A stretch of 64,000 nt of DNA from an uncultured Gammaproteobacteria bacterium (lineage in GTDB: Bacteria; Pseudomonadota; Gammaproteobacteria; Steroidobacterales; Rariloculaceae). Where the stretch lies: contig CAWEOP010000008.1 in the NCBI GenBank assembly GCA_963810755.1, positions 484,003 through 548,002 on the forward strand, given 5' to 3'. The position numbers and the translations under genes were made by a program. The notes under the pieces are model-generated. The model was not told where the DNA came from. It was given only the letters and a program-made list of their open reading frames with translations, and did no database searches. This document shows positions 1 to 64,000 of the stretch, piece after piece (the stretch's first letter is position 1; each line of letters starts with the position of its first letter).

Positions 1-845
1 GCTCGCTGCCGTTGGACAGGGAGATGCGCTCCGATCGGTACATGTTCACGAAATTCCGCTTTCTCGCGGCCGCGTCGGCCGAGACCTCCGACGTGCCGAA
101 GCGCGACGGGTCGCGCGTGTTAATGAGAGAAGCTCGAGTCGACACGTTCCGCGAGGCCGGTGGCGTCGCGATCCTCGGCAAGAAATTCCTGCTGTCGTTC
201 GAGGATCGGCGCGCGCCGCGGCTTTTCGAAGCGGCGATGGCTGAGGTTCGCAGCAGAAACGAGTTTCACCGGGGCATCGACTACGTGTTCTATCGGCTCG
301 CGAAAATCCTGGTCATCGACAACTATGCTGCGCTATTCAGGCAGTTCGCGGACCGGATCCAAGACACGGAAGATGTCTTGCTCGAAGGTACGGCCGAGCC
401 GGAGGTCTATCGGGGTGCAGTTCGTCTGCGCCGTGAGCTCAATCCATTCGGAATGAGCTTGCTCTATGTCGACGAGTTCACGCGACTGCTGGTTCGCGAA
501 AAACCGGCCGTGCTCAGCGACGCGAGCTTGACTTTTTTTACCGAGAATCTCGTCGCCGATGCGACGGCGCTCACGCATGAATATTCGATCCTGCGCGGCC
601 GGACTTCCGAGCTGATGCAAATGCACCGCGACAACGCGAACACACAACTCAACAACATCATGCGCACGTTGACGGTGATCTCGACGGTGTTCTTGCCGTT
701 GAGCTTCATCACGTCCTTCTATGGGATGAACTTTCCCAACATGCCCGCAGTGAAGTGGAATGGCAGCTTTCCGATCGTGCTCGGCATCATGGTCGCGATT
801 ACCGGCGGCATCCTGTACTACGCGCGAAAACACAGGTGGCTCTAA
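1..845 (+). CDS. corA: CorA-family Mg2+/Co2+ transporter, probably 5'-truncated by the window edge
   Basis: ORF 12..845 with the frame open back to base 1. C-terminal pair of TM helices carries the CorA signature YGMNF (SFYGMNFPNMP). Confidence 0.8.
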   Translation, partial: SLPLDREMRSDRYMFTKFRFLAAASAETSDVPKRDGSRVLMREARVDTFREAGGVAILGKKFLLSFEDRRAPRLFEAAMAEVRSRNEFHRGIDYVFYRLAKILVIDNYAALFRQFADRIQDTEDVLLEGTAEPEVYRGAVRLRRELNPFGMSLLYVDEFTRLLVREKPAVLSDASLTFFTENLVADATALTHEYSILRGRTSELMQMHRDNANTQLNNIMRTLTVISTVFLPLSFITSFYGMNFPNMPAVKWNGSFPIVLGIMVAITGGILYYARKHRWL

Positions 846-1714
846 TGGATGCGCCGATGAAGGAGTTCGTGATCGACGTCCTGAAGATCGTCGCACCGAT
901 CTCGGTGGCGCTCGTCGTGTTCGCGCAGGCGCTCGGCATCTCGTTGCGCGACGTCGCGAGTTGTTTCAAGGACCGGTTCTGGATGATGTTGCGGTGTCTG
1001 GTCGCTGTGCTCGTGCTGGTTCCAGCCGCCGCGGTGCTGCTGATCAAGATTCTCGCACCCGCGCCGGGCGTCGGTGTCGGATTAGCAATCCTGGCCGCGT
1101 GTCCCCCCGCGCCGCTCATGCTCAAGGCGGCTCCCAAATCCGGCGGAGCCAGCCCGGTGCTCATGGCGAGCTTGCGTCTCACGCTCGCCGCGTTCGCTTT
1201 CCTTACAGTGCCGATCATTCTCGATCTCGTGTCGATACCTCTGGGCTTCCAAGCTGACGTCGGCGTGCCCGGAATGATTTCGATCTTGGCCAAGACCATC
1301 CTGATCCCAATCGCTCTGGGGCTCGCCGTTCGCGCGATGTTTCCGGGTTTTGCCGCCCGGTCCGCCGGCATTCTGGACAAGGTCGGGTCGGTGGGGTTGG
1401 CCCTCGTGTTGCTGTTCGTTCTCGCGGCGTCGTATTCCCCGCTGCTGCAAATGGATGCGTGGTCCTACGCCGTCATCGCGACGCTCGCGGTCGTGGCCTT
1501 GGCCATCGGTCACTCGTTCGGCCCAGCGAATCCCCACGAGAAGACCGCGCTCGCGGTCGAATGTACCGTTCGCCACCCGGCGCTCGCGATTACCATCGCG
1601 GCCGCGAACTTCAGCCCGCAGCAAGCGCTGCCGGTGCTGCTGCCGTGCGTGCTCACGACCATTGTCGTCGCGACGATCTATTTGGCCTGGCGCAGTCGGA
1701 GCCAGCAGGCTTAG
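845..1714 (+). CDS. Polytopic membrane transporter, bile-acid:Na+ symporter (BASS/SBF)-like
   Basis: In-frame ATG at 845 overlaps the corA stop (TAATG). About 290 aa, about 9 hydrophobic helices, Pro/Gly-rich helix breaks. Family assignment is by resemblance only. Confidence 0.5.
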   Translation: MDAPMKEFVIDVLKIVAPISVALVVFAQALGISLRDVASCFKDRFWMMLRCLVAVLVLVPAAAVLLIKILAPAPGVGVGLAILAACPPAPLMLKAAPKSGGASPVLMASLRLTLAAFAFLTVPIILDLVSIPLGFQADVGVPGMISILAKTILIPIALGLAVRAMFPGFAARSAGILDKVGSVGLALVLLFVLAASYSPLLQMDAWSYAVIATLAVVALAIGHSFGPANPHEKTALAVECTVRHPALAITIAAANFSPQQALPVLLPCVLTTIVVATIYLAWRSRSQQA

Positions 1715-3058
1715 AAGCGCGTGGTCGCGACCGCGTAGAAGTAGGTCGGGTCGCCGCCGACCGAGACTCCGGTCTGGTCGGCAAACCGGCCGAAGTTCAG
1801 ATGCGCCATGCCGCCTTCGAGCGTGAGGCGGTCGGGGATCGCGGTCCACGTGACGGATCCTTCGAGCTGCCTCCCGAGCGAGGTCCCTGCGCGACCGGTG
1901 GCGTCGCGGGCGCCGATCCCTACCCAGGCGTCGCGCTCCGCCGCGAGACGAAAGGAGCTGTAGTGCACCATGCTCTGCCAGCGTTTGCCCGGAGTGAACG
2001 TGAGACGCAGCGCTTGCGACTGCAAGTTGCTGCGGTTGAACGGGCCGTAGATGCCCGTGGGGTTGAATTCGAAGCGGCGATCGCCGAACAGTGAGTTGAA
2101 GCGCTCGTTGCCGTCATCGAGCGGGCTGTGGTCGCCGCTCGCGTCGTCGTACTGAAACAGTCAGATTCGGCGCCCAGGCCACGTCGAACTGGTAGCCCAC
2201 CTCGAAGTGCAGCATGTGCGCGCGGTGATCCAAGTCGCGCCGCGGTACGCCCGCGACGATCCCGCCGGCCTCGCCGGTCTGCAGAATCGCTTCCACCTCG
2301 TAGTTCCAGTGCGCGCGCGCGGGCGCGCGGAAGACGCGCGCGCCGACGGACACGATGTCGAACACGGTGGCCGGGTCGTTGGGTGACCCGTGCGCGTCGT
2401 AGTCGAATGCGTAGATCTCCACGACGTCCGAGTGCGGGCCCTTCGGGAACTGGTAGTAACCGCCCCAGAGCGCGCTGTCGCGCAGACCGCGGTCGAGCTC
2501 GAAATCGTCGTCGACTAGGCTCTCGGTGTCGGTCGGGAGGATCCTCATCGGGACCAAGTAGACGACCCGGGCGTTGCGTCCGTCCGCGCCTTTCCACTGC
2601 CAGTCGACGCCTGTGAAGGTGTAGACAGTGTTGCGGAACCGGTTGCGAGAGAGGATGCGGCGCTTGCCAAGATCGAGCGTCAACCGCCCGACGCGCAGCG
2701 TGCTCTCGTTGCCCGACTGCACGGCGTCCTTGAACGTCCATGCGACGTAGGTCTGGATCGGCTCGAGGGTATTGACGAGGAAAGTGCCGACGGAGGAGAG
2801 CTCGTCGTTGAGCTCGCCGCGTGAATCCATGACCTCCGCATACAATTGCAGCTTCTCGAGCTTGTAGTCGAAGAACAAACTCGTTTGCAGCGCGAGCACG
2901 TGATCTTCTCCGCTCAAGCCGCCGCCGAATTGCTCATCGATCGTCTCGAAGCGCGAGCGTTGGACGCCGCTGAACTCGAACCGCTCGCTCTCGGCTCGAG
3001 ACCGTGTCGCGACCAGCAGGGTCGCAAACGCGACGGCCGCGAATAAGGTCCGATACAT
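1711..3058 (-). pseudogene. Alginate-export-type outer-membrane beta-barrel porin, one frameshift near 2155-2170
   Basis: ORF 2114..3091 (signal peptide MYRTLFAAVAFATLLVA, then alternating beta-strand pattern) continues in another frame as ...LFQYDDASGDHSPLDDGNERFNSLFGDRRFEFNPTGIYGPFNRSNLQS... into ORF 1711..2025. That ORF ends in the OMP-typical C-terminal Phe. Confidence 0.7.
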
Positions 3059-3134
3059 CAAGGTGTCGCCTCCAAGATCGACGCGGGACAAAGTGTAGAC
3101 GGATTGCGCGATTTTCGTATGGCATGATGCCGCG

Positions 3135-4973
3135 ATGCAGTTGACCCCGCCCCATTCCGTTTACTCCGGGCCCGCGCCCCAGGACCGCGCGCGGCAGGTG
3201 CTGCGCGAGGTCTTCGGCTACGAGTCGTTCCGCGACCAGCAGCGGGCGATCATCGCTTGCGCCGAGGCCGGCCGGGACACGCTCGTGCTCATGCCGACGG
3301 GCGGCGGCAAGTCGCTTTGCTATCAGATACCCGCGTTGCTGCGCGACGGAGTCGGTATCGTCGTGTCGCCGCTGATCGCGCTGATGGAGGATCAGGTCGG
3401 CGCGTTGCGCGACGCCGGCATCCACGCGGCGTACCTGAACTCCGCGCTCACGCGCGCCGAGCAGCAGCGGGTGATCGCGGATCTCGAGCAGCGGCGCCTG
3501 CAGCTCTTGTACGTCGCGCCCGAGCGGCTCTTGCAGCCGCAGACACAGGAGCTGCTTCGCCGCCAGCGAGTGTCGATCGTGGCAATCGACGAGGCGCACT
3601 GCGTCTCGCAATGGGGCCACGACTTCCGCCAGGACTATCTCGCGCTGAACGAGCTCAGGCGCTGGTTCCCCGGCGTACCCCGGATGGCGCTCACGGCGAC
3701 CGCGACGCCGCCGACGCGCCGCGAGATCATCGAGCGGCTCGAGCTCACGTCGCCGGAAATATTCGTCAGCAGCTTCGACCGGCCGAACATCCGCTATCAC
3801 GTACAAGCCAAGGGCGACGCGCGCCGTCAGCTCGCGCATTTCCTCGGCGCGCATCGCGGTGAGGCGGGCATCGTCTACTGCCTCTCGCGCAAGAAGACGG
3901 AGGCGATCGCCGAGTGGCTCAACGGCGAAGGATTCGACGCGCTGCCGTACCACGCGGGGCTGCCGGCGGAGACTCGAGCGGCGAACCAGCGCCGGTTTCT
4001 CTCCGAGGACGGCGTGATCGTCGTCGCGACGATCGCTTTCGGCATGGGCATCGACAAGCCCGACGTGCGGTTCGTGGCGCATCTCGATCTTCCGAAGAGC
4101 ATCGAGTCGTATTACCAGGAGACGGGGCGAGCGGGGCGCGACGGCGAGCCCGCGGACGCCTGGATGGTCTACGGGCTGCAAGACGTCGTGCAGTTGCGCC
4201 AGCTCGTGGAGCAGTCCGAGGCCGATGAGCAGCACAAGCGCCGCGAGCGCAACAAGCTCGACGCGCTGCTCGGCTGGTGCGAGGCGACGGAGTGCCGCCG
4301 CCGGCCGCTCTTGTCGTACTTCGGCGAAGAGCGCGGCGAGCCGTGCGGCAACTGCGACAACTGCGTCGTGCCGCCGGCGACCTGGGACGGCACCGAAGCC
4401 GCTCGCAAGCTGCTGTCGTGCGTGTATAGAACCGGGCAAACATTCGGCGCGGCGCACGTCGTCGACGTGCTGCTCGGTAACGCAACGGAGAAGGTCACGC
4501 GCAATCGGCACGAGCAGTTGTCGGTGTTCAACATCGGCACGGAGCTCAAGGCGCCGGCTTGGCGCTCGTTGATTCGCCAGGTGATCGTGCAGGGCTTCTT
4601 GCAGGTCGACCACGCGGGCTACGGTGCGCTCAAGCTCACCGAGGCGAGCCGGCCGCTGCTGCGCGGCGAGGGCGTGTTGCGCGTGCGCGAGGACTCGAAG
4701 GAGCCCGCACCGCGCAAGAAGACGCGAGCGCCGGCCGGCGACATCCCGGACCAGGATCGCGATTTGTGGGAAGCGCTGCGTGAGTGCCGACGGCAGCTCG
4801 CGGCCGAGCAGAGCCTCCCTCCCTACGTGATCTTCCACGACGCGACGCTGCGGCAGATGGTGGCCGAGAAGCCGGCGGACCGCGAGGCTCTGCTCAAGAT
4901 CAGCGGCATCGGACAGGCGAAGCTCGAGCGTTACGGCGAGCGTTTCCTGAGCGTGCTGCGCGCGGCCGGGTGA
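3135..4973 (+). CDS. recQ: ATP-dependent DNA helicase RecQ
   Basis: 612 aa. Walker A MPTGGGKS, DEAH box (IDEAHCVSQWGHDFR), Zn-binding Cys cluster (CRRRPLLSYFGE..CGNCDNC), C-terminal HRDC-like region. Confidence 0.95.
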   Translation: MQLTPPHSVYSGPAPQDRARQVLREVFGYESFRDQQRAIIACAEAGRDTLVLMPTGGGKSLCYQIPALLRDGVGIVVSPLIALMEDQVGALRDAGIHAAYLNSALTRAEQQRVIADLEQRRLQLLYVAPERLLQPQTQELLRRQRVSIVAIDEAHCVSQWGHDFRQDYLALNELRRWFPGVPRMALTATATPPTRREIIERLELTSPEIFVSSFDRPNIRYHVQAKGDARRQLAHFLGAHRGEAGIVYCLSRKKTEAIAEWLNGEGFDALPYHAGLPAETRAANQRRFLSEDGVIVVATIAFGMGIDKPDVRFVAHLDLPKSIESYYQETGRAGRDGEPADAWMVYGLQDVVQLRQLVEQSEADEQHKRRERNKLDALLGWCEATECRRRPLLSYFGEERGEPCGNCDNCVVPPATWDGTEAARKLLSCVYRTGQTFGAAHVVDVLLGNATEKVTRNRHEQLSVFNIGTELKAPAWRSLIRQVIVQGFLQVDHAGYGALKLTEASRPLLRGEGVLRVREDSKEPAPRKKTRAPAGDIPDQDRDLWEALRECRRQLAAEQSLPPYVIFHDATLRQMVAEKPADREALLKISGIGQAKLERYGERFLSVLRAAG

Positions 4974-5208
4974 CGCGGTGCTCTTGCAGCGGCCGCGGCC
5001 GCCCGCACGACGCGGCCACCACGGGAGCGCGCCGATCGTGTCCTCGACGGCTCAAGAATGCTCACGGGCGTCGGCGCAGCCGTTGACGCTCGCGCGCGCG
5101 CACCCCTATGCTCCTCGGCCATCGTCGGCAGGGGCAGCGCGCGGACCGACGTTGCCATCACCCTATGCAATGCCCCGCCGGACGGCGCCATCGCCGAGGA
5201 GCTTGTCG

Positions 5209-5955
5209 ATGCACAACCCGAAAATCGTCTCCAAGCTGAGCGGCGCGCTGCTCGGCCTGTGCGTCACCGGTACAGCGCTCGCCGCCGACGCTCCGGACTT
5301 CACCGGTGTGTGGGGAACGTATCGCGAGCCCGGTGCTGCCGCTCCGCGGCGCGGCGCGCCGCAGCCCGCTCTCCCGCTGAAGCCCGAAGCGCAGAAGAAG
5401 GTCGACGCGTACCGCGCGCTCGTCGCGCCGAACCAGGACACGCCCGGCGGTTTCTGTTTGGGCACCGGCATGCCGGGCGACATGCTTGGATCGGGCGGCT
5501 ATCCGATGGAGATCGTCCAGCACAAGGATCTATTGATCATCGTGTTCGAGGCGCACGCGGAGATTCGACGGATCTATCTCGCCGCGCGCGCGAAGGAAGA
5601 GGATCTCTTCCCGGATCGCAACGGCTACTCGATCGGACATTGGGACGGCGACAAGTTGATCGTCGAGACGACTCATCTCAAAGAGGCCGTCGATCAGCAG
5701 CGCTATCCGCACAGCGAGCAGGCGAAGATCGTCGAGGAATACCGTCTCAGCACGAATGACGATGGCAGCAAGGTGCTCACGTCGAACATGACTCTCACGG
5801 ATCCCACTTTCTATACCGAGCCGATCAAGGCCGAGAAGAAGTGGCAGTTCCAGCCCGGAGTACGTTTGTTGCCGTATGAGTGCAACGAGCCTCTGTGGGA
5901 GGAGCATTTGGAGCAGCTGCGCCAGCAGAGCGCGGGGGAAAAGACCGGAGGCTAG
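5209..5955 (+). CDS. Secreted protein, stand-alone copy of the 'G-x-S-I-G-H-W-[DE]-G' domain family
   Basis: ATG at 5209 followed by a signal peptide (LLGLCVTGTALAADA). Shares GYSIGHWDGDKLIVETT and two conserved Cys with the C-terminal halves of 10075..11109, 13881..14885, 16504..17581, 45657..46679 and with 11963..13090. Confidence 0.6.
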   Translation: MHNPKIVSKLSGALLGLCVTGTALAADAPDFTGVWGTYREPGAAAPRRGAPQPALPLKPEAQKKVDAYRALVAPNQDTPGGFCLGTGMPGDMLGSGGYPMEIVQHKDLLIIVFEAHAEIRRIYLAARAKEEDLFPDRNGYSIGHWDGDKLIVETTHLKEAVDQQRYPHSEQAKIVEEYRLSTNDDGSKVLTSNMTLTDPTFYTEPIKAEKKWQFQPGVRLLPYECNEPLWEEHLEQLRQQSAGEKTGG

Positions 5956-6001
5956 CGTGGCGCGCTCGCCTCTTCTGCGGGCCGATCATTCGGAGACCAT
6001 C

Positions 6002-6379
6002 ATGAGCAAGTCGATCATCGCCAAGACGATCATTGGGGCCCTGTCGTCCGTGTTGTGTGCGGCGCCGTTCGCCGCGCAGGCGCATCATTCCGCGGCGCGC
6101 TTCGATCTTGCGATCCGAGACAACTACGTCACCGGCATCGTGAAGGAATTCAAGGCGGCGAACCCGCACACGAAGATCGTGCTCGAAATCACCGACGATA
6201 AGGGCACGCGCGACGTGGAGTTCGAAGGCCACAGTCTCAACAACTACTATCGTGCCGGCTGGCGCGAAGGTCTGATCAAGGTCGGGGACAAGATCACGCT
6301 GCAGTCCGCGCCCACCAAAGACGGTACCGACGGTGGTTATGCGCTCGGCGTGACCGCGGCCGACGGCACGAAGTTCTGA
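6002..6379 (+). CDS. Small secreted DUF6152-like protein (AQA|HHS ... NPH)
   Basis: ATG at 6002, signal peptide ending AAQA, then HHSAARFD and ANPH 27 residues later. 125 aa. Paralog of 25162..25524 and of the N-terminal halves of four fusion genes. Confidence 0.65.
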   Translation: MSKSIIAKTIIGALSSVLCAAPFAAQAHHSAARFDLAIRDNYVTGIVKEFKAANPHTKIVLEITDDKGTRDVEFEGHSLNNYYRAGWREGLIKVGDKITLQSAPTKDGTDGGYALGVTAADGTKF

Positions 6380-6382
6380 GCG

Positions 6383-6754
6383 ATGGATGCTTCCATCAAC
6401 GTGTTCGGGGAGACCCTGCAAGGCTGCAATGACAAGCCGATGGCGGGCTTCTTCCGCGATGGTTGTTGCAACACCAGCGACGACGACTTGGGCTCGCATA
6501 CCGTGTGCGTCGAAGTCACGAAGGACTTCCTCGAATTCTCTCGCTTCCGCGGCAACGATCTGTCGACGCCGCGGCCGGAGTTTTCGTTCGCGGGGCTCAA
6601 GCCCGGCGATCGTTGGTGCCTCTGCGCCGCCCGCTGGCTCGAAGCGCAGCAGCAAGGCATGGCGCCGCGTGTGTTGCTCAAAGGCACGCATTCGCGCGCG
6701 CTCGAGATCGTTCCGCTCGCGCTTCTGAAGAAATTCGCCGTCGATCTGAACTAA
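6383..6754 (+). CDS. DUF2237-family protein
   Basis: 123 aa with the family-typical GFFRDGCCNT..DLGSHTVC...GNDLSTP...GLKPGDRWCLCAARW pattern. Confidence 0.75.
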   Translation: MDASINVFGETLQGCNDKPMAGFFRDGCCNTSDDDLGSHTVCVEVTKDFLEFSRFRGNDLSTPRPEFSFAGLKPGDRWCLCAARWLEAQQQGMAPRVLLKGTHSRALEIVPLALLKKFAVDLN

Positions 6755-6808
6755 CGCGCCGTTCGGCGCACGCTTATCTATCTGCGCGGACGACGAAGCC
6801 GCGCGACA

Positions 6809-8771
6809 GTGGGGGAAAAGCTCGTGAGTCTCCAACAGCGAACCTGGTTGTCGCTCGCGGCCGCTGCTTTCGGCGCCGCGCTCAGCTCCACCGCGCTCGG
6901 TCAGAGCACCCCGGCCGCTGCCGCGCCGCAAGGCGCGCTGGTCGAATGGCCCGTCTACGGCGGCAGCTTGTCGTCGCAGTTCTATTCGCCGCTCGACCAG
7001 ATCGACACGCGCAACGTCAAGGACCTCAAAGTCGCGTGGACCTGGTACGCGGGCAACTTCGGTCCGAATCCCGAGATGAAGAGCGAGACGACGCCGCTGA
7101 TGATCGACGGGGTGCTGTACGCGACCGCGGGCGCGACGCGCAACGTCGCGGCAATCGACGCCGCGAGCGGCGAGACGCTCTGGGTGTGGCGGCCGAACGA
7201 GCCCGATCGTTTCAAGCAGGCGCCGCGCAAGATGGCCGGGCGCGGCGTTTCCTATTGGAGCGACGGCAGCGACGACAAGCGCATCTTCGTCGTGACGCCG
7301 GGCTTCTTCCTGTGGTCGCTCGACGCGAGCACCGGGCTGCCGAAGCGCGAGTTCGGCGAGGCCGGCTTCGTGGACTTGCGGCGCGGACTTGCGCGGGCCG
7401 ATGGACAACGTCGAGGCGGGTTCTTCGTCGCCGTCGCTCGTCGTCGGCGACGTCGTGATCGTCGGTCCCGCGGGCGGCATCGGCGCGCGGCCGAACTCGA
7501 AGACGCAGGTGAAGCTCGACGTGCGCGGCTTCGACGTGCACACGGGCGCGCTGCTGTGGACGTTCCACACGATCCCCGAGAAGGGCGAGTTCGGCTACGA
7601 CACGTGGCTCACGCCGGGCTCGGCGGAGTACACGGGCAACGCGGGGGTTTGGGCGCCGATGGCCGCGGATCCGGAGCTCGGCATCGTGTATCTGCCGGTC
7701 GAGGGTCCGACGAGCGATCTCTACGGCGGCGAGCGGCCCGGCAACAACCTGTTCGGCAACACGCTCGTCGCGCTCGACGCGAAGACGGGCCAGCGCGTCT
7801 GGCATCGCCAGCTGATTCATCACGACATCTGGGACTACGACAACCCGACGTCGCCGATCCTGCTCGACGTGACGGTCGGCGGGAAGCGCGTGAAGGCCGT
7901 CGTGCAGCTCACGAAGCAGGCGTTCGCGTACGCGTTCAACCGCGAGACCGGCGAGCCGCTCTGGCCGATCGAGGAGAGATCGGTGCCGACGTCCGACGTG
8001 CCGGGCGAGTGGACCGCGGCGACGCAGCCGTTCCCGACCAAGCCGAAGGCCTACGACCGCCAGGGCGTGACCGAGGCCGACCTCGTCGACTTCACTCCGG
8101 CGATCAAGGCCGCGGCGCTCGCGGCCGTGAAGGACCTGCAGAATGGGGCCGATGTTCACGACGTCGTCGCTGATCGACGCGCCCGACGGCACGCGCGGCG
8201 CGCTCGTGCTGCCGCATTTCGGCGGCGGCTCGAACTGGGAGGGCGGCGCCGCGGATCCCGAGACGGGCATGCTGTACGTCGCGTCGCAGACGACGATGAA
8301 TGTGTTCGCCGTGAACCTCGCGAACGGCCGTTCCGACATTCGTTATCTATTCGTGAACGGCGACGCGCCGCACCCGCTCGGCCTGCCGCTGATCAAGCCG
8401 CCGTACGGTCGAATCACGGCAATCGACATGAACACCGGCGAGCACCGCTGGATGGTGCCGAACGGCGACACGCCGGACGACATCAAGAACAATGCCGCGC
8501 TGCGCGGCGTGAAACTTGCCGCCGACCGGCAAGCCGAGCAAGGCGCTGTTGCTCGTGACGAAGACGCTGCTGTTCGCGGCTGAGGGCTACGGCGGCGGGC
8601 CGATCCTGCGCGCATACGACAAAGCGAGCGGCAAGGTGGTCGCCGAGCTGCCGCTGCCGTCGACCGCGAGCGGCAAGCCGATGACTTACATGCTCAACGG
8701 GAAGCAGTACATCGTGCTCGCGGTCGGCAAAGAGCACGCCTGCACAGCTCGTCGCGCTCGCGTTGAACTGA
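6809..8771 (+). pseudogene. PQQ-dependent dehydrogenase (glucose/quinate/alcohol dehydrogenase superfamily), about four frameshifts
   Basis: One continuous homologous protein can be read only by switching frames near 7390, 8145, 8514 and 8728. The path is ORFs 6809.., 7389.., 8143.., 8516.., then [14 protein letters not shown] ending at 8771. Propeller motifs are present (YSPLDQI, TPLMIDGVLY, WDYD, GGSNWEGGAADPETGMLYV, ITAIDMNTGEHRW). Confidence 0.8.
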
Positions 8772-8794
8772 ATCGCATCAAACGGGAGTCGATC

Positions 8795-9205
8795 ATGTAC
8801 GCAAGAACTCGTGCTGCTTGGGTGCTGATATCGATCATGGGCGCGCTAGGCACGGCTGCTGCGCAACCGCCGGCGCCGGCCGCGAAGGTCACGCCGCTCG
8901 TGACGAAGCCGCTCGCCGGAATCGACGGCAAGGAAGGCGTGATGCTCACGGTCGAGTATCCGCCAGGTATCGCATCGGCCTCGCACCGCCACAACGCGAA
9001 CACGTTCGTGTACGTGCTCGAAGGCTCGGTCGTGATGCAGGTCGCGGGCGGTCCGGAAATGACGCTGACGGCGGGACAGACGTTCTACGAGTCGCCGTCC
9101 GACATTCACAGCGTCTCGCGCAACGCGAGCGATTCCAAGCCCGCTAAGATCCTCGTGCTGCTCGTGAAGGATATCGGCGCGCCGCCGACCGTTCCGGCCG
9201 GCTGA
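8795..9205 (+). CDS. Secreted cupin-domain protein
   Basis: ATG at 8795, signal peptide, then the cupin motif region [30 protein letters not shown]...[12 protein letters not shown]. Confidence 0.7.
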
Positions 9206-9256
9206 CGACCGTGACTTCACGGGCCGGCTGAGCCTTCTGCCAGACGCGGCCCCAAC

Positions 9257-9601
9257 ATGTACGAGCCGAAGACGCACGCACCGATCCCGCGGCACCGCTT
9301 CGTCAGGCGAGTGCTGCGGCACGCCGTCGCTGCGATCGCGTTGCTGGTGCTGTCGCTCGCGCTCGGTATCGCGGGCTACGAGTACTACGAGCATCTTCCC
9401 TGGCGCGATGCATTCTTGAATGCTGCGATGCTCATGGGCGGAATGGGTCCGGTCGATCCACCGCGAACCGATGGCGGCAAGGTGTTTGCAGGCCTATATG
9501 CGCTGTACGCGGGCCTCGTATTTCTGGTCGCGTCGGGTCTCGTGTTCGCGCCCGTCGTGCACCGCGTGCTGCACCGGTTTCACTGGGAGCAAGAAAGATA
9601 G
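9257..9601 (+). CDS. Small two-TM membrane protein (ion-channel-pore-like), function unknown
   Basis: 114 aa: TM helix, re-entrant-looking MLMGGMGPVDP segment, second TM helix. No confident family assignment. Confidence 0.45.
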   Translation: MYEPKTHAPIPRHRFVRRVLRHAVAAIALLVLSLALGIAGYEYYEHLPWRDAFLNAAMLMGGMGPVDPPRTDGGKVFAGLYALYAGLVFLVASGLVFAPVVHRVLHRFHWEQER

Positions 9602-9629
9602 CCGGCGCTCAGGAGGAGATCTGCTCCGT

Positions 9630-10017
9630 TCATCGCGGAACGCTTACCGTTCGAAGGCAGGCAACGCACCAAGATCCGAAAGCCACGTGCGCCGCCACGG
9701 CCGGCCAGAGGCCGATGCCGGCCATGCTCAGGGCGACCTTGCTGTACGCGAGAACCGCGACGATCAAGACGTTGTAGAGCAACATGGCCGTGACGATGCC
9801 CGCGGCCGGCCGCGCTTCGGCCGTCGTCACGCGCGAGCCAACACGCGAGAGCGATCGACAGCAGCGCCGTTCCGGCAACTTGCGCCACCCGCAATCCCGC
9901 GGGCGTGTCGAGCGCGACGCCGAGCAGCAACGAAACCACGAGCGACGGCGTGGCCATCAAGGCGACGCCGGTTGCCGCTTCGAGCAACGCCGTCACTATC
10001 AGCAAGTTTCTCGTCAA
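9630..10017 (-). pseudogene. Small four-TM membrane protein, one frameshift near 9798-9804
   Basis: ORF 9580..10017 is hydrophobic up to ...ACWLARDDGRSAAGRG. The hydrophobic reading then continues in ORF 9630..9878 (IVTAMLLYNVLIVAVLAYSKVALSMAGIGLWPAVAAHVAF). The junction sits at a short G/C run. Confidence 0.45.
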
Positions 10018-10074
10018 CTTGTTTCGCCTAGAGCACGGGCGTCAGCTGCGAACGAAATGCTCGCGCCGTCGGTG

Positions 10075-11109
10075 TCATTGCTGGTAGCCCGGTTTGCACG
10101 CGTACGGCTCCGGATCGCGCGGGCTGCGCACGAATCGTTCCGTCTGCGTCACGGGCTCCTTGAAATACGCAGGGTCGTCGATCGTCCACGTGATCTCGAG
10201 ATCGCCCGTCGCGGGATTCACCGCGAGCGTCTCCGCGAGCTTCAAATTCTCGGTGTGTAGCACGCCGAAGCGCGGCTCGAGCGTCGCCGCGACGAAGTGG
10301 TCGGTGGCTGCGACGAGCGTCTTGCCGTCGAAATGCCCGAGCGAATAACCCATCGTGCTGCGCGCGACCTCAGCGGCCGGCGAACGCCCGTCGAGATGAA
10401 CGACGCGCCGGCTGTCCATGAAGCGGTGGTCGACGACGACGGTATCGCCCTCGAGCTTGATCTCGAACGGCTCGTTGACGTTCACCCAGAAGCGCACGGG
10501 GCTCGCGGGATCGCAGTAGATCGCCGGGTCGTCCTTGATCGGATCGAACGCGGCGCGCGCCTTCTCGCCGGCGGCCGTGAGCTGGCCTTCGTAAGTCGAC
10601 ACGGTGAAGCGCTTCATCGTCCACACGCCGACGATCGACGTCGGGTCGGGGGGCGCTTCTGCCGCCGGAGCCACGGTCGGCGCGAACAACGCGGTGCTTT
10701 GCAGCACGTGGCCGTCGGCGAAGTGAGCAACGCGGAATGCGCAGCCCGTCGGATTGTGGCGCGCCGCGACGCCTTCGATCGTGATCGGCTCGCCGGGCTT
10801 GAACGACTCGGTCGTGAGACCGTTGCGCGACAACACCGACCGCGACGCCATCTCGCAGCTCCAGATCTGCTTCGTGCCCGCCGCGTCGCTGGTCTCGATG
10901 TAGATGAACGAGTGCGGGTTGATGAACTCGAACCGCGAGACGACGCCCTTGATCGTCACGGGCTTGGTCACGTCGTAATGCGGCGCGACGCCGTGGTGGG
11001 CGAGGCCGGGCGCGGCAAGAACGAGCGCCGCGAGGCCCGCGATGTAGCTGCTCCGTCTCACAGCGCTTCCCCCTCCGGCGCGCCGTCGATGCAGGCTAGT
11101 ATGAACCAC
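10075..11109 (-). CDS. Secreted DUF6152-like / 'GHW[DE]G'-domain fusion protein
   Basis: 344 aa. Signal peptide ..APGLA|HHGVAPHYD, INPH, then C-terminal half with GYSLGHFDGKTLVAATDHF and the conserved Cys pair (IYCDP.., PYACKP). Confidence 0.7.
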   Translation of the reverse strand: MVHTSLHRRRAGGGSAVRRSSYIAGLAALVLAAPGLAHHGVAPHYDVTKPVTIKGVVSRFEFINPHSFIYIETSDAAGTKQIWSCEMASRSVLSRNGLTTESFKPGEPITIEGVAARHNPTGCAFRVAHFADGHVLQSTALFAPTVAPAAEAPPDPTSIVGVWTMKRFTVSTYEGQLTAAGEKARAAFDPIKDDPAIYCDPASPVRFWVNVNEPFEIKLEGDTVVVDHRFMDSRRVVHLDGRSPAAEVARSTMGYSLGHFDGKTLVAATDHFVAATLEPRFGVLHTENLKLAETLAVNPATGDLEITWTIDDPAYFKEPVTQTERFVRSPRDPEPYACKPGYQQ

Positions 11110-11196
11110 ACGCGTCGCCGCCGGCTATGCGGTCGCGGCGCGGTCGGCTACAGTCGTGCCGGCGCAATTCGGCGGCTCGCCGAACAGGAGGGCAGA

Positions 11197-11904
11197 ATGA
11201 AGACGTTCGCAGCGCTCGCGGCCGCGTTTCTTTTCATCTTCGCTCCGTACGCGCGCGCGGCCGCGCGCGCGATCGACTACCCGAGCGTTGCGGCGGTGCT
11301 CGACGCGCTGCACGCCGACGCCGCCACGCAATTCGAATCGCAAGACGGATGGGTGCTCGCTGCAACGAGCGAGCGCGGCAATCCCGTGCTGTGGTCGTTC
11401 ACGCCGGAGGGCCATCCCGCGCATCCCGCGGTCGTGAAGCGCACGGCGCTCGAGAAGAAAGGCACGGGCTACGTCGAGCTCGACACGTTGTGTCAGGGAC
11501 CGGAGGCCGAGTGCGTCCGATTGCTCGAGCAGTTCAAGCAGATCAATCAACAAATCGCGCAGAGCAATCTCGCGAAGCGAATCTTCCTCGACGTCGGCAT
11601 CGCGCAGAACGATCACGACCGCGTACGCGTGAAGCGCTTGCTCGCGGAGGAAGGCAAAGCGGCCGAGATTCGAATGGACGACTTGCTGAAGGTCGTGATC
11701 GTGCCCTCGTGGGACGCGCTCCGCGGCGTGATGCTCTGGACGGCGATGTACGAGTTCGATGGCAGCGACTTTAGATTGTCCGCGCAACCGACGCTCGCGG
11801 CTCCGGGCGCTGGCACGGCGCGGATCGACGTTCCGGCGTTGTCGGGCGACACGTTTCGGTTCTCGATTACGCCGCTGCTCGCTGCCGCGGAAGCGGGACT
11901 TTGA
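11197..11904 (+). CDS. Hypothetical secreted protein
   Basis: ATG at 11197 with GGAG-like RBS, signal peptide MKTFAALAAAFLFIFAPYARA. The 300 codons upstream in ORF 10297..11904 are antisense to the neighbouring gene and were discarded. Confidence 0.55.
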   Translation: MKTFAALAAAFLFIFAPYARAAARAIDYPSVAAVLDALHADAATQFESQDGWVLAATSERGNPVLWSFTPEGHPAHPAVVKRTALEKKGTGYVELDTLCQGPEAECVRLLEQFKQINQQIAQSNLAKRIFLDVGIAQNDHDRVRVKRLLAEEGKAAEIRMDDLLKVVIVPSWDALRGVMLWTAMYEFDGSDFRLSAQPTLAAPGAGTARIDVPALSGDTFRFSITPLLAAAEAGL

Positions 11905-11962
11905 CCCGACGTCTTGCTAGGGTAATTCCGGTCGACTGGTCGCCGGATTCGAGGGCAGCATC

Positions 11963-13090
11963 ATGATCGCCAGCAAGCTTCTGGTCCCGGGGCTCCTCGT
12001 CGCGGGTCTCGCAGCGACTGCGGCGCACGCACAGGGGATCGGCGATGGTCCGGGAGCGCCGCCGTCGAAGGAACGTTCCGTGCCCGCCGAGACGACGGCC
12101 GCGGCGTTCAAGAACCCGAAGTGGCGCGCGCCGCGCACGTCCTGGGGCGATCCGAGCCTCGAGGGGCAGTGGAGCGTCGACGACATGCGCGGCATCCCGC
12201 GCGATCGGCCCGAGGCGATGGGGACGCGCGAGTCGCTCGACGCCGATGAATTCCTGAAGCGCGCGAGCCAGCAGCAGGGGGGCTCCGACCGGTCGAAGCA
12301 AGAGGAGACCTTCTTGCGCAACGAGTGGGGCACCCGCACGTTCGGCTACTCGTCGCTCGTCGTCGATCCGCCGAACGGCCGCGTACCCGCGCTCACGGAC
12401 GCCGGCAAAGCGCGCGCGGAGGCGACCGCTCGAGTCGGCACGTTCGGTCCGGGCCCGTTCGACAAGTTCGAAGACTTCTCGCTGTACGATCGCTGCATCA
12501 CGCGCGGTATCTTCGGCTCGGTGCTGCCATCGATCTACGGCAACGGCATCCGGATCGCGCAGAGCCCGACGGAAGTGTCGGTGACGTACGAAATGATCCA
12601 CGACACGCGAATCATCCCGCTCGAGAATCGTCCGCATATCGACGGTTCCGTCCAGCAGTACATGGGCAACGCTCGCGGTCACTGGGAGGGGGACACGCTC
12701 GTCGTCGAGAGCACGAACTTCACGGACAAGACGGGTGCCGGCGCTCGCGGCCCGACGAGCACGGAGCTCAAGGTGACCGAACGATATCGGCGCGTCGATC
12801 CCAAGATGATCGAGTACCGGGCGACGATCGAGGATCCCGCGACGTTCACGGCGCCCTTCACCTACCGGGTGATGATTACGTCACAGCCGAACTACGAGGT
12901 CTACGAATACTCTTGTCACGAGGGCAACGGCGCCGTGGGTCACGCGCTGAGTGGCGAGCGCGCGTTCGAGCGCCAGGTGGAAGAGGCGAAAGCGAAGGGT
13001 CTGCCGGTTCCGAAGCGCGCGGATGGTCTGACGATCTATCGCGCGCCGGCGGAAGGCTCGGAAGTGTTCAACATCAACTCCGGCGAGTAA
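11963..13090 (+). CDS. Secreted protein, larger stand-alone member of the 'GHW[DE]G' domain family
   Basis: 375 aa, signal peptide ..AATAAHAQG, motifs LYDRCITRG, GNARGHWEGDTLVVESTNF, YEYSCHEGN. Confidence 0.65.
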   Translation: MIASKLLVPGLLVAGLAATAAHAQGIGDGPGAPPSKERSVPAETTAAAFKNPKWRAPRTSWGDPSLEGQWSVDDMRGIPRDRPEAMGTRESLDADEFLKRASQQQGGSDRSKQEETFLRNEWGTRTFGYSSLVVDPPNGRVPALTDAGKARAEATARVGTFGPGPFDKFEDFSLYDRCITRGIFGSVLPSIYGNGIRIAQSPTEVSVTYEMIHDTRIIPLENRPHIDGSVQQYMGNARGHWEGDTLVVESTNFTDKTGAGARGPTSTELKVTERYRRVDPKMIEYRATIEDPATFTAPFTYRVMITSQPNYEVYEYSCHEGNGAVGHALSGERAFERQVEEAKAKGLPVPKRADGLTIYRAPAEGSEVFNINSGE

Positions 13091-13140
13091 GTCACCGGGG
13101 GAACTGCGCAGGGTGGGCCGCCGGCTCGCCCGAGGTGCCT

Positions 13141-13443
13141 ATGACGACGCTGATATACGTCCTGCTCGCGGTGGCGCTCGTCGTGTTCGTGATGGTCATG
13201 GTGCGCGCCGCGGGCTCGCGGCGGCGCACGCGCAAGCTGCGCAGCGCTCAATCCGCGGGCACCGACGACTCTCCGACGGGTTACGTGCAGGGGGTCTGGC
13301 TGCTCGGCGGCGCCGATTCGGCAACCCCGCACGGGCAACACCATCGACCGGGCCATCACGGCTCGGGGCATCATGGCTCCGGCCATGACGGCGCGGCGCA
13401 TGGCGGCGGAGATGCGAGTGACGGCGGCGGCGGATCGGACTGA
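13141..13443 (+). CDS. Small single-TM protein with His/Gly-rich C-terminal tail
   Basis: ATG at 13141, TM helix LIYVLLAVALVVFVMVMV, tail HGQHHRPGHHGSGHHGSGHDGAAHGGGDASDGGGGSD. Confidence 0.45.
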   Translation: MTTLIYVLLAVALVVFVMVMVRAAGSRRRTRKLRSAQSAGTDDSPTGYVQGVWLLGGADSATPHGQHHRPGHHGSGHHGSGHDGAAHGGGDASDGGGGSD

Positions 13444-13612
13444 GCCGTCGCTCCCCGCCACGCGCTGCGCTCCGTGGCGCCTTCGTGCTTCGCGCCGTCG
13501 CCGTCCGGCGTTTGACAGAACCACTTTTTCCGCGCCGACCCCTACTTCCCCGGAGCGCCGCGTGCTACATAGGGAGCACGCCCGCCGTTCGCGATGCGAG
13601 CCTGGATCACAG

Positions 13613-13870
13613 ATGGAACCCATCACCGTTGCGCAGTTGTTGATGCTATTGATCGTCGGGCTCCTGCTGTTTCGCACGCAGGGTGGTCCGACGCGGCGCG
13701 GTTGGCGAGGATTTCGCCGCGACCCGAGCATCTTCCCCGTGTTCTCGGGGGAGGATGCGCAGCGCCGCGAGTCCGATTGGCTGCGCGAGCGCTCGAAGCG
13801 CTTCCCGCTGTGGCTGATTGGCGCGATCTTCCTGCTCGTCGGTGCGCTCAACTGGTGGCTGAATCGCTGA
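13613..13870 (+). CDS. Small two-TM membrane protein, unknown function
   Basis: ATG at 13613. 85 aa with N- and C-terminal hydrophobic helices. Coding status is supported only by ORF and hydrophobicity. Confidence 0.4.
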   Translation: MEPITVAQLLMLLIVGLLLFRTQGGPTRRGWRGFRRDPSIFPVFSGEDAQRRESDWLRERSKRFPLWLIGAIFLLVGALNWWLNR

Positions 13871-13880
13871 TCGCGCACTC

Positions 13881-14885
13881 GTGAACGCACGAAGTTGGAC
13901 CGTTTCGCTACTGCTGGCCGCGGCGCCGGCAGCCGCGCATCACAGCGCGGCGCTGTTCGACACGACCAAGCAGGTCACTCTCGACGGCGTGATCACGAAG
14001 TACGACTGGCGTAATCCGCACGTCTACATGGCGATCCGGATGACGGGCGCCGACGGCGGCGTCGTCGACCAGGAGATCGAGGCGGGCGCGAGCTCCGTGC
14101 TGCTGCCCCTCGGGCTCACGCCCGATGCCGTCGCGATCGGCGAACGCGTGACCGTGCGCGGGAACCCGTCGCGCAGCGGCGCGGGCCACATGGTGCTCGG
14201 CCGCGAGCTCGTAAAAGCCGACGGCTCGGTGCTGCCGCTCAACATCAACTCGGCCGCGAGCCGCGTAGCGCCGCAGAACGTGACCGCGACATCGATCGCG
14301 GGCACCTGGTTTCCGCCGCGCGAGAATTTCTATGCGTTCCTCGGCACGCGGCGCGACTGGTCGCTCACGGACCTCGGCGAGAAGGCCTCCGCCGCATTCA
14401 GCAATCGCGAGACTGCGCAGCAGGACTGCATCCCGGTGACTGCACCCACGCTGATGCTCTATCCCGTCACGAGCGTGATCGAGGTGGCAGCCGACGTCGT
14501 GAAGATGCACGTCGACTGGATGGCGTCCGAGCGCGTCGTCTATATGGATGGCCGCAACCACCCGGCGAACGCCTCGCCGACGCTCCACGGTCACTCGATC
14601 GGTCACTGGGAAGGGGAGACGCTGCTCGTCGAAACCACCCAGTTCGCTCCTCACAAGGAAGGTAATGCGATGGGTATGCCGTCGGGCGCGCGTAAGCACC
14701 TCGTCGAGCGTTTCTCGGTGAGCGACGACCGCAAGCATCTGCAATACGACGTCGTGCTGGAGGATCCAGATTATCTCGCGGCGCCGGTGACGTATTCGTC
14801 ACAGTGGAACTATCGGCCCGACCTCGTGCCGACAGGTCTCAAGTGCGACCTCGACGTCGCGCGCCGCTTCCTCACGCAAGACTAA
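13881..14885 (+). CDS. Secreted DUF6152-like / 'GHW[DE]G'-domain fusion protein
   Basis: GTG start. ..AAPAAA|HHSAALFD, RNPH, GHSIGHWEGETLLVETTQF, conserved Cys (QQDCIP, GLKCDLD). Confidence 0.7.
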   Translation: MNARSWTVSLLLAAAPAAAHHSAALFDTTKQVTLDGVITKYDWRNPHVYMAIRMTGADGGVVDQEIEAGASSVLLPLGLTPDAVAIGERVTVRGNPSRSGAGHMVLGRELVKADGSVLPLNINSAASRVAPQNVTATSIAGTWFPPRENFYAFLGTRRDWSLTDLGEKASAAFSNRETAQQDCIPVTAPTLMLYPVTSVIEVAADVVKMHVDWMASERVVYMDGRNHPANASPTLHGHSIGHWEGETLLVETTQFAPHKEGNAMGMPSGARKHLVERFSVSDDRKHLQYDVVLEDPDYLAAPVTYSSQWNYRPDLVPTGLKCDLDVARRFLTQD

Positions 14886-16327
14886 CCGCGCGCGGCGCGA
14901 GCGTGGGCGCGCCACGACCACGTCACGAGCACCGCCAGCACGACCAGCACCAGCGCTGTGAGCGCCGTCGACGCGATGTCGACGCCATGCGTGAACGAAG
15001 CGAGCAGGCTGGGGTCGGCGCCGGGGTCGACGGCCGCGAGGGACGGCGGGTACCCGGCCGCCCCCATCGTGAGCGTGACGATCACGGTGCCGAACGCGAT
15101 CCCGACGACGTTGCCCGAGTTCCTACAAAGGCTCACGAAACCTGCGGCCACGCCGTGCGAGCTCGGCTCGACCGTGTTCAGGATGGACGCCGAGTTCGCT
15201 GCGCTGAAGAACGACATGCCGAGTGACATCATCATCAGTCCCGCGACGACGGTCGAGATGGGAGTCGCGACGTGCAACGCCGTGAACGCCGCGAAGCCGA
15301 GCGTCGTGAGCCCCATGCCGATGTTCGCGAACAGCCGCACGCCCCAACGATCCGCGAAGCGGCCCGCGAACGGGGCCGCGACCGCCGTGACGACGGCCGC
15401 CGGCACGATCAAGAGGCCCACATGCTCGGCCGACAGTCCCCTGACCGACTGCAAGAAAAAAGGCACGAGGAAGCGCGTCGATGCGATTCCCATGAACGTC
15501 ACCAGCGCGGCGAGCGCGCCGAGCGCGAACTCGGCGTTGTTGAAGAGCTTCAGATCCATCATCGGCGTCGAGTGGCGCCGCTCGATGACCACGAACATCG
15601 CGAGCAGCACGAGCGCACCGGCGCCGAGCGCGAGCGTCGAGGGTGCGCGCCAGCCGGCGACGGGGCCGAGCGTGAGCGTGAGCAACAGGCTCACGAGAAA
15701 GGTGGAAAACGCGAGCGCGCCCCAATAGTCGAACGGCTCGTCGACTCTCGGGCGCTGCGGGCGCCGCCGCAGCGTGCGCTGCGCAACGATCGAGATCGCG
15801 AGCATCGCGGCCGCGGTGATCGCGAACAGCATCCGCCAGCCCACGGTGCCCGTGAGAAGTCCGCCGAGCGACGGCCCCACGATCGACCCCAGGCCGACGA
15901 ACCCGAGCTGCAGCCCGAGCATCTTGGCGCGCTGGTTCGCTTCGAAGCTGCTGACGAGAATGGCCATGGCGGTTCCTTGCGTCATCGCGGAACCGATGCC
16001 GACGAACACGCGCGCGCCGATGAGGCCGTAGATCGTGCTCGACCTCGCGGCGAACAGCGCGCCGAGCGCGAAGAACAACGCGCCGACGACGTAGATCCGC
16101 TTGCGCCCGATCAGGTCCGAGACTCGCCCGACGGGCACGAGCAGCGCCGCGATCGTGAGACCGTTGCCGATGATCACCCACTGGGCCGTCGGCAAGTCCG
16201 TGCCGAACTCGCGCGCGATCGTCGGTAGCGCGACGATCGAGGAGCTCGTGTCGAACACCGTGATGAAGATGCCGATCACGCATACGAAAAAGACGGCGTA
16301 TTTGTGCTCGAGACGGAACGATGACAT
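14882..16327 (-). CDS. MFS transporter, DHA2 (EmrB/QacA-like, 14-TM) drug:H+ antiporter family
   Basis: Start chosen at ATG 16327 (MSSFRLEHKYAVFFVCVIGIFITVFDTSSSIVALPTIAREF). 481 aa, 14 predicted helices, GRVSDLIGRKR motif. Confidence 0.85.
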   Translation of the reverse strand: MSSFRLEHKYAVFFVCVIGIFITVFDTSSSIVALPTIAREFGTDLPTAQWVIIGNGLTIAALLVPVGRVSDLIGRKRIYVVGALFFALGALFAARSSTIYGLIGARVFVGIGSAMTQGTAMAILVSSFEANQRAKMLGLQLGFVGLGSIVGPSLGGLLTGTVGWRMLFAITAAAMLAISIVAQRTLRRRPQRPRVDEPFDYWGALAFSTFLVSLLLTLTLGPVAGWRAPSTLALGAGALVLLAMFVVIERRHSTPMMDLKLFNNAEFALGALAALVTFMGIASTRFLVPFFLQSVRGLSAEHVGLLIVPAAVVTAVAAPFAGRFADRWGVRLFANIGMGLTTLGFAAFTALHVATPISTVVAGLMMMSLGMSFFSAANSASILNTVEPSSHGVAAGFVSLCRNSGNVVGIAFGTVIVTLTMGAAGYPPSLAAVDPGADPSLLASFTHGVDIASTALTALVLVVLAVLVTWSWRAHARAARG

Positions 16328-16503
16328 TGGGGGCGGGCCGGCTGTTTCTTGCGGGACGCGCCATGGTAGGTCCCGCGGTCGGCCGGAGCCAGTGCGGCGC
16401 GCAGAGGTATTCGTGTGCGGGCGACGGTACACTGCATGTGCGCGTCGGTAACGCGCCGCAAAGCCGGCCGACGGAAAGGTTGATGGATTGGGGAGGGAGC
16501 TCG

Positions 16504-17581
16504 ATGCGCTTCGGAAACGCCGCCGCTCACAGCGCGCTCGGCGTGCCCGCACTGATCTTCGGTGTCGTTCTGCTCGCGCCGAACGCTCGCGCGCATCACA
16601 GCGTCGCCGCGTGGTTCGACACGACGGTCACGCTCACGGAGCTCGAAGGCGAGGTCACGCAGATGCGCTGGCAAAACCCGCACGTGGTTTTCACGATGCG
16701 CGTAGCGAGCGAGGGTGGCGAAGCTCAGCTGTGGGATATCGAGACCTTGTCGATCAGCGGCATCCAGCGCTGGGGTATCTCCGAAGACCTGTTCGGTGTC
16801 GGCGACCGGTTGCAAGGTCGCGGGTAATCCGTCGCGCCGCAACTCGAACAACTTGTTCGTGCGCAACATTCTGCTGCCGAGCGGGCGCGAGATCGTGCTC
16901 GGCGGCTCCGCGCGCTGGTCCGAGCAGACGCTGCGTGGCTCGGAGGTGCTGCAGGCACAGGAGGGTGATTCGTCGCGGCCGGAGCTCGGTCTCTTCCGCA
17001 CCTGGAGCAGCGGCTCGGGCGGCGGGTTCTTATTCCCCGAGGCGCTCGACCCGAAATTCGATTTCGGGCGCTACCCGCTGACCGTAGCCGCCAAGGCTGC
17101 GCTCGCGGCGTTCGATTTCGCGGCCGACGATCCGACCAACGACTGCTCGCCGAAAGGCATGCCGACGATCATGGAGCAACCGTACCCGCTCGAGTTTGCA
17201 GACCTGGGTGCACGCATCGAGATCCGGATGGAGGAGTACGACACGCAGCGCTCGATCCACATGGGTGCCGCGGGCGCCGCGGGAGAAGCGGCCGCCGCGC
17301 CGTCGCTCAACGGTTATTCGGTCGGACGCTGGGACGGCCGCACGCTCGTCGTGACGACGACGAAGTCGAGCTGGGGGCATTTCGACAGCGTCGGAATCCC
17401 ACTCAGCGAGGCGGCGGTGATCGTCGAGCGTTTCACGCCGTCGGACGACGGCGCGCGGCTCGGCTATTCGCTGACCGTGACGGATGCCGCGACGTTCACG
17501 GCCCCAGTCGAGATGAAGAAGTTCTGGATCTGGCGCCCGGAGATCGAGGTCGAGCGCTATTCCTGCGTCCCGGTCGGCTAG
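16504..17581 (+). pseudogene. Secreted DUF6152-like / 'GHW[DE]G'-domain fusion protein, one frameshift near 16808-16816
   Basis: ORF 16321..16827 gives ..NARA|HHSVAAWFD..QNPH..GVGDRLQ, then hits a stop. ORF 16715..17581 continues VAGNPSRR... to GYSVGRWDGRTLVVTTT and YSCVP. Confidence 0.65.
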
Positions 17582-17594
17582 CTCGTCACCGCCC

Positions 17595-18029
17595 CTAGGG
17601 CTTCGCGTCGGCGACGAAGCCGGCTTGCTCGATGCCGAACGCGCACACGGCTTCGTCCTCGTCGCCGGTGCCGCCGCTCGCGCCCGCGGAGCCGACGATC
17701 GCGCCGGCCGCGTCGCGGATCAGCACGCCGCCGGTCTGCGGCAGGAACTTGCCGTGGGCCGTGGCCGCGAGCGTCACGAAGAAGTTCGGGTTGTCCTTTG
17801 CGCGGCCCGCGAGCGCGCGGCTCGACGCGCCCATCGCGACGGCGGCCCAGGCTTTGCCGGTGGCGACGTCGAACCGGAACATGCTCGCGCCGTCCTCGCG
17901 CTGCATCGCTTTGAGGTGGCCGCCTTCGTCGAGCACGACGACGCTGACCGGCTTGATCTTCATCTCGCGCGCCTTCTCGAGCGCCTTCGCGATGATCTTG
18001 TTTGCTTGTGCGAGGCTCAACGTCGTCAT
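17595..18029 (-). CDS. GlcG/HbpS-like heme-binding (DUF336) protein
   Basis: Start ATG at 18029. 144 aa with the typical A..KA..AV.....S pattern and the SAGASGGTGDEDEAVC motif. Confidence 0.8.
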   Translation of the reverse strand: MTTLSLAQANKIIAKALEKAREMKIKPVSVVVLDEGGHLKAMQREDGASMFRFDVATGKAWAAVAMGASSRALAGRAKDNPNFFVTLAATAHGKFLPQTGGVLIRDAAGAIVGSAGASGGTGDEDEAVCAFGIEQAGFVADAKP

Positions 18030-18173
18030 CGTTCTTCTCCAGTGAACGCCTAAGCCCGCGCAGCATAGCCGTCCGGAGCGGATTCGCAAGCGCTCGCTCT
18101 CCTTGGGTCCGATGGCGTACGCGATCTAGAATGCCGGGGTCGCGGCCTCCGGCCGCGAGAGGAACGCAAGCAG

Positions 18174-19004
18174 ATGGGCTCTCCGTGCATCATCACCGTT
18201 GCCATCACCGGCTCGGTTCCGACCAAGAAAGACAATCCCGCAGTGCCGATCACTGTCGCCGAGCAGATCGAGTCGACGCACGCCGCGTACGAGGCAGGCG
18301 CGTCGCTCGTGCATGTCCACGTGCGCAACGACGACGGCACCACCACCTCCGACCCCGAGCGGTTCGGCCGCTTCCTCGCCGGTATCCGCGAGCATTGCCC
18401 CGACATGATCGTGCAGTTCTCGACCGGCGGCCGCAGTGGTTCTGGCGTCGAGCGCGGCGGAATGCTATTTCATGCGCCCGATATGGCGTCGCTCGCGACG
18501 GGCTCGGTGAACTTCAAGACGATGATTTATGAGAACCATCCGAAGCTCATCGTCGATCTCGCGCGGCGGATGCTCGAGCACGACGTGAAGGCCGAGGTCG
18601 AGATCTTCGACCTCGCGATGCTCTACAACGCCGCGCAGCTCGTCGCCGACGGGTTGCTCAAGCCGCCGGTGCACGTGCAGTTCGTGCTCGGCATTCCGAA
18701 CTCGCTGCCCGCCGACCGGCAGGTGCTCGAGTTCGAGATCGCGCAGCTCGAGCGCGTTCTGCCGGGTGCGACGTGGACCGCGGCCGGCGTCGGCCGTTAC
18801 CAGCTGATCGTCAACGAGTGGACGCTCGAGCTCGGCGGCCATTGCCGCACGGGGCTCGAGGACAACGTCAGGTTCGACAAGACCCGGCTTGCCGCCAGCA
18901 ACGCGGAGCTCGTCGCGCGCGTCGCGGCGCTCGCGGGGAAGTACGGGCGCACGGTCGCGACGCCGGCCGAAGCCCGAAAGATTCTCGCGTTGCGGGCGAC
19001 CTGA
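18174..19004 (+). CDS. 3-keto-5-aminohexanoate cleavage enzyme family (BKACE/DUF849)
   Basis: 276 aa. N-terminal CIITVAITGS..T..NP.VPIT..E......AYEAGAS.VHVHVR signature of BKACE TIM barrels. Confidence 0.85.
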   Translation: MGSPCIITVAITGSVPTKKDNPAVPITVAEQIESTHAAYEAGASLVHVHVRNDDGTTTSDPERFGRFLAGIREHCPDMIVQFSTGGRSGSGVERGGMLFHAPDMASLATGSVNFKTMIYENHPKLIVDLARRMLEHDVKAEVEIFDLAMLYNAAQLVADGLLKPPVHVQFVLGIPNSLPADRQVLEFEIAQLERVLPGATWTAAGVGRYQLIVNEWTLELGGHCRTGLEDNVRFDKTRLAASNAELVARVAALAGKYGRTVATPAEARKILALRAT

Positions 19005-19015
19005 GGGAGGTCATC

Positions 19016-19399
19016 ATGGAGCTAGTTTTCGCCGTGATTCTGCTGGCGTTGATCGAGTACATCGTGTTCACGGGGCTCGTCGGTCGGGCGCGCGGCAAGT
19101 ACAAGGTGCCCGCGCCCGCAATGACCGGACACCCGGACTTCGAGCGCGCGAACCGCGTTCACCAGAACACGCTCGAGAGCCTCATCGTTTTCATTCCCGC
19201 CCTCTGGATTTTCGGTCTGTATCTGAGTCCCCGCTGGGGCGCGGCGCTCGGCGTGCTATTCATCATCGCGCGCGCGATCTACGCCGTCGGGTATCTTCGC
19301 GCGGCCGAGAAGCGCGGACCCGGCGCAGGCCTGACCGGCCTCGTGAACATCGCGCTCGTGGTCGGCGCCCTGGTCGGCGTCGTGCGTGCGCTGGTCTAG
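19016..19399 (+). CDS. MAPEG-family membrane protein
   Basis: ATG at 19016. 127 aa, 3-4 TM helices, RAH/NTLE motif (FERANRVHQNTLESL) typical of MAPEG proteins. Confidence 0.7.
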   Translation: MELVFAVILLALIEYIVFTGLVGRARGKYKVPAPAMTGHPDFERANRVHQNTLESLIVFIPALWIFGLYLSPRWGAALGVLFIIARAIYAVGYLRAAEKRGPGAGLTGLVNIALVVGALVGVVRALV

Positions 19400-19525
19400 G
19401 CGGTCTTGCGCACGAAGTTTCGCAGCGCGTGACGAGGTCGCATCGCGTTTTCCGCCCGAGCGGCGGGGTCAAGAATCGTGAAGCTTGGCTGCCGCGCGCC
19501 CGCAATTCGCGTGGCAGATCGCGGC

Positions 19526-19575
19526 GCTAACGGCGTTAACGGCCCGGATCATAACGGTTATTTAACGCTGCGTTC
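19526..19575. promoter_or_regulatory. Cluster of three short palindromes (TAACGgCGTTA, TAACgGTTA, AACGCtGCGTT), candidate operator upstream of the metal-uptake operon
   Basis: Read directly: gcTAACGGCGTTAACGGcccggatcaTAACGGTTAtTTAACGCTGCGTTc, 65-115 nt upstream of the ATG at 19640, in a locally AT-richer patch. Confidence 0.35.
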
Positions 19576-19639
19576 AGGAGCGGCGGGTATAGGATAGCGC
19601 GTCGTCAAAGGTGTGGCGGTCGGTTGAGGAGTAGACGTA

Positions 19640-19957
19640 ATGCGGCGCGTGACAGTCGGACTGGCTTTTCTTGCGGGCGTCGTTGTCGCGGGCTTCGCGG
19701 TCGCTCATAGCGCCGTCTGCACCTGCTTCGACAACGGCGATAAGACGGTGACGTGCGAAGGCGGTTTCTCGGACGGCAGCTCGGCGACGGGCGTCTCGAT
19801 CCGCGTGTTCGATGCGCACGACAAGGTGCTCAACGAAGGGAAGATGGACGGAAAAGGCACGTTCACCTTCAAGAAGCCCGAGGTGGACTATCACGTCATC
19901 TTCGACGCCGGTCAGGGCCACGTCGTGACGATCGACGGCGGCGACATCACGGAATAG
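19640..19957 (+). CDS. Small secreted protein, first gene of the metal-uptake locus
   Basis: 105 aa, signal peptide ..AGFAVAHS, three Cys near the mature N-terminus (CTCFDNGDKTVTC), beta-rich remainder. Confidence 0.55.
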   Translation: MRRVTVGLAFLAGVVVAGFAVAHSAVCTCFDNGDKTVTCEGGFSDGSSATGVSIRVFDAHDKVLNEGKMDGKGTFTFKKPEVDYHVIFDAGQGHVVTIDGGDITE

Positions 19958-19970
19958 CAAGGACGCTGCG

Positions 19971-20858
19971 ATGAGCATTCTCGACCCGGCGGTGCCGGAG
20001 GGCATTACCCGCGTCCGCGTGCCGGCCGCCGCCCGTTGCGCCACTCGTGTCGGATGTGCGGCAGCGGCGCTCGCCGCCGCCGGCGCGGCGCAGGCCCACT
20101 TCCAATTGCTCTACACGCCTGAAACGGCGCTCTCGGGTGCGCAGGCGCTGCATTTCGTGATGGTGTTCTCCCACCCGGCGCATGGCGGTCCGTCGATGCA
20201 GATGGGCGCGCCGGAGGCGTTCTTCGTCGTGAGCCAGCGCGGCGACGACAGCGAGCCCGTGAAGACCGACCTCAAGGGATCGTTGCTGCCGATCGAGTGG
20301 CAGAGCAAGGACGGTCCCGTCCATGCCTACGAAGCGAGCCTGCCGCGCAACGCGACTCGCTCCCTCGGCGACTACGTGTTCGTGTTCCAGCCGGCGCCGT
20401 ACCTCGAAAAGCAGGAAGACAAGTTCATTCAGCAGTTCACCAAGACCGTGGTGAACGTGGGGGGCGTGCCCGGTAACTGGGCCGAGCCCGTCGGACTGCC
20501 GACCGAGATCGTGCCGCTCGACAAGCCGTACGCGAACTGGACGGGCGGCGTGTTCCGCGGCGTCGTGTTTTCGGACGGCAAGCCCGTACCGAATGCCGAG
20601 CTCGAGGTCGAGTACGTGAACTATCCGCTCGACATCGACGTGCACCGCTTCGCGGCGGAAGCGCAGGTAGCGTTTCCGCAGGGCTCGTTCGGAACCATGG
20701 GCATCCACGCGAACGATCGCGGCGAGTTCACGGTCGGGCTCGCGCGCGCGGGCTGGTGGGGCGTATGCGCCCTCAACGTCGGTCCGAAGAAAGAGCACGA
20801 GGGCAAGCCGCTGTCGCAAGACGCGGTGATCTGGGTTCAAGTTCGGGACATGAAGTAG
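19971..20858 (+). CDS. DUF4198-domain periplasmic protein (NikM/CbiM-associated type)
   Basis: 295 aa, signal peptide ..AAGAAQA|HFQLLY. The mature N-terminal HF.L start and Ig-like middle (GGVFRGVVFSDGKPVPNAELEVEY) are typical of DUF4198. Confidence 0.7.
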   Translation: MSILDPAVPEGITRVRVPAAARCATRVGCAAAALAAAGAAQAHFQLLYTPETALSGAQALHFVMVFSHPAHGGPSMQMGAPEAFFVVSQRGDDSEPVKTDLKGSLLPIEWQSKDGPVHAYEASLPRNATRSLGDYVFVFQPAPYLEKQEDKFIQQFTKTVVNVGGVPGNWAEPVGLPTEIVPLDKPYANWTGGVFRGVVFSDGKPVPNAELEVEYVNYPLDIDVHRFAAEAQVAFPQGSFGTMGIHANDRGEFTVGLARAGWWGVCALNVGPKKEHEGKPLSQDAVIWVQVRDMK

Positions 20859-20863
20859 CCGTC

Positions 20864-21538
20864 ATGGCCGCAACCGCCGCCGCAACCAAACTGACGATCG
20901 TGCCGCCGCGCAGCGGCAAGCTCGAAGCGGCGCTCGTGGCGCTCACGGTCGTCGTGATCCTCGCCGTCGGCGGTGCGTTGATCAAGGCGACGCAGGTCGA
21001 CAACTTCGAGCCGCGGCTGTTCGGCTGGCAGATCAGCTCGTTCTACGATCTGAATCCCACCGATCAAGCCATCTACAACGCGCTCGTCACCGCGAGCGAC
21101 GAGCTCTGGTGGATCTGGGGCGGCCGCATCGAGTTTCCCGCGCCGGGCGAGGAGGACGAGCCTTGGCCGACCGTCGAGTCGCTCGACACGCAGTACAACC
21201 TGCCGCCGTTCGTGAAGGACGTGCAGTGGGAGCAGACCGGGAGGGTCAAATGGCAGCGGATCCAGGCGTTCGCGAACACGGGTAACCAGGACGGCAATTC
21301 TTCTTATTTTGGCAACGGCGGCACGGTGCCGGGCCAGGCAGGCGCCTACTTGCTCGTGCTAACGCACGTGCATAAAGGCGCGAGCTACGCCGACGGCGCG
21401 CAGATGTGGGTGCACAAGGATCCGAACGCGCCGATCCCGAAGCTCACGAAGACGGATTCCCTGATCGCCAACGGCTGGAAGGAAGTCATCCCGTACAACG
21501 GGGCCGTGGAACTGGAGCGCCTCAAAGGTAGCAAGTGA
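20864..21538 (+). CDS. Membrane-anchored hypothetical protein in the metal-uptake locus
   Basis: ATG at 20864. One N-terminal TM helix (LVALTVVVILAVGGALI), then a soluble Trp-rich domain. No family recognised. Confidence 0.5.
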   Translation: MAATAAATKLTIVPPRSGKLEAALVALTVVVILAVGGALIKATQVDNFEPRLFGWQISSFYDLNPTDQAIYNALVTASDELWWIWGGRIEFPAPGEEDEPWPTVESLDTQYNLPPFVKDVQWEQTGRVKWQRIQAFANTGNQDGNSSYFGNGGTVPGQAGAYLLVLTHVHKGASYADGAQMWVHKDPNAPIPKLTKTDSLIANGWKEVIPYNGAVELERLKGSK

Positions 21539-21539
21539 A

Positions 21540-22466
21540 ATGCGCAGCTTCTTACGAGTAGTTCGTGCCGCTTTGATCCTCGCGCTGTCCGCGCACGCGG
21601 TGTCCGCTTCGGCAGCGCAGGGCGGCCGGCTGAAGATCGGCATCACGCTGCACCCTTACTACAGCTTCGTCGCCAACATCGTGGGCGACAAGGCCGACGT
21701 CGTGGGGCTCATCGACTCGCACGCCAACCCGCACAACTACACGCCGCAGCCCGACGACATGAAGCGCGTGATGACGATGGACGTGCTCGTCGTGAACGGT
21801 ATCGGCCACGACGAGTGGGCGTTCGATATCGTCAAGGCGGCCGGCCGCGAGAAGAATCTGAAGCTCATCTACGCGAACGCGGAGGTGGCGCTGATCCCGA
21901 TCGCCGCCGACGGCGGCCAGGCGAAGGTCGTGAACCCGCATACGTTCGTGTCGACCACCGCGGCGATCCAGCAGATCTTCACGATCGCGAAGGAGCTCGG
22001 CGAGATCGACAAGCCTAACGCCAAGTTCTACCGCGACAACGCTCGCGCCTACGCGCAGCGCATCCGCACGATGAAGACGCAGTTCAGCGCACAGCTCGCC
22101 GACGTCGACGTCGCGAGCTTCCGCTGCGCGACCATGCACGCGGGCTACGGGTATCTCATGCAGGAGTTCGGGCTGCAGGTGGCCGCCGTCATCGAGCCGC
22201 GCCACGGCGTGGAGCCCACCGCGCGCCAGCTCGCGGAGACGATCGACCGGATCAAGGCCGCCAACGTCCAGGTGCTGTTCGCCGAGAAGTACTTCGCGAG
22301 CAAGCTCGCCGATACGATCAAGGACGCCACCGGCGTGCAGATGTATTCCTTCTCGCACATGTCCGACGGCGATTACTCGCCCGATCTCTACGAGCGCGAA
22401 ATGCGTCTGAATCTCGAGACGCTCGTCCAGGCAATGCACGACGTCGCACAGAAGAAGGCCAACTGA
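21540..22466 (+). CDS. Metal (Zn/Mn-type) ABC transporter substrate-binding protein, cluster A-I (ZnuA/TroA-like)
   Basis: 308 aa, signal peptide. Canonical ligand positions are present (TLHPYY, NPHNY, NPHTF, C-terminal acidic/His FSHMSD). Confidence 0.85.
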   Translation: MRSFLRVVRAALILALSAHAVSASAAQGGRLKIGITLHPYYSFVANIVGDKADVVGLIDSHANPHNYTPQPDDMKRVMTMDVLVVNGIGHDEWAFDIVKAAGREKNLKLIYANAEVALIPIAADGGQAKVVNPHTFVSTTAAIQQIFTIAKELGEIDKPNAKFYRDNARAYAQRIRTMKTQFSAQLADVDVASFRCATMHAGYGYLMQEFGLQVAAVIEPRHGVEPTARQLAETIDRIKAANVQVLFAEKYFASKLADTIKDATGVQMYSFSHMSDGDYSPDLYEREMRLNLETLVQAMHDVAQKKAN

Positions 22467-22474
22467 AGCCCCTC

Positions 22475-23221
22475 ATGCGCGGTCCTTCGATTCGGTTCGA
22501 CCACGTCGACCTCGCGCTCGGCGGCGCGCAAATCTTGCGCGACGTGAACTTCTCGATCGCCGCGGGCGAGATCCATTGCCTGATCGGCCCGAACGGCGGC
22601 GGCAAGACGTCGTTGATCCGCAGCCTGCTCGGACAGATGCCGCATACCGGGACGATCGCGGTGGACTGGGGCGAAACTCGAACGATCGGCTACGTGCCGC
22701 AAGCGCTCGATTTCGACAAGACGCTGCCGGTCACCGTCGACGACTTCATGGCCATGGTGTGCCAGAAGCGGCGTCCGGCGTTCATCGGGCTCAGCAAAGC
22801 GAACCGGCCGCGGGCCGAGGCGGCGCTCGAGCGCGTGGGCCTGGTCGGCAAGAACAAACGCAAGCTCGGCAGCTTGTCGGGCGGCGAACGCCAGCGCGTT
22901 CTATTCGCGCAGGCGTTGATCCCGGAGCCCGCGATGCTCGTGCTCGACGAGCCGATGACGAGCATGGATGAGGTCGGCGCGGAGCGCTTCGTGCAGGTGA
23001 TCCAAGATCTCTCGGCCGCCGGTGTCACCGTGATCTGGATCGCGCACGATCTCGCGCAAGTGCGTGCGCTTGCGCGCAACGTCACGTGCATCAACCGCAC
23101 AGTGCTGTTCACGGGCCCACCGAGCGAGGTGCTAGCGAACTTCGACGCGGAAGTGCTGTTCACGCAAGTGCTGCAGGTGGCGGCCGAGCCCATGAGCGCG
23201 GCCAAGGTGGGTGCGGCATGA
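22475..23221 (+). CDS. Metal ABC transporter ATP-binding protein (ZnuC-like)
   Basis: Walker A GPNGGGKTS, signature LSGGERQR, Walker B LLVLDEP. Confidence 0.85.
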   Translation: MRGPSIRFDHVDLALGGAQILRDVNFSIAAGEIHCLIGPNGGGKTSLIRSLLGQMPHTGTIAVDWGETRTIGYVPQALDFDKTLPVTVDDFMAMVCQKRRPAFIGLSKANRPRAEAALERVGLVGKNKRKLGSLSGGERQRVLFAQALIPEPAMLVLDEPMTSMDEVGAERFVQVIQDLSAAGVTVIWIAHDLAQVRALARNVTCINRTVLFTGPPSEVLANFDAEVLFTQVLQVAAEPMSAAKVGAA

Positions 23222-24123
23222 GCGAGCTGTACATGTGGATCCGCGATTACCTCATGGCACTCGCGTTCGACGGCAAGCTGCCGCTGTCGTTCCAGTATGG
23301 CTTCGTCATCAACGCGCTGTTGTGCGCGTTGTTCATCGGCCCGGTGCTCGGCGGCGTCGGAACGATGGTCGTCACGAAGCGGATGGCGTTCTTCTCCCAG
23401 GCGATCGGCAATGCGGCGATGACGGGTGTTGCGATCGGCGTGCTGTTAGGGGAGTCGTACACCGAGCCGTACGTGTCGATGTTCGGTTTCTGCGTGCTGT
23501 TCGGCCTCGTGCTGCAGTTCACCAAGGGGCGCACGCAGATCTCGTCCGACACGCTGATCGGCGTGTTCCTATCGATCTCACTCGCAGTCGGCGCTTCGCT
23601 GCTGTTGTTCGTTTCCGCGCGAGTCAACACGCACATCCTCGAGGCCGTGCTGTTCGGCTCGGTGCTCACCGTGAGCGACACGGACATGAACGTGCTGCTG
23701 GTCACGACCGCGGCCGTGATCGCCGTGGCGATCCCGCTGTTCAATCCGCTCGTGCTCGCGAGCTTCAACCCGAACCTCGCGAAGGTTCGGGGCGTGAAGG
23801 TGCAGCTCGTCGAGTACGTCTTCGTGCTGATGATCACGCTGCTCACCGTCGCGTGCCTCAAGATCGTGGGCGCGGTGCTCGTAGAGGCGCTGCTGCTGAT
23901 CCCGGCTGCGGCCGCGAGGAATCTCATCCGCTCGATGCGCGGGTTCGTGTTCCTCAGCATGATCATCTCCACGATCAGCTGCATCGCGGGCGTGATGATC
24001 CCGATGCAGTTCGATCTGCCCGTTCCTTCGGGCGGCGCAATCATCATGGTGGCTACTGCGATCTTCGTTCTGACGATGATCGTTCGAATCACTGTCTCGC
24101 GATTCCGCGAAGCGGAGGTGTGA
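23218..24123 (+). CDS. Metal ABC transporter permease (ZnuB-like)
   Basis: ATG at 23218 overlaps the ATPase stop (ATGA). About 300 aa, 8-9 TM helices, typical ..FFSQAIGNAAMTGVAIG.. region. Confidence 0.85.
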   Translation: MSELYMWIRDYLMALAFDGKLPLSFQYGFVINALLCALFIGPVLGGVGTMVVTKRMAFFSQAIGNAAMTGVAIGVLLGESYTEPYVSMFGFCVLFGLVLQFTKGRTQISSDTLIGVFLSISLAVGASLLLFVSARVNTHILEAVLFGSVLTVSDTDMNVLLVTTAAVIAVAIPLFNPLVLASFNPNLAKVRGVKVQLVEYVFVLMITLLTVACLKIVGAVLVEALLLIPAAAARNLIRSMRGFVFLSMIISTISCIAGVMIPMQFDLPVPSGGAIIMVATAIFVLTMIVRITVSRFREAEV

Positions 24124-24126
24124 GTC

Positions 24127-25104
24127 ATGTCGTACGCTAAACGTCTGGGTCTGCTCGGCACCTTGAGTCTCGCCATCGCCGCGGGCGGAGCATCCGCCGA
24201 CGAGCCCGCGGGCAACGTGACGGTGCTCACGGCGCTGCCGGTGACATACTCGATCGCGTCCGCGCTCGCGGCCGGCACGCATGTGACCGTGCAGAACGTG
24301 CCGGAGAACGGCCGGCGCATGAATGCGCAGCAGAATTACTTCACGCTCCAGGCGCCGAAGCTCGCCGATCAGTTCGCCCACGCCTCGGCCGTGATCACGA
24401 TCGGTAAGCTTTGGCAGGACGATCCGCTGTTCGTCGCGGCGCGCGCGGCGAACATCCGCGTGATCGACATCGATGCAACCAAGCCCTATTCGGATACGCT
24501 CGAAGGCGTGTCCGTCGCGTTCGAGCCCGAGACCGATGCGCCATGGACGGAGCACGAGGGCGAATCCGCGCCGGTACCGTCGCTGTACTTCTGGCTCAGC
24601 GCTTCGAACGTTGCGCGCGCCTCCGACATCGTGGGACAGGACTTGATGCGCCTCGCGCCGGCGGATGCGCCTAGGATCGCCGCGAATCTCGCGAAGTTCG
24701 AGCGCGAAGTGCTCGACATCAAGCGTGAATATGAAGCGAAGCTAGCCGCGCTGCCCGATGTCACCGTTTACGGGCTCGGCCCCGGACTCGTTTATCTGCT
24801 CACGGACATGAGCATTTTCGTCGATGGCTACTTCCTGAAGCAGGACATCAACTGGACGCCGGAAGACGTCTCGAGTTTTTCGAAATATTTGAAGGACCAC
24901 GGCATCAAGGTAGTCGTGCACCAGTGGGACCCGTCGGAGGCGATCAAGGGTGCGATCACATCGGCCGGAGCGAAGCTCGTCGTGCTCGACCTCGGTGACG
25001 GTGGGATCGTAGAGGACGGTCATCTCGTGCCCGACGGCTACACGCGGTTGCTGCGCTCGAACCTCGACGCTTTGTACCAGGCCTTGCACGCGGCGAATGG
25101 CTGA
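24127..25104 (+). CDS. Second ZnuA/TroA-like periplasmic protein with all metal-ligand positions substituted
   Basis: 325 aa, signal peptide. Same fold-level pattern as 21540..22466, but LHPYY is replaced by LPVTY, NPHNY by NAQQNY and NPHTF by SLYFW. Confidence 0.6.
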   Translation: MSYAKRLGLLGTLSLAIAAGGASADEPAGNVTVLTALPVTYSIASALAAGTHVTVQNVPENGRRMNAQQNYFTLQAPKLADQFAHASAVITIGKLWQDDPLFVAARAANIRVIDIDATKPYSDTLEGVSVAFEPETDAPWTEHEGESAPVPSLYFWLSASNVARASDIVGQDLMRLAPADAPRIAANLAKFEREVLDIKREYEAKLAALPDVTVYGLGPGLVYLLTDMSIFVDGYFLKQDINWTPEDVSSFSKYLKDHGIKVVVHQWDPSEAIKGAITSAGAKLVVLDLGDGGIVEDGHLVPDGYTRLLRSNLDALYQALHAANG

Positions 25105-25161
25105 GCGCGTCTAGGGAACCCCGGACGCATCATCGAAGCGCGTGGACGCCGCGCATCGAAC

Positions 25162-25524
25162 ATGAAGTCGTTGTCGACCGTCGTCGCTCTCGCCGGAGCC
25201 TCCATTGCGCTCGCGGCGCAGGCTCATCACTCCGCCGCGGTCTACTATCAGCTCGACAAGGAAATCACCGTCGAGGGCTCCGTCACGAAGTTCACGCTCG
25301 GCAATCCGCATACCCGCATCTACCTCACGGTGAAAGGTGCGGGCGGCAAGGACCAGGAGTGGATGGCGGAGGGCGGCTCGCGCTCGGCGCTGCTCCGCAA
25401 AGGTTGGACGGGCGAGGAGGTCAAGCCGGGCGACGTCGTGACGATCGTCGGCCACCCTTCGCGCGACGGCTCGAACGTCGTTCACTGGCAAACGCTATTT
25501 CTTGCCGACGGCACGCAGCTCTAG
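25162..25524 (+). CDS. Small secreted DUF6152-like protein
   Basis: 120 aa. ..LAAQA|HHSAAVYY, GNPH. Lies directly upstream of the first DUF1592/DUF1552 pair. Confidence 0.65.
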   Translation: MKSLSTVVALAGASIALAAQAHHSAAVYYQLDKEITVEGSVTKFTLGNPHTRIYLTVKGAGGKDQEWMAEGGSRSALLRKGWTGEEVKPGDVVTIVGHPSRDGSNVVHWQTLFLADGTQL

Positions 25525-25724
25525 GACGAGGATTTCCTGAGCCGAGCAGCGTCGACGCGCTTCGCAAGCGCCGGGAGCGCAGCGCGCCGCGGTAATGCGC
25601 AGTTCTGTCCCCGCGCAATCGGCCGCGGCTGGCGCGCCGTCGAGAGTTCTTGAGCTGCCAGCGGGGACCTGCGGCCGTTAGTTGTTTATAGTCCTGAGAG
25701 CGAGACCACTCGAGAGGGAAGTGC

Positions 25725-28173
25725 GTGAAGAGCAACGGTCTACGACTCGTAATGCTTGGCGCCGCCGCCACGCTCGCGACTGCGTGCCAGCCGTCGCGCG
25801 AGGAGGTCGTCGCCGCGCACCAGCAGACCATCAGCCGCTATTGCCTCGATTGCCACAACTACGCTGAGCAAGTCGCCGATCTCTCGCTCGAGCCGGTGAA
25901 GCTCGACAAGGTCGCGGCCGATCCCGAGAAATGGGAGAAGGTCGTGCGCAAGCTGCGCGCGGGAATGATGCCGCCATCCGGCAATCCGCGCCCCGAGCAC
26001 GACACCTACAAAACCCTCGCGAGCTGGATCGAAACCGAGCTCGATCGAGATCCGACAGAGATCCTGCCGCCACCCGGACTGCACCGCATGAACCGCGCGG
26101 AGTACGGCAACGCCATCCGCGATCTGCTGGCGCTCGACATCGATTCCGGCGCGTTCCTGCCGGCTGACGATTCGAGCCGCGGCTTCGACAATCAAGCCGG
26201 CACGCTGGGGCTGTCTCCTGCGCTGCTAGAGGCGTACCTGAGCGCCGCGAGCAAGATCAGCCGGCTCGCCCTCGGCGACGTCGCGGCGCCGAGCCAAACG
26301 ATGTACCGCGTCGCCACCGACGCGACGCAGAACTACCACGTCGAAGGCCTGCCGTTCGGCACGCGCGGCGGTCTCGTCTTCGAGCACGAGTTCCCAACCG
26401 ATGCCGAGTACAACATCAAGGTGTATTCGGTGAACCTCGGCAATATGGGTAACTTTCGCCCATTCGGTGAGGTCCGCGGCGAGAAGCTCGAGGTGCTGGT
26501 CGACGGCGAGCGCGTGCAGCTCATCGATTGGGACGAGGCGTTCCAGCTGAACCGCGGGGGATTCGGCGGGTTTAGCGGGCAGCTCAAGACGATCGACGTG
26601 CGAGTGCCGGTCGCTGCCGGCCCGCACAACGTCGGCGTCACGTTCCTCGCGACGAACTATGCGCCGGGCCTCGACATGAACCGCGCGTTCGAGCGCAGCA
26701 CGATCGAGACGGGTGGGCTGCCGGGCTATACGTTCTACCCGCACATCGGCAGCGTTCGGATCGACGGTCCGTACAACGTGAAAGGCGCGGGCGACACGCC
26801 GAGCCGCCGTCACATCTTGAGCTGCACGCCCGTGTCCGCAGCCGACGAGCGGCCTTGCGCGGAGAAGATTCTCGGCGCGCTCGCGCGTCAAGCGTTCCGC
26901 GGCACGCAAACGCCGGCGGACACGGAGACGCTGCTCGCGTTCTACGAGCAGGGTCGCGCCGCGGGAAAGTTCGAGGACGGTATCGAGATGGCCGTCGAGC
27001 GGCTGCTCGCCGACCCGAAGTTCATCTATCGAATCGAGGAGGAGCCTGCGGGCGTCGCGGAAAACGAGAACTACCGAATCAACGATCTCGAGCTCGCGTC
27101 GCGACTGTCGTTCTTCCTCTGGAGCAGCATCCCGGACGACGAGCTGTTGACGCTCGCGGAGCAGGGTAAGCTCGCGGACGCCGCGGTGCTCGAGAAGCAA
27201 GTGCGCCGCATGATCGCGGACCCTCGTTCCGAAGCGCTCACCGCGAACTTCGCGGGCCAGTGGTTGAACCTGCGCGCGCTCGAGGGTCACGTTCCGGTCG
27301 CGTCGTTGTTCCCGGACTTCGACGATAACCTGCGCCAGGCGTTCCGCCGCGAGACCGAGCTCCTGTTCGACAGCTTGATTCGCGAGAACCGCCCGATCAC
27401 CGAGCTGCTCACGGCCGACTACACGTTCGTGAACGAGCGCCTCGCGAAGCACTACGGCATTCCCGGCATCTACGGCAGCCGCTTCCAGCGCGTGACGCTC
27501 GGCCCCGAGCTCGACGCGCGCCGGGGGCTGCTCGGCAAGGGCAGTCTGCTCGCGACGTCGTCGCAGCCGATCCGCACGTCGCCCGTGATTCGCGGTTATT
27601 GGGTGCTGCAGAACCTGCTCGGGGTTCCGCCGCCGCCGCCGCCGCCGGACGTGCCTGATCTCAAGGATCAAAAAGCCGACGCGGCCGGCAACGCGGCGAT
27701 CCCGTCGATGCGCGAGCAGATGGAGCGGCATCGCGCGGACCCCGCTTGCGCGGGTTGCCACACGCTGATGGACCCGATCGGCTTCGCGCTCGAGCAATTC
27801 GACGGCATCGGCACGTGGCGCACGACCGATGGTGCGAACGTGATCGATGCGTCGAGCGTCATGTACGACGGCACCAAGATCAACGGGCCGGCGGATCTGC
27901 AGGAACTTCCTGCTGAGCTATTCGGACCAATTCGCACGAACGGTGACGGAGAAGCTACTCACGTACGCGGTGGGCCGGGGCGTCGAGTACTACGACATGC
28001 CGATCGTCCGCGAGATCGTGCGCAACGCGGAGATGGACGACTACCGGTTTGACACGCTGATCCTCGAGGTCGTAAAGAGCGACCCTTTCCAGATGAACAG
28101 TAAGTCGGGGCCGCATCCCCCAACCAGAAGCGACGCCGGCTCGTCGTCCGTGACGGCCGCGGTGCGCGACTGA
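25725..28173 (+). pseudogene. DUF1592/DUF1595/DUF1587/DUF1588/DUF1585 multidomain protein with two CxxCH motifs, one frameshift near 27900
   Basis: GTG start. CLDCH near the N-terminus and CAGCH near the C-terminus. Paralog of 58802..61378. After ..GPADLQ the homologous reading (NFLLSYSDQFARTVTEKLLTYAVGRGVEYYD..) continues in ORF 27847..28173. Confidence 0.75.
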
Positions 28174-28199
28174 AGCACCTTCTTAAGGAGGAGAGGGCG

Positions 28200-29540
28200 A
28201 TGGGTTTCATTACCAACAAGACGTTGCACCGGCGCACGTTCCTGCGCGGAGTAGGCGCCACCGTCGCGCTGCCGCTGCTCGAGTCGATGCTGCCGGCCGT
28301 CGGCTCCGTCGCGCGCGCGGCGCAGCTGTCGCCGACGCGGTTTACCGGAATCTTCGTTCCGCATGGCGCCGCGCCGGGTTACTGGATTCCGAGCGGCGAG
28401 CGCAATTTCGAGATGCCGTTCATCTACAAGCCGCTCGAGAAGGTCCGCAGCCAAGTCGTGATCACGAGCGGGCTCTGGGCGAAGTCTTCCGAGAATCCGC
28501 CCGGCGTGACGGGCGCGGACCACTTCGTGGCCGCGGCGTATCTCTGCGGCACGAAGCCGCGCAAGACGACGGGCGCCGACATCGAGTGCGGCACGACCCT
28601 CGATCAGGTCATCGCGCAGCACATCGGTCAGGAGACGCTGCTGCCGTCGCTGCAACTCGCGGTGGAGGACCCGGGCGCTAACGCGAGCAACTGCGGAGAG
28701 GGCTACAGCTGCGTCTACACGAACTCGATTTCCTGGGCGACGCCGGTGCGGGCGCTGCCGATGCAGGTGAACCCGCAGGTCGTGTTCGAGCGCCTGTTCG
28801 GCGACGGCGGCACGGCTGAGGAACGGACCGCGCGGCGTGTGCAGCAGCGCAGCATTCTCGACTCGGTCACGAGCTCGCTCGCGACTCTCGAAGGCAAGCT
28901 CGGCGCGTCCGACCGCGTGCGGCTCGATCAATACCTCGAGGATGTCCGCGAGATCGAGCGGCGCCTGCAGATTGCGACCAAGGCGTCGACCGACGCTCCG
29001 GCGATTGCGATGCCGTACGGGGTGCCGGAGTCGTTCGACGAGCACATCAGGCTGCAGTTCGACCTGCTCGCGCTGGCGTTCCAGGGCGACATCAGCCGCG
29101 TGGGCACGCTGCTTTACGCGCGCGACCTAACGGGTCGGGTGTACCCCGATAGCGGCACGGACATCAGCTTCCACGGCGGCTCGCACCACGCGGAGGACCC
29201 GGGCCGTGTCGCGCAGTACGCACGTCTCAACCAGTATCACGTGAAGACGATCGCGTACTTCGCCGAAAAGTTGAAGTCGATCCCCGACGGCGACGGCACG
29301 CTGCTCGACCATTCGCTCGTGCTGTACGGATCGAACATGGGCAACTCGAATCAGCACCTACACTACGACGTGCCGCACGTGCTGATCGGCGGCGCGTCGG
29401 GTCAGCTCAAGGGCAACCGCCATCTCGCATTCCCGAGCCGGACGGTGCCGACGAGCAACCTGCTGCTCAGCATTCTCGATATGTACGGCGTGCACCAAGA
29501 CTCGTTCGGCGACAGCACGGGTCGGATCGAGAGCCTGTGA
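28200..29540 (+). CDS. DUF1552-domain protein with twin-arginine signal
   Basis: 446 aa. RRTFLRGVGA Tat motif, family HxxSHH motif (FHGGSHH). Paralog of 61402..62739. Confidence 0.8.
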   Translation: MGFITNKTLHRRTFLRGVGATVALPLLESMLPAVGSVARAAQLSPTRFTGIFVPHGAAPGYWIPSGERNFEMPFIYKPLEKVRSQVVITSGLWAKSSENPPGVTGADHFVAAAYLCGTKPRKTTGADIECGTTLDQVIAQHIGQETLLPSLQLAVEDPGANASNCGEGYSCVYTNSISWATPVRALPMQVNPQVVFERLFGDGGTAEERTARRVQQRSILDSVTSSLATLEGKLGASDRVRLDQYLEDVREIERRLQIATKASTDAPAIAMPYGVPESFDEHIRLQFDLLALAFQGDISRVGTLLYARDLTGRVYPDSGTDISFHGGSHHAEDPGRVAQYARLNQYHVKTIAYFAEKLKSIPDGDGTLLDHSLVLYGSNMGNSNQHLHYDVPHVLIGGASGQLKGNRHLAFPSRTVPTSNLLLSILDMYGVHQDSFGDSTGRIESL

Positions 29541-29609
29541 TTCGAGTCGCCGGACGGCGACCACGAAGATTCGAGTTTGACGGCGCCGATGCAGGCGCGC
29601 TGCAGTCCT

Positions 29610-30104
29610 TCAGCCGCCGCCCGTGCCGAGGTACGGGAGCAAGCGGCCAAGCGACAGCACGCTGAACCAGAAGAACAGCGATGCAGCGCCGACGGCTCTC
29701 GCAAGCGCCGGCGTCGGCTCGTTCGGGCCGAGGCGCAGCAGCGAAGGCTCGACCTTCGTGTAGTAAACCAGGAAATTCAGACCCGCGAGGACGATGCAGA
29801 TCATCTTCGCCCAGAAAGCCCAGTTGGCGGTGTAGGTGCGCGGATCGCCGAACAGGAACCCGAATCCGGAGATCAGGTTGATCGCGAACGATCCGATCGC
29901 GACGGGCATCAGCGCGTGCACGGCGTTCAGTGGGATGATGCGCTGAAAGCCGATCAGGCGCAGGTCCATGATCAGCAGCGAGCCCATCAGTAGGCACAGC
30001 GCGAGGAAGTGCGCCGACTCGAGCGTCGGCCAGCTCCAGGCATAGCCGATCACGACGTGGTTGATCCACGTGCTCACCATCCAGTCTTGAATTGCGTCAC
30101 CCAT
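29610..30104 (-). CDS. Integral membrane protein (4-5 TM), tandem paralog A
   Basis: 164 aa. Shares the pattern ..H......L.G....DLRL.G.......L........G...N..SG..F with 30114..30617. Confidence 0.55.
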   Translation of the reverse strand: MGDAIQDWMVSTWINHVVIGYAWSWPTLESAHFLALCLLMGSLLIMDLRLIGFQRIIPLNAVHALMPVAIGSFAINLISGFGFLFGDPRTYTANWAFWAKMICIVLAGLNFLVYYTKVEPSLLRLGPNEPTPALARAVGAASLFFWFSVLSLGRLLPYLGTGGG

Positions 30105-30113
30105 GTTGCGTAC

Positions 30114-30617
30114 CTAGCTAATGCCGAACAGCTGGCCAAAGGTTATATCGAGGTAAGCCGTCAAGCGTCCCAGGATGATCGCAGTCACCCAGAACACCAT
30201 GGAAACGACCGCCATCGAGCGCACCGCTACGGGAGGTGTCGCCACATCCCACTTCGCAGAGTCGTGATTGACCTGGTTTTGGAGAATGGCGGCCGTAATC
30301 GCCCCGAGGACTACCAGCGCCATCTTCGACATGTAGATAACGTCGGTGATGTACGACGTCGCCTGCGCGGCGAACAGGCACGATCCGGAGACGAAATTGA
30401 TGCCGAAACCGAGCCACGCGAGGCTGAGGAAGCGCTGGAGAGCGGGATACGGGATTCCGGCGAATCTGCCGAGCAGCCGCATGTCGAGCAAGAGCGCGAG
30501 CCCGACCATGATCGCCATGCCGAACGCATGCAGAGTGATCATCATCGGATAGCCGAGCGTCGACATCCGGACCCAGTCGGCGAGCGGGCTCGCCTCAAGC
30601 CAGATCAGAAATCCCAC
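30114..30617 (-). CDS. Integral membrane protein (4-5 TM), tandem paralog B
   Basis: 167 aa, same architecture as 29610..30104, 9-nt spacer between the two genes. Confidence 0.55.
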   Translation of the reverse strand: MGFLIWLEASPLADWVRMSTLGYPMMITLHAFGMAIMVGLALLLDMRLLGRFAGIPYPALQRFLSLAWLGFGINFVSGSCLFAAQATSYITDVIYMSKMALVVLGAITAAILQNQVNHDSAKWDVATPPVAVRSMAVVSMVFWVTAIILGRLTAYLDITFGQLFGIS

Positions 30618-30867
30618 AAGCAGACCCCCAAGCGAAGCACGTTGTTGTAGTGATTATAGGCCGCGCAGGTTAGCTTGCCGCCCAGTTAGCTGTCTACCGA
30701 AGAAAACTTGTGCAAGTGCGCCCCGCGGCTTACAAAGCGAGGCGGCCCGCAGTAGCCGGCGGTAAGCTTCCGCGGTGGGTCAGCAACGGTGCGAGGGGTC
30801 GGCGCGCACGCGGCTTTTCGCGCGCGCTTGCGCGCGATTATGTTCCGTGTTTGCGGTCGCATGGGCG

Positions 30868-31714
30868 ATGGACGGCGTGGCGGAAGTAACTTTCGAGCAA
30901 GTGGCCCGGCAGGCGGTGGCGTCCCGCGGCGAGCGCAGCGAGTACGCCGCCGAATCGCCGTTTCAGTTCGGCGTGCTCCGCGTGCCCGCGGGCGACGGGC
31001 CGTTTGCAGTCGCCGCGATCGTGCACGGCGGCTGTTGGCTTGCGGACTACGACTACCGGCACGTGGAGCGCATGGCCGAGGTGCTGACGGAGCGCGGCCT
31101 CGCGACGTGGGTGATCGAGTACCGGCGCATCGGGCAACGACGGCGGCGGCTGGCCCGGCACGTTCCGCGATGTCGCGGGCGGGCTCGATCACCTTCGTGT
31201 GCTCGCTCCTCAGCACCGTCTCGATCTCACGCGTGTCGTCGTCGTCGGCCATTCGGCCGGCGGGCAGCTCGCGCTCTGGCTCGCCGCCCGATCAAAGGTC
31301 GCCGCGGGCAGCGATCTCTATGTCGCGGATCCGCTGCCGGTCGCCGGTGTCGTCGCGCTCGCGGGGATCGCGGATCTGCGGACCTACGCGCTCGGCAGCG
31401 GCTCGTGCAACGCCGTGGTGCCTAGCCTCATGGGCGGGCTCGCGCGCAGCGTCGGCGAGCGTTACGACGAAGCGAGCCCGCTCGAGCTCGTGCCGCTCGG
31501 AGTTCCAGTGCGGCTCGTGCACGGCGCGGACGACGCAATCGTGCCGCTCGAACAGGGCCGGCGATTCGTGGACGCCGAACGCCGTGCGCAAGCGAAAAGC
31601 GACGTTGCTCTCGACGTGATCCCGCGTGCGGGGCATTTCGATGTCGTCGCGCCGTTCGCCGCCGCGTGGTCCACGGTCGAGAAGCGGATCATCGAGCTCG
31701 CCGCGCCGCGCTGA
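30868..31714 (+). pseudogene. Alpha/beta hydrolase (esterase/arylformamidase-like), one frameshift near 31132-31135
   Basis: HGGCW oxyanion motif in ORF 30775... After ..EYRRIG the homologous reading NDGGGWPGTFRDV...VVVGHSAGGQLA (nucleophile elbow GHSAG) continues in the frame of ORF 31199..31714. An earlier start at 30775 is possible. Confidence 0.7.
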
Positions 31715-31750
31715 GGCGCCGCGCGCCGCATCTGCTATATTCGCCGCCCG

Positions 31751-33137
31751 ATGCCGGCACAGCACAATCCCGCCGACAACTCGATGCTCGCGCGCATCGG
31801 TCTCAGGCTTTCCGAGTGGTTCGAGAAGTGGTTCCCCGACGCGTTCGTGCTGGCGCTCGCGGCCGTCGCCATCGTGTTCGTCGCTTGCCTGCTCGCCGGG
31901 CAGCTCGGTGCTGCAGACGGCGCAGCGGTTCGGCTCCGGATTCTGGGACCTCGTCGCGTTCACGATCCAGATGTCGATGATCGTGATCACGGGCTACGCG
32001 GTGGCTACGTCGCCGCCGGTTTACGGCGTGATCCGCAAGCTCGCGGCGATCCCGCAAACCGCCAGGGGGGCGGCGGCGTACGTCGGCTTGTTCTCGATGC
32101 TCGCATCGCTGATATCGTGGAGCTTCAGCTTGATCTTCAGCGCGCTGCTCGCGCGCGAGGTCGCGCACCGCGTGAAGGGCGCCGATTACCGCGCGATCGG
32201 CGCGGCCGCGTACCTCGGCGTCGGCAGCGTCTGGGCGCTCGGGTTGTCCTCGTCCGCCGCGCTGATCATGGCCGCACCGGCGTCGCTGCCGGACGCGATC
32301 GAGAACATCAGCGGCGTCATCCCGTTGAGTCAGACGATCGGTCTCTGGCAGAGCCTGGCCGTGGCGGCTGCGCTGATCGGCGTGTCGATGTGCGTCTCGT
32401 TCTTCTCGGCGCCGAGCGCCGGGCACGCTCGCACGATGGCAGACATGGGCGTCGCGTACTCGCCCGCGACGAACGACATCGGCAAGCGCCAGACGCCGGG
32501 CGAGTGGCTCGAGTACAGCCCACTGCTCACGATCGTCGCGTGCGTGCTCGGGTTCGGCTACCTCGGGCTCGAGATCCGCGACAAGGGCTTAGGGGTCGTG
32601 CTCGATCTCAATCACTACGTATTCCTGTTCCTGATGGTCGGCATGCTGCTGCACTGGCGGCCGAAGTCGTTCGTGCAGGCGATCGCGGCGTCCGTCACGC
32701 CGGTCGGCGGCGTGCTGATCCAGTATCCGATGTATGCCGGCATCGTGCGGATGCTCACGGAGTCGGGGCTCGCCACTGAGATATCGGACTTCTTCGTCTC
32801 GGTCTCGACGCAGCACACGTTCCCCGTGATGGTGGGGATCTACTCGGCGTTCCTCGGGCTGTTCATTCCGTCCGCGGGCGGCAAGTGGCTCATCGAGGCG
32901 CCGTACCTGCTCGAGGCCGGCAAGTCACTCGGCGTGCACATGGGCTGGGTCGTGCAGACCTACAACGCGACCGAGGCGCTCGCGAATCTGATCCACCCGT
33001 TCTGGATGTTGCCGCTCGTCGGCATCCTTGGCCTCAAGCCGCGCGATATCGTCGGCTACTCGATGCTGCAATTCGTCGTGCACGTGCCGCTCGTGCTGCT
33101 GCTCGTCTGGCTGCTCAACTACACGCTGACGAGCTAG
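31751..33137 (+). pseudogene. atoE: Short-chain fatty acid transporter (AtoE family), one frameshift near 31897-31905
   Basis: N-terminus MPAQHN..LARIGLRLSEWFEKWFPDAFVLALAAV.. lies in ORF 31751... From ..SSVLQTAQRFGSGFWDLVAFTIQMSMIVITGY.. the protein runs in ORF 31626..33137. About 460 aa, polytopic. Confidence 0.75.
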
Positions 33138-33265
33138 GCGGCAACGCCGAGGCGGCCGCGTTGCCTAGTACGAATACTCACCTTGGTTAGCGCGCGGGCA
33201 TCCGGCAGACTCGACACTGGGTGGGCGCGCATTCAGCCGTTCGCACGAGCTCGAACGCGCTCACG

Positions 33266-34127
33266 ATGGTGCAGGGGGTGATCGTGAAAAGTAACTACGG
33301 AAATCGCGTGTCGCGAGCGATCGCAGCGCTCGCCGTTCCGTTGCTCATCGCGCTCGCGGTGGCTCCGTATCCGTCGTCCGCGGCTACGGTGCTCATCACC
33401 GGAGCGAACTCGGGCCTCGGTCTCGAGTTCGCGAAGCAATACGCGGCCAAGGGGTGGACCGTGATCGCGACGCACCGCCGTTCGGGCGTGCCCGAGTCGC
33501 TCGCCGCAATCACCGCCAAGTTCGACAAGGTGCGCGTCGAGCACCTCGACGTGACGAACGCCGACGACGTAAGCGCGCTCGCGGCGAAGCTGAAAGGACG
33601 TGCCGATCGACTTGTTGATCAACAACGCCGGGGTCTACAACGACCGGAGTGCCTGTCGCGACGACGATTGCATCGGCGATTGGGGCACGCAGAACTTCGG
33701 CGAACTGCACTACGAATTGCTCGACACGATCATGGCGGTGAACGTCAAGGGGCCGCTGATGGTCTCGGAGGCGCTGCTCGGCAACGTCAAGGCGAGCGCG
33801 CAGAAGAAGATCATTGCGATCAGCTCGACGAACGGGTCTCTGACGGAACAGCTCGCGGGCTCGGGCGCGATTTTCTATCGCGCGAGCAAGGCCGCGCTGA
33901 ATCGTGCGATGCAGCTCGTCGCGACGAAGGAGAAGCCCGAAGGCGTTACGGTCGTGATGCTGCATCCGGGCGCAGTCGTGACGGAGCGGCAGGCGTATCT
34001 CGAGGGCTTCAAGGGCATGATCGAGATGCCGTTCAGCGTGCAGCACATGATCGAGACGATCGACAAGGTCACGATCGAGGACTCGGGCCGCTTTCTGAAC
34101 TACGACGGCACGACGGCGCCGTGGTGA
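33266..34127 (+). pseudogene. Short-chain dehydrogenase/reductase (SDR), one frameshift near 33597-33601
   Basis: TGANSGLG cofactor motif in ORF 33221... After ..AAKLKG the reading VPIDLLINNAGV...YRASKAALN continues in ORF 33600..34127. The exact start is uncertain. Confidence 0.75.
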
Positions 34128-34153
34128 GCACGGTGTCCGCGGAGGATTCACGA

Positions 34154-34633
34154 ATGAGAACGACCTTCGTCATCGCCGCTGCCGTTGGCGCGCTAATCGC
34201 GGGCTGCGGACCCACGTCGCAACGTCCTACGGTCGAGGAGGACATCCGGGCGATCACGGCGTTCAACGAGCGTTACTTGGGCTCGATCAACGACGAGGAC
34301 ATCGCGACGCTATCGAGCCTCACGACCGAGCACCACGTGATGATCGCGCCGGGCCGCCCGCCGATCGTCGGCAAGGCGGCGAATGACGCGATGAACGGCC
34401 GCGCGTTCGAGCAGTTCACGTTCGACGAGACGTGGACGCCGACCGAGACCGTCGTCTCGGTTGACCTCGCGTTTCAGAGCGGCAGCTACACGACGACCGC
34501 GACGCCGCGTGACGGCGGCGAAGCGCGCTCCGTCAAAGGAACGTTCCTGCGCATCTACCAGCGCCAGCCGAACGGCGAGTGGCGGATGACGCGCGACACG
34601 TTCAATACCGAGACCGCAGCGCCGACGAATTGA
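34154..34633 (+). CDS. SnoaL/DUF4440-like (NTF2 fold) lipoprotein
   Basis: ATG at 34154, lipobox LIAGC, then ..I.A.N..Y......D......L...H..M.P.......G. and a C-terminal GEWRMTRD pattern typical of DUF4440. Confidence 0.6.
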   Translation: MRTTFVIAAAVGALIAGCGPTSQRPTVEEDIRAITAFNERYLGSINDEDIATLSSLTTEHHVMIAPGRPPIVGKAANDAMNGRAFEQFTFDETWTPTETVVSVDLAFQSGSYTTTATPRDGGEARSVKGTFLRIYQRQPNGEWRMTRDTFNTETAAPTN

Positions 34634-34689
34634 CGCCACGGCGAGATCTCCTCGGCGGCCCGCCGTTTCGACAGCTGATCTCACTGCCG

Positions 34690-36012
34690 CTAGGCTGCAG
34701 TCGCGCGCTTCGCAAGCGTCAGCCGCAGATTCGTCTGGACGTGATCGTGCCACTGGGGCGACACTCCGGCGCGCGCAGCATAGCTTCCCCAGTTCTTCAC
34801 GACCGCGGTGACTTCGTCGACGATCGTTTCTGCCTTGCCGCGCTTCAAGCCCGCCACCTTCGCAGCCGCGCGGATGTCCTCTAGGGTGAACGCGTCTTGC
34901 TTGCCGTTCACGGTCATCTGATGGCGTGCGGTCCACACGCCCGTCGGGTTGAAGTTGAACGTCACGTCGAACGCCGGCGCGAGCGACCACGCGCCGGCTT
35001 TGTCCATGAGGAACGCGATGTTCTTCACGTGATCGTCTTGGTTACGCGCGACCAGATTGAAAACCATCCGTCGGAATTGCTGCTCGACGGCGGTCAGCGG
35101 CAACCCGAGCCGCCGGATCACATCGAAGGCTTGTTCGTACGAGTGGGCGCCCGATGCGTTGTAATCGAGGTGCGCGAGCGCCGCTAAGGACTGCATGTGC
35201 AGCTTGCCGCCATCCTCCGTTCGATCGAAGCGGCGCGTCATGAAATGGCGCCGGCCGCCTTCCTCGAGCAAGCGGCATTCGGTCATCGTGAGCCCTGCGT
35301 CCTTCGCCATCAGCGAGTACGCATATTCGATCGCCGTGTAGCCTTGCGGGTCGTCGAGCTCCTTGTCCTTGTTGCCGCGCACGCCGTCGAACTTGAGGAG
35401 CCAATACCCGAAACCGCGTGGAGCCTTGACCTGACCGGAGCGCACCTCGTGGGTGTCCGGATTCCACGCGATGATCGCCTTCGCGCGGGCGCCGCCCGCG
35501 GAGGTTCCGACATGCAGTATTTGCTGAAGCGCTGCGCTCTTGCGCGCGTCGGCAAACGACGCGCTGAGCGTGGTGCGGCTCATGAGAGCCTGCGAGGCCA
35601 GCTCTACGAGCGCGTCGACGCGAAGCTTCGTCGAGCGGCGTGAGTGCGAGCCGAGGGCTGGTGCAAATTCGAGCGCGCCCATGCCGCGTGCGCCTACGTA
35701 GCAGAGCCGCTCGACGGCGTTGAAGCTGTCGGGCGTGCGGCCCTCCACCGCGAGCCACGCGTCGATCAGTGCTTGACCGAAGCGGTCGGGTAACGAGTCC
35801 GCGAGCAAGCCGGGCAGACCATGGAACGATTCGCGCGGCAGTCCCGGAAACGAATGGATGCGCGCCGAGAGGGGCAGGGTGAGCGGCGAGACCTCGATGC
35901 CGCTGCTCGCAAAGGCGCGGTCGTACTCGAACGCTGCGATGTGCTCGCCGTCTTCGAGGGACACGGCCCCGATCGTGCGGCCCCACATCCGGACCTCGGC
36001 GAGCGTAGTCAC
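34690..36012 (-). CDS. hipA: Type II toxin-antitoxin system toxin, HipA-family serine/threonine kinase
   Basis: 440 aa. N-terminal coupling domain (VRMWGRTIGAVS..), GLLADSLPDRFG, SAGGARAK, NQDDHVKN catalytic motif. Confidence 0.9.
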   Translation of the reverse strand: MTTLAEVRMWGRTIGAVSLEDGEHIAAFEYDRAFASSGIEVSPLTLPLSARIHSFPGLPRESFHGLPGLLADSLPDRFGQALIDAWLAVEGRTPDSFNAVERLCYVGARGMGALEFAPALGSHSRRSTKLRVDALVELASQALMSRTTLSASFADARKSAALQQILHVGTSAGGARAKAIIAWNPDTHEVRSGQVKAPRGFGYWLLKFDGVRGNKDKELDDPQGYTAIEYAYSLMAKDAGLTMTECRLLEEGGRRHFMTRRFDRTEDGGKLHMQSLAALAHLDYNASGAHSYEQAFDVIRRLGLPLTAVEQQFRRMVFNLVARNQDDHVKNIAFLMDKAGAWSLAPAFDVTFNFNPTGVWTARHQMTVNGKQDAFTLEDIRAAAKVAGLKRGKAETIVDEVTAVVKNWGSYAARAGVSPQWHDHVQTNLRLTLAKRATAA

Positions 36013-36015
36013 GCG

Positions 36016-36366
36016 TTACTCGCGCCAAGTCCAAGGCTTGTTGGCCGCCGCAGACGGTTTTGAGCGTGGGCGGGCGGCGCGCCGGCGCTGCTTGCCTCGT
36101 TGCTCGAGTAACGCGATGGGGCTTCGCGGCGGCTCGCGAATCAGGCTATCGAGACCATCGCTGAGCTCGAGTGCGCGCAAGACGCGGATCAGCGTCACGA
36201 GCTCCGCGCCGCGCCCGGCTTCGATGCGCTCCAGCGTGCGCTTCGCGATGCCCGCTTGCTCGGCGAGTGCGGCTTGGGTGTGCCCAGCCTCGATCCGCTG
36301 GCGTGCAAGCCGCACTCCGATTTCGCGGAGGATGGCTGTGTCGGTGAGCTGCGCGTCGATCTTCAT
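36016..36366 (-). CDS. hipB: HipB-like XRE-family antitoxin
   Basis: 116 aa. HTH (GHTQAALAEQAGIAKRTLERIE) immediately upstream of hipA (3-nt gap). Basic C-terminal extension. Confidence 0.85.
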   Translation of the reverse strand: MKIDAQLTDTAILREIGVRLARQRIEAGHTQAALAEQAGIAKRTLERIEAGRGAELVTLIRVLRALELSDGLDSLIREPPRSPIALLEQRGKQRRRAARPRSKPSAAANKPWTWRE

Positions 36367-36394
36367 AAGTCGTCCTTTACGGCGAAATAGGAGA

Positions 36395-36515
36395 CCAATA
36401 TCGTATAAATCGTAATATAGTGCGAATTATACACCGAGCGTTCGTGGATAGACTCGTCATATTAGACGAGATAAGACGAAATCAAGGCGTAAGTCGTCGA
36501 ATATTACGATATAGA
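36395..36515. promoter_or_regulatory. AT-rich hipBA upstream region with inverted repeats (candidate HipB operators/promoter)
   Basis: Sharp local AT enrichment. ATCGTAATAT at 36409..36418 recurs inverted at 36501..36510 (ATATTACGAT). A CTCGTC-atatta-GACGAG hairpin lies at 36453..36470. Confidence 0.45.
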
Positions 36516-36593
36516 GTCGGGCGCAGGCCCGCAGCGACCGCTGCGTCGATGAAGTCGACCGAAGGCGGTTCCGGCGGCGCTTGCGAGAGAGAG

Positions 36594-37382
36594 CTAGGCG
36601 ACGAAGCGCTGAATCCTCTGCGCCGCGTTCTCCGCGTCGTCCCAGAGGAACAAGTGCCCAGCGTCCTCGACGATTTCGAGGCGTGCATTCGGGATGCGCT
36701 TCGCGAGCATCCGCGCGTTCGCGACCGGGATCAGCGGATCGTCGTCGCCGCAGATTACGAGCGTCTCGTGCGGAATGTGTTCGAGAAATGGCCAGCTCGA
36801 CCAGGTCATACCGCCCACGAGCTGCATCGCGTAGCCGTAAGCCGACGGAGGCAGCCGGTAGCGCGCTTCCGCGTTGCGGTGGCGCAGCGCGGCGTCGCGC
36901 CGCGTGCGGCCGCCATACACGTCCGGCGCAACTCGCTCGAAAAAGCTGCGCGAATAGAAACGGAACGGAGTCGCGAGCGCAGCCATCGCGGCGAGCGAGC
37001 CCCAGATCGAGCCGACGCCGCACGTCGTGGCTGCGAGCACGAGCCGGCGCACCCGCGCGGGATAGTCGTAGGCGAGTTGTTGCGCGACGGCGCCCCCGTA
37101 CGACAAACCGATGACGTCGGTGCAAGCCACGTCGCGCGAATCGAGCACGGCGACCGCGAGCGCGGCGAGCGAGACGACCGAAACCGGGTACAGCGGCGTG
37201 GTCGATCGCCCCGTGCCGGGCGCGTCGAACGTGATCAGCCGCCGGTTCGGGAATTGCTCCATGAACGGTGCCCACATGTCGGCGTTGTTGCCGAGCCCGG
37301 GCACAAAGAACAGCGGCTCGCCTTCGCCGCTTTCGCTGACGCAGATGCGCTCGCCGCGCCACGCGATGTAGTCATGATTCAT
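36594..37382 (-). CDS. Alpha/beta hydrolase, PHA-depolymerase-like
   Basis: 262 aa. GLSYGG nucleophile elbow, C-terminal DAGH. Overlaps the phaC stop by 11 nt. Depolymerase role is inferred from context. Confidence 0.6.
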   Translation of the reverse strand: MNHDYIAWRGERICVSESGEGEPLFFVPGLGNNADMWAPFMEQFPNRRLITFDAPGTGRSTTPLYPVSVVSLAALAVAVLDSRDVACTDVIGLSYGGAVAQQLAYDYPARVRRLVLAATTCGVGSIWGSLAAMAALATPFRFYSRSFFERVAPDVYGGRTRRDAALRHRNAEARYRLPPSAYGYAMQLVGGMTWSSWPFLEHIPHETLVICGDDDPLIPVANARMLAKRIPNARLEIVEDAGHLFLWDDAENAAQRIQRFVA

Positions 37383-38460
37383 CGTCCGACCCCTTCAAGA
37401 AATCGACAGTGCGTTTCCAGAGCGCCGCTGCCGCGCGGCCGGCGACGATGCCGACGTGCCCGCCTGCCAATCGAACCACCTCTGCGTGCGGCACGATCTG
37501 CTTGATCGCGTCGACGCCCGCCGGCGGCGAGATCGTGTCCTTCTCGGCTGACACGGCCATCACGGGCATCGATACGGCCGAGAAGTCTAGCGCACGGTTG
37601 CCGAGTGTCGCTGTGCCTTTCATCAAGGTATTTCGGCCCGGCCCGAACTTTCGATACAGTTCGGCGAGCAGGCGCCCCGGTGCGGGCACGACGTCGTCGA
37701 CCCAGGTGGACATCGTGCGCACGTCGCGCAGGCGCTCCGGTTCGTCGTCGAGCCGTTCCCAGAGATCGTTGACGCGGCCCGTTAGGCTGTTCGAGCCCGG
37801 TGCAAGCATCTCGAACCAGCTCTTCACCTCGACGGCGGGGACGAGCCGCGGTTCGTCGTACGACTCGCCGGCCAAGCCCATCTTGTGCGCCACCCACGCG
37901 ATGCCGCCCTCGACGTCACCGTCGACGGTGGTCGTGAGCAGAATCAGCCGCCGGACGGTGTCCGGATACAGCGCCGAGTAGAGCAGCGACAACGTACCGC
38001 CGAGGCAGTAGCCGACGATGTTCACCCTCGGCTCGCCGGTCAGAGTCGACACAGTGCGCACGCAGCGCCGGATCAATCCGTCGACGTAGTACTCGAGATC
38101 CGCGAAGCGATCCTCGCGTGTCGGAGTGCCGAAGTCCGCGATGTAGACGTCGAAGCCGGCGGCCGCGACGTGGCCCGCAAACGAACGGCCCGGCAACAGA
38201 TCGATGATGAAGTAGCGGCTCACGGGCGCCGGCACGAACAGAACGGGCGGGCCCGTGCGCGGCTCGCCGTTCTCATCGAGCAATCGCAGCAGCCGCAGCT
38301 TGTTCTCGCGATACACGACGATCGCCGGCGTCGCGCCCTTACCGTAATGGCCGGGCGAGGTCAGTATCGTGTGCAGGCGCTCGAGCTTCGCGCGCCCGCG
38401 GCGCGACAGCGCGAGCAGGGCTTCGAGCTCACGCTCGCGCTCCGGGGGAGCGTCGCTCAC
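37372..38460 (-). CDS. phaC: Class III-type poly(hydroxyalkanoate) synthase catalytic subunit PhaC
   Basis: GTG at 38460 overlaps the upstream stop (GTGA). About 362 aa. Lipase-box-like GYCLGG with catalytic Cys. Size and motifs fit class III/IV PhaC. Confidence 0.75.
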   Translation of the reverse strand: MSDAPPERERELEALLALSRRGRAKLERLHTILTSPGHYGKGATPAIVVYRENKLRLLRLLDENGEPRTGPPVLFVPAPVSRYFIIDLLPGRSFAGHVAAAGFDVYIADFGTPTREDRFADLEYYVDGLIRRCVRTVSTLTGEPRVNIVGYCLGGTLSLLYSALYPDTVRRLILLTTTVDGDVEGGIAWVAHKMGLAGESYDEPRLVPAVEVKSWFEMLAPGSNSLTGRVNDLWERLDDEPERLRDVRTMSTWVDDVVPAPGRLLAELYRKFGPGRNTLMKGTATLGNRALDFSAVSMPVMAVSAEKDTISPPAGVDAIKQIVPHAEVVRLAGGHVGIVAGRAAAALWKRTVDFLKGSDDES

Positions 38461-38819
38461 TTGTCGCCTTTGCGCTTCCCCGACTTGTCTTTGCGTTTCT
38501 TCTTGGCGCCCCCTCGCAACTCTTCGACCGACATCTGCAAATCCTGGATCTGTCCCTCGATCTTGTGGAGCGCGAATAGCACTTGGTCGAGGCGGTCGTC
38601 GGCCGGCGTCTGTGGAGCGGCGTCGCCGGGCGCGGCCGCAGCGGGATAGGCCTTGCCGGCGAGCAGCGATCCGCGCATCGCGTTGCCGAGGTGAACGAGG
38701 AAGTCGTCGTTCTTCGCCATGGAGTCGAGATACGTGAGGATGGTGCGCTGCCACTGCTGCTGCTCGGTGAGCCAGCTCTCGACGACCGTGGGCTCTGGGG
38801 CGGGTTTTTCTTCGGCCAC
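38457..38819 (-). CDS. Small coiled-coil protein, candidate PhaE-like synthase partner or granule protein
   Basis: 120 aa. Translationally coupled to phaC. Trp/Gln-rich N-terminus (WLTEQQQWQRTILTYL), Lys-rich tail. Assignment is by position only. Confidence 0.4.
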   Translation of the reverse strand: MAEEKPAPEPTVVESWLTEQQQWQRTILTYLDSMAKNDDFLVHLGNAMRGSLLAGKAYPAAAAPGDAAPQTPADDRLDQVLFALHKIEGQIQDLQMSVEELRGGAKKKRKDKSGKRKGDK

Positions 38820-38913
38820 GGCCTCAAGCTTCCTTATCGTTCGCGTGCGAGCGTATGCGGCGGCACGCTCCGGTGCGAAGTATGGTACTCAGTCGGCGCG
38901 GCGCGGGACAGGT

Positions 38914-38953
38914 ACGGCGGCCGCGGTTGGGGGGAGAAAGCCGCGGCCGCCGT
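38914..38953 (-). terminator. Perfect 13-bp GC-rich stem-loop between the phasin-like gene and the PhaE-like gene (attenuator/terminator-like, no U-tract)
   Basis: ACGGCGGCCGCGG (38914..38926), 14-nt loop, CCGCGGCCGCCGT (38941..38953). Lies 18 nt downstream of the phasin-like stop on the minus strand. Confidence 0.4.
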
Positions 38954-38970
38954 TTCGAACGAGCTTGAGA

Positions 38971-39234
38971 CTATTTGGTCGCGGGCGTCGCCGTCGCGAG
39001 CAGCTTCTCGATGAAGGTCTTCTGCTGCTTCAGGAGCTTCTGCGCGAACGCGAAGTTCGCTTCCGCGACGTCTGCCGCAGTCGGAACCGGGAACTCGAAC
39101 GCGGGCGTACCGCTCGCAGTCTTGATGCGCTCGGCGCCGGTCGTCACGGCCTTCAAGAAGTTGTCCTGGAACTCGCTGAGGGAGGTCAGGTACTTGTCGC
39201 CGGCTTCGGCGGCTGATTTCACATAACTAGCCAT
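38971..39234 (-). CDS. Small phasin-like protein, paralog 1
   Basis: Start ATG at 39234. 87 aa. Shares P.x.[DE]VAEA.[FY]AFA.KLL..Q..F.E.L with 42201..42479. Confidence 0.55.
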   Translation of the reverse strand: MASYVKSAAEAGDKYLTSLSEFQDNFLKAVTTGAERIKTASGTPAFEFPVPTAADVAEANFAFAQKLLKQQKTFIEKLLATATPATK

Positions 39235-39276
39235 GGTTGGGGATCCTTTGGGGTTGGGGTGGTGCTTCAGAACGTG

Positions 39277-39338
39277 TGCGTAGTATGCAACGCAGTCGCG
39301 CCGCATGTCAAGCGCTTGCGTAGTGAGCAACGCAGTCG
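39277..39338. promoter_or_regulatory. Two 22-nt dyad-symmetric direct repeats spaced exactly 40 nt apart (candidate operators)
   Basis: TGCGTAGTATGCAACGCAGTCG (39277..39298) and TGCGTAGTGAGCAACGCAGTCG (39317..39338). Each contains TGCGT..ACGCA arms. Located 43-104 nt upstream of the phasin-like gene start (39234, minus strand). Confidence 0.5.
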
Positions 39339-39430
39339 GCAGCGGCGTATCCGATTCGAGGGCTGTCGAGGCGCCCGTTTTCACGCCGCTAGGTTGGTCT
39401 GCCGCCGGGCACGCCGCCCGGCCGCCCGGG

Positions 39431-42166
39431 CTACGCCACGTGCTTGGCAGAGCCCGGTGACGGCTCTTTCATCGCGTCGGCGAGGAGAGCGGCGAGGGCG
39501 GAACGCACGCGATTCGCGTGCTCCGTGATCGCTGCGCTCGTTGCGTCCGCGCTGCCGGTGCGCAACGCGTTCGTGAGCCCTTTGTGATCGTCGAACACCT
39601 CGCGGATCGTCGGCGGTGCGACGACGAGCACTCGGCGCATGAGCTCCGGTACGTCCATCGCGTTATAGACGTCGAATAACCACGGATTGCGCAGCAGGCT
39701 CAGGAAGATCCTGTGGAACGCGTCGTCGGCGCGGATGTAGCGCGCGACGTGCGCCGGCGACGCGCCGCGCACGAGGGGGGTGAAGGCGCGCAGGCGCGCG
39801 ACGAGCGCATCGCGCTCCGCCTCGATCATGAGCGCTGAGCCGAGCGATTGCGTGATGCCGATCTCGAGCGCCGCGCGCGCATCGAGCGCGAGCACGAGCG
39901 CGTCGACGTCGCTCGCGAGGCTTTCCTGCTCCTTCGCGACCGCGAGCGACAGGTCCTCGACGATGCCGCCGGGGCGCAGCTCGTCGCGCAGCGTCGTCTC
40001 GTCGCCGGCAAGCGCGCGGCGTACGCCGGTGGTTGACTGCTTGCCCCACGATAGGATCGCTTTGAGCGCGCCCGCTGCGTCGCCTGCCGCCAGCGAGTCC
40101 GTCAAGTACTCGTGGAAATAGACGACGTGCTCGGCGGCCACCGGCGTGTCTTTGAGCGCCGCGGCGAACAAGTCGCGCAGGCGCAGCCGCCGGAATCCCG
40201 TCGACAGGTGCTCATTCTCCGCGAGATCGATCACGGCGGCGTGATAAGCCTCGTTCGCAGCGAAGAACGCGTTGCGGTCGAGGAACACGGCGCCGTCGCC
40301 AAGCTGGGCGAGCATGAGGCGCAGCCGCTCGTAGAGTGCCGCCGACGTCGACAGCGGTATGCGGCTACGGCTGAGGCGCAACCATGTGGCTCCGGCTTCG
40401 AGCACCGCGCGTGCTTCGACGGCCGCGCGCAGCTGCGGGTACGACACGTCGCCGATCTCCGCTTGCACGGGAATCGCGCTCGCGCGCACCGTCGCATGCA
40501 AGAGCCGGCGCATGATCTTGCCGCTCGTCGTCTTCGGCAGCTCGTCCATGATCTCGACGACGCGTGGATACTTGTACGCAGCCATGCGCTCACGAGCGAA
40601 CGCGCGGATCTCGTCGGCAGTCACGGTCTGCCCGGGCTTCAGGCTGATGACGGCCTTGATGGTCTCGCCGCGGTACGGGTCCGGGATGCCGACCACTGCG
40701 CACTCGCGCACGGCAGGGTGCTGATACAACACCTCTTCGACCTCTCGCGGCCACACCTTGAAGCCCGACGCGACGATCATGTCCTTCGAGCGATCAACGA
40801 GATAAAACCAGCCGCGCTCGTCCATGAAACCGACGTCGCCGGTCTTCAAGCCCGCGGCGCTCAGCGATTTAGAGGTCTCTTCGGGCTTCTGCCAATAGCC
40901 CGGAACGATTTGCGGGCCCGCGATCACGAACTCGCCGATCTCGCCCGGTAGCGCGTCGTGGCCCGCGTCGGTCACGACCTTTACGTACGTGTTGAACACC
41001 GGCACGCCGACGGCCATGGCGCCCGTGTGCGGATCGATCGGGGGTATCGCGCCGAACGGCGTCATGTGAGTCGGCGACGTGGCCTCCGTGAGGCCGTACA
41101 TCGGTTGGATTCGCACGCCGGTGCGCGCATACCAATCGGTGAGCACTGTCGGCGGCGTCGGTGCGCCGCCCGTGTAGATCTTCTTGAGCGAGGAGAGATC
41201 GTGCTTCGCCATTGCGTCGCTGTTCAGCATTGCGATGAACGCCGTGATGGCGGACACGGTGAACGTCGCGCGGTGCGCCGCAACCAGGCGGCAGGCCTCG
41301 TCGACGTCGAAACGATAGAACAGCACGAGTGGGCTCGCGGTGAGCATCGCGAGCGTCACGTGGCCGATCAAGCCCGTGACGTGGAACAGGGGCGCGAGGC
41401 CGAGGATTACATCCCTTGGCCCGAGCCCGATCCAGCGCTCGTAGACGGAGGTCGCGAACACGACGTTGCGGTGCGTGTTCATCGCGCCCTTCGGGTTGCC
41501 CGTCGTGCCCGACGTGTAGACCAGGAAGGCGACGTCGTCACCCGTGAGCTCGACGGGCTTGGGCTCTCGCCCTTGGTTTGCACGGACGAGCTCGAACAGG
41601 TCGGGCACGTTCGCATCGCGCGATCGGCTCATGCCCGAGAGCACGGCGGGCCGCGGCGCATCCGGATCCAAGAGCTCGAGCGGGGAGGTGGTGATTGTGT
41701 GCTGCACGGCCGTCGACGGCACTGCGGCTCGGCCCGCTTCCGCGTAGAGATCTTCCTGGCACAACAGCACGCGGCAACCGGAGCCCGACAGGATCTTCAC
41801 GAGCTCGCGCTCGCGCAGCATCGGATTGCACGGGACGACGACGGCGCCGCATTTCCACGCCGCGAGTATCGCGATCAGTACTTGCGGAATGTTCTGCATC
41901 CAGACCGCGATGCGATCGCCGAATTCCACGCCACGTTCCTGCAGCGCGACGGCTAGCGAGTCCGACATGCGGTCGCATTCGTCGAACGTCAGCGCTCGAT
42001 CGAAGTAGTGCACGAGCGGCGCTGCGCCATCGCGGCGCGCCGTCGCGCGGAACATCTCGAGCGCGGTGTCGCTGCTCGGCGCGATCGTCGGGGGCACGTC
42101 GCGATAGAGCTCGAGCCAAGGGCGATGCGACGGTTCCTGCATGGAAAGCTCCTTAAGTCCGCGCAC
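39431..42166 (-). CDS. AMP-dependent acyl-CoA synthetase (FadD-like) fused to two C-terminal FCD (FadR/GntR ligand-binding) domains
   Basis: 911 aa. AMP-binding motifs YTSGTTGNPKG, TGD, and SGKIMRR at about residue 545. Then about 350 aa of two all-helical repeats resembling FCD domains (..LDARAALEIGITQSL...IRADDAFHRIFLSLLRNPWLFDVY...). No winged-HTH is visible. Confidence 0.75.
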   Translation of the reverse strand: MRGLKELSMQEPSHRPWLELYRDVPPTIAPSSDTALEMFRATARRDGAAPLVHYFDRALTFDECDRMSDSLAVALQERGVEFGDRIAVWMQNIPQVLIAILAAWKCGAVVVPCNPMLRERELVKILSGSGCRVLLCQEDLYAEAGRAAVPSTAVQHTITTSPLELLDPDAPRPAVLSGMSRSRDANVPDLFELVRANQGREPKPVELTGDDVAFLVYTSGTTGNPKGAMNTHRNVVFATSVYERWIGLGPRDVILGLAPLFHVTGLIGHVTLAMLTASPLVLFYRFDVDEACRLVAAHRATFTVSAITAFIAMLNSDAMAKHDLSSLKKIYTGGAPTPPTVLTDWYARTGVRIQPMYGLTEATSPTHMTPFGAIPPIDPHTGAMAVGVPVFNTYVKVVTDAGHDALPGEIGEFVIAGPQIVPGYWQKPEETSKSLSAAGLKTGDVGFMDERGWFYLVDRSKDMIVASGFKVWPREVEEVLYQHPAVRECAVVGIPDPYRGETIKAVISLKPGQTVTADEIRAFARERMAAYKYPRVVEIMDELPKTTSGKIMRRLLHATVRASAIPVQAEIGDVSYPQLRAAVEARAVLEAGATWLRLSRSRIPLSTSAALYERLRLMLAQLGDGAVFLDRNAFFAANEAYHAAVIDLAENEHLSTGFRRLRLRDLFAAALKDTPVAAEHVVYFHEYLTDSLAAGDAAGALKAILSWGKQSTTGVRRALAGDETTLRDELRPGGIVEDLSLAVAKEQESLASDVDALVLALDARAALEIGITQSLGSALMIEAERDALVARLRAFTPLVRGASPAHVARYIRADDAFHRIFLSLLRNPWLFDVYNAMDVPELMRRVLVVAPPTIREVFDDHKGLTNALRTGSADATSAAITEHANRVRSALAALLADAMKEPSPGSAKHVA

Positions 42167-42200
42167 GAGGGCCGGCCGGACGCACGTGACGCCGTTCGCG

Positions 42201-42479
42201 TCAGCCCTTCTTCGCAGGCTTGCCGATCGCCTTGCCTAGCTCTTCCATGAACCGGCTTTGGTCGGCGAGGAGCTTGGCGGCGAACGCGTACGATGCTTCC
42301 GCGACCTCAGTGGGGCTCGGCAGCGTGTCGAGCGCGGGTGGTTTCGGCCAAGCCGGCGGCGGCGCGCCTTTCGTTACGTTCTCGCGCCACGCTTTGACCG
42401 CGGCGAGGAACGCGTCCTGCTGGGCGCGTAACATTTCGCGCGCCTGGCTCTGGAAGTCTTTGGTCTTGTCGCTCGACAT
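42201..42479 (-). CDS. Small phasin-like protein, paralog 2
   Basis: 92 aa. C-terminal PSPTEVAEASYAFAAKLLADQSRFMEEL matches paralog 1. Confidence 0.55.
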   Translation of the reverse strand: MSSDKTKDFQSQAREMLRAQQDAFLAAVKAWRENVTKGAPPPAWPKPPALDTLPSPTEVAEASYAFAAKLLADQSRFMEELGKAIGKPAKKG

Positions 42480-42578
42480 CGTCGCTCCCCCCTTCGATCT
42501 TCTAAGGAGGCCCGAGCCCGTGCGAGCCGCGAGCCTACCCGGGAGGGTGGCGCAGTGTGGCCGTCGGTGTCAACGCGC

Positions 42579-42929
42579 TTACGGCTCGGCGACGAACGAC
42601 TTATAGATGCGCAGTAGCGCTTCCTTCTGAGCCGCGTCGAGCTTCGGATCGAGTTGGATCGCTTGCTCGACGCTCGGCGTCGCCGGGCTCTCGTCCTCAT
42701 CGCCGAAGCCGAGCATCGTGTAGAGCTGCTTCGGCTCGAGCCCGAACGCCTGAGCGAGCGCTTTGACGACTTGCGGCGACGGTCGGTAGTTGCCGCGCTC
42801 GATTTGGCTGAGATAAGAGTCCGATACGCCCGACATTCGCGCCAGGTTGCGCTGCGACACCTGCGCGAGCCGGCGCTGCGCGCGGACGAATTCGCCGAAC
42901 GCGGCGAGCTGATCTTCGTCTTGTTGCAT
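42579..42929 (-). CDS. XRE-family helix-turn-helix transcriptional regulator
   Basis: 116 aa. HTH SQRNLARMSGVSDSYLSQIERG. Heads the minus-strand PHA-like cluster. Confidence 0.8.
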   Translation of the reverse strand: MQQDEDQLAAFGEFVRAQRRLAQVSQRNLARMSGVSDSYLSQIERGNYRPSPQVVKALAQAFGLEPKQLYTMLGFGDEDESPATPSVEQAIQLDPKLDAAQKEALLRIYKSFVAEP

Positions 42930-43122
42930 GGGTGCGTTGTCCGGGCAAGCTCGCGTCGCCGTTTCGACACGAACGTTCGGCCGATTATGAGCCTGAGCCG
43001 TGCGTCGTCAAGCGGCGGCCCGAGCGCGGTCCGCGAGTTTCGCTAACGGCTGCAAACGATTTCGGGCAAGATGAAACACGCGTGAGTGTGGTCGCTGTGC
43101 TGCTTCGATCGAGGGGAGAGTT

Positions 43123-44478
43123 GTGGCAACCGAGAGAAAAATACTCAAGAACGGCTGTGTCCTCACGATGGATCGGAAGATCGGCAACTTCCGGCGCGCC
43201 GACGTCTTGATCGACGGCACGAAGATCGTCGCGGTCGGTCCCGACCTGCAAGTCGGCGAGGCCGAGGTCATCGACGCTTCGGCGATGATCGTAATGCCGG
43301 GATTCATCGACACTCACCGCCACATCTGGGAAGGCATCCTGCGCAACATCGCCGCGGATGCGCTGCTCGACGAATACTTCACCGACATCTTGGGCGTGCT
43401 CGCACCTGCCTACCGTCCGCAGGACGGCTACGCTGGCAACCTCGTGAGCGCGCTCGGCGCGATCGAAGCGGGCATCACGACGCTGCTCGATTGGTCCCAC
43501 ATCCAGAACACGCCCGAGCACACCGACGCGGTGATCAGCGCCGTGCACGAGAGCGGCATCCGCTGCGTGTTCGCGTACGGAACGCCGAATCTCGACTTGG
43601 CCGCGTGGTGGCACGACAGCAAGCTCAAGCATCCGCACGATGTGCGGCGTGTCGCGAAGCAGTATTTTTCTTCGCGCGATCAGCTCGTGACGCTCGCGCT
43701 CGCGCCGCGCGGGCCGGAGTTCACGACGTTCGAGGTCGCAGAGCACGACTGGGCGCTCGCGCGCGAGGTCGGCGTGCGGATCAGCGTGCACGTCGGCGTC
43801 GGTATGGCGGGCAAGCTCGGCAAGCTCGGCGAGATGGGCAAGGCGCACCTGCTCGGGCACGACACCACTTACATCCACTGCTGCACGCTGTCCGACGACG
43901 AGCTCAAGATGATCCGCGATACGGGCGGCACCGTGTCGATCGCGTGCCCGATCGAGATGCAGATGGGTCACGGCGCGCCGCCGATCCAGCGCTGCCTCGA
44001 CCTCGGCATCCGGCCGAGCTTGAGCGTCGACGTCGAGACGACGATGTGCGGCGATCTATTCGCGCAGATGCGCTCGGTCGTAACGGTGCAGCGCGCCGGC
44101 ATCAACGAGCGGCGCCTGGCCGGCGAGGAGAACCTCCCGCCGGTGCTGACGAGCCAAGACGTGCTCGAGTTCGCGACGATCGAAGGCGCGATCGCGAACG
44201 GCCTCGACCACAAGGTCGGCTCGCTGCGGCCCGGCAAGGAAGCCGACATCATCATGCTCGCGACCGACCGCGTGAACGTGATGCCGATCAACGATCCCGT
44301 GGGCGTCGTGGTGCGCGGCATGGATGCGTCGAACGTCGACTCGGTGTTCATCGCGGGCAAGGCCAAGAAACGCGGCGGCAAGCTGCTCGACGTGGACCTC
44401 GCGCGCGTGAAGAAGCTCGTGTACGAGTCGCGCGATTACGTCGTCCAGAAATCGGGCTTCAAGCTGCCGGCGATCTGA
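43123..44478 (+). CDS. Amidohydrolase-superfamily enzyme (cytosine/guanine deaminase or chlorohydrolase-like)
   Basis: GTG start with GAGGGGAG RBS. 451 aa. PGFIDTHRHIWEG metal-binding HxH motif and later His/Asp ligands (HVGV, HCCT, SVDVE). Confidence 0.8.
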   Translation: MATERKILKNGCVLTMDRKIGNFRRADVLIDGTKIVAVGPDLQVGEAEVIDASAMIVMPGFIDTHRHIWEGILRNIAADALLDEYFTDILGVLAPAYRPQDGYAGNLVSALGAIEAGITTLLDWSHIQNTPEHTDAVISAVHESGIRCVFAYGTPNLDLAAWWHDSKLKHPHDVRRVAKQYFSSRDQLVTLALAPRGPEFTTFEVAEHDWALAREVGVRISVHVGVGMAGKLGKLGEMGKAHLLGHDTTYIHCCTLSDDELKMIRDTGGTVSIACPIEMQMGHGAPPIQRCLDLGIRPSLSVDVETTMCGDLFAQMRSVVTVQRAGINERRLAGEENLPPVLTSQDVLEFATIEGAIANGLDHKVGSLRPGKEADIIMLATDRVNVMPINDPVGVVVRGMDASNVDSVFIAGKAKKRGGKLLDVDLARVKKLVYESRDYVVQKSGFKLPAI

Positions 44479-44551
44479 GCGGTTCGGCTTGCGCTCGTTC
44501 GCGCGCCGGGTCCAGAATCGGCGTGCCTCGGGGGACGTTCGGAATCCAACC

Positions 44552-45583
44552 ATGAAAACAACGAAGGGTTCGTGGGTTTCTTTGCTCGCAGTGCTCGCCG
44601 GAGCCGTTCCGGTGTCGAGCTACTCGCAGTCGACTTCGCCGCAGGCGCCGGCGGCGGCCGCCGCTTCGCCGCAGATCGCGAAAGACCTCGCGTGGGCGTA
44701 TGCGATTACGCCGGGGCCCGCGCCCGCGGCGGCCGTCGACGACGGCACGAAGCTCACGCTGCCGGGCAGCGACAAGACGTTCACGCTCGACCAGGTTCGC
44801 AACCGCATGGGGCCCGCGGATTGGTTCCCGGGCGACCACCCGAGCATGCCGCCGGTCGTCGCGAAGGGCCGCGAGGCCGCGGGCATCTGGGCGTGCGGTC
44901 TCTGCCACTACCCGAACGGTAAGGGCCGTCCCGAGAACGCGGGTGTCGCGGGCCTGAACAAAGAGTACTTCGTCCAACAGCTCTACGACTTCAAGCACGG
45001 TGTGCGGCTGAGCGCGGAGCCGCTGAAGCCGAACACGCCGATCATGGCGGGTTTCGCGGTCGCGATGACGGACGAAGAGATTGAGCAGTCGGCGGAGTAC
45101 TTCTCGTCGATCAAGTGGACGCCGTGGATCGAGGTCGTCGAGGCTGCCACGGTTCCGAAGACACGGCCGGCGGGCGGCATGTGGCTCAGGCTCGAGGGCG
45201 CCGAGGCCGGCATGGAGCCGATCGGCAATCGGATCATCGAGACACCGAAGAACACCGAATACACCGAGAAGCTGCGCAATCCGCGCTCGGGCTTCACGGC
45301 GTATGTGCCGCCGGGCTCGATCAAGAAGGGCGAAGCGCTCGCGAACGGCAGCAAGACGACGAAGTGCGGCGTGTGCCACGGCGAGAGTCTCGATGGGCTC
45401 GCGGTGGTGCCGACGCTGCGCGGGCGCAGCCCGAGCTACCTCGCGCGGCAGCTGGCGGACTTCAAGCAGGGCACGCGGCACGGGCTCTGGTCGCCGTTGA
45501 TGGCGCCGGTCGTCGCGAGCCTCACGCCGGACGACATCTTGAACCTGTCGGCGTACCTCTCGTCGCTGCCGCCGGCGAAGTGA
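44552..45583 (+). CDS. Periplasmic c-type cytochrome with two CxxCH motifs
   Basis: ATG at 44552, signal peptide, CGLCH and CGVCH heme-attachment motifs. Confidence 0.75.
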   Translation: MKTTKGSWVSLLAVLAGAVPVSSYSQSTSPQAPAAAAASPQIAKDLAWAYAITPGPAPAAAVDDGTKLTLPGSDKTFTLDQVRNRMGPADWFPGDHPSMPPVVAKGREAAGIWACGLCHYPNGKGRPENAGVAGLNKEYFVQQLYDFKHGVRLSAEPLKPNTPIMAGFAVAMTDEEIEQSAEYFSSIKWTPWIEVVEAATVPKTRPAGGMWLRLEGAEAGMEPIGNRIIETPKNTEYTEKLRNPRSGFTAYVPPGSIKKGEALANGSKTTKCGVCHGESLDGLAVVPTLRGRSPSYLARQLADFKQGTRHGLWSPLMAPVVASLTPDDILNLSAYLSSLPPAK

Positions 45584-45656
45584 CTCGCGCTTAACACGGC
45601 TCGACACCCACCGGTTGCAGCGGGCTTCAAGGGTGGCATTCGCAGAGGTGAAACCG

Positions 45657-46679
45657 ATGTCCCACGGAAACGTGGCTGTCTGCCGGCGTCTGCCTTGTCT
45701 GCGTGGCGGCGACCGCGCACGCGCATCACAGCCGAGCGCTCTACGACATGACGACGGAGGTCGTCTTCGACGGAACCGTTGCGAAGCTCGAGTGGCGAAA
45801 CCCGCATATTTCCATGACGGTGGAGACCAAGGGCGCAGACGGCGCGACGCTGCTTCATGAGATCGAGGTGATGTCGGTTTCCGAGGCGAGAGCAATGGGG
45901 CTTCGCCAAGATGCCATCGCGAAAGGCTCGCACGTCGTGGTCCGTGCACACCCTGGTCGAAGCGGTCCGGCGGCCAGAGCTGTCGGTCTGGACGTCAGAA
46001 CGAGCGATGGTGCGCTGCTACCGCTCAATACGGACGCAGGCTTCCAAGTCGCCCCGTCGAGCGTCGTCGAGGCGCAAGGACTCGCCGGCCGTTGGGCGCC
46101 GGCGCTCACGGATTTCCAAACGGCGTTCGGCACCGCACGCAACTGGCCCTTCACCGCCGCAGGACGCGCGAGCTTGGCCACGGCGTTCACCGAGCCGAGC
46201 GCCGTGCTTGGGATTTGCGCGGACTATCCGCCGCCAGTGCTCTCGTTTTTCCCGGACCTCCGCGAAATAGAGATCGCCGACTCGAGCGTCGTGATGCGCT
46301 TCGAGGCGCAAGGCCAGAACCTTGCGCGAGTCGTTCACCTCGATCAGACGTCGCATCCGGCCGATGTCGCGCCGTCGTTGGCGGGACATTCGATCGGGCG
46401 GTGGGAAGGGCAGACGTTGATCGTCGACACCGTCGCGTTCGAGCCGCACGCCGTAGGCGTCATGATCGGCGTGCCCTCGGGTCCGAATAAACACCTCGTG
46501 GAGCGGTTCACGCTCGCGGAAGACCGGCGCCACCTCCGCTACGACGTGACGCTCGAAGATCCCGCGGCGCTGACTGCACCGGCCTCGCTGCAGTGTCCAG
46601 TGGGAATACCGGCCCGACCTGGCGCCTTCGGGCGTAGCGTGCGACCCCGAGGCAGCGCGCAAGGTTCTCCAACGCTAAG
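45657..46679 (+). pseudogene. Secreted DUF6152-like / 'GHW[DE]G'-domain fusion protein, frameshift near 46592-46600 and probably another near 45670
   Basis: ..VAATAHA|HHSRALYD, RNPH, GHSIGRWEGQTLIVDT. After ..LTAPASLQ the paralog-like ending QWEYRPDLAPSGVACDPEAARKVLQR* lies in another frame (stop at 46677..46679). The signal peptide frame has no start codon, whereas ATG 45657 is in a different frame. Confidence 0.6.
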
Positions 46680-46785
46680 AATCACGATGGCATCGTTCCA
46701 TGCGAGATCTCGCCTACCAGTTCGGATAACTTGCGGCTAGGCTAACGGCGACAAAGACAGCCGCGTAGAGCACGGGGGACGATCC

Positions 46786-48027
46786 ATGAAGCGCAAGTAC
46801 ACCGCAGTCGCATTCGTCATCGCGACCTTGGTCGCGGGATTCATCGGGGCAGCCAATGCGCAACCATCGATCGCGCGAATCGACGATGCGCTGCGCGCCG
46901 CCGTGGAGCATGGCGACGTGCCCGGCGTCGTCGCGCTGGTCGCCAATCACGAGGGCGTCCTGTATCGCGGCGCCTTCGGAGTCGCCGACGTCACGAGCAA
47001 ACGGCCGATGGCCGTCGACTCGATGTTCCGCATCGCTTCGATGACCAAGGCGGTCACCTCGCTCGCGCTCATGCAGCTCGTCGAGCAAGGCAAGCTTGGT
47101 CTCGAGGATCCGGTCGACAAGTATCTACCCGAGATGAAGCAGCTGCCGGTGTTCGAATCGTTCGACGCCGCCACCGGCGAATACCGGCTTCGGCCGTCGA
47201 CGCGGCCGATGACGGTGCGGCACGTTCTCACCCACACCTCGGGGCTCGGTTATCCGTTCACGAGCGCGACCTTGCGCGACTTCAAGCCGCGTCCCGGCGA
47301 GACCTACGCGGACGGCCCGCTGCTCTTCGAGCCGGGCGAGCGCTGGCACTACGGCACCAGCACGGACATCGTCGGGCGGCTCGTCGAGAAGATCTCCGGG
47401 GAGAAGCTCGAGGACTATTTCCTGCGCCACATCCTCGGGCCGCTGAAGATGACCGACACGTCCTACAACATCCCGGAGGCGAAGGCGGCGCGCGTCGTCG
47501 CCGCGCAGCAGCGCGACGGCGAGCGGATGGACGGCAAGATCGTCCTGCAGTCGCCGCAGCCGGCGCTCACCGTTCCGATGCCCATCGGCGGCGGCGGATT
47601 GACCTCGACGGCGGACGACTATGGGCGCTTCGTGCGCATGCTGCTCAATGACGGCACGCTCGACGGTGTGCGCGTGCTCAAGCCGGACACCGTGGCGTCG
47701 ATGGGGCGGAACGCCATCGGCACAGTGTCGGTGCCCGCGCTGAAGGCCGCGCTGCCGCGCAGCGCCGACTTCACGTTCATCGCCGACGGCCGAGACAAGT
47801 GGGGGCTCGGCTTCCTCATCACCGTCGATCAGGTGCCCGGCAAACGGTCTGCCGGGAGCTTGAGCTGGGGCGGCATCAACAACACGTACTACTGGATCGA
47901 TCCGACCCGCGGCATTGCTGGCGTGATCATGATGCAGTATCTGCCGTTCGCCGACGCCAAGGCGCTCGCGGTCTACGATGCGTTCGAGCGTGCGGTGTAC
48001 CAGACCATCGACGCGTCGCAGCACTGA
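46786..48027 (+). CDS. Serine hydrolase of the beta-lactamase/esterase (class C-like) family
   Basis: 413 aa, signal peptide, SxxK motif (ASMTK), YGT/Tyr motif region, GGG..ST region. Confidence 0.8.
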   Translation: MKRKYTAVAFVIATLVAGFIGAANAQPSIARIDDALRAAVEHGDVPGVVALVANHEGVLYRGAFGVADVTSKRPMAVDSMFRIASMTKAVTSLALMQLVEQGKLGLEDPVDKYLPEMKQLPVFESFDAATGEYRLRPSTRPMTVRHVLTHTSGLGYPFTSATLRDFKPRPGETYADGPLLFEPGERWHYGTSTDIVGRLVEKISGEKLEDYFLRHILGPLKMTDTSYNIPEAKAARVVAAQQRDGERMDGKIVLQSPQPALTVPMPIGGGGLTSTADDYGRFVRMLLNDGTLDGVRVLKPDTVASMGRNAIGTVSVPALKAALPRSADFTFIADGRDKWGLGFLITVDQVPGKRSAGSLSWGGINNTYYWIDPTRGIAGVIMMQYLPFADAKALAVYDAFERAVYQTIDASQH

Positions 48028-48063
48028 CGAGCTCGCCGAAGACGCCGAGCTCGGGGCGAACGG

Positions 48064-48894
48064 TCAATCGATGCGAAACGAGCCGCGGCCGTCGACGCCG
48101 AGCTCGCGCGCGAGCCACGGTAGCGCGTCGGCCAGCTCCTCGCCGAGCTTCCATGGCGGGTTCACGACGAGCATGCCGCTACCCGTGAGACCGCGCGCGG
48201 ATCCGTCGGGCGATACGCAGAGCTCGTAGAGCGCTAACCGCTCGACGCCGGTCGCGCGCACGGCTCGCTCGAGCCGCTGTACCCAACGCCGCTCGAGCAC
48301 GGGGTACCAGATTACGTACGTGCCGGTGGCGAACCGCCGGTGCGCTTTGACGAGCGCCTCGAGCACGTCGCTGTGCTCGTCCCTCAACTCGTACGACGGA
48401 TCGATCAGCACGACGCCGCGTCGTTCGGGCGGCGGGACGAGGCCGATGCAGCCTTCGAGGCCGTTCTGGCGAAGCACCGTGACGCGCCGATCCGCGCCGA
48501 GCTTCTGCTCGAGCATGCGGTGCTCCGTGGGGTGCAGCTCGAACAGGTACAGGCTGTCGACCGGCCGCAAGACCTCGCGCGCGAACCACGGCGAGCCCGG
48601 ATAGCGGACGAGCTTGTCCGTGCCGTCGCCATAGCGGCGCGCGAGCTCGAGCCAGCGCGCGACTGCCGGCGGTGCGTCGGTCGCGTTCCAAATCCGACCG
48701 ATGCCGCCGCGGTACTCGCGATTCTTCTGGGCCGCGGACGAGCGCAGGTCGTAGCCGCCGGCACCCGCGTGCGTATCGATGAAGCGCAGCGGCTTGTCCT
48801 TGGCCGCGAGCTGGGCGAGCAGAGCAACGAGCACGACGTGCTTCAGAACGTCGGCGTGATTGCCCGCGTGGTAACCGTGTAGGTAGCTCAGCAT
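48064..48894 (-). CDS. rlmJ: 23S rRNA (adenine2030-N6)-methyltransferase RlmJ
   Basis: 276 aa. N-terminal MLSYLHGYHAGNHADVLKH and NPPW motif (VVNPPWKL). Confidence 0.9.
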   Translation of the reverse strand: MLSYLHGYHAGNHADVLKHVVLVALLAQLAAKDKPLRFIDTHAGAGGYDLRSSAAQKNREYRGGIGRIWNATDAPPAVARWLELARRYGDGTDKLVRYPGSPWFAREVLRPVDSLYLFELHPTEHRMLEQKLGADRRVTVLRQNGLEGCIGLVPPPERRGVVLIDPSYELRDEHSDVLEALVKAHRRFATGTYVIWYPVLERRWVQRLERAVRATGVERLALYELCVSPDGSARGLTGSGMLVVNPPWKLGEELADALPWLARELGVDGRGSFRID

Positions 48895-48989
48895 GAAGTC
48901 GTCCGTGGCGTGCTCGGCGCCCGCTCGAGGGCACCGCGCGGCTCGGCATCCTTATATACTGCGCCGCACGCACACGTCTGCAACTTAGC

Positions 48990-50439
48990 ATGTCCTCGAT
49001 TCACCGCAACGCCGAACGACCCGCGCCCGATCGCCTGCTCACGGAGATCGCGGACTACGTCCTCGAATACCGCGCGGACGGCGCAGAGGCGCGCAGGATC
49101 GCGCGCTACTGCCTGATGGACACGCTCGGGTGCGGCATCCTCGCGCTCGGCTACCCCGCGTGCACGAAGCTGCTCGGCCCGGTCGTGCCCGGCGCGAGCT
49201 TGAGCGGCGGCGCGCGTGTGCCGGGTACGGCGTTCGAGCTCGACCCCGTGACGGCGGCATTCAACATCGGAACGCTGATCCGTTGGCTCGACTTCAACGA
49301 TACCTGGCTCGCGGCCGAGTGGGGCCATCCGTCCGACAATCTCGGTGCGATTCTCGCGGTCGCGGACTACCAGAGCCGCAGCAACGTCGCCGCGCGGCGC
49401 GCACCGCTGCCGATGCGCGAAGTGCTCACCGCGATGATCAAGGCGCACGAGATCCAAGGTGTGCTCGCGCTGAATCACAGCTTCAACCGCGTCGGGCTCG
49501 ATCACGTGCTGCTCGTGCGCATCGCGAGCACTGCCGTTGCGACGCAGATGCTCGGCGGCACGCGCGAGCAGGTCATCGACGCGGTCTCGAACGCATGGCT
49601 CGACGGCGGCGCTTTGCGCGCCTACCGGCACGCACCGAACACGGGCTCGCGCAAGAGCTGGGCCGCCGGCGACGCGACGAGCCGGGCAGTGCGTCACGCG
49701 CTCACGGCGCTGCGCGGCGAGATGGGCTATCCGTCGGCGCTCACCGCCAAGAACTGGGGTTTCCAAGACGTGCTGTTCAAAGGCCGGCCGATCGAGCTCG
49801 AGCGTCGTTTGAGCTCGTACGTCATGGAGAACGTGCTGTTCAAGATTTCGTTCCCCGCGGAGTTCCACGCTCAGACGGCTGTCGAGGCAGCGTTGCGGCT
49901 GCACCCGCTCGTTGCGAAGCGCCTGCACGAAATCGCGGAGATCAGAATCGAGACGCAGGAGGCCGGCGTGCGCATCATCGACAAGACGGGGCCGCTCGCG
50001 AATCCCGCCGACCGCGACCACTGCTTGCAGTACATGGTCGCGGTGCCCCTGATCTTCGGACGGCTCACGGCCGACGACTACGAGGACGATGTCGCGCGCG
50101 ATCCGCGCGTCGACGCGCTGCGCGCGAAGATGACCGTGAGTGAGAACGCGACGTTCAGCCGCGAGTACCTCGACCCCGACAAGCGGGCGATCGGCAACTC
50201 GGTCCAGATCTACTTTCACGGACGGCTCCAAGACCGAGCGGATCGCGGTGGACTATCCGATTGGGCATCGTCGGCGCCGTGAGGAAGGCATTCCGAAGCT
50301 GGTGGAGAAGTTTCGCGCGAGCCTCGCGACCCGCTTCGACGCGTCGAGCTCTGCACGTATCGAGGCGGCGTGCGCCGATCAGGCCGCGCTCGAGGCGTTG
50401 CCGGTTCCAGATTTCATGGCGCTCTGGGTGAAGTCGTGA
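48990..50439 (+). pseudogene. prpD: 2-methylcitrate dehydratase PrpD, one frameshift near 50213-50218
   Basis: MmgE/PrpD pattern through ..NSVQIYF. The conserved ending [32 protein letters not shown]... lies in ORF 50140..50439. Confidence 0.85.
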
Positions 50440-51380
50440 GTCAGGGGCGGAAATTTCGGACGGCGGTCGCGAAGCGCGCGCCGCTCCAGATTCCGGGCGC
50501 GATCAACGCGTACTGCGCTCTGCTCGTCGAGCAAGCCGGTTTCGAAGCCGTGTATCTCTCGGGCGCGGGTGTTGCGAATGCGTCGTTCGGGCTGCCGGAT
50601 CTCGGCGTCACGGCGCTCGCGGACGTGACCGAGGATACGCGCCGCATCACTGCCGTCACGGAGCTGCCGCTGCTCGTGGACGTGGATACCGGTTGGGGGA
50701 GCGCATTCAACATCGCGCGCACCGTGCGCGAGATGGAGCGCGCGGGCGTCGCCGCACTGCATATCGAGGACCAAGAGCAGGCCAAGCGCTGCGGCCACCG
50801 GCCGAACAAAGCGACGGTGTCGACGGAGGAGATGTGCGATCGGTTGAAAGCTGCCGTCGACGCGCGCCGCGACGCAGAGTTCGTCGTCATGGCACGCACG
50901 GACGCGTACGCGAGCGAGGGCAAGCAGGCGGCGCTCGACCGCGTAGCCGCCTACGTCGAGGCGGGCGCTGACATGATCTTCGCGGAAGCGCTCTACACGC
51001 TCGACGACTACCGCGCGTTCACTCGGGCGGCCGACGTGCCTGTGCTCGCAAACCTCACGGAGTTCGGGCTCACGCCGCTGTTCACGGTTGGCGAGCTGGG
51101 TGCCGCCGGCGTCAAAATGATCCTGTATCCGCTGTCTGCGTTTCGGGCGATGAGCCATGCCGCGCTCGCGGTGTATCGCGCGCTGCGCGACGAGGGCACG
51201 CAAAAGCCGATGGTCGCCGCGATGCAGACGCGCGAGGAGCTCTACGCGGTGCTCGGCTACCATGCGTACGAGCGCAAGCTCGACGAGCTCTACGCCGCGC
51301 GCGCGGGTGCGGTGCTGCCGAAGGCAGCGAAGTCGAAGAAAGCAAAGCCGAAGGCGAGTAAGAAAAGGAAGAAGTCATGA
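50436..51380 (+). CDS. prpB: Methylisocitrate lyase PrpB with unusual Lys-rich C-terminal tail
   Basis: GTG at 50436 overlaps the prpD stop. PEP-mutase/ICL motifs ([16 protein letters not shown]). Tail is [18 protein letters not shown]. Confidence 0.85.
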
Positions 51381-52503
51381 GCACGGATGGCAAGAACGCC
51401 GGATTGCGAGGCGTATCGGCAGGCGAGACCGCCATCGCGACGGTCGGTGACGGCCACGGATTGCGTTACCGCGGCTACGACGTCGTCGATCTCGCGGCGC
51501 AATCGACGTTCGAGGAGATCGCGTGGCTTCTGCTGCGCGGTGCGTTGCCGACGGCGCGCGAGCTCGACGGCTTTCGCAACGGTCTACGGACGCGGCGCGA
51601 GCTTCCTGGTCCGCTCTGCGACGTGCTAGAGCAAATACCGCCCACGGCACATCCTATGGACGTGCTGCGCACGGGCTGCTCGATGCTCGGCACGCTCGAG
51701 CCCGAGCAGGACTTCGCCGGCAGCTCGATCGTCGCCGAGCGGCTGATCGCGGCGTTTCCCGGGATGTTGCTCTACTGGCACCACTTCGCGCAGCACGGGC
51801 AAGCGCATCGCGACGACCACGGACGCGCAGAGCACCGCGGGGCATTTCCTGCAGCTTCTGCACGGCGAAGCCGCCGAGCGCGCTGCATGAGCGCGCGATG
51901 GACGCGTCGCTGATCCTATACGCGGAGCACGAGTTCAACGCTTCGACGTTCACCGCTCGTGTTTGCGCCGCTACGCTGTCGGACATCTACTCGGCCGTGA
52001 CCGGTGCAATCGGCAGCGCTTCGCGGCCCGTTGCACGGAGGCGCGAACGAAGCCGCGATGGAGCTCATCGAGCGTTTCGATTCGCCGCGGCTGCAACCGC
52101 CGGCGTGAAGGAGATGCTCGCGCGCAAGGTGAAGATCATGGGATTCGGACACGCGGTGTATCGCACGTCCGATCCGCGCAATGCCGTGATCAAGGCGTGG
52201 GCGCAAAAGCTCGGACAAGGCGCGGGCGACCGCGTGCTGTATCCCGTCTCCGAGGCGATCGAGAAGGTGCTCCGCGACGAAAAGAAGCTATTCCCGAATC
52301 TCGACTTCTACAGCGCGTCGGCATACCACTTCATGGGCATTCCGACGCCGTTATTCACCCCGATCTTCGTTTGCTCGCGCGTAGCGGGTTGGGCCGCTCA
52401 CGTGGTGGAGCAGCGCGCCAACAACAAGCTCATCCGGCCGACGGCGGACTACGTCGGACCGGGCGCCCGCGACTACGTGCCCGTCGCCGAGCGCGGCTCG
52501 TGA
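51377..52503 (+). pseudogene. prpC: 2-methylcitrate synthase PrpC (citrate synthase family), about four frameshifts
   Basis: The homologous reading requires frame switches near 51797, 51868, 52025 and 52095. The segments are ..HHFAQHG / KRIATTTDAQSTAGHFLQLLHG / ..PSALHERAMDASLILYAEHEFNASTF..GAIG / ALRGPLHGGANEAAMELIERFDSP / ..AGVKEML..GFGHAVYRTSDPRN... Confidence 0.85.
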
Positions 52504-52530
52504 CGGGCTAGGCGGCAGCGGAGCGGGTCG

Positions 52531-54444
52531 ATGGGCGTGGGACCAGCGCGATTCGCCGACGTCTACGCCGCCTCGCAGCGCGATCCCGAGTCGTTCTGGG
52601 CCGCGGCCGCGGCCGCAATCGAATGGACGCGGCCTTGGCAGCGCGTGCTCGACCGCTCGCGGCCGCCGTTCTACCGCTGGTTCGCGGGTGCGGAGCTCAA
52701 CACTTGCTACAACGCCGTCGATCGCCACGTCGCGGCCGGTCGCGGTGCCGACACCGCGCTCATTTACGACAGCCCCGTCACGGGCGCGCTCGCGCTATAC
52801 ACGTTCGCCGATCTGCGCGCGGAAGTCGCCCGTCTCGCGGGCGCGCTGCACGCGCTCGGCGTCGGCCGCGGCGACACCGTCGTGATCTATATGCCGATGG
52901 TGCCGCAAGCGGTGTTCGCGATGCTCGCGTGCGCGCGCCTCGGTGCGGTTCATTCCGTCGTCTTCGGGGGCTTCGCCGCGGCCGAGCTTGCGGCGCGCAT
53001 CGACGACTGCGGTCCGAAGGTCGTGCTGTCCGCGTCCTGCGGCGTCGAGGTTGGCCGGCTCGTCGCATACAAGCCGCTGCTCGACAAGGCGCTCGAGATC
53101 GCCGCGCATGCCCCGCGGCGCTGCGTGATCCTGCAGAGGCCGCAGCAGCGCGCCACGCTCGTCGCCGGCCGCGACGTCGACTGGGACGACGCTCTCGCGG
53201 CGGCGGCGCCGCACGACTGCGTTGCCGTGGGTGCGACCGACCCGCTGTACATTCTCTATACGTCCGGCACGACCGGGCGTCCCAAGGGCGTGGTGCGAGA
53301 CAACGGCGGTCACGCCGTCGCGCTCGCGTGGAGCATGCGCAATGTCTATGGTGCGCTGCCCGGGGAGACGTTCTGGGCGGCGTCCGACATCGGCTGGGTG
53401 GTCGGGCACTCGTACATCGTTTACGGGCCACTCCTCAACGGCAATGCGACGGTGCTCTACGAGGGCAAGCCCGTCGGCACGCCGGATCCCGGCGCGTTCT
53501 GGCGGGTCGCGGAGCAGCATCGCGTGCGCACTCTGTTCACCGCCCCGACCGCGCTGCGCGCAATCAAGCGCGAGGATCCCTACGCCGAGCACGTGCGCCG
53601 TTACGATCTCTCGTCGTTGCGCGCTCTGTATCTCGCGGGCGAGCGCACCGACCCGGTGACGCTGCGCTGGGCGCGCGCGCAGTTGAACGTTCCCGTGGTC
53701 GATCACTGGTGGCAGACCGAGACCGGCTGGGCGATCACCGCGAGCTGCCGTGGCATCGAGCATCTCGCCGTGCGCGACGGCGCAGCCGGCCAATCCGTGC
53801 CCGGCTTTGACGTGCAGGCGCTCGGCGCGGACGGCGGAGTCTTGCCGGCTGGTGCCGTGGGGGCGCTCGCGGTCAGACTGCCGCTGCCGCCCGGCACTTT
53901 TCTCGGGCTGTGGAACGCCGAAGCGCAATGCGTCGCTGCGTACTACGCGAGCTTCCCTGGGTGGTACAGCACGGCGGATGCGGGCTACGTCGATGCCGAC
54001 GGCTACGTCTTCGTGATGGCGCGAACCGATGACGTGATCAACGTAGCGGGCCATCGGCTGTCGACCGGGGCGATGGAGGAGGTGCTTGCGGCTCAGCCCG
54101 ACGTCGCGGAGTGCGCCGTTTGCGGCGTGCATGACGAGCTCAAGGGCGAGGTGCCGGTCGGGTTCCTCGTCGTGAACGCGGGCTGCCGAAGGCCGGCCGA
54201 GGAGATCGTTGCGGAGGCGATCGCCGCGGTGCGCGAGCGGATCGGGCCGGTGGCCGCATTCAAGGCGGCGGCAGTCGTGAAGCGCTTGCCGAAGACGCGG
54301 TCGGGGAAGGTGCTGCGCGGCGTGATGCGTCGGATCGCAAACGCCGAGCCGTGGACGACTCCGGCGACGATCGACGATCCCGCGATCCTCGACGAGATCG
54401 CGGCGGCCCTGCGGACGCTCGGTTACCCGCGCAAGCCAGCGTGA
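52531..54444 (+). CDS. prpE: Propionate-CoA ligase PrpE (acetyl-CoA synthetase family)
   Basis: 637 aa, intact. YTSGTTGRPKG, WQTETG, TRSGKVLR motifs. Follows prpDBC. Confidence 0.85.
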   Translation: MGVGPARFADVYAASQRDPESFWAAAAAAIEWTRPWQRVLDRSRPPFYRWFAGAELNTCYNAVDRHVAAGRGADTALIYDSPVTGALALYTFADLRAEVARLAGALHALGVGRGDTVVIYMPMVPQAVFAMLACARLGAVHSVVFGGFAAAELAARIDDCGPKVVLSASCGVEVGRLVAYKPLLDKALEIAAHAPRRCVILQRPQQRATLVAGRDVDWDDALAAAAPHDCVAVGATDPLYILYTSGTTGRPKGVVRDNGGHAVALAWSMRNVYGALPGETFWAASDIGWVVGHSYIVYGPLLNGNATVLYEGKPVGTPDPGAFWRVAEQHRVRTLFTAPTALRAIKREDPYAEHVRRYDLSSLRALYLAGERTDPVTLRWARAQLNVPVVDHWWQTETGWAITASCRGIEHLAVRDGAAGQSVPGFDVQALGADGGVLPAGAVGALAVRLPLPPGTFLGLWNAEAQCVAAYYASFPGWYSTADAGYVDADGYVFVMARTDDVINVAGHRLSTGAMEEVLAAQPDVAECAVCGVHDELKGEVPVGFLVVNAGCRRPAEEIVAEAIAAVRERIGPVAAFKAAAVVKRLPKTRSGKVLRGVMRRIANAEPWTTPATIDDPAILDEIAAALRTLGYPRKPA

Positions 54445-54465
54445 ATCGTGCGCTCGGCGCGGAGC

Positions 54466-56592
54466 CTAGCGCGTGTTCGCGGTCTTGCGATTGCCGTCGG
54501 TGGACGGCGGGGAATCTTCGATCAGCTCGAGCGGCGCGTCGCGCCCCAGGCCGAGGAAGTCGAACGGATCCTGCTCTTCGTCGAACGCCCGCTCGGCGGC
54601 AGTCTTCGCTTGGGATTGCTGCGGGGCAGTCGCTTTCGGCGGGGCGCTCGGCGTGCCGGCTTCAGCGACGGTCGTTTCCGACCAGCCCGATTCGAGCGCC
54701 GCGCTCAGCATGTCGAGGTCGGCTTCGCCGAACAGCGTCTCGGCCATCGAGTTGCTGATGTCGTCGATGGACTTCGCGGCGGCGAGCGCGCGAACGGTCT
54801 GCGTCTGATGGAGTAGGTCTTCCTCGGAGACTTCGGGCGTGGCCTTCGATGGCGTGGGCGAAGGTTTCGGCGCGGGCGGAGCGGCCGGCTTGGGTGCGCT
54901 CGCGGCCGGCGCGGTAGCGCGCGAGCTCGGCGCCGTCGGCGGCGCGTGCGGCGCTGCGGGGGTGACGACTGCGACGCGCGCAGCCGGAGGCGCGGGATCG
55001 GGTCGCGCATACGCCATCTCGGCGCGCGCGCGGGGCCGCTCGACGCGAACCGAGGGCTCGACAGCGTCCGTGAGCACGGGCAAGTCGGGCATTTGAACGT
55101 CCGGACTGTCCGTGAGCGTGTCTGCGAACGAGTCGATCTCGCCCGGCGGCAATTCGGCGCGCCCAGGCGGCGTGCTCGGTTCCCTGCGCGGGAACGGCGA
55201 CGGATTCGCAAGCAGCGGCGCCGGTATTGGGCGGATTGGGCGCTCGACGGCCGGACGCGCGGGGCTTGGGTCAATCGAGCGTGCTGCGACGGATGTGGCA
55301 TCCGCGCGCGGTGCAGGCATGCCCGCCTTGGGCAACGGTGCGCCGGCAGCGAGGGCCGCGGCGGGAGCGGCGGTGCGCGTGACGATCGGTGCGGCAACGG
55401 GTGCGGCGGTCGGAGGCTTCGGCGCCGGTGCAGCGAGTACCGCTGGGGCGGCCGCGTCAACCAGCGACGGCGGAGCGACCGCGACGGGCGCGGCGCTCTC
55501 GGTACGCGTTGGCGGCGGTATGTAGGTCGGCGCGCTTGGCGGGCCGAATGCGACGGTCGGCGGGCTCGTGAACGAAACCGAGACGAGAGGCGCCGGCGCG
55601 AGCGGTGTCGCGCCCGCGGCGGCGAGCGCCGGAGCGGCAGCGGTCGACAGAGCGGGAGTGGTCGCCACGGCTGGAGGCGGAGCGCCCGCCGTAGCCGGAA
55701 CCTGAACCGGAGCGGCCGCCGGAGCGGCCGCCGGAGCCGCGGCACGGACGAGGGTCGCATCGGTGCCCGCACCGATCGGCGCTTCCATTCCGAACATGGC
55801 CACGGCGATCCTCGTCAACAGCTCCGAGGTCACCCTGCTTTCTTTCGCGGACGTCGCGAGCGCCAAGGCCGTTTCGCATAGGTTGTTGGCGACGCGCGGG
55901 ATGCCTCCGGACAGTTTGTGCAGTGTCGCGATCGCGTTCGGCGCAAATATCTTGTCGAGCTCACCGCCGGCGCGCATCGCCTGGTGCGCTAGGTATCCGC
56001 GGAGCTCGTCTGCGGTGAGCGGCTCGAGCCGTTCGCGCAAACGAATTCGCTGGCGGAGCGACTCGAGCACCGGTGCTTTGAGATGGTCGAGCAGGGCGGG
56101 CTGGCCCAGCAGCACGAGATTGACGCCGGGGCCGCCGTTAGCGTCCGCCGCCGTGAGGGAATCGAGCGCTCGCAGGACCTCGTGGTTCAAGTCGTCGGCG
56201 CGCTCGACGATCACGAACACGCGGGATTCGGTCGCGCTCATTTCGTTGAGGAACTGACGCCATATCTGCATGCGCTCGACGCGCCCGACGCGGTGAGCGT
56301 TGAATCCGAGCTCGACGAGAAGCAGCTCGAGCAGCTCGGCACCGTTGAGGGGTGCGCCGGTGACCCACCCGAGCGCGAGCCGAGTGTTCGTCGCGCGGAG
56401 CGCGGAAGCCATGAGCGTGGTCTTACCGACGCCGGCCGTGCCGGTCAGGACGACGGCCGAGTCCAGCGTGGTCAACGCGACTTTGGTGTTCGCGATGATC
56501 TGCTCGTGCTTCGGAGCGAGGAAAACGGCCGTTTCCTGGGCGACGCCGCTCTCGAAAAGAGCTCTCTTGAGGCCAAAGTGTGCTTGGTACAT
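54466..56592 (-). CDS. ExeA/MshM-like AAA ATPase with about 300-aa Pro/Ala-rich low-complexity region and acidic C-terminus
   Basis: Start ATG at 56592 (MYQAHFGLKRALF). Walker A GTAGVGKT, Walker B VFVIVERADD, and GGIPRVANNLC typical of the ExeA family. Then long P/A/T-rich sequence. Confidence 0.7.
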   Translation of the reverse strand: MYQAHFGLKRALFESGVAQETAVFLAPKHEQIIANTKVALTTLDSAVVLTGTAGVGKTTLMASALRATNTRLALGWVTGAPLNGAELLELLLVELGFNAHRVGRVERMQIWRQFLNEMSATESRVFVIVERADDLNHEVLRALDSLTAADANGGPGVNLVLLGQPALLDHLKAPVLESLRQRIRLRERLEPLTADELRGYLAHQAMRAGGELDKIFAPNAIATLHKLSGGIPRVANNLCETALALATSAKESRVTSELLTRIAVAMFGMEAPIGAGTDATLVRAAAPAAAPAAAPVQVPATAGAPPPAVATTPALSTAAAPALAAAGATPLAPAPLVSVSFTSPPTVAFGPPSAPTYIPPPTRTESAAPVAVAPPSLVDAAAPAVLAAPAPKPPTAAPVAAPIVTRTAAPAAALAAGAPLPKAGMPAPRADATSVAARSIDPSPARPAVERPIRPIPAPLLANPSPFPRREPSTPPGRAELPPGEIDSFADTLTDSPDVQMPDLPVLTDAVEPSVRVERPRARAEMAYARPDPAPPAARVAVVTPAAPHAPPTAPSSRATAPAASAPKPAAPPAPKPSPTPSKATPEVSEEDLLHQTQTVRALAAAKSIDDISNSMAETLFGEADLDMLSAALESGWSETTVAEAGTPSAPPKATAPQQSQAKTAAERAFDEEQDPFDFLGLGRDAPLELIEDSPPSTDGNRKTANTR

Positions 56593-56731
56593 CGCGCTGC
56601 CTTCTGCAGCCGATCGCATGGATCGGAGTCCGCTGATTTTGCCGATCCCTTGCAGCCGTTTCCTGAAACCAGGTCACAACTTATGCAAAACGCCCGGGAA
56701 TGGGGCTGGCGCCCCGGGGCGGGCGGCGGCG

Positions 56732-57970
56732 CTAGTCTGTCCCGCCGTGTGCACGGCCATCGGTGACCCGAGCCGCTTCGGCGGGCTCGCCGGCGAGCGG
56801 CGCGGTCCATGGATCGTAAGAGAACACCCACGAGCCGCGCTCCTTGGAGAGGTCGCGAGTCGCGAAACCCTGCCGCAGCTCCTGTTCCGTGCGCAGGTGA
56901 TAGAGCTTGCCGAGATCGTTCGAGCCGCGCTGGACGCGCGCCGTGCGTTCGTAACGGCTGCGTTGATAGAGGTCGAGCGCCGCGCTCGTCGAGCTCGCTT
57001 GCTCGAGCGCGCGCGCGAGTATTGCGCCGTCCTCGATCGCGAGCGCAGCCCCTTGTGCCATGAACGGCAGCGTCGGGTGAGCGGCATCGCCGAGCAGCGT
57101 CGCGCGTCCGCTGCTCCAACCCGTGACGGGCGGCCGGTTGTACATCGCCCAGCGATAGCATTGATCCTTGTCCATCGCGTCGATCAGGAGCTGCACGCTG
57201 GGATGCCACGGTGCGAAGTCGGCCTTGAGCTTCGCCCAAGGCGATTTTACGGTCCACGATTCGTCGAGCCATGTCTCGTCTTCGACGAGACCGACGAAGT
57301 TCACCACTTCGCCGCGCCGCAAGTAGTACACGATGACGTGCGCGTTGGGGCCAACCCAGTTGGTGCAGACGCGCTCCATGAAGTCCGGCGGCAGCCGCGA
57401 GCTCGGCACGATCGCGCGCCACGAAACGTACCCCGTGAACTCGGCATTCGTGGCTCCGACGATTTGCGCGCGGATCGCCGACTTGATCCCGTCCGCCCCG
57501 ATCAAGAGATCGCCGCTCGCGGTCGCGCCGCTCGCAAACTGCACGGTGACCGAGTCGCGCGACTCGGTGAAGCGCCGGGCCGCGGCGTCGAGCACGATCG
57601 CGTGCGGATCGAGCTCGCGCACGGTAGCGGCGAGCGCGGCGTGCAGATCGGCACGGTGCAGGTGGTAGTACTTGGCGCCGTAGGTGCTCTCGTGCACCTC
57701 GCCGAGCGGCATCTCCTGGAGCAGCTCACCCGTGCTGTAGAGCCGGTACTGGAAGGCCGTCGGCGTCACGGCGACGCTCGAGAGCGCGCGCTCGAGGCCG
57801 AGCCGATGCAGCACGCGCGACGCGTTCGCGCTGATCTGAATGCCTGCGCCGATTTCCCCGAGAGCAGGGGCCTGCTCGTACACGCGCACGCGGTGGCCGC
57901 GCTGCAAAAGCACGGCGGCGGCCGATAGGCCGCCGATACCTGCGCCGATGATCACGATGTCGCTCGCCAT
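56732..57970 (-). CDS. FAD-dependent aromatic-ring monooxygenase (salicylate/3-hydroxybenzoate hydroxylase-like)
   Basis: 412 aa. GAGIGGL dinucleotide-binding motif, GADG and GDAAHP motifs. Confidence 0.85.
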   Translation of the reverse strand: MASDIVIIGAGIGGLSAAAVLLQRGHRVRVYEQAPALGEIGAGIQISANASRVLHRLGLERALSSVAVTPTAFQYRLYSTGELLQEMPLGEVHESTYGAKYYHLHRADLHAALAATVRELDPHAIVLDAAARRFTESRDSVTVQFASGATASGDLLIGADGIKSAIRAQIVGATNAEFTGYVSWRAIVPSSRLPPDFMERVCTNWVGPNAHVIVYYLRRGEVVNFVGLVEDETWLDESWTVKSPWAKLKADFAPWHPSVQLLIDAMDKDQCYRWAMYNRPPVTGWSSGRATLLGDAAHPTLPFMAQGAALAIEDGAILARALEQASSTSAALDLYQRSRYERTARVQRGSNDLGKLYHLRTEQELRQGFATRDLSKERGSWVFSYDPWTAPLAGEPAEAARVTDGRAHGGTD

Positions 57971-58065
57971 GGGTGCGCTAGCTTAGCGCTTCACGCTGCC
58001 GGGCCGAGCACCTAGAATGAATCCAATCAAGCTGGCGCGGAAGGTCCGCGTCGAGAGGATTCGAG

Positions 58066-58656
58066 ATGGCGGTACGCCCGATTCTCAGGCTCGGAGACCC
58101 GCGGCTTCGCGAAATCGCTGCTCCAGTGCGTGTGTTCGATACGGCGGAGCTACATGAGCTCGTTCGCGACATGGTGGAGACAATGGAAGCTGCGAACGGC
58201 GCAGGCCTCGCGGCTGTGCAAATCGGCGTCTCGCAGCGCGTCGTGATCTTTGGAGTCGAGCACAACCCGCGTTATCCGGATGCGGAGTCCGTGCCGTTCA
58301 CCGTGCTGGTGAACCCCGAGATCGAGCCGCTAGATGAGGTGCGCGACTCGGGCTGGGAGGGGTGCCTAAGCGTGCCGGGCATGCGCGGCCTCGTGCCGCG
58401 CTACGCGCGAATTCGTTATCGAGGTCGCGACGAATACGGCAGGCCGATAGACCGTGCCGTGGAGGGGTTTCATGCGCGCGTGGTCCAGCACGAGTGCGAC
58501 CATTTGGACGGGATTCTCTACCCGCAGCGAATCGAGGACATGCGCTCGTTCGGCTTCACTGAGGAGCTGCTCGCGAGCGGGGCTTTGCCCTGGTCCGAAA
58601 GCTCGGAAAAGCCCAGCTCGGACGAGGGTTTACAGGAGCCTGTTGCCGCGAGATGA
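58066..58656 (+). CDS. def: Peptide deformylase
   Basis: Three deformylase motifs are present: [21 protein letters not shown]. 196 aa with a short acidic C-terminal extension. Confidence 0.9.
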
Positions 58657-58801
58657 AGGGCGCCGGAGAGTCGCGTATCGAGCCGGGTACAGGCGGTGCC
58701 CTGAGGCTTGCTCTGGTGATTCAAGCCTGCTAAAAGTTTCCGGTCATTTCTGACTCCCCAGTTACTCTAGTTACTCTGGGGAACCCGTTTTTTGGGGGCG
58801 T

Positions 58802-61378
58802 ATGAGAGGACTCGCGGTGCTACGTCGTACCACCGTCGGCGCCGCCGCAGCGGTCGGTTTGGGTGTCGCGGCGACGCTGCGGGCGCAGGCGCCGTCGGCG
58901 CCGCATTCGTTCCTCGAGAGCACTTGCTACAAGTGCCATAGCGAGGAGGCCGAGAGCGCGAGCGCGCTGTTTTCAGGTTTCTATCTCGACCGCCTCGACG
59001 TCGACGAGATCGCGGCCGCGCCCGAGCAGTGGGAGAAGGTGGTTCGCAAGCTGCGCACCGGCATGATGCCGCCGTCGAGCGAGCCGCGGCCGGATCACGC
59101 GAGAGAGCAGCAGTTCATCACGTATCTCGAGACCGAGCTCGACCGCGTCGCCGCGCACGCGCCGAATCCCGGCCGGCCGTCGCTACATAGGCTGAACCGC
59201 GCGGAATACGAGAACGCCGTCCACGATCTGCTCGCACTGGACATCGACGCCAAGGAGCTTTTACCCGGCGACGACGCGAGCTTCGGGTTCGACAACGTCG
59301 CCGGCTCGCTCGGAATCTCGCCCGTGCTGATCGAGCGCTACGCGAATGCGGCCGCGACGATCAGCCGTCTCGCGATCGGCGACACGCAAATGACGGCCGA
59401 GCAAAAGACTCACTACGTGCCGAACTTCCTGATGCAGGCCGAGCACATCGATGGCTTGCCGTACGGTACACGCGGTGGTCTTCGGGTCGAGCACTTCTTC
59501 CCCGTCGACGCGGAGTACGCGATCGCGATCGACCTCATGAGCGCGGTCAACGGCATTCATATCGGTAACGGTGTACCGAACGAGCAGCTCGAGCTGAGCC
59601 TCGACGGCAAGCGCATCGCGTTGTTCGATATCTCGAAGCCGATCAAGCCCCCGCCCGCGGCGGACGACGAGAAGAAGCCTGGCGAGGCGGGCGCCGCGGA
59701 GCCGCGGAGAACCCCGGCCGATGGCCGCGCCGCCGCGGCCGACGCTCACGAGTCTGCTGCGGCGGCGGCCGCGCCCAAGCCACCGCAAAACCCCGAGGAC
59801 CAGGAGAAGGAAGGCGAGAGGTGGGAAGCGCGGATTCCCGTCGCGGCTGGACCGCACGTCCTCATGGCCGCGTTCATCAAGAAGAACCATGCGCCGATCG
59901 AAGATATCGTGCAGCAGCCGAGTAATACGCTGCTCGATCCGCTGTTCAACGGCACGCCAGAGGTCACGCTGATCGCGCACGTCGGCAGCATTACGGTCGA
60001 CGGCCCCTACGCGACGACGGGCCGGGGCACGACGCCGAGCCGGCAAAAGATCTTCACGTGCAAGCCGACTAAGCCGAGTGAGGAAGCCGCGTGCGCGCGC
60101 GAGATTCTGTCGAGCCTCGCGCACCGCGCTTACCGGCAAGCGCCGACGACCGAGCACATGTCGATCCTCATGGACTTCTACGACCAGGGGCGCGCCAACG
60201 GCGGCGATTTCGACAAGGGTGTCGAGGTGGCGCTTCAGCGGATTCTCTCGAGCCCGCAATTCGTGTTCCGCTTCGAGCGCGATCCGGCCGGCGCGTCGCC
60301 GGAGAAACCGTACCGAATCAGCGATACGGAGCTCGCGTCGCGCCTCGCGTTTTTCCTCTGGAGCAGCATCCCCGACGACCAGCTGCTCGATCTAGCGAGC
60401 CGCAACCGGCTGAGCCGCCCCGCAGTGCTCGCGCAGCAGGTCCAGCGGATGCTCGCCGATCCGCGCGCCGCGGCGCTGACGAGGAACTTCGCGGGGCAAT
60501 GGCTGTATCTGCGCAACCTCGAGATCAAAGACGCATCGACTTACGAGTTTCCGGATTTCGACGACAACTTGCGCAACGCTTTCCGTACCGAAACGGAAAT
60601 GCTGTTCGACCATATCGTGCGTGAGGATCGCAGCGTGCTCGAGCTCCTGACGGCGGATTACACGTTCGTCGACGAGCGGCTCGCGAGGCACTACGGCATC
60701 GAGGGCGTCTATGGGAGCCAGTTCCGCAGGGTGCCGGTCACCGATCCTCGCCGCCAGGGGATCCTCGCCCATGGCAGCATCCTGCTCGTCACGTCGCAGC
60801 CGAACCGGACGTCGCCCGTGACGCGCGGCGTGTGGATCCTGGAGAACGTGCTCGGCGCGCACGTACCGGCTCCGCCACCGGTGAACATCCCCCCGCTCGA
60901 GCAAGCGGCCGGCGATGTCGACTTCGAGAGCCTGTCCGTCCGCCAGCTGATGGAGCTGCACCGCGGCAAGCCGTTCTGCGAGGGCTGCCACAAGATCATG
61001 GATCCCGTCGGCCTTGCGATGGAGAACTACGACGTGATCGGCCGGTGGCGCACCGAAGATCACGGCGCGCCGATCGATGCTTCGTCGAAGCTCGTCGATG
61101 GCACGCACGTCGACGGCCCGGTCGAGCTCAAGAACGCGCTGCTCAGGTACAAAGAGCAGATCGTTCGTAACGTCACCGAGAAGCTCATGACGTACGCACT
61201 CGGCCGCGGCACCGCGTACTACGATCAGCCGGTCATCCGCTCGATCGTGCGCGACGCGGCGGCCAATGACTACCGCTTTTCTTCTATCGTGATGGGAATA
61301 GTCGGCAGTGCATCGTTTCAGATGCGTGCGTCGGAGACCTTGGCCGACGGTCCGACGACCGCGGATCTGCACGAATAG
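58802..61378 (+). CDS. DUF1592/DUF1595/DUF1587/DUF1588/DUF1585 multidomain protein with two CxxCH motifs (intact paralog)
   Basis: 858 aa. CYKCH and CEGCH. Collinear with 25725..28173 except for a low-complexity insertion at about 59640..59830 (KPPPAADDEKKPGEAGAAEP...QNPEDQEKEGE). Confidence 0.8.
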   Translation: MRGLAVLRRTTVGAAAAVGLGVAATLRAQAPSAPHSFLESTCYKCHSEEAESASALFSGFYLDRLDVDEIAAAPEQWEKVVRKLRTGMMPPSSEPRPDHAREQQFITYLETELDRVAAHAPNPGRPSLHRLNRAEYENAVHDLLALDIDAKELLPGDDASFGFDNVAGSLGISPVLIERYANAAATISRLAIGDTQMTAEQKTHYVPNFLMQAEHIDGLPYGTRGGLRVEHFFPVDAEYAIAIDLMSAVNGIHIGNGVPNEQLELSLDGKRIALFDISKPIKPPPAADDEKKPGEAGAAEPRRTPADGRAAAADAHESAAAAAAPKPPQNPEDQEKEGERWEARIPVAAGPHVLMAAFIKKNHAPIEDIVQQPSNTLLDPLFNGTPEVTLIAHVGSITVDGPYATTGRGTTPSRQKIFTCKPTKPSEEAACAREILSSLAHRAYRQAPTTEHMSILMDFYDQGRANGGDFDKGVEVALQRILSSPQFVFRFERDPAGASPEKPYRISDTELASRLAFFLWSSIPDDQLLDLASRNRLSRPAVLAQQVQRMLADPRAAALTRNFAGQWLYLRNLEIKDASTYEFPDFDDNLRNAFRTETEMLFDHIVREDRSVLELLTADYTFVDERLARHYGIEGVYGSQFRRVPVTDPRRQGILAHGSILLVTSQPNRTSPVTRGVWILENVLGAHVPAPPPVNIPPLEQAAGDVDFESLSVRQLMELHRGKPFCEGCHKIMDPVGLAMENYDVIGRWRTEDHGAPIDASSKLVDGTHVDGPVELKNALLRYKEQIVRNVTEKLMTYALGRGTAYYDQPVIRSIVRDAAANDYRFSSIVMGIVGSASFQMRASETLADGPTTADLHE

Positions 61379-61401
61379 TCTTGAGGTCTGGAGGCTAGAG
61401 G

Positions 61402-62739
61402 ATGATGTTCATCAGCAAGAAGAGCGTGGCGCGACGCACTTTCCTGCGCGGCGCGGGAGCCGCGATCGCGCTGCCGCTGCTCGACGCCATGTTGCCCGCA
61501 GGCACCGCGCTGGCCGATTCCGCGGCGAAGCCTCAGACGCGCTACGCGTTCCTCCACCTACCGCACGGCGCGATCATGGGTCAGTTCACGCCGAAGGCCG
61601 TCGGCAAGAGCTTCGAGCTTTCGCCGATCCTGAAGCCGTTCGAGCCGTACAAGAGCTACATGACGGTGATCAGTAACCTCGATCACCCGATGGCTACCTC
61701 GCAGACGCCCGAGGAAGCCGCCGGCGATCACGACCGGACAGCCTCGGTGTTTCTGAGCGGCTCGCACATCAAGAAGACGATGGGCCAGGACATCTACGCC
61801 GGCGTCACGATCGACCAGTTGCTCGCGCAGCACATGGGGCAGGACACGCCGCTGCCGTCGCTCGAGATGTGCATCGAGGACGTCGGTGCCCTCGGCGTCT
61901 GCGGCGCGGGCTACAGCTGCTCGTACTCGAACACGATTTCGTGGTCGTCGCCGACTTCGCCGCTGCCGATGGAGCGCAACCCGCAAGTGATCTTCGAGCG
62001 TCTGTTCGGCACCGGCAGCACGCAAGAAGAGCGGCAACGACGCCGGTCTCTCCAGGCGAGCATCCTCGACTCCGTCGTCGCGGAAGTCTCGGCGCTCGAG
62101 CGCGGGCTCGGTGCGAGCGATCGAGCGCGCCTCGACGACTATCTTGCCGATATACGTGAGATCGAACGCCGCATCGCCCTCGCACAGGAGCGGGCCGGCG
62201 TCGCGACGGGGCAGCGGCCCGAGGTCGCCGAGCTGCCATTCGAGGAGCACGCGGACCTGATGTTCGACTTGCAGGTGATGGCGTTCAAGACGGACATCAC
62301 TCGCGTCTCGACCTTGATGTTGTCGCGAGATTTGAGCGGCGCCGTGTATCCCGCGAGCGGCGTGCCCGACGGCTATCATGCGATCTCGCACCACCAGGAC
62401 AACCCGACACGGATGGAGCGCTACGCGAAGCTCAACGCCTACCATATGGGAGTCGTGAGCAAGTTCGTCGCCAAGCTCGCGGCGACGGACGACGGTGATG
62501 GTAAGCTGCTCGACCACATGCTCATGTTGTACGGCAGCCCGATGGCCAACTCGAACGCGCACGATCACTATCCTCTTCCGGTCGTGGTTTTCGGCCATGG
62601 TGCGGGACGCTATCAAGGCAACATGCACGTCATGGCGAAGCCCCATACGCCGATGACCAACTTGTTCATGGCGATCGCCGCGAAGGAAGACATCGACGTC
62701 GACCGCTTCGGCGACAGCAACGGCGTGCTCGAGATCTAG
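61402..62739 (+). CDS. DUF1552-domain protein with twin-arginine signal (paralog)
   Basis: 445 aa. RRTFLRGAGA, HxxSHH motif (YHAISHH). Confidence 0.8.
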   Translation: MMFISKKSVARRTFLRGAGAAIALPLLDAMLPAGTALADSAAKPQTRYAFLHLPHGAIMGQFTPKAVGKSFELSPILKPFEPYKSYMTVISNLDHPMATSQTPEEAAGDHDRTASVFLSGSHIKKTMGQDIYAGVTIDQLLAQHMGQDTPLPSLEMCIEDVGALGVCGAGYSCSYSNTISWSSPTSPLPMERNPQVIFERLFGTGSTQEERQRRRSLQASILDSVVAEVSALERGLGASDRARLDDYLADIREIERRIALAQERAGVATGQRPEVAELPFEEHADLMFDLQVMAFKTDITRVSTLMLSRDLSGAVYPASGVPDGYHAISHHQDNPTRMERYAKLNAYHMGVVSKFVAKLAATDDGDGKLLDHMLMLYGSPMANSNAHDHYPLPVVVFGHGAGRYQGNMHVMAKPHTPMTNLFMAIAAKEDIDVDRFGDSNGVLEI

Positions 62740-62804
62740 TCTCGCCGACGGGTGCCGCGAGCAGCGCCGCCCGTACGGCCCATATCGCCGCGAACCGCCA
62801 ATCC

Positions 62805-63251
62805 ATGCCGTCATTTGCCTTGAGGATCTATCGCCTCGCCGGGACCGTCGCGCTGCTGGGTGCCTGCGCCTTCGGCGCGTGGACCGCGTTCGCCCAAGCA
62901 CCGGCTCCGCGTACCGTGCGCGACGGCGTGTTTTCAGCGGCGCAGGTCGAGAGGGGCAAGCACGAATTCAATGCGATCTGCATGAACTGCCATGAGATAG
63001 AGGAGTTCACGGGGCCGGGTGCGTACTTCGAAGAGGCGGATGGCAAGACGGTTTGGGAGCTGTTCGAGTACATCTGGGCCGAGATGCCCGAGGATGAGCC
63101 CGCGTCGCTCGATCCGAAGGACTATGCGGCGATTCTCGCGTACACGTTGAGCGCTTACGGCCTGCCGACGGGCGACAGCGATATGCCGATCGACCGGAAA
63201 TCGCTCGAGGCGATCAAGATCGCGCGCCCTGAGCTGCCGGCTAGCCGATGA
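62805..63251 (+). CDS. Small periplasmic c-type cytochrome (one CxxCH)
   Basis: 148 aa, signal peptide, CMNCH motif. Convergent with a PQQ dehydrogenase gene. Confidence 0.7.
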   Translation: MPSFALRIYRLAGTVALLGACAFGAWTAFAQAPAPRTVRDGVFSAAQVERGKHEFNAICMNCHEIEEFTGPGAYFEEADGKTVWELFEYIWAEMPEDEPASLDPKDYAAILAYTLSAYGLPTGDSDMPIDRKSLEAIKIARPELPASR

Positions 63252-63264
63252 GCTGACTCGCCGC

Positions 63265-64000
63265 TCAGTCGGGCAGCGCGAACACGAAAAGCTTGTTCGG
63301 GCTGTCGTCCGGAACGGCTTCTGGCGTGAGGCGCGCGAGCGAGCCGGTGAGATTGGACCGTCCCGTGCTCACCGCGACGTATTGCTTTCCCGCCGCGGCG
63401 AACGTGATCGGATGGCCCGTCACCTGCGCGCCGAGGTCGGTTTCCCAGAGGACCTTGCCCGTCGCGGCGTCGAACGCGCGGAACTTGCCGCCGACATCGC
63501 CGCCGAAAATCAAATCGCCGCCCGTGGCGACCAGCGCCGTGACGCCCGTGCGTTGATCGTATTTCCACTTCGTCTTGCCGGTCTCGACGTCGATGGCTTG
63601 GACCGTACCGACGTCGTTGCTACCCGGAGTGATCACGACTTGCGTATTCAGCGCGTAGATCAGCTCCGGCGTCGCGACGGCGGCCACCGATTTCGCGGTC
63701 ATGCAGGTGTTTTGCATCGGGAAGTACATCGTCTTCGTGCGGGGGCTATAAGCACCGGCGGGCCAGTTCTTCCCGCCGTGCGTCGTCGGGCACACGAAGC
63801 GTTCTTGGTCCGGGCCCGTGAACAACGTGTCCGGGTTGATCGTTACCTTGCCGTCTCCCGAAATGGAGCTGATCACGTTTTGCGTGATCGTGGGGCGAGC
63901 CCAGAGGAATTCCCCTGTCGCGCGGTCGAGCGTGTACACGAGCCCGGTCTTGCCCGGAATGCCGGTCATGACCTTGCGAACCTCGCCGTTGCGTAGACGC
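63265..64000 (-). CDS. PQQ-dependent dehydrogenase (alcohol-dehydrogenase-type propeller), C-terminal part; N-terminus lies beyond the window
   Basis: ORF open to the window end. Propeller blades with ..VQAIDVETGKTKWKY.., ..FRAFDAATGKVLWE.., and ..GKQYVAVSTG... ending FVFALPD. Confidence 0.8.
   Translation of the reverse strand, partial: RLRNGEVRKVMTGIPGKTGLVYTLDRATGEFLWARPTITQNVISSISGDGKVTINPDTLFTGPDQERFVCPTTHGGKNWPAGAYSPRTKTMYFPMQNTCMTAKSVAAVATPELIYALNTQVVITPGSNDVGTVQAIDVETGKTKWKYDQRTGVTALVATGGDLIFGGDVGGKFRAFDAATGKVLWETDLGAQVTGHPITFAAAGKQYVAVSTGRSNLTGSLARLTPEAVPDDSPNKLFVFALPD

Follow-up and report, generated by a model that had tools for sequence, protein, structure and literature searches.

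Two neighbouring genes at positions 5209..6379 raise the question of whether a pair of proteins that are encoded separately here, and as a single polypeptide elsewhere in the same DNA, work as one unit. The window, by which we mean the whole analysed stretch of 64,000 nucleotides, contains four longer genes in which an N-terminal DUF6152 module (D) is followed by a C-terminal domain of about 200 amino acids (C), and it was predicted from the letters of the DNA that at 5209..6379 the same modules are separate neighbouring genes, each with its own signal peptide, the C gene being first, the D gene second, and the two lying 46 nt apart. The gene boundaries proved exact, and typical Sec signals can be read at both N-termini. 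We give a probability of roughly 0.7 to the reading that the two products, A and B, each supply half of one unit that functions outside the cytoplasm and that the same genome also makes as one chain.

Gene A (5209..5955, forward strand; ATG at 5209, TAG at 5953-5955) encodes a stand-alone C module of 248 aa with a signal peptide, a G-x-W start, the Cys83/Cys225 pair and GYSIGHWDGDKLIVETT. The 235-nt gap that separates it from recQ holds a sigma-70-like promoter candidate (TTGACG-18-TATGCT, 5083..5112, forward strand), which is a consensus match only. A 46-nt spacer (5956..6001, forward strand), in which a GGAGA ribosome-binding site (5992-5996) ends 6 nt 5' of the next ATG, leads to gene B (6002..6379, forward strand; ATG at 6002, TGA at 6377-6379), a stand-alone D module of 125 aa; a DUF2237 gene (6383..6754, forward strand; Pfam E 1e-52) begins 3 nt past the stop codon of gene B. 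A sequence scan of the locus found no terminator-like site between A, B and the DUF2237 gene, so that the three genes are probably carried on one transcript. The N-terminus of A reads as MHNPKIVSKLSGALLGLCVTGTALA/AD, i.e. ...GTALA/ADAPDF, and that of B as MSKSIIAKTIIGALSSVLCAAPFAAQA/HH, i.e. ...FAAQA/HHSAARF, the slash standing for the cleavage point; the predicted mature end of B is His-His-Ser, with an NPH motif 28 residues further on. Orthologues of A comprise more than 1,100 proteins of about 245 aa that are 71-94% identical, and their loci keep the order recQ - A - DUF6152 - HpcH/HpaI aldolase - DUF2237 - ... - PQQ dehydrogenase. The adjacency of A and B is retained in the orthologous loci, and the DUF2237 neighbour is also found at four of them (L002 and L004-L006).

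Gene B matches Pfam DUF6152 (PF19649) with E 2e-19 and 69.8 bits (gathering cut-off 27 bits), and the N-terminal portions of all four fusions match it with E 1e-14 to 8e-24 (54.5-84 bits); it is the sole Pfam family that passes its curated cut-off on these proteins, the other listed matches being weak and below the cut-off. Protein A is similar to the C-terminal halves of the fusions, with BLASTP E-values of 6e-13 (10075..11109) and 6e-16 (13881..14885) and tblastn E-values of 2e-16 (17132..17566) and 8e-07 (the gene at 45657) for two fusions that carry frameshifts, and the C-domain HMMs built here match all six C copies of the window with E 1e-65 to 1e-122. In the C modules the Cys pair (C83 and C225 of A) is invariant, as are one Arg, one Glu, the initial G-x-W and the G-x-S-x-G-x-W-x-G-x-x-L core. 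We define the family by a profile match over about 200 aa, G-x-W, the Cys pair, the invariant Arg, G-x-S-x-G-x-W-x-G-x-x-L-x-V-x-T and V-E-R, and all six copies in the window conform to this definition. Neither Pfam nor NCBIfam has a family that matches the C module (at E<=1 Pfam gave nothing for 24 + 10 C-module proteins), a PDB profile search with the module gave no match, and our literature search found no paper that mentions DUF6152.

The composition of the four long genes given in the original prediction, a DUF6152-like N-terminal module plus a domain of about 200 aa, is therefore borne out by Pfam, BLASTP, tblastn and HMMs alike, and both the profile and the pairwise searches show the C-terminal halves to be homologous, rather than unrelated, to 5209..5955. 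The conserved Cys pair was likewise correctly recognized, being invariant at C83 and C225 of A. The proposed motif G-[HY]-S-[IL]-G-[HR]-[WF]-[DE]-G-x-T-L-[IV]-V holds roughly: A has K in place of T, the gene at 16504 has S-V, and the gene at 10075 ends in V-A.

A sweep of the window with tblastn and HMMs identified exactly six modules of each kind, D and C: four fused D-C genes, two lone C genes (5209 and 11963) and two lone D genes (6002 and 25162). Two fused paralogues, found with the DUF6152 and C-domain HMMs, are intact: 10075..11109 (reverse strand, 344 aa) and 13881..14885 (forward strand, 334 aa; the copy modelled below). The other two were found with tblastn and HMMs: 16504..17581 (forward strand) has one +1 frameshift near 16815, its orthologue in L007 being intact, and 45657..46678 (forward strand), which is flanked by a cytochrome c gene and a beta-lactamase-family gene, has two +1 frameshifts at about 45690 and 46590. 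The latter is a D-C fusion, as predicted, and its end at 46679 had to be corrected, since the stop codon occupies 46676-46678. The second stand-alone C gene (11963..13090, forward strand, 375 aa; E 2e-14 to A) has a long N-terminal insert and belongs to a subfamily that is always solo, with no D neighbour.

The second stand-alone D gene (25162..25524, forward strand; E 6e-26 with our own D HMM, and a precomputed Pfam PF19649 match) directly follows a DUF4198/znuA-znuC-znuB/znuA-like cluster. Its orthologues have a C gene immediately upstream, with an 11-nt gap or a 4-nt overlap, and the window lacks the stretch of about 1 kb that carries this C gene in the relatives; this lone D is an orphan left by deletion. 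The znu cluster is present in only one of the three orthologous loci and absent from L167 and L170, and its adjacency to the lone D is lineage-specific. As a clue to metal it was dropped, because the orthologous loci have a C gene in between and znu in one case of three.

Frameshifts are not restricted to the fusions: the window has at least eight +1 frameshifts, of which three fall in two of the four fused genes, three in the PQQ dehydrogenase gene (6809..8710) and one in an alginate-export-like porin gene (1711..3160). Since all eight go in one direction, they are probably due to sequencing or assembly error rather than decay. No public sequencing run matched this strain, the best share being 0.14 and coming from relatives only.

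With E<=1e-3 as the limit, a profile of the six C modules retrieved 15,432 representative clusters, defined at the 50% identity level; 9,100 of them remained at E<=1e-10. Our own HMMs assigned the best 150 of the 15,432 clusters to the architectures D-C (79), C only (51, several of them truncated fusions), C-C (20) and C-D (none), proportions which are biased toward fusions by a query profile that is four-sixths fused copies. Every fusion seen among these 150 clusters has D first, a rule that rests on about one to three independent fusion events and is statistically weak.

Genomic neighbourhoods were surveyed from both sides. Searching species-representative genomes with a profile of stand-alone C yielded 80 loci (45 from Acidobacteriota, 32 from Pseudomonadota, one each from Actinomycetota and Gemmatimonadota, and one from an unassigned phylum), 76 of them with a stand-alone focal C gene. 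An adjacent D gene on the same strand was found at 40 of these 76 loci, which come from four phyla: 31 had the order D>C and nine the order C>D; five more had an adjacent D gene on the opposite strand, and at 31 neither strand had a D within 700 bp. Within 700 bp of the focal C genes there are 50 D modules, against the 2.5 that the D density of the other 1.1 Mb of these loci would predict, an approximately 20-fold excess; of the 26 D genes in the flanks, 19 are beside another C gene. The downstream C genes of the D>C pairs have their own start codons and signal peptides, which identifies them as members of true split pairs and not of broken fusions.

The reciprocal survey, which was centred on one D subfamily in metagenome contigs, gave 37 D>C loci, 13 C>D loci, seven C>D>C loci and eight loci without a same-strand neighbour, seven of which have a divergent C gene within about 400 nt; a C neighbour is thus present at 64 of the 65 informative loci, a further 15 being uninformative as they end at contig edges. 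Co-occurrence of the modules in other genomes, proposed at the outset as a check, is therefore strong in both surveys. A four-gene cassette D-C-C-D is common, and the order C>D accounts for about a quarter of the split pairs and for half of this cassette; hence the reversed order at 5209..6379, although real, is ordinary. The D-less loci and the existence of C-only arrays (seven copies in L070 and four in L009) show that C does not always need D in cis. As D is almost never found without C and C is often found without D, the partnership is asymmetric, and D looks like the dependent partner.

Partners also diverge together. D-D and C-C distances are correlated over 69 adjacent pairs (Pearson r 0.59), whereas random re-pairing gives r 0.00 (sd 0.035). 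Swapping partners within loci, which holds species history constant, gave a mean r of 0.42 and a maximum of 0.56 in 1,000 trials, below the observed value in every trial. D and C partners co-diverge beyond their common species history, and the clades of the D tree have their counterparts in the C tree.

The same trees bear on the origin of the fusion. In a 225-row FastTree tree the C parts of 82 of the 83 fused copies fall in one starred set, in a 66-row IQ-TREE tree the fused copies form one side of a branch with an SH-aLRT of 97, and the D tree is compatible with a single origin of the fusion, so that the fused copies essentially constitute one ancient clade. The four fused copies of the window are placed in three deep subclades, each nearer to proteins of other organisms than to one another, and are old paralogues. 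The clade of A (five C>D orthologues and the D-less L008 and L009) tentatively adjoins the fused clade, with a branch support of 95 in a quick search and an unrooted tree. Along the tree, the arrangement switches between D>C, C>D and solo many times (16-28 changes). Of the predicted fusion and fission of the pair within one genome, the coexistence of fused and split forms holds, but nothing in the trees indicates that a fission took place here recently, and they point to one old clade of fusions.

The fused protein encoded at 13881..14885 was modelled with AlphaFold2 from a 75-sequence alignment (pLDDT 93.5, pTM 0.89); the alignment was needed, as the single-sequence model reached a pLDDT of 33. 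The model is one compact body, in which an N-terminal OB-fold (D) is packed on a 10-stranded FABP/calycin-like barrel (C), and the pTM of 0.89 for a two-domain chain implies that the predicted relative orientation of D and C is confident. The modelled C domain has a helical lid and one disulfide, the 10 strands spanning residues 198-311 and the helices preceding them. The least confident region is the His-His tip (pLDDT about 59 at residues 11-20). Foldseek against the PDB placed the D domain among OB-folds (the LysRS N-domain, SSB and RPA/CST) and the C domain among CRABP2, FABP, SAHS and UnaG (TM 0.50-0.58, probability 0.99-1.0, with a weak E of about 4e-3); against viral structures it returned only generic OB-fold matches. 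As modelled, the C domain has the 10-stranded antiparallel barrel and the helical lid that define the FABP/iLBP fold, a resemblance at the level of the fold only, and the C modules do not match the Pfam lipocalin/FABP model at the sequence level.

The predicted mature end of D is highly conserved. A His-His pair directly after the predicted A-x-A cleavage site is present in 161/164 and 109/109 D modules, NPH is kept in 159/164 and 108/109, and a Glu and a Gly-Trp are near-invariant. Such an invariant, presumably processed His-His end favours a metal site; in the C alignments no invariant metal-type residue was seen apart from the disulfide Cys pair. There is precedent for this type of end: DUF4198, DUF6702 and the anglerases are exported and bind metal through a His that is their first residue (PMC12537917), and Zcp is a zinc-buffering DUF4198 protein with a first-residue His as metal binder (PMC12663993). 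DUF6152 is mentioned in neither of these papers, and a literature search found no histidine brace on an OB-fold. Within 6 kb of the 80 loci, recurrent neighbours were NHL/SGL propellers (13), PQQ dehydrogenases (11), TonB-dependent receptors (8) and OMP_b-brl_4 receptors (5), MBL hydrolases (7), MFS transporters (7), DUF6644 (6) and tannase-type esterases (4). These gene families speak for a role in dealing with imported organic compounds in the periplasm.

The homology of the C halves, the approximately 20-fold adjacency, the co-divergence and the fused model together support the original prediction that the two modules work together in the periplasm. According to the mechanism that we propose, A and B would be co-transcribed with DUF2237, each exported via its own Sec signal, and would associate in the periplasm with the geometry of the fused chain. 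Cleavage of the signal peptide would leave D with a free His-His end, and we lean slightly towards the view that this end, the His of NPH and the near-invariant Glu form a metal site. The site could then act on a small molecule in the C pocket or be gated by it. A mechanism combining a metal with a pocket would fit both the D-first fusions and the finding that D is rarely without C while C is often alone. The paralogous copies may differ in their ligands and serve the periplasmic processing or capture of imported organic compounds, as is suggested by the many copies and by the neighbouring genes for TonB receptors, PQQ dehydrogenases, propellers, MBL hydrolases, esterases and c-type cytochromes.

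Taken further, A and B might represent a two-part periplasmic metalloprotein of a new class, in which a histidine-brace-like centre, formed by the free His-His N-terminus on an OB-fold (a scaffold on which no such centre is known), transforms (for example, oxidises) small hydrophobic or aromatic molecules held in a FABP-like pocket. We regard this extension as tentative and on balance improbable. Its attraction is that a requirement for an unblocked N-terminus would account for fusions that are always D-first alongside an operon order that is free. If it were true, the paralogue sets would be a substrate-diversified enzyme toolkit with which soil oligotrophs treat TonB-imported compounds.

Two narrower readings keep the partnership of D and C and remove one half of the proposed mechanism. 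In the first, only metal trafficking takes place: D captures or buffers Cu, Zn or Ni and passes it on, and C is a docking or regulatory partner without a ligand. The conservation of His-His, NPH and Glu in D and the precedent of exported proteins with a first-residue His (PMC12537917, PMC12663993) would be expected from such a role, and one lone D indeed follows a DUF4198/znuACB-like cluster; this adjacency, however, is not conserved, since L167 and L170 lack znu and a C gene intervenes in the relatives. Metal homeostasis alone would hardly call for six modules of each kind in 64 kb, or for the very large sets of paralogues found elsewhere; moreover, the recurrent neighbours are catabolic and uptake genes, not metal-resistance genes, and C has a conserved ligand-type barrel. 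We therefore consider pure trafficking unlikely.

The second narrower reading dispenses with the metal: C is a periplasmic carrier of TonB-imported hydrophobic or aromatic compounds, and D is an OB-fold lid or adaptor, the His-His end being structural or pH-sensing. It accommodates a fold like that of FABPs, the Arg and Glu that never vary in the barrel region, the G-x-W start, the TonB-dependent/OMP_b-brl_4 genes near about 13 of the 80 loci and the MFS genes near seven, as well as the frequent occurrence of C without D. What it leaves unexplained is a near-absolute His-His at the predicted cleavage site which, together with NPH and Glu, has the look of a metal site and exceeds the needs of a lid; nor does it agree with the near absence of D without C. 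Metal-free binding is thus also a doubtful account of the pair.

That the two genes are independent, with adjacency and fusion reflecting mere co-inheritance in expanding arrays, is far less probable. Tandem arrays and multi-copy loci do inflate chance adjacency, but the excess of about 20-fold is measured over the D density in the same loci, the partner-specific co-divergence survives the swaps within loci, the fused form is kept in 79 of the best 150 representative clusters, and the two-domain model is confident and compact. One might suspect that faulty assembly or annotation has produced the fused genes, for instance by read-through from one gene into the next. Such a suspicion could draw on the eight or more +1 frameshifts of the window, three of them in two of the four fused genes, but it is refuted by the 79 independent fused representatives in other data sets (best 150 clusters) and is hardly credible in view of the two intact fusions in the window, the linker that replaces the signal peptide before the C half of the fusions, and the fact that such errors split genes and do not join them.

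The reading of A and B as one unit concerns a family of considerable size: neither Pfam nor NCBIfam lists the C module, and yet it matches over 15,000 representative clusters (50% identity), and its partner is a bare DUF. D and C together rank among the larger exported protein systems of Acidobacteriota and soil Proteobacteria that await study, and one genome region can carry six copies of each module. From the fusion, the conserved operon and the co-divergence follows a statement that is firm and open to test: the two proteins form one unit. Should the model of a metal plus a pocket be true, D would be a new scaffold among the few for N-terminal-histidine metal sites, and the system could account for some of the ways in which soil oligotrophs deal with organic compounds that they import.

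Several known systems resemble one or the other half of the pair. Pfam PF19649 covers gene B, the lone D at 25162 and the four fused N-termini above its gathering threshold, but its entry describes only a domain of about 100 aa with no function given and is silent on the C partner, the fusion and the operon. CusF is a periplasmic OB-fold Cu(I) chaperone and shows that such an OB-fold can carry a metal site; its metal residues, Met, Met, His and Trp, are not conserved in D. ZinT/YodA is a zinc protein in which a His-rich N-terminus is joined to a calycin-like barrel. Among the D and C proteins searched, there was no Pfam match to the families of CusF, ZinT/YodA or BOF (YgiW).

In having a predicted signal peptide directly followed by His, a further conserved His downstream and a presumed periplasmic location, D is like the first-residue-His proteins DUF4198, IsDUF4198, Zcp, DUF6702 and the anglerases (PMC12537917, PMC12663993) and the histidine-brace proteins CopC, YcnI and LPMOs (PMC10952591). 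It differs from both groups in that it has no sequence relation to them, has two consecutive conserved His and not one, and is an OB barrel by Foldseek and not the immunoglobulin- or cupredoxin-like beta-sandwich that serves as the histidine-brace scaffold; its metal binding, too, is a prediction. CopC and YcnI work with genetically linked partners, CopD and YcnJ, respectively. The partner of D is a soluble calycin-like barrel, whereas a membrane permease has this place in the CopC and YcnI systems.

The G-x-W motif is a hallmark of calycins, and C shares it, at its N-terminus, along with the predicted 10-stranded barrel, with the calycins and the iLBPs (FABP, CRABP, UnaG and SAHS). It is set apart from the iLBPs by an identity of 11-14%, a length of about 200 aa with an extra N-terminal segment of four helices, a conserved disulfide, its export, its bacterial origin and its pairing with D.

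The lone DUF6152 gene of the window (25162..25524, plus strand) is an orphan. Comparison of its region (window 25105..25524) with the orthologous loci L167, L169 and L170 has shown that in all three a gene for the partner C module, a predicted FABP-like barrel of about 200 aa, lies directly upstream of the DUF6152 gene, with an 11-nt gap or a 4-nt overlap, whereas in the window about 1 kb containing this gene is missing between a znuA-like gene and the lone DUF6152 gene. The preceding genes form a co-directional, tightly packed metal-uptake cluster (19971..25104) encoding DUF4198, a 260-aa ORF (its counterpart in L169 being DUF6162), ZnuA, an ABC ATPase, an ABC-3 permease and a second ZnuA-like protein; this cluster is also found in L169 and not in L167 or L170. 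The lone DUF6152 gene is followed by a pair (25698..29540) encoding a DUF1592-family protein (PSD3/4/5, PSCyt3, cytochrome-c-like) and a DUF1552 (HXXSHH) protein, which also follows the C and DUF6152 genes in two of the three orthologous loci (L167 and L169).

Downstream of gene B, the DUF6152 gene at 6002..6379, the DUF2237 start lies 3 nt past the stop codon (window 6379..6383), so the HpcH/HpaI aldolase gene found directly 3' of the DUF6152 gene in the relatives L001, L002 and L004-L006, and followed by DUF2237 in L002 and L004-L006, is absent from the window. A possible 100-aa gene (13141..13443, plus strand; GC3 0.80) starts 50 nt past the second lone C gene (11963..13090); its product has a single transmembrane helix and, C-terminal to it, a tail rich in His and Gly, HGQHHRPGHHGSGHHGSGHDGAAHGGGD.

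Eight frameshifts were found in the window (1711..3160, 6809..8710, ~16815, ~45690 and ~46590): one in an alginate-export-like porin, three in a PQQ dehydrogenase and three in two fused genes (DUF6152 followed by C; 16504..17581 and 45657..46678). Every one is +1, which suggests systematic assembly insertions; a search for reads from the window's strain to check them found none.

In JGI, the name 'phenylpropionate dioxygenase-like ring-hydroxylating dioxygenase large subunit' or the name 'endonuclease YhcR' is given to some DUF6152 proteins of 126-144 aa (P0275, P0285, P0294, P0384); partial matches have probably caused these names to be carried over in error.

Among other loci, tandem arrays of C-module genes (seven copies in L070, four in L009, three in L039) have no DUF6152 gene within 10 kb. 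A four-gene cassette, DUF6152-C-C-DUF6152, recurs in L011, L021, L076, L087, L091-L093, L096-L098, L102, L106, L112 and L120, its halves falling into separate clades in the DUF6152 and C trees alike. C-C tandem proteins account for 20 of the best 150 C matches, a hint of C:C contact.
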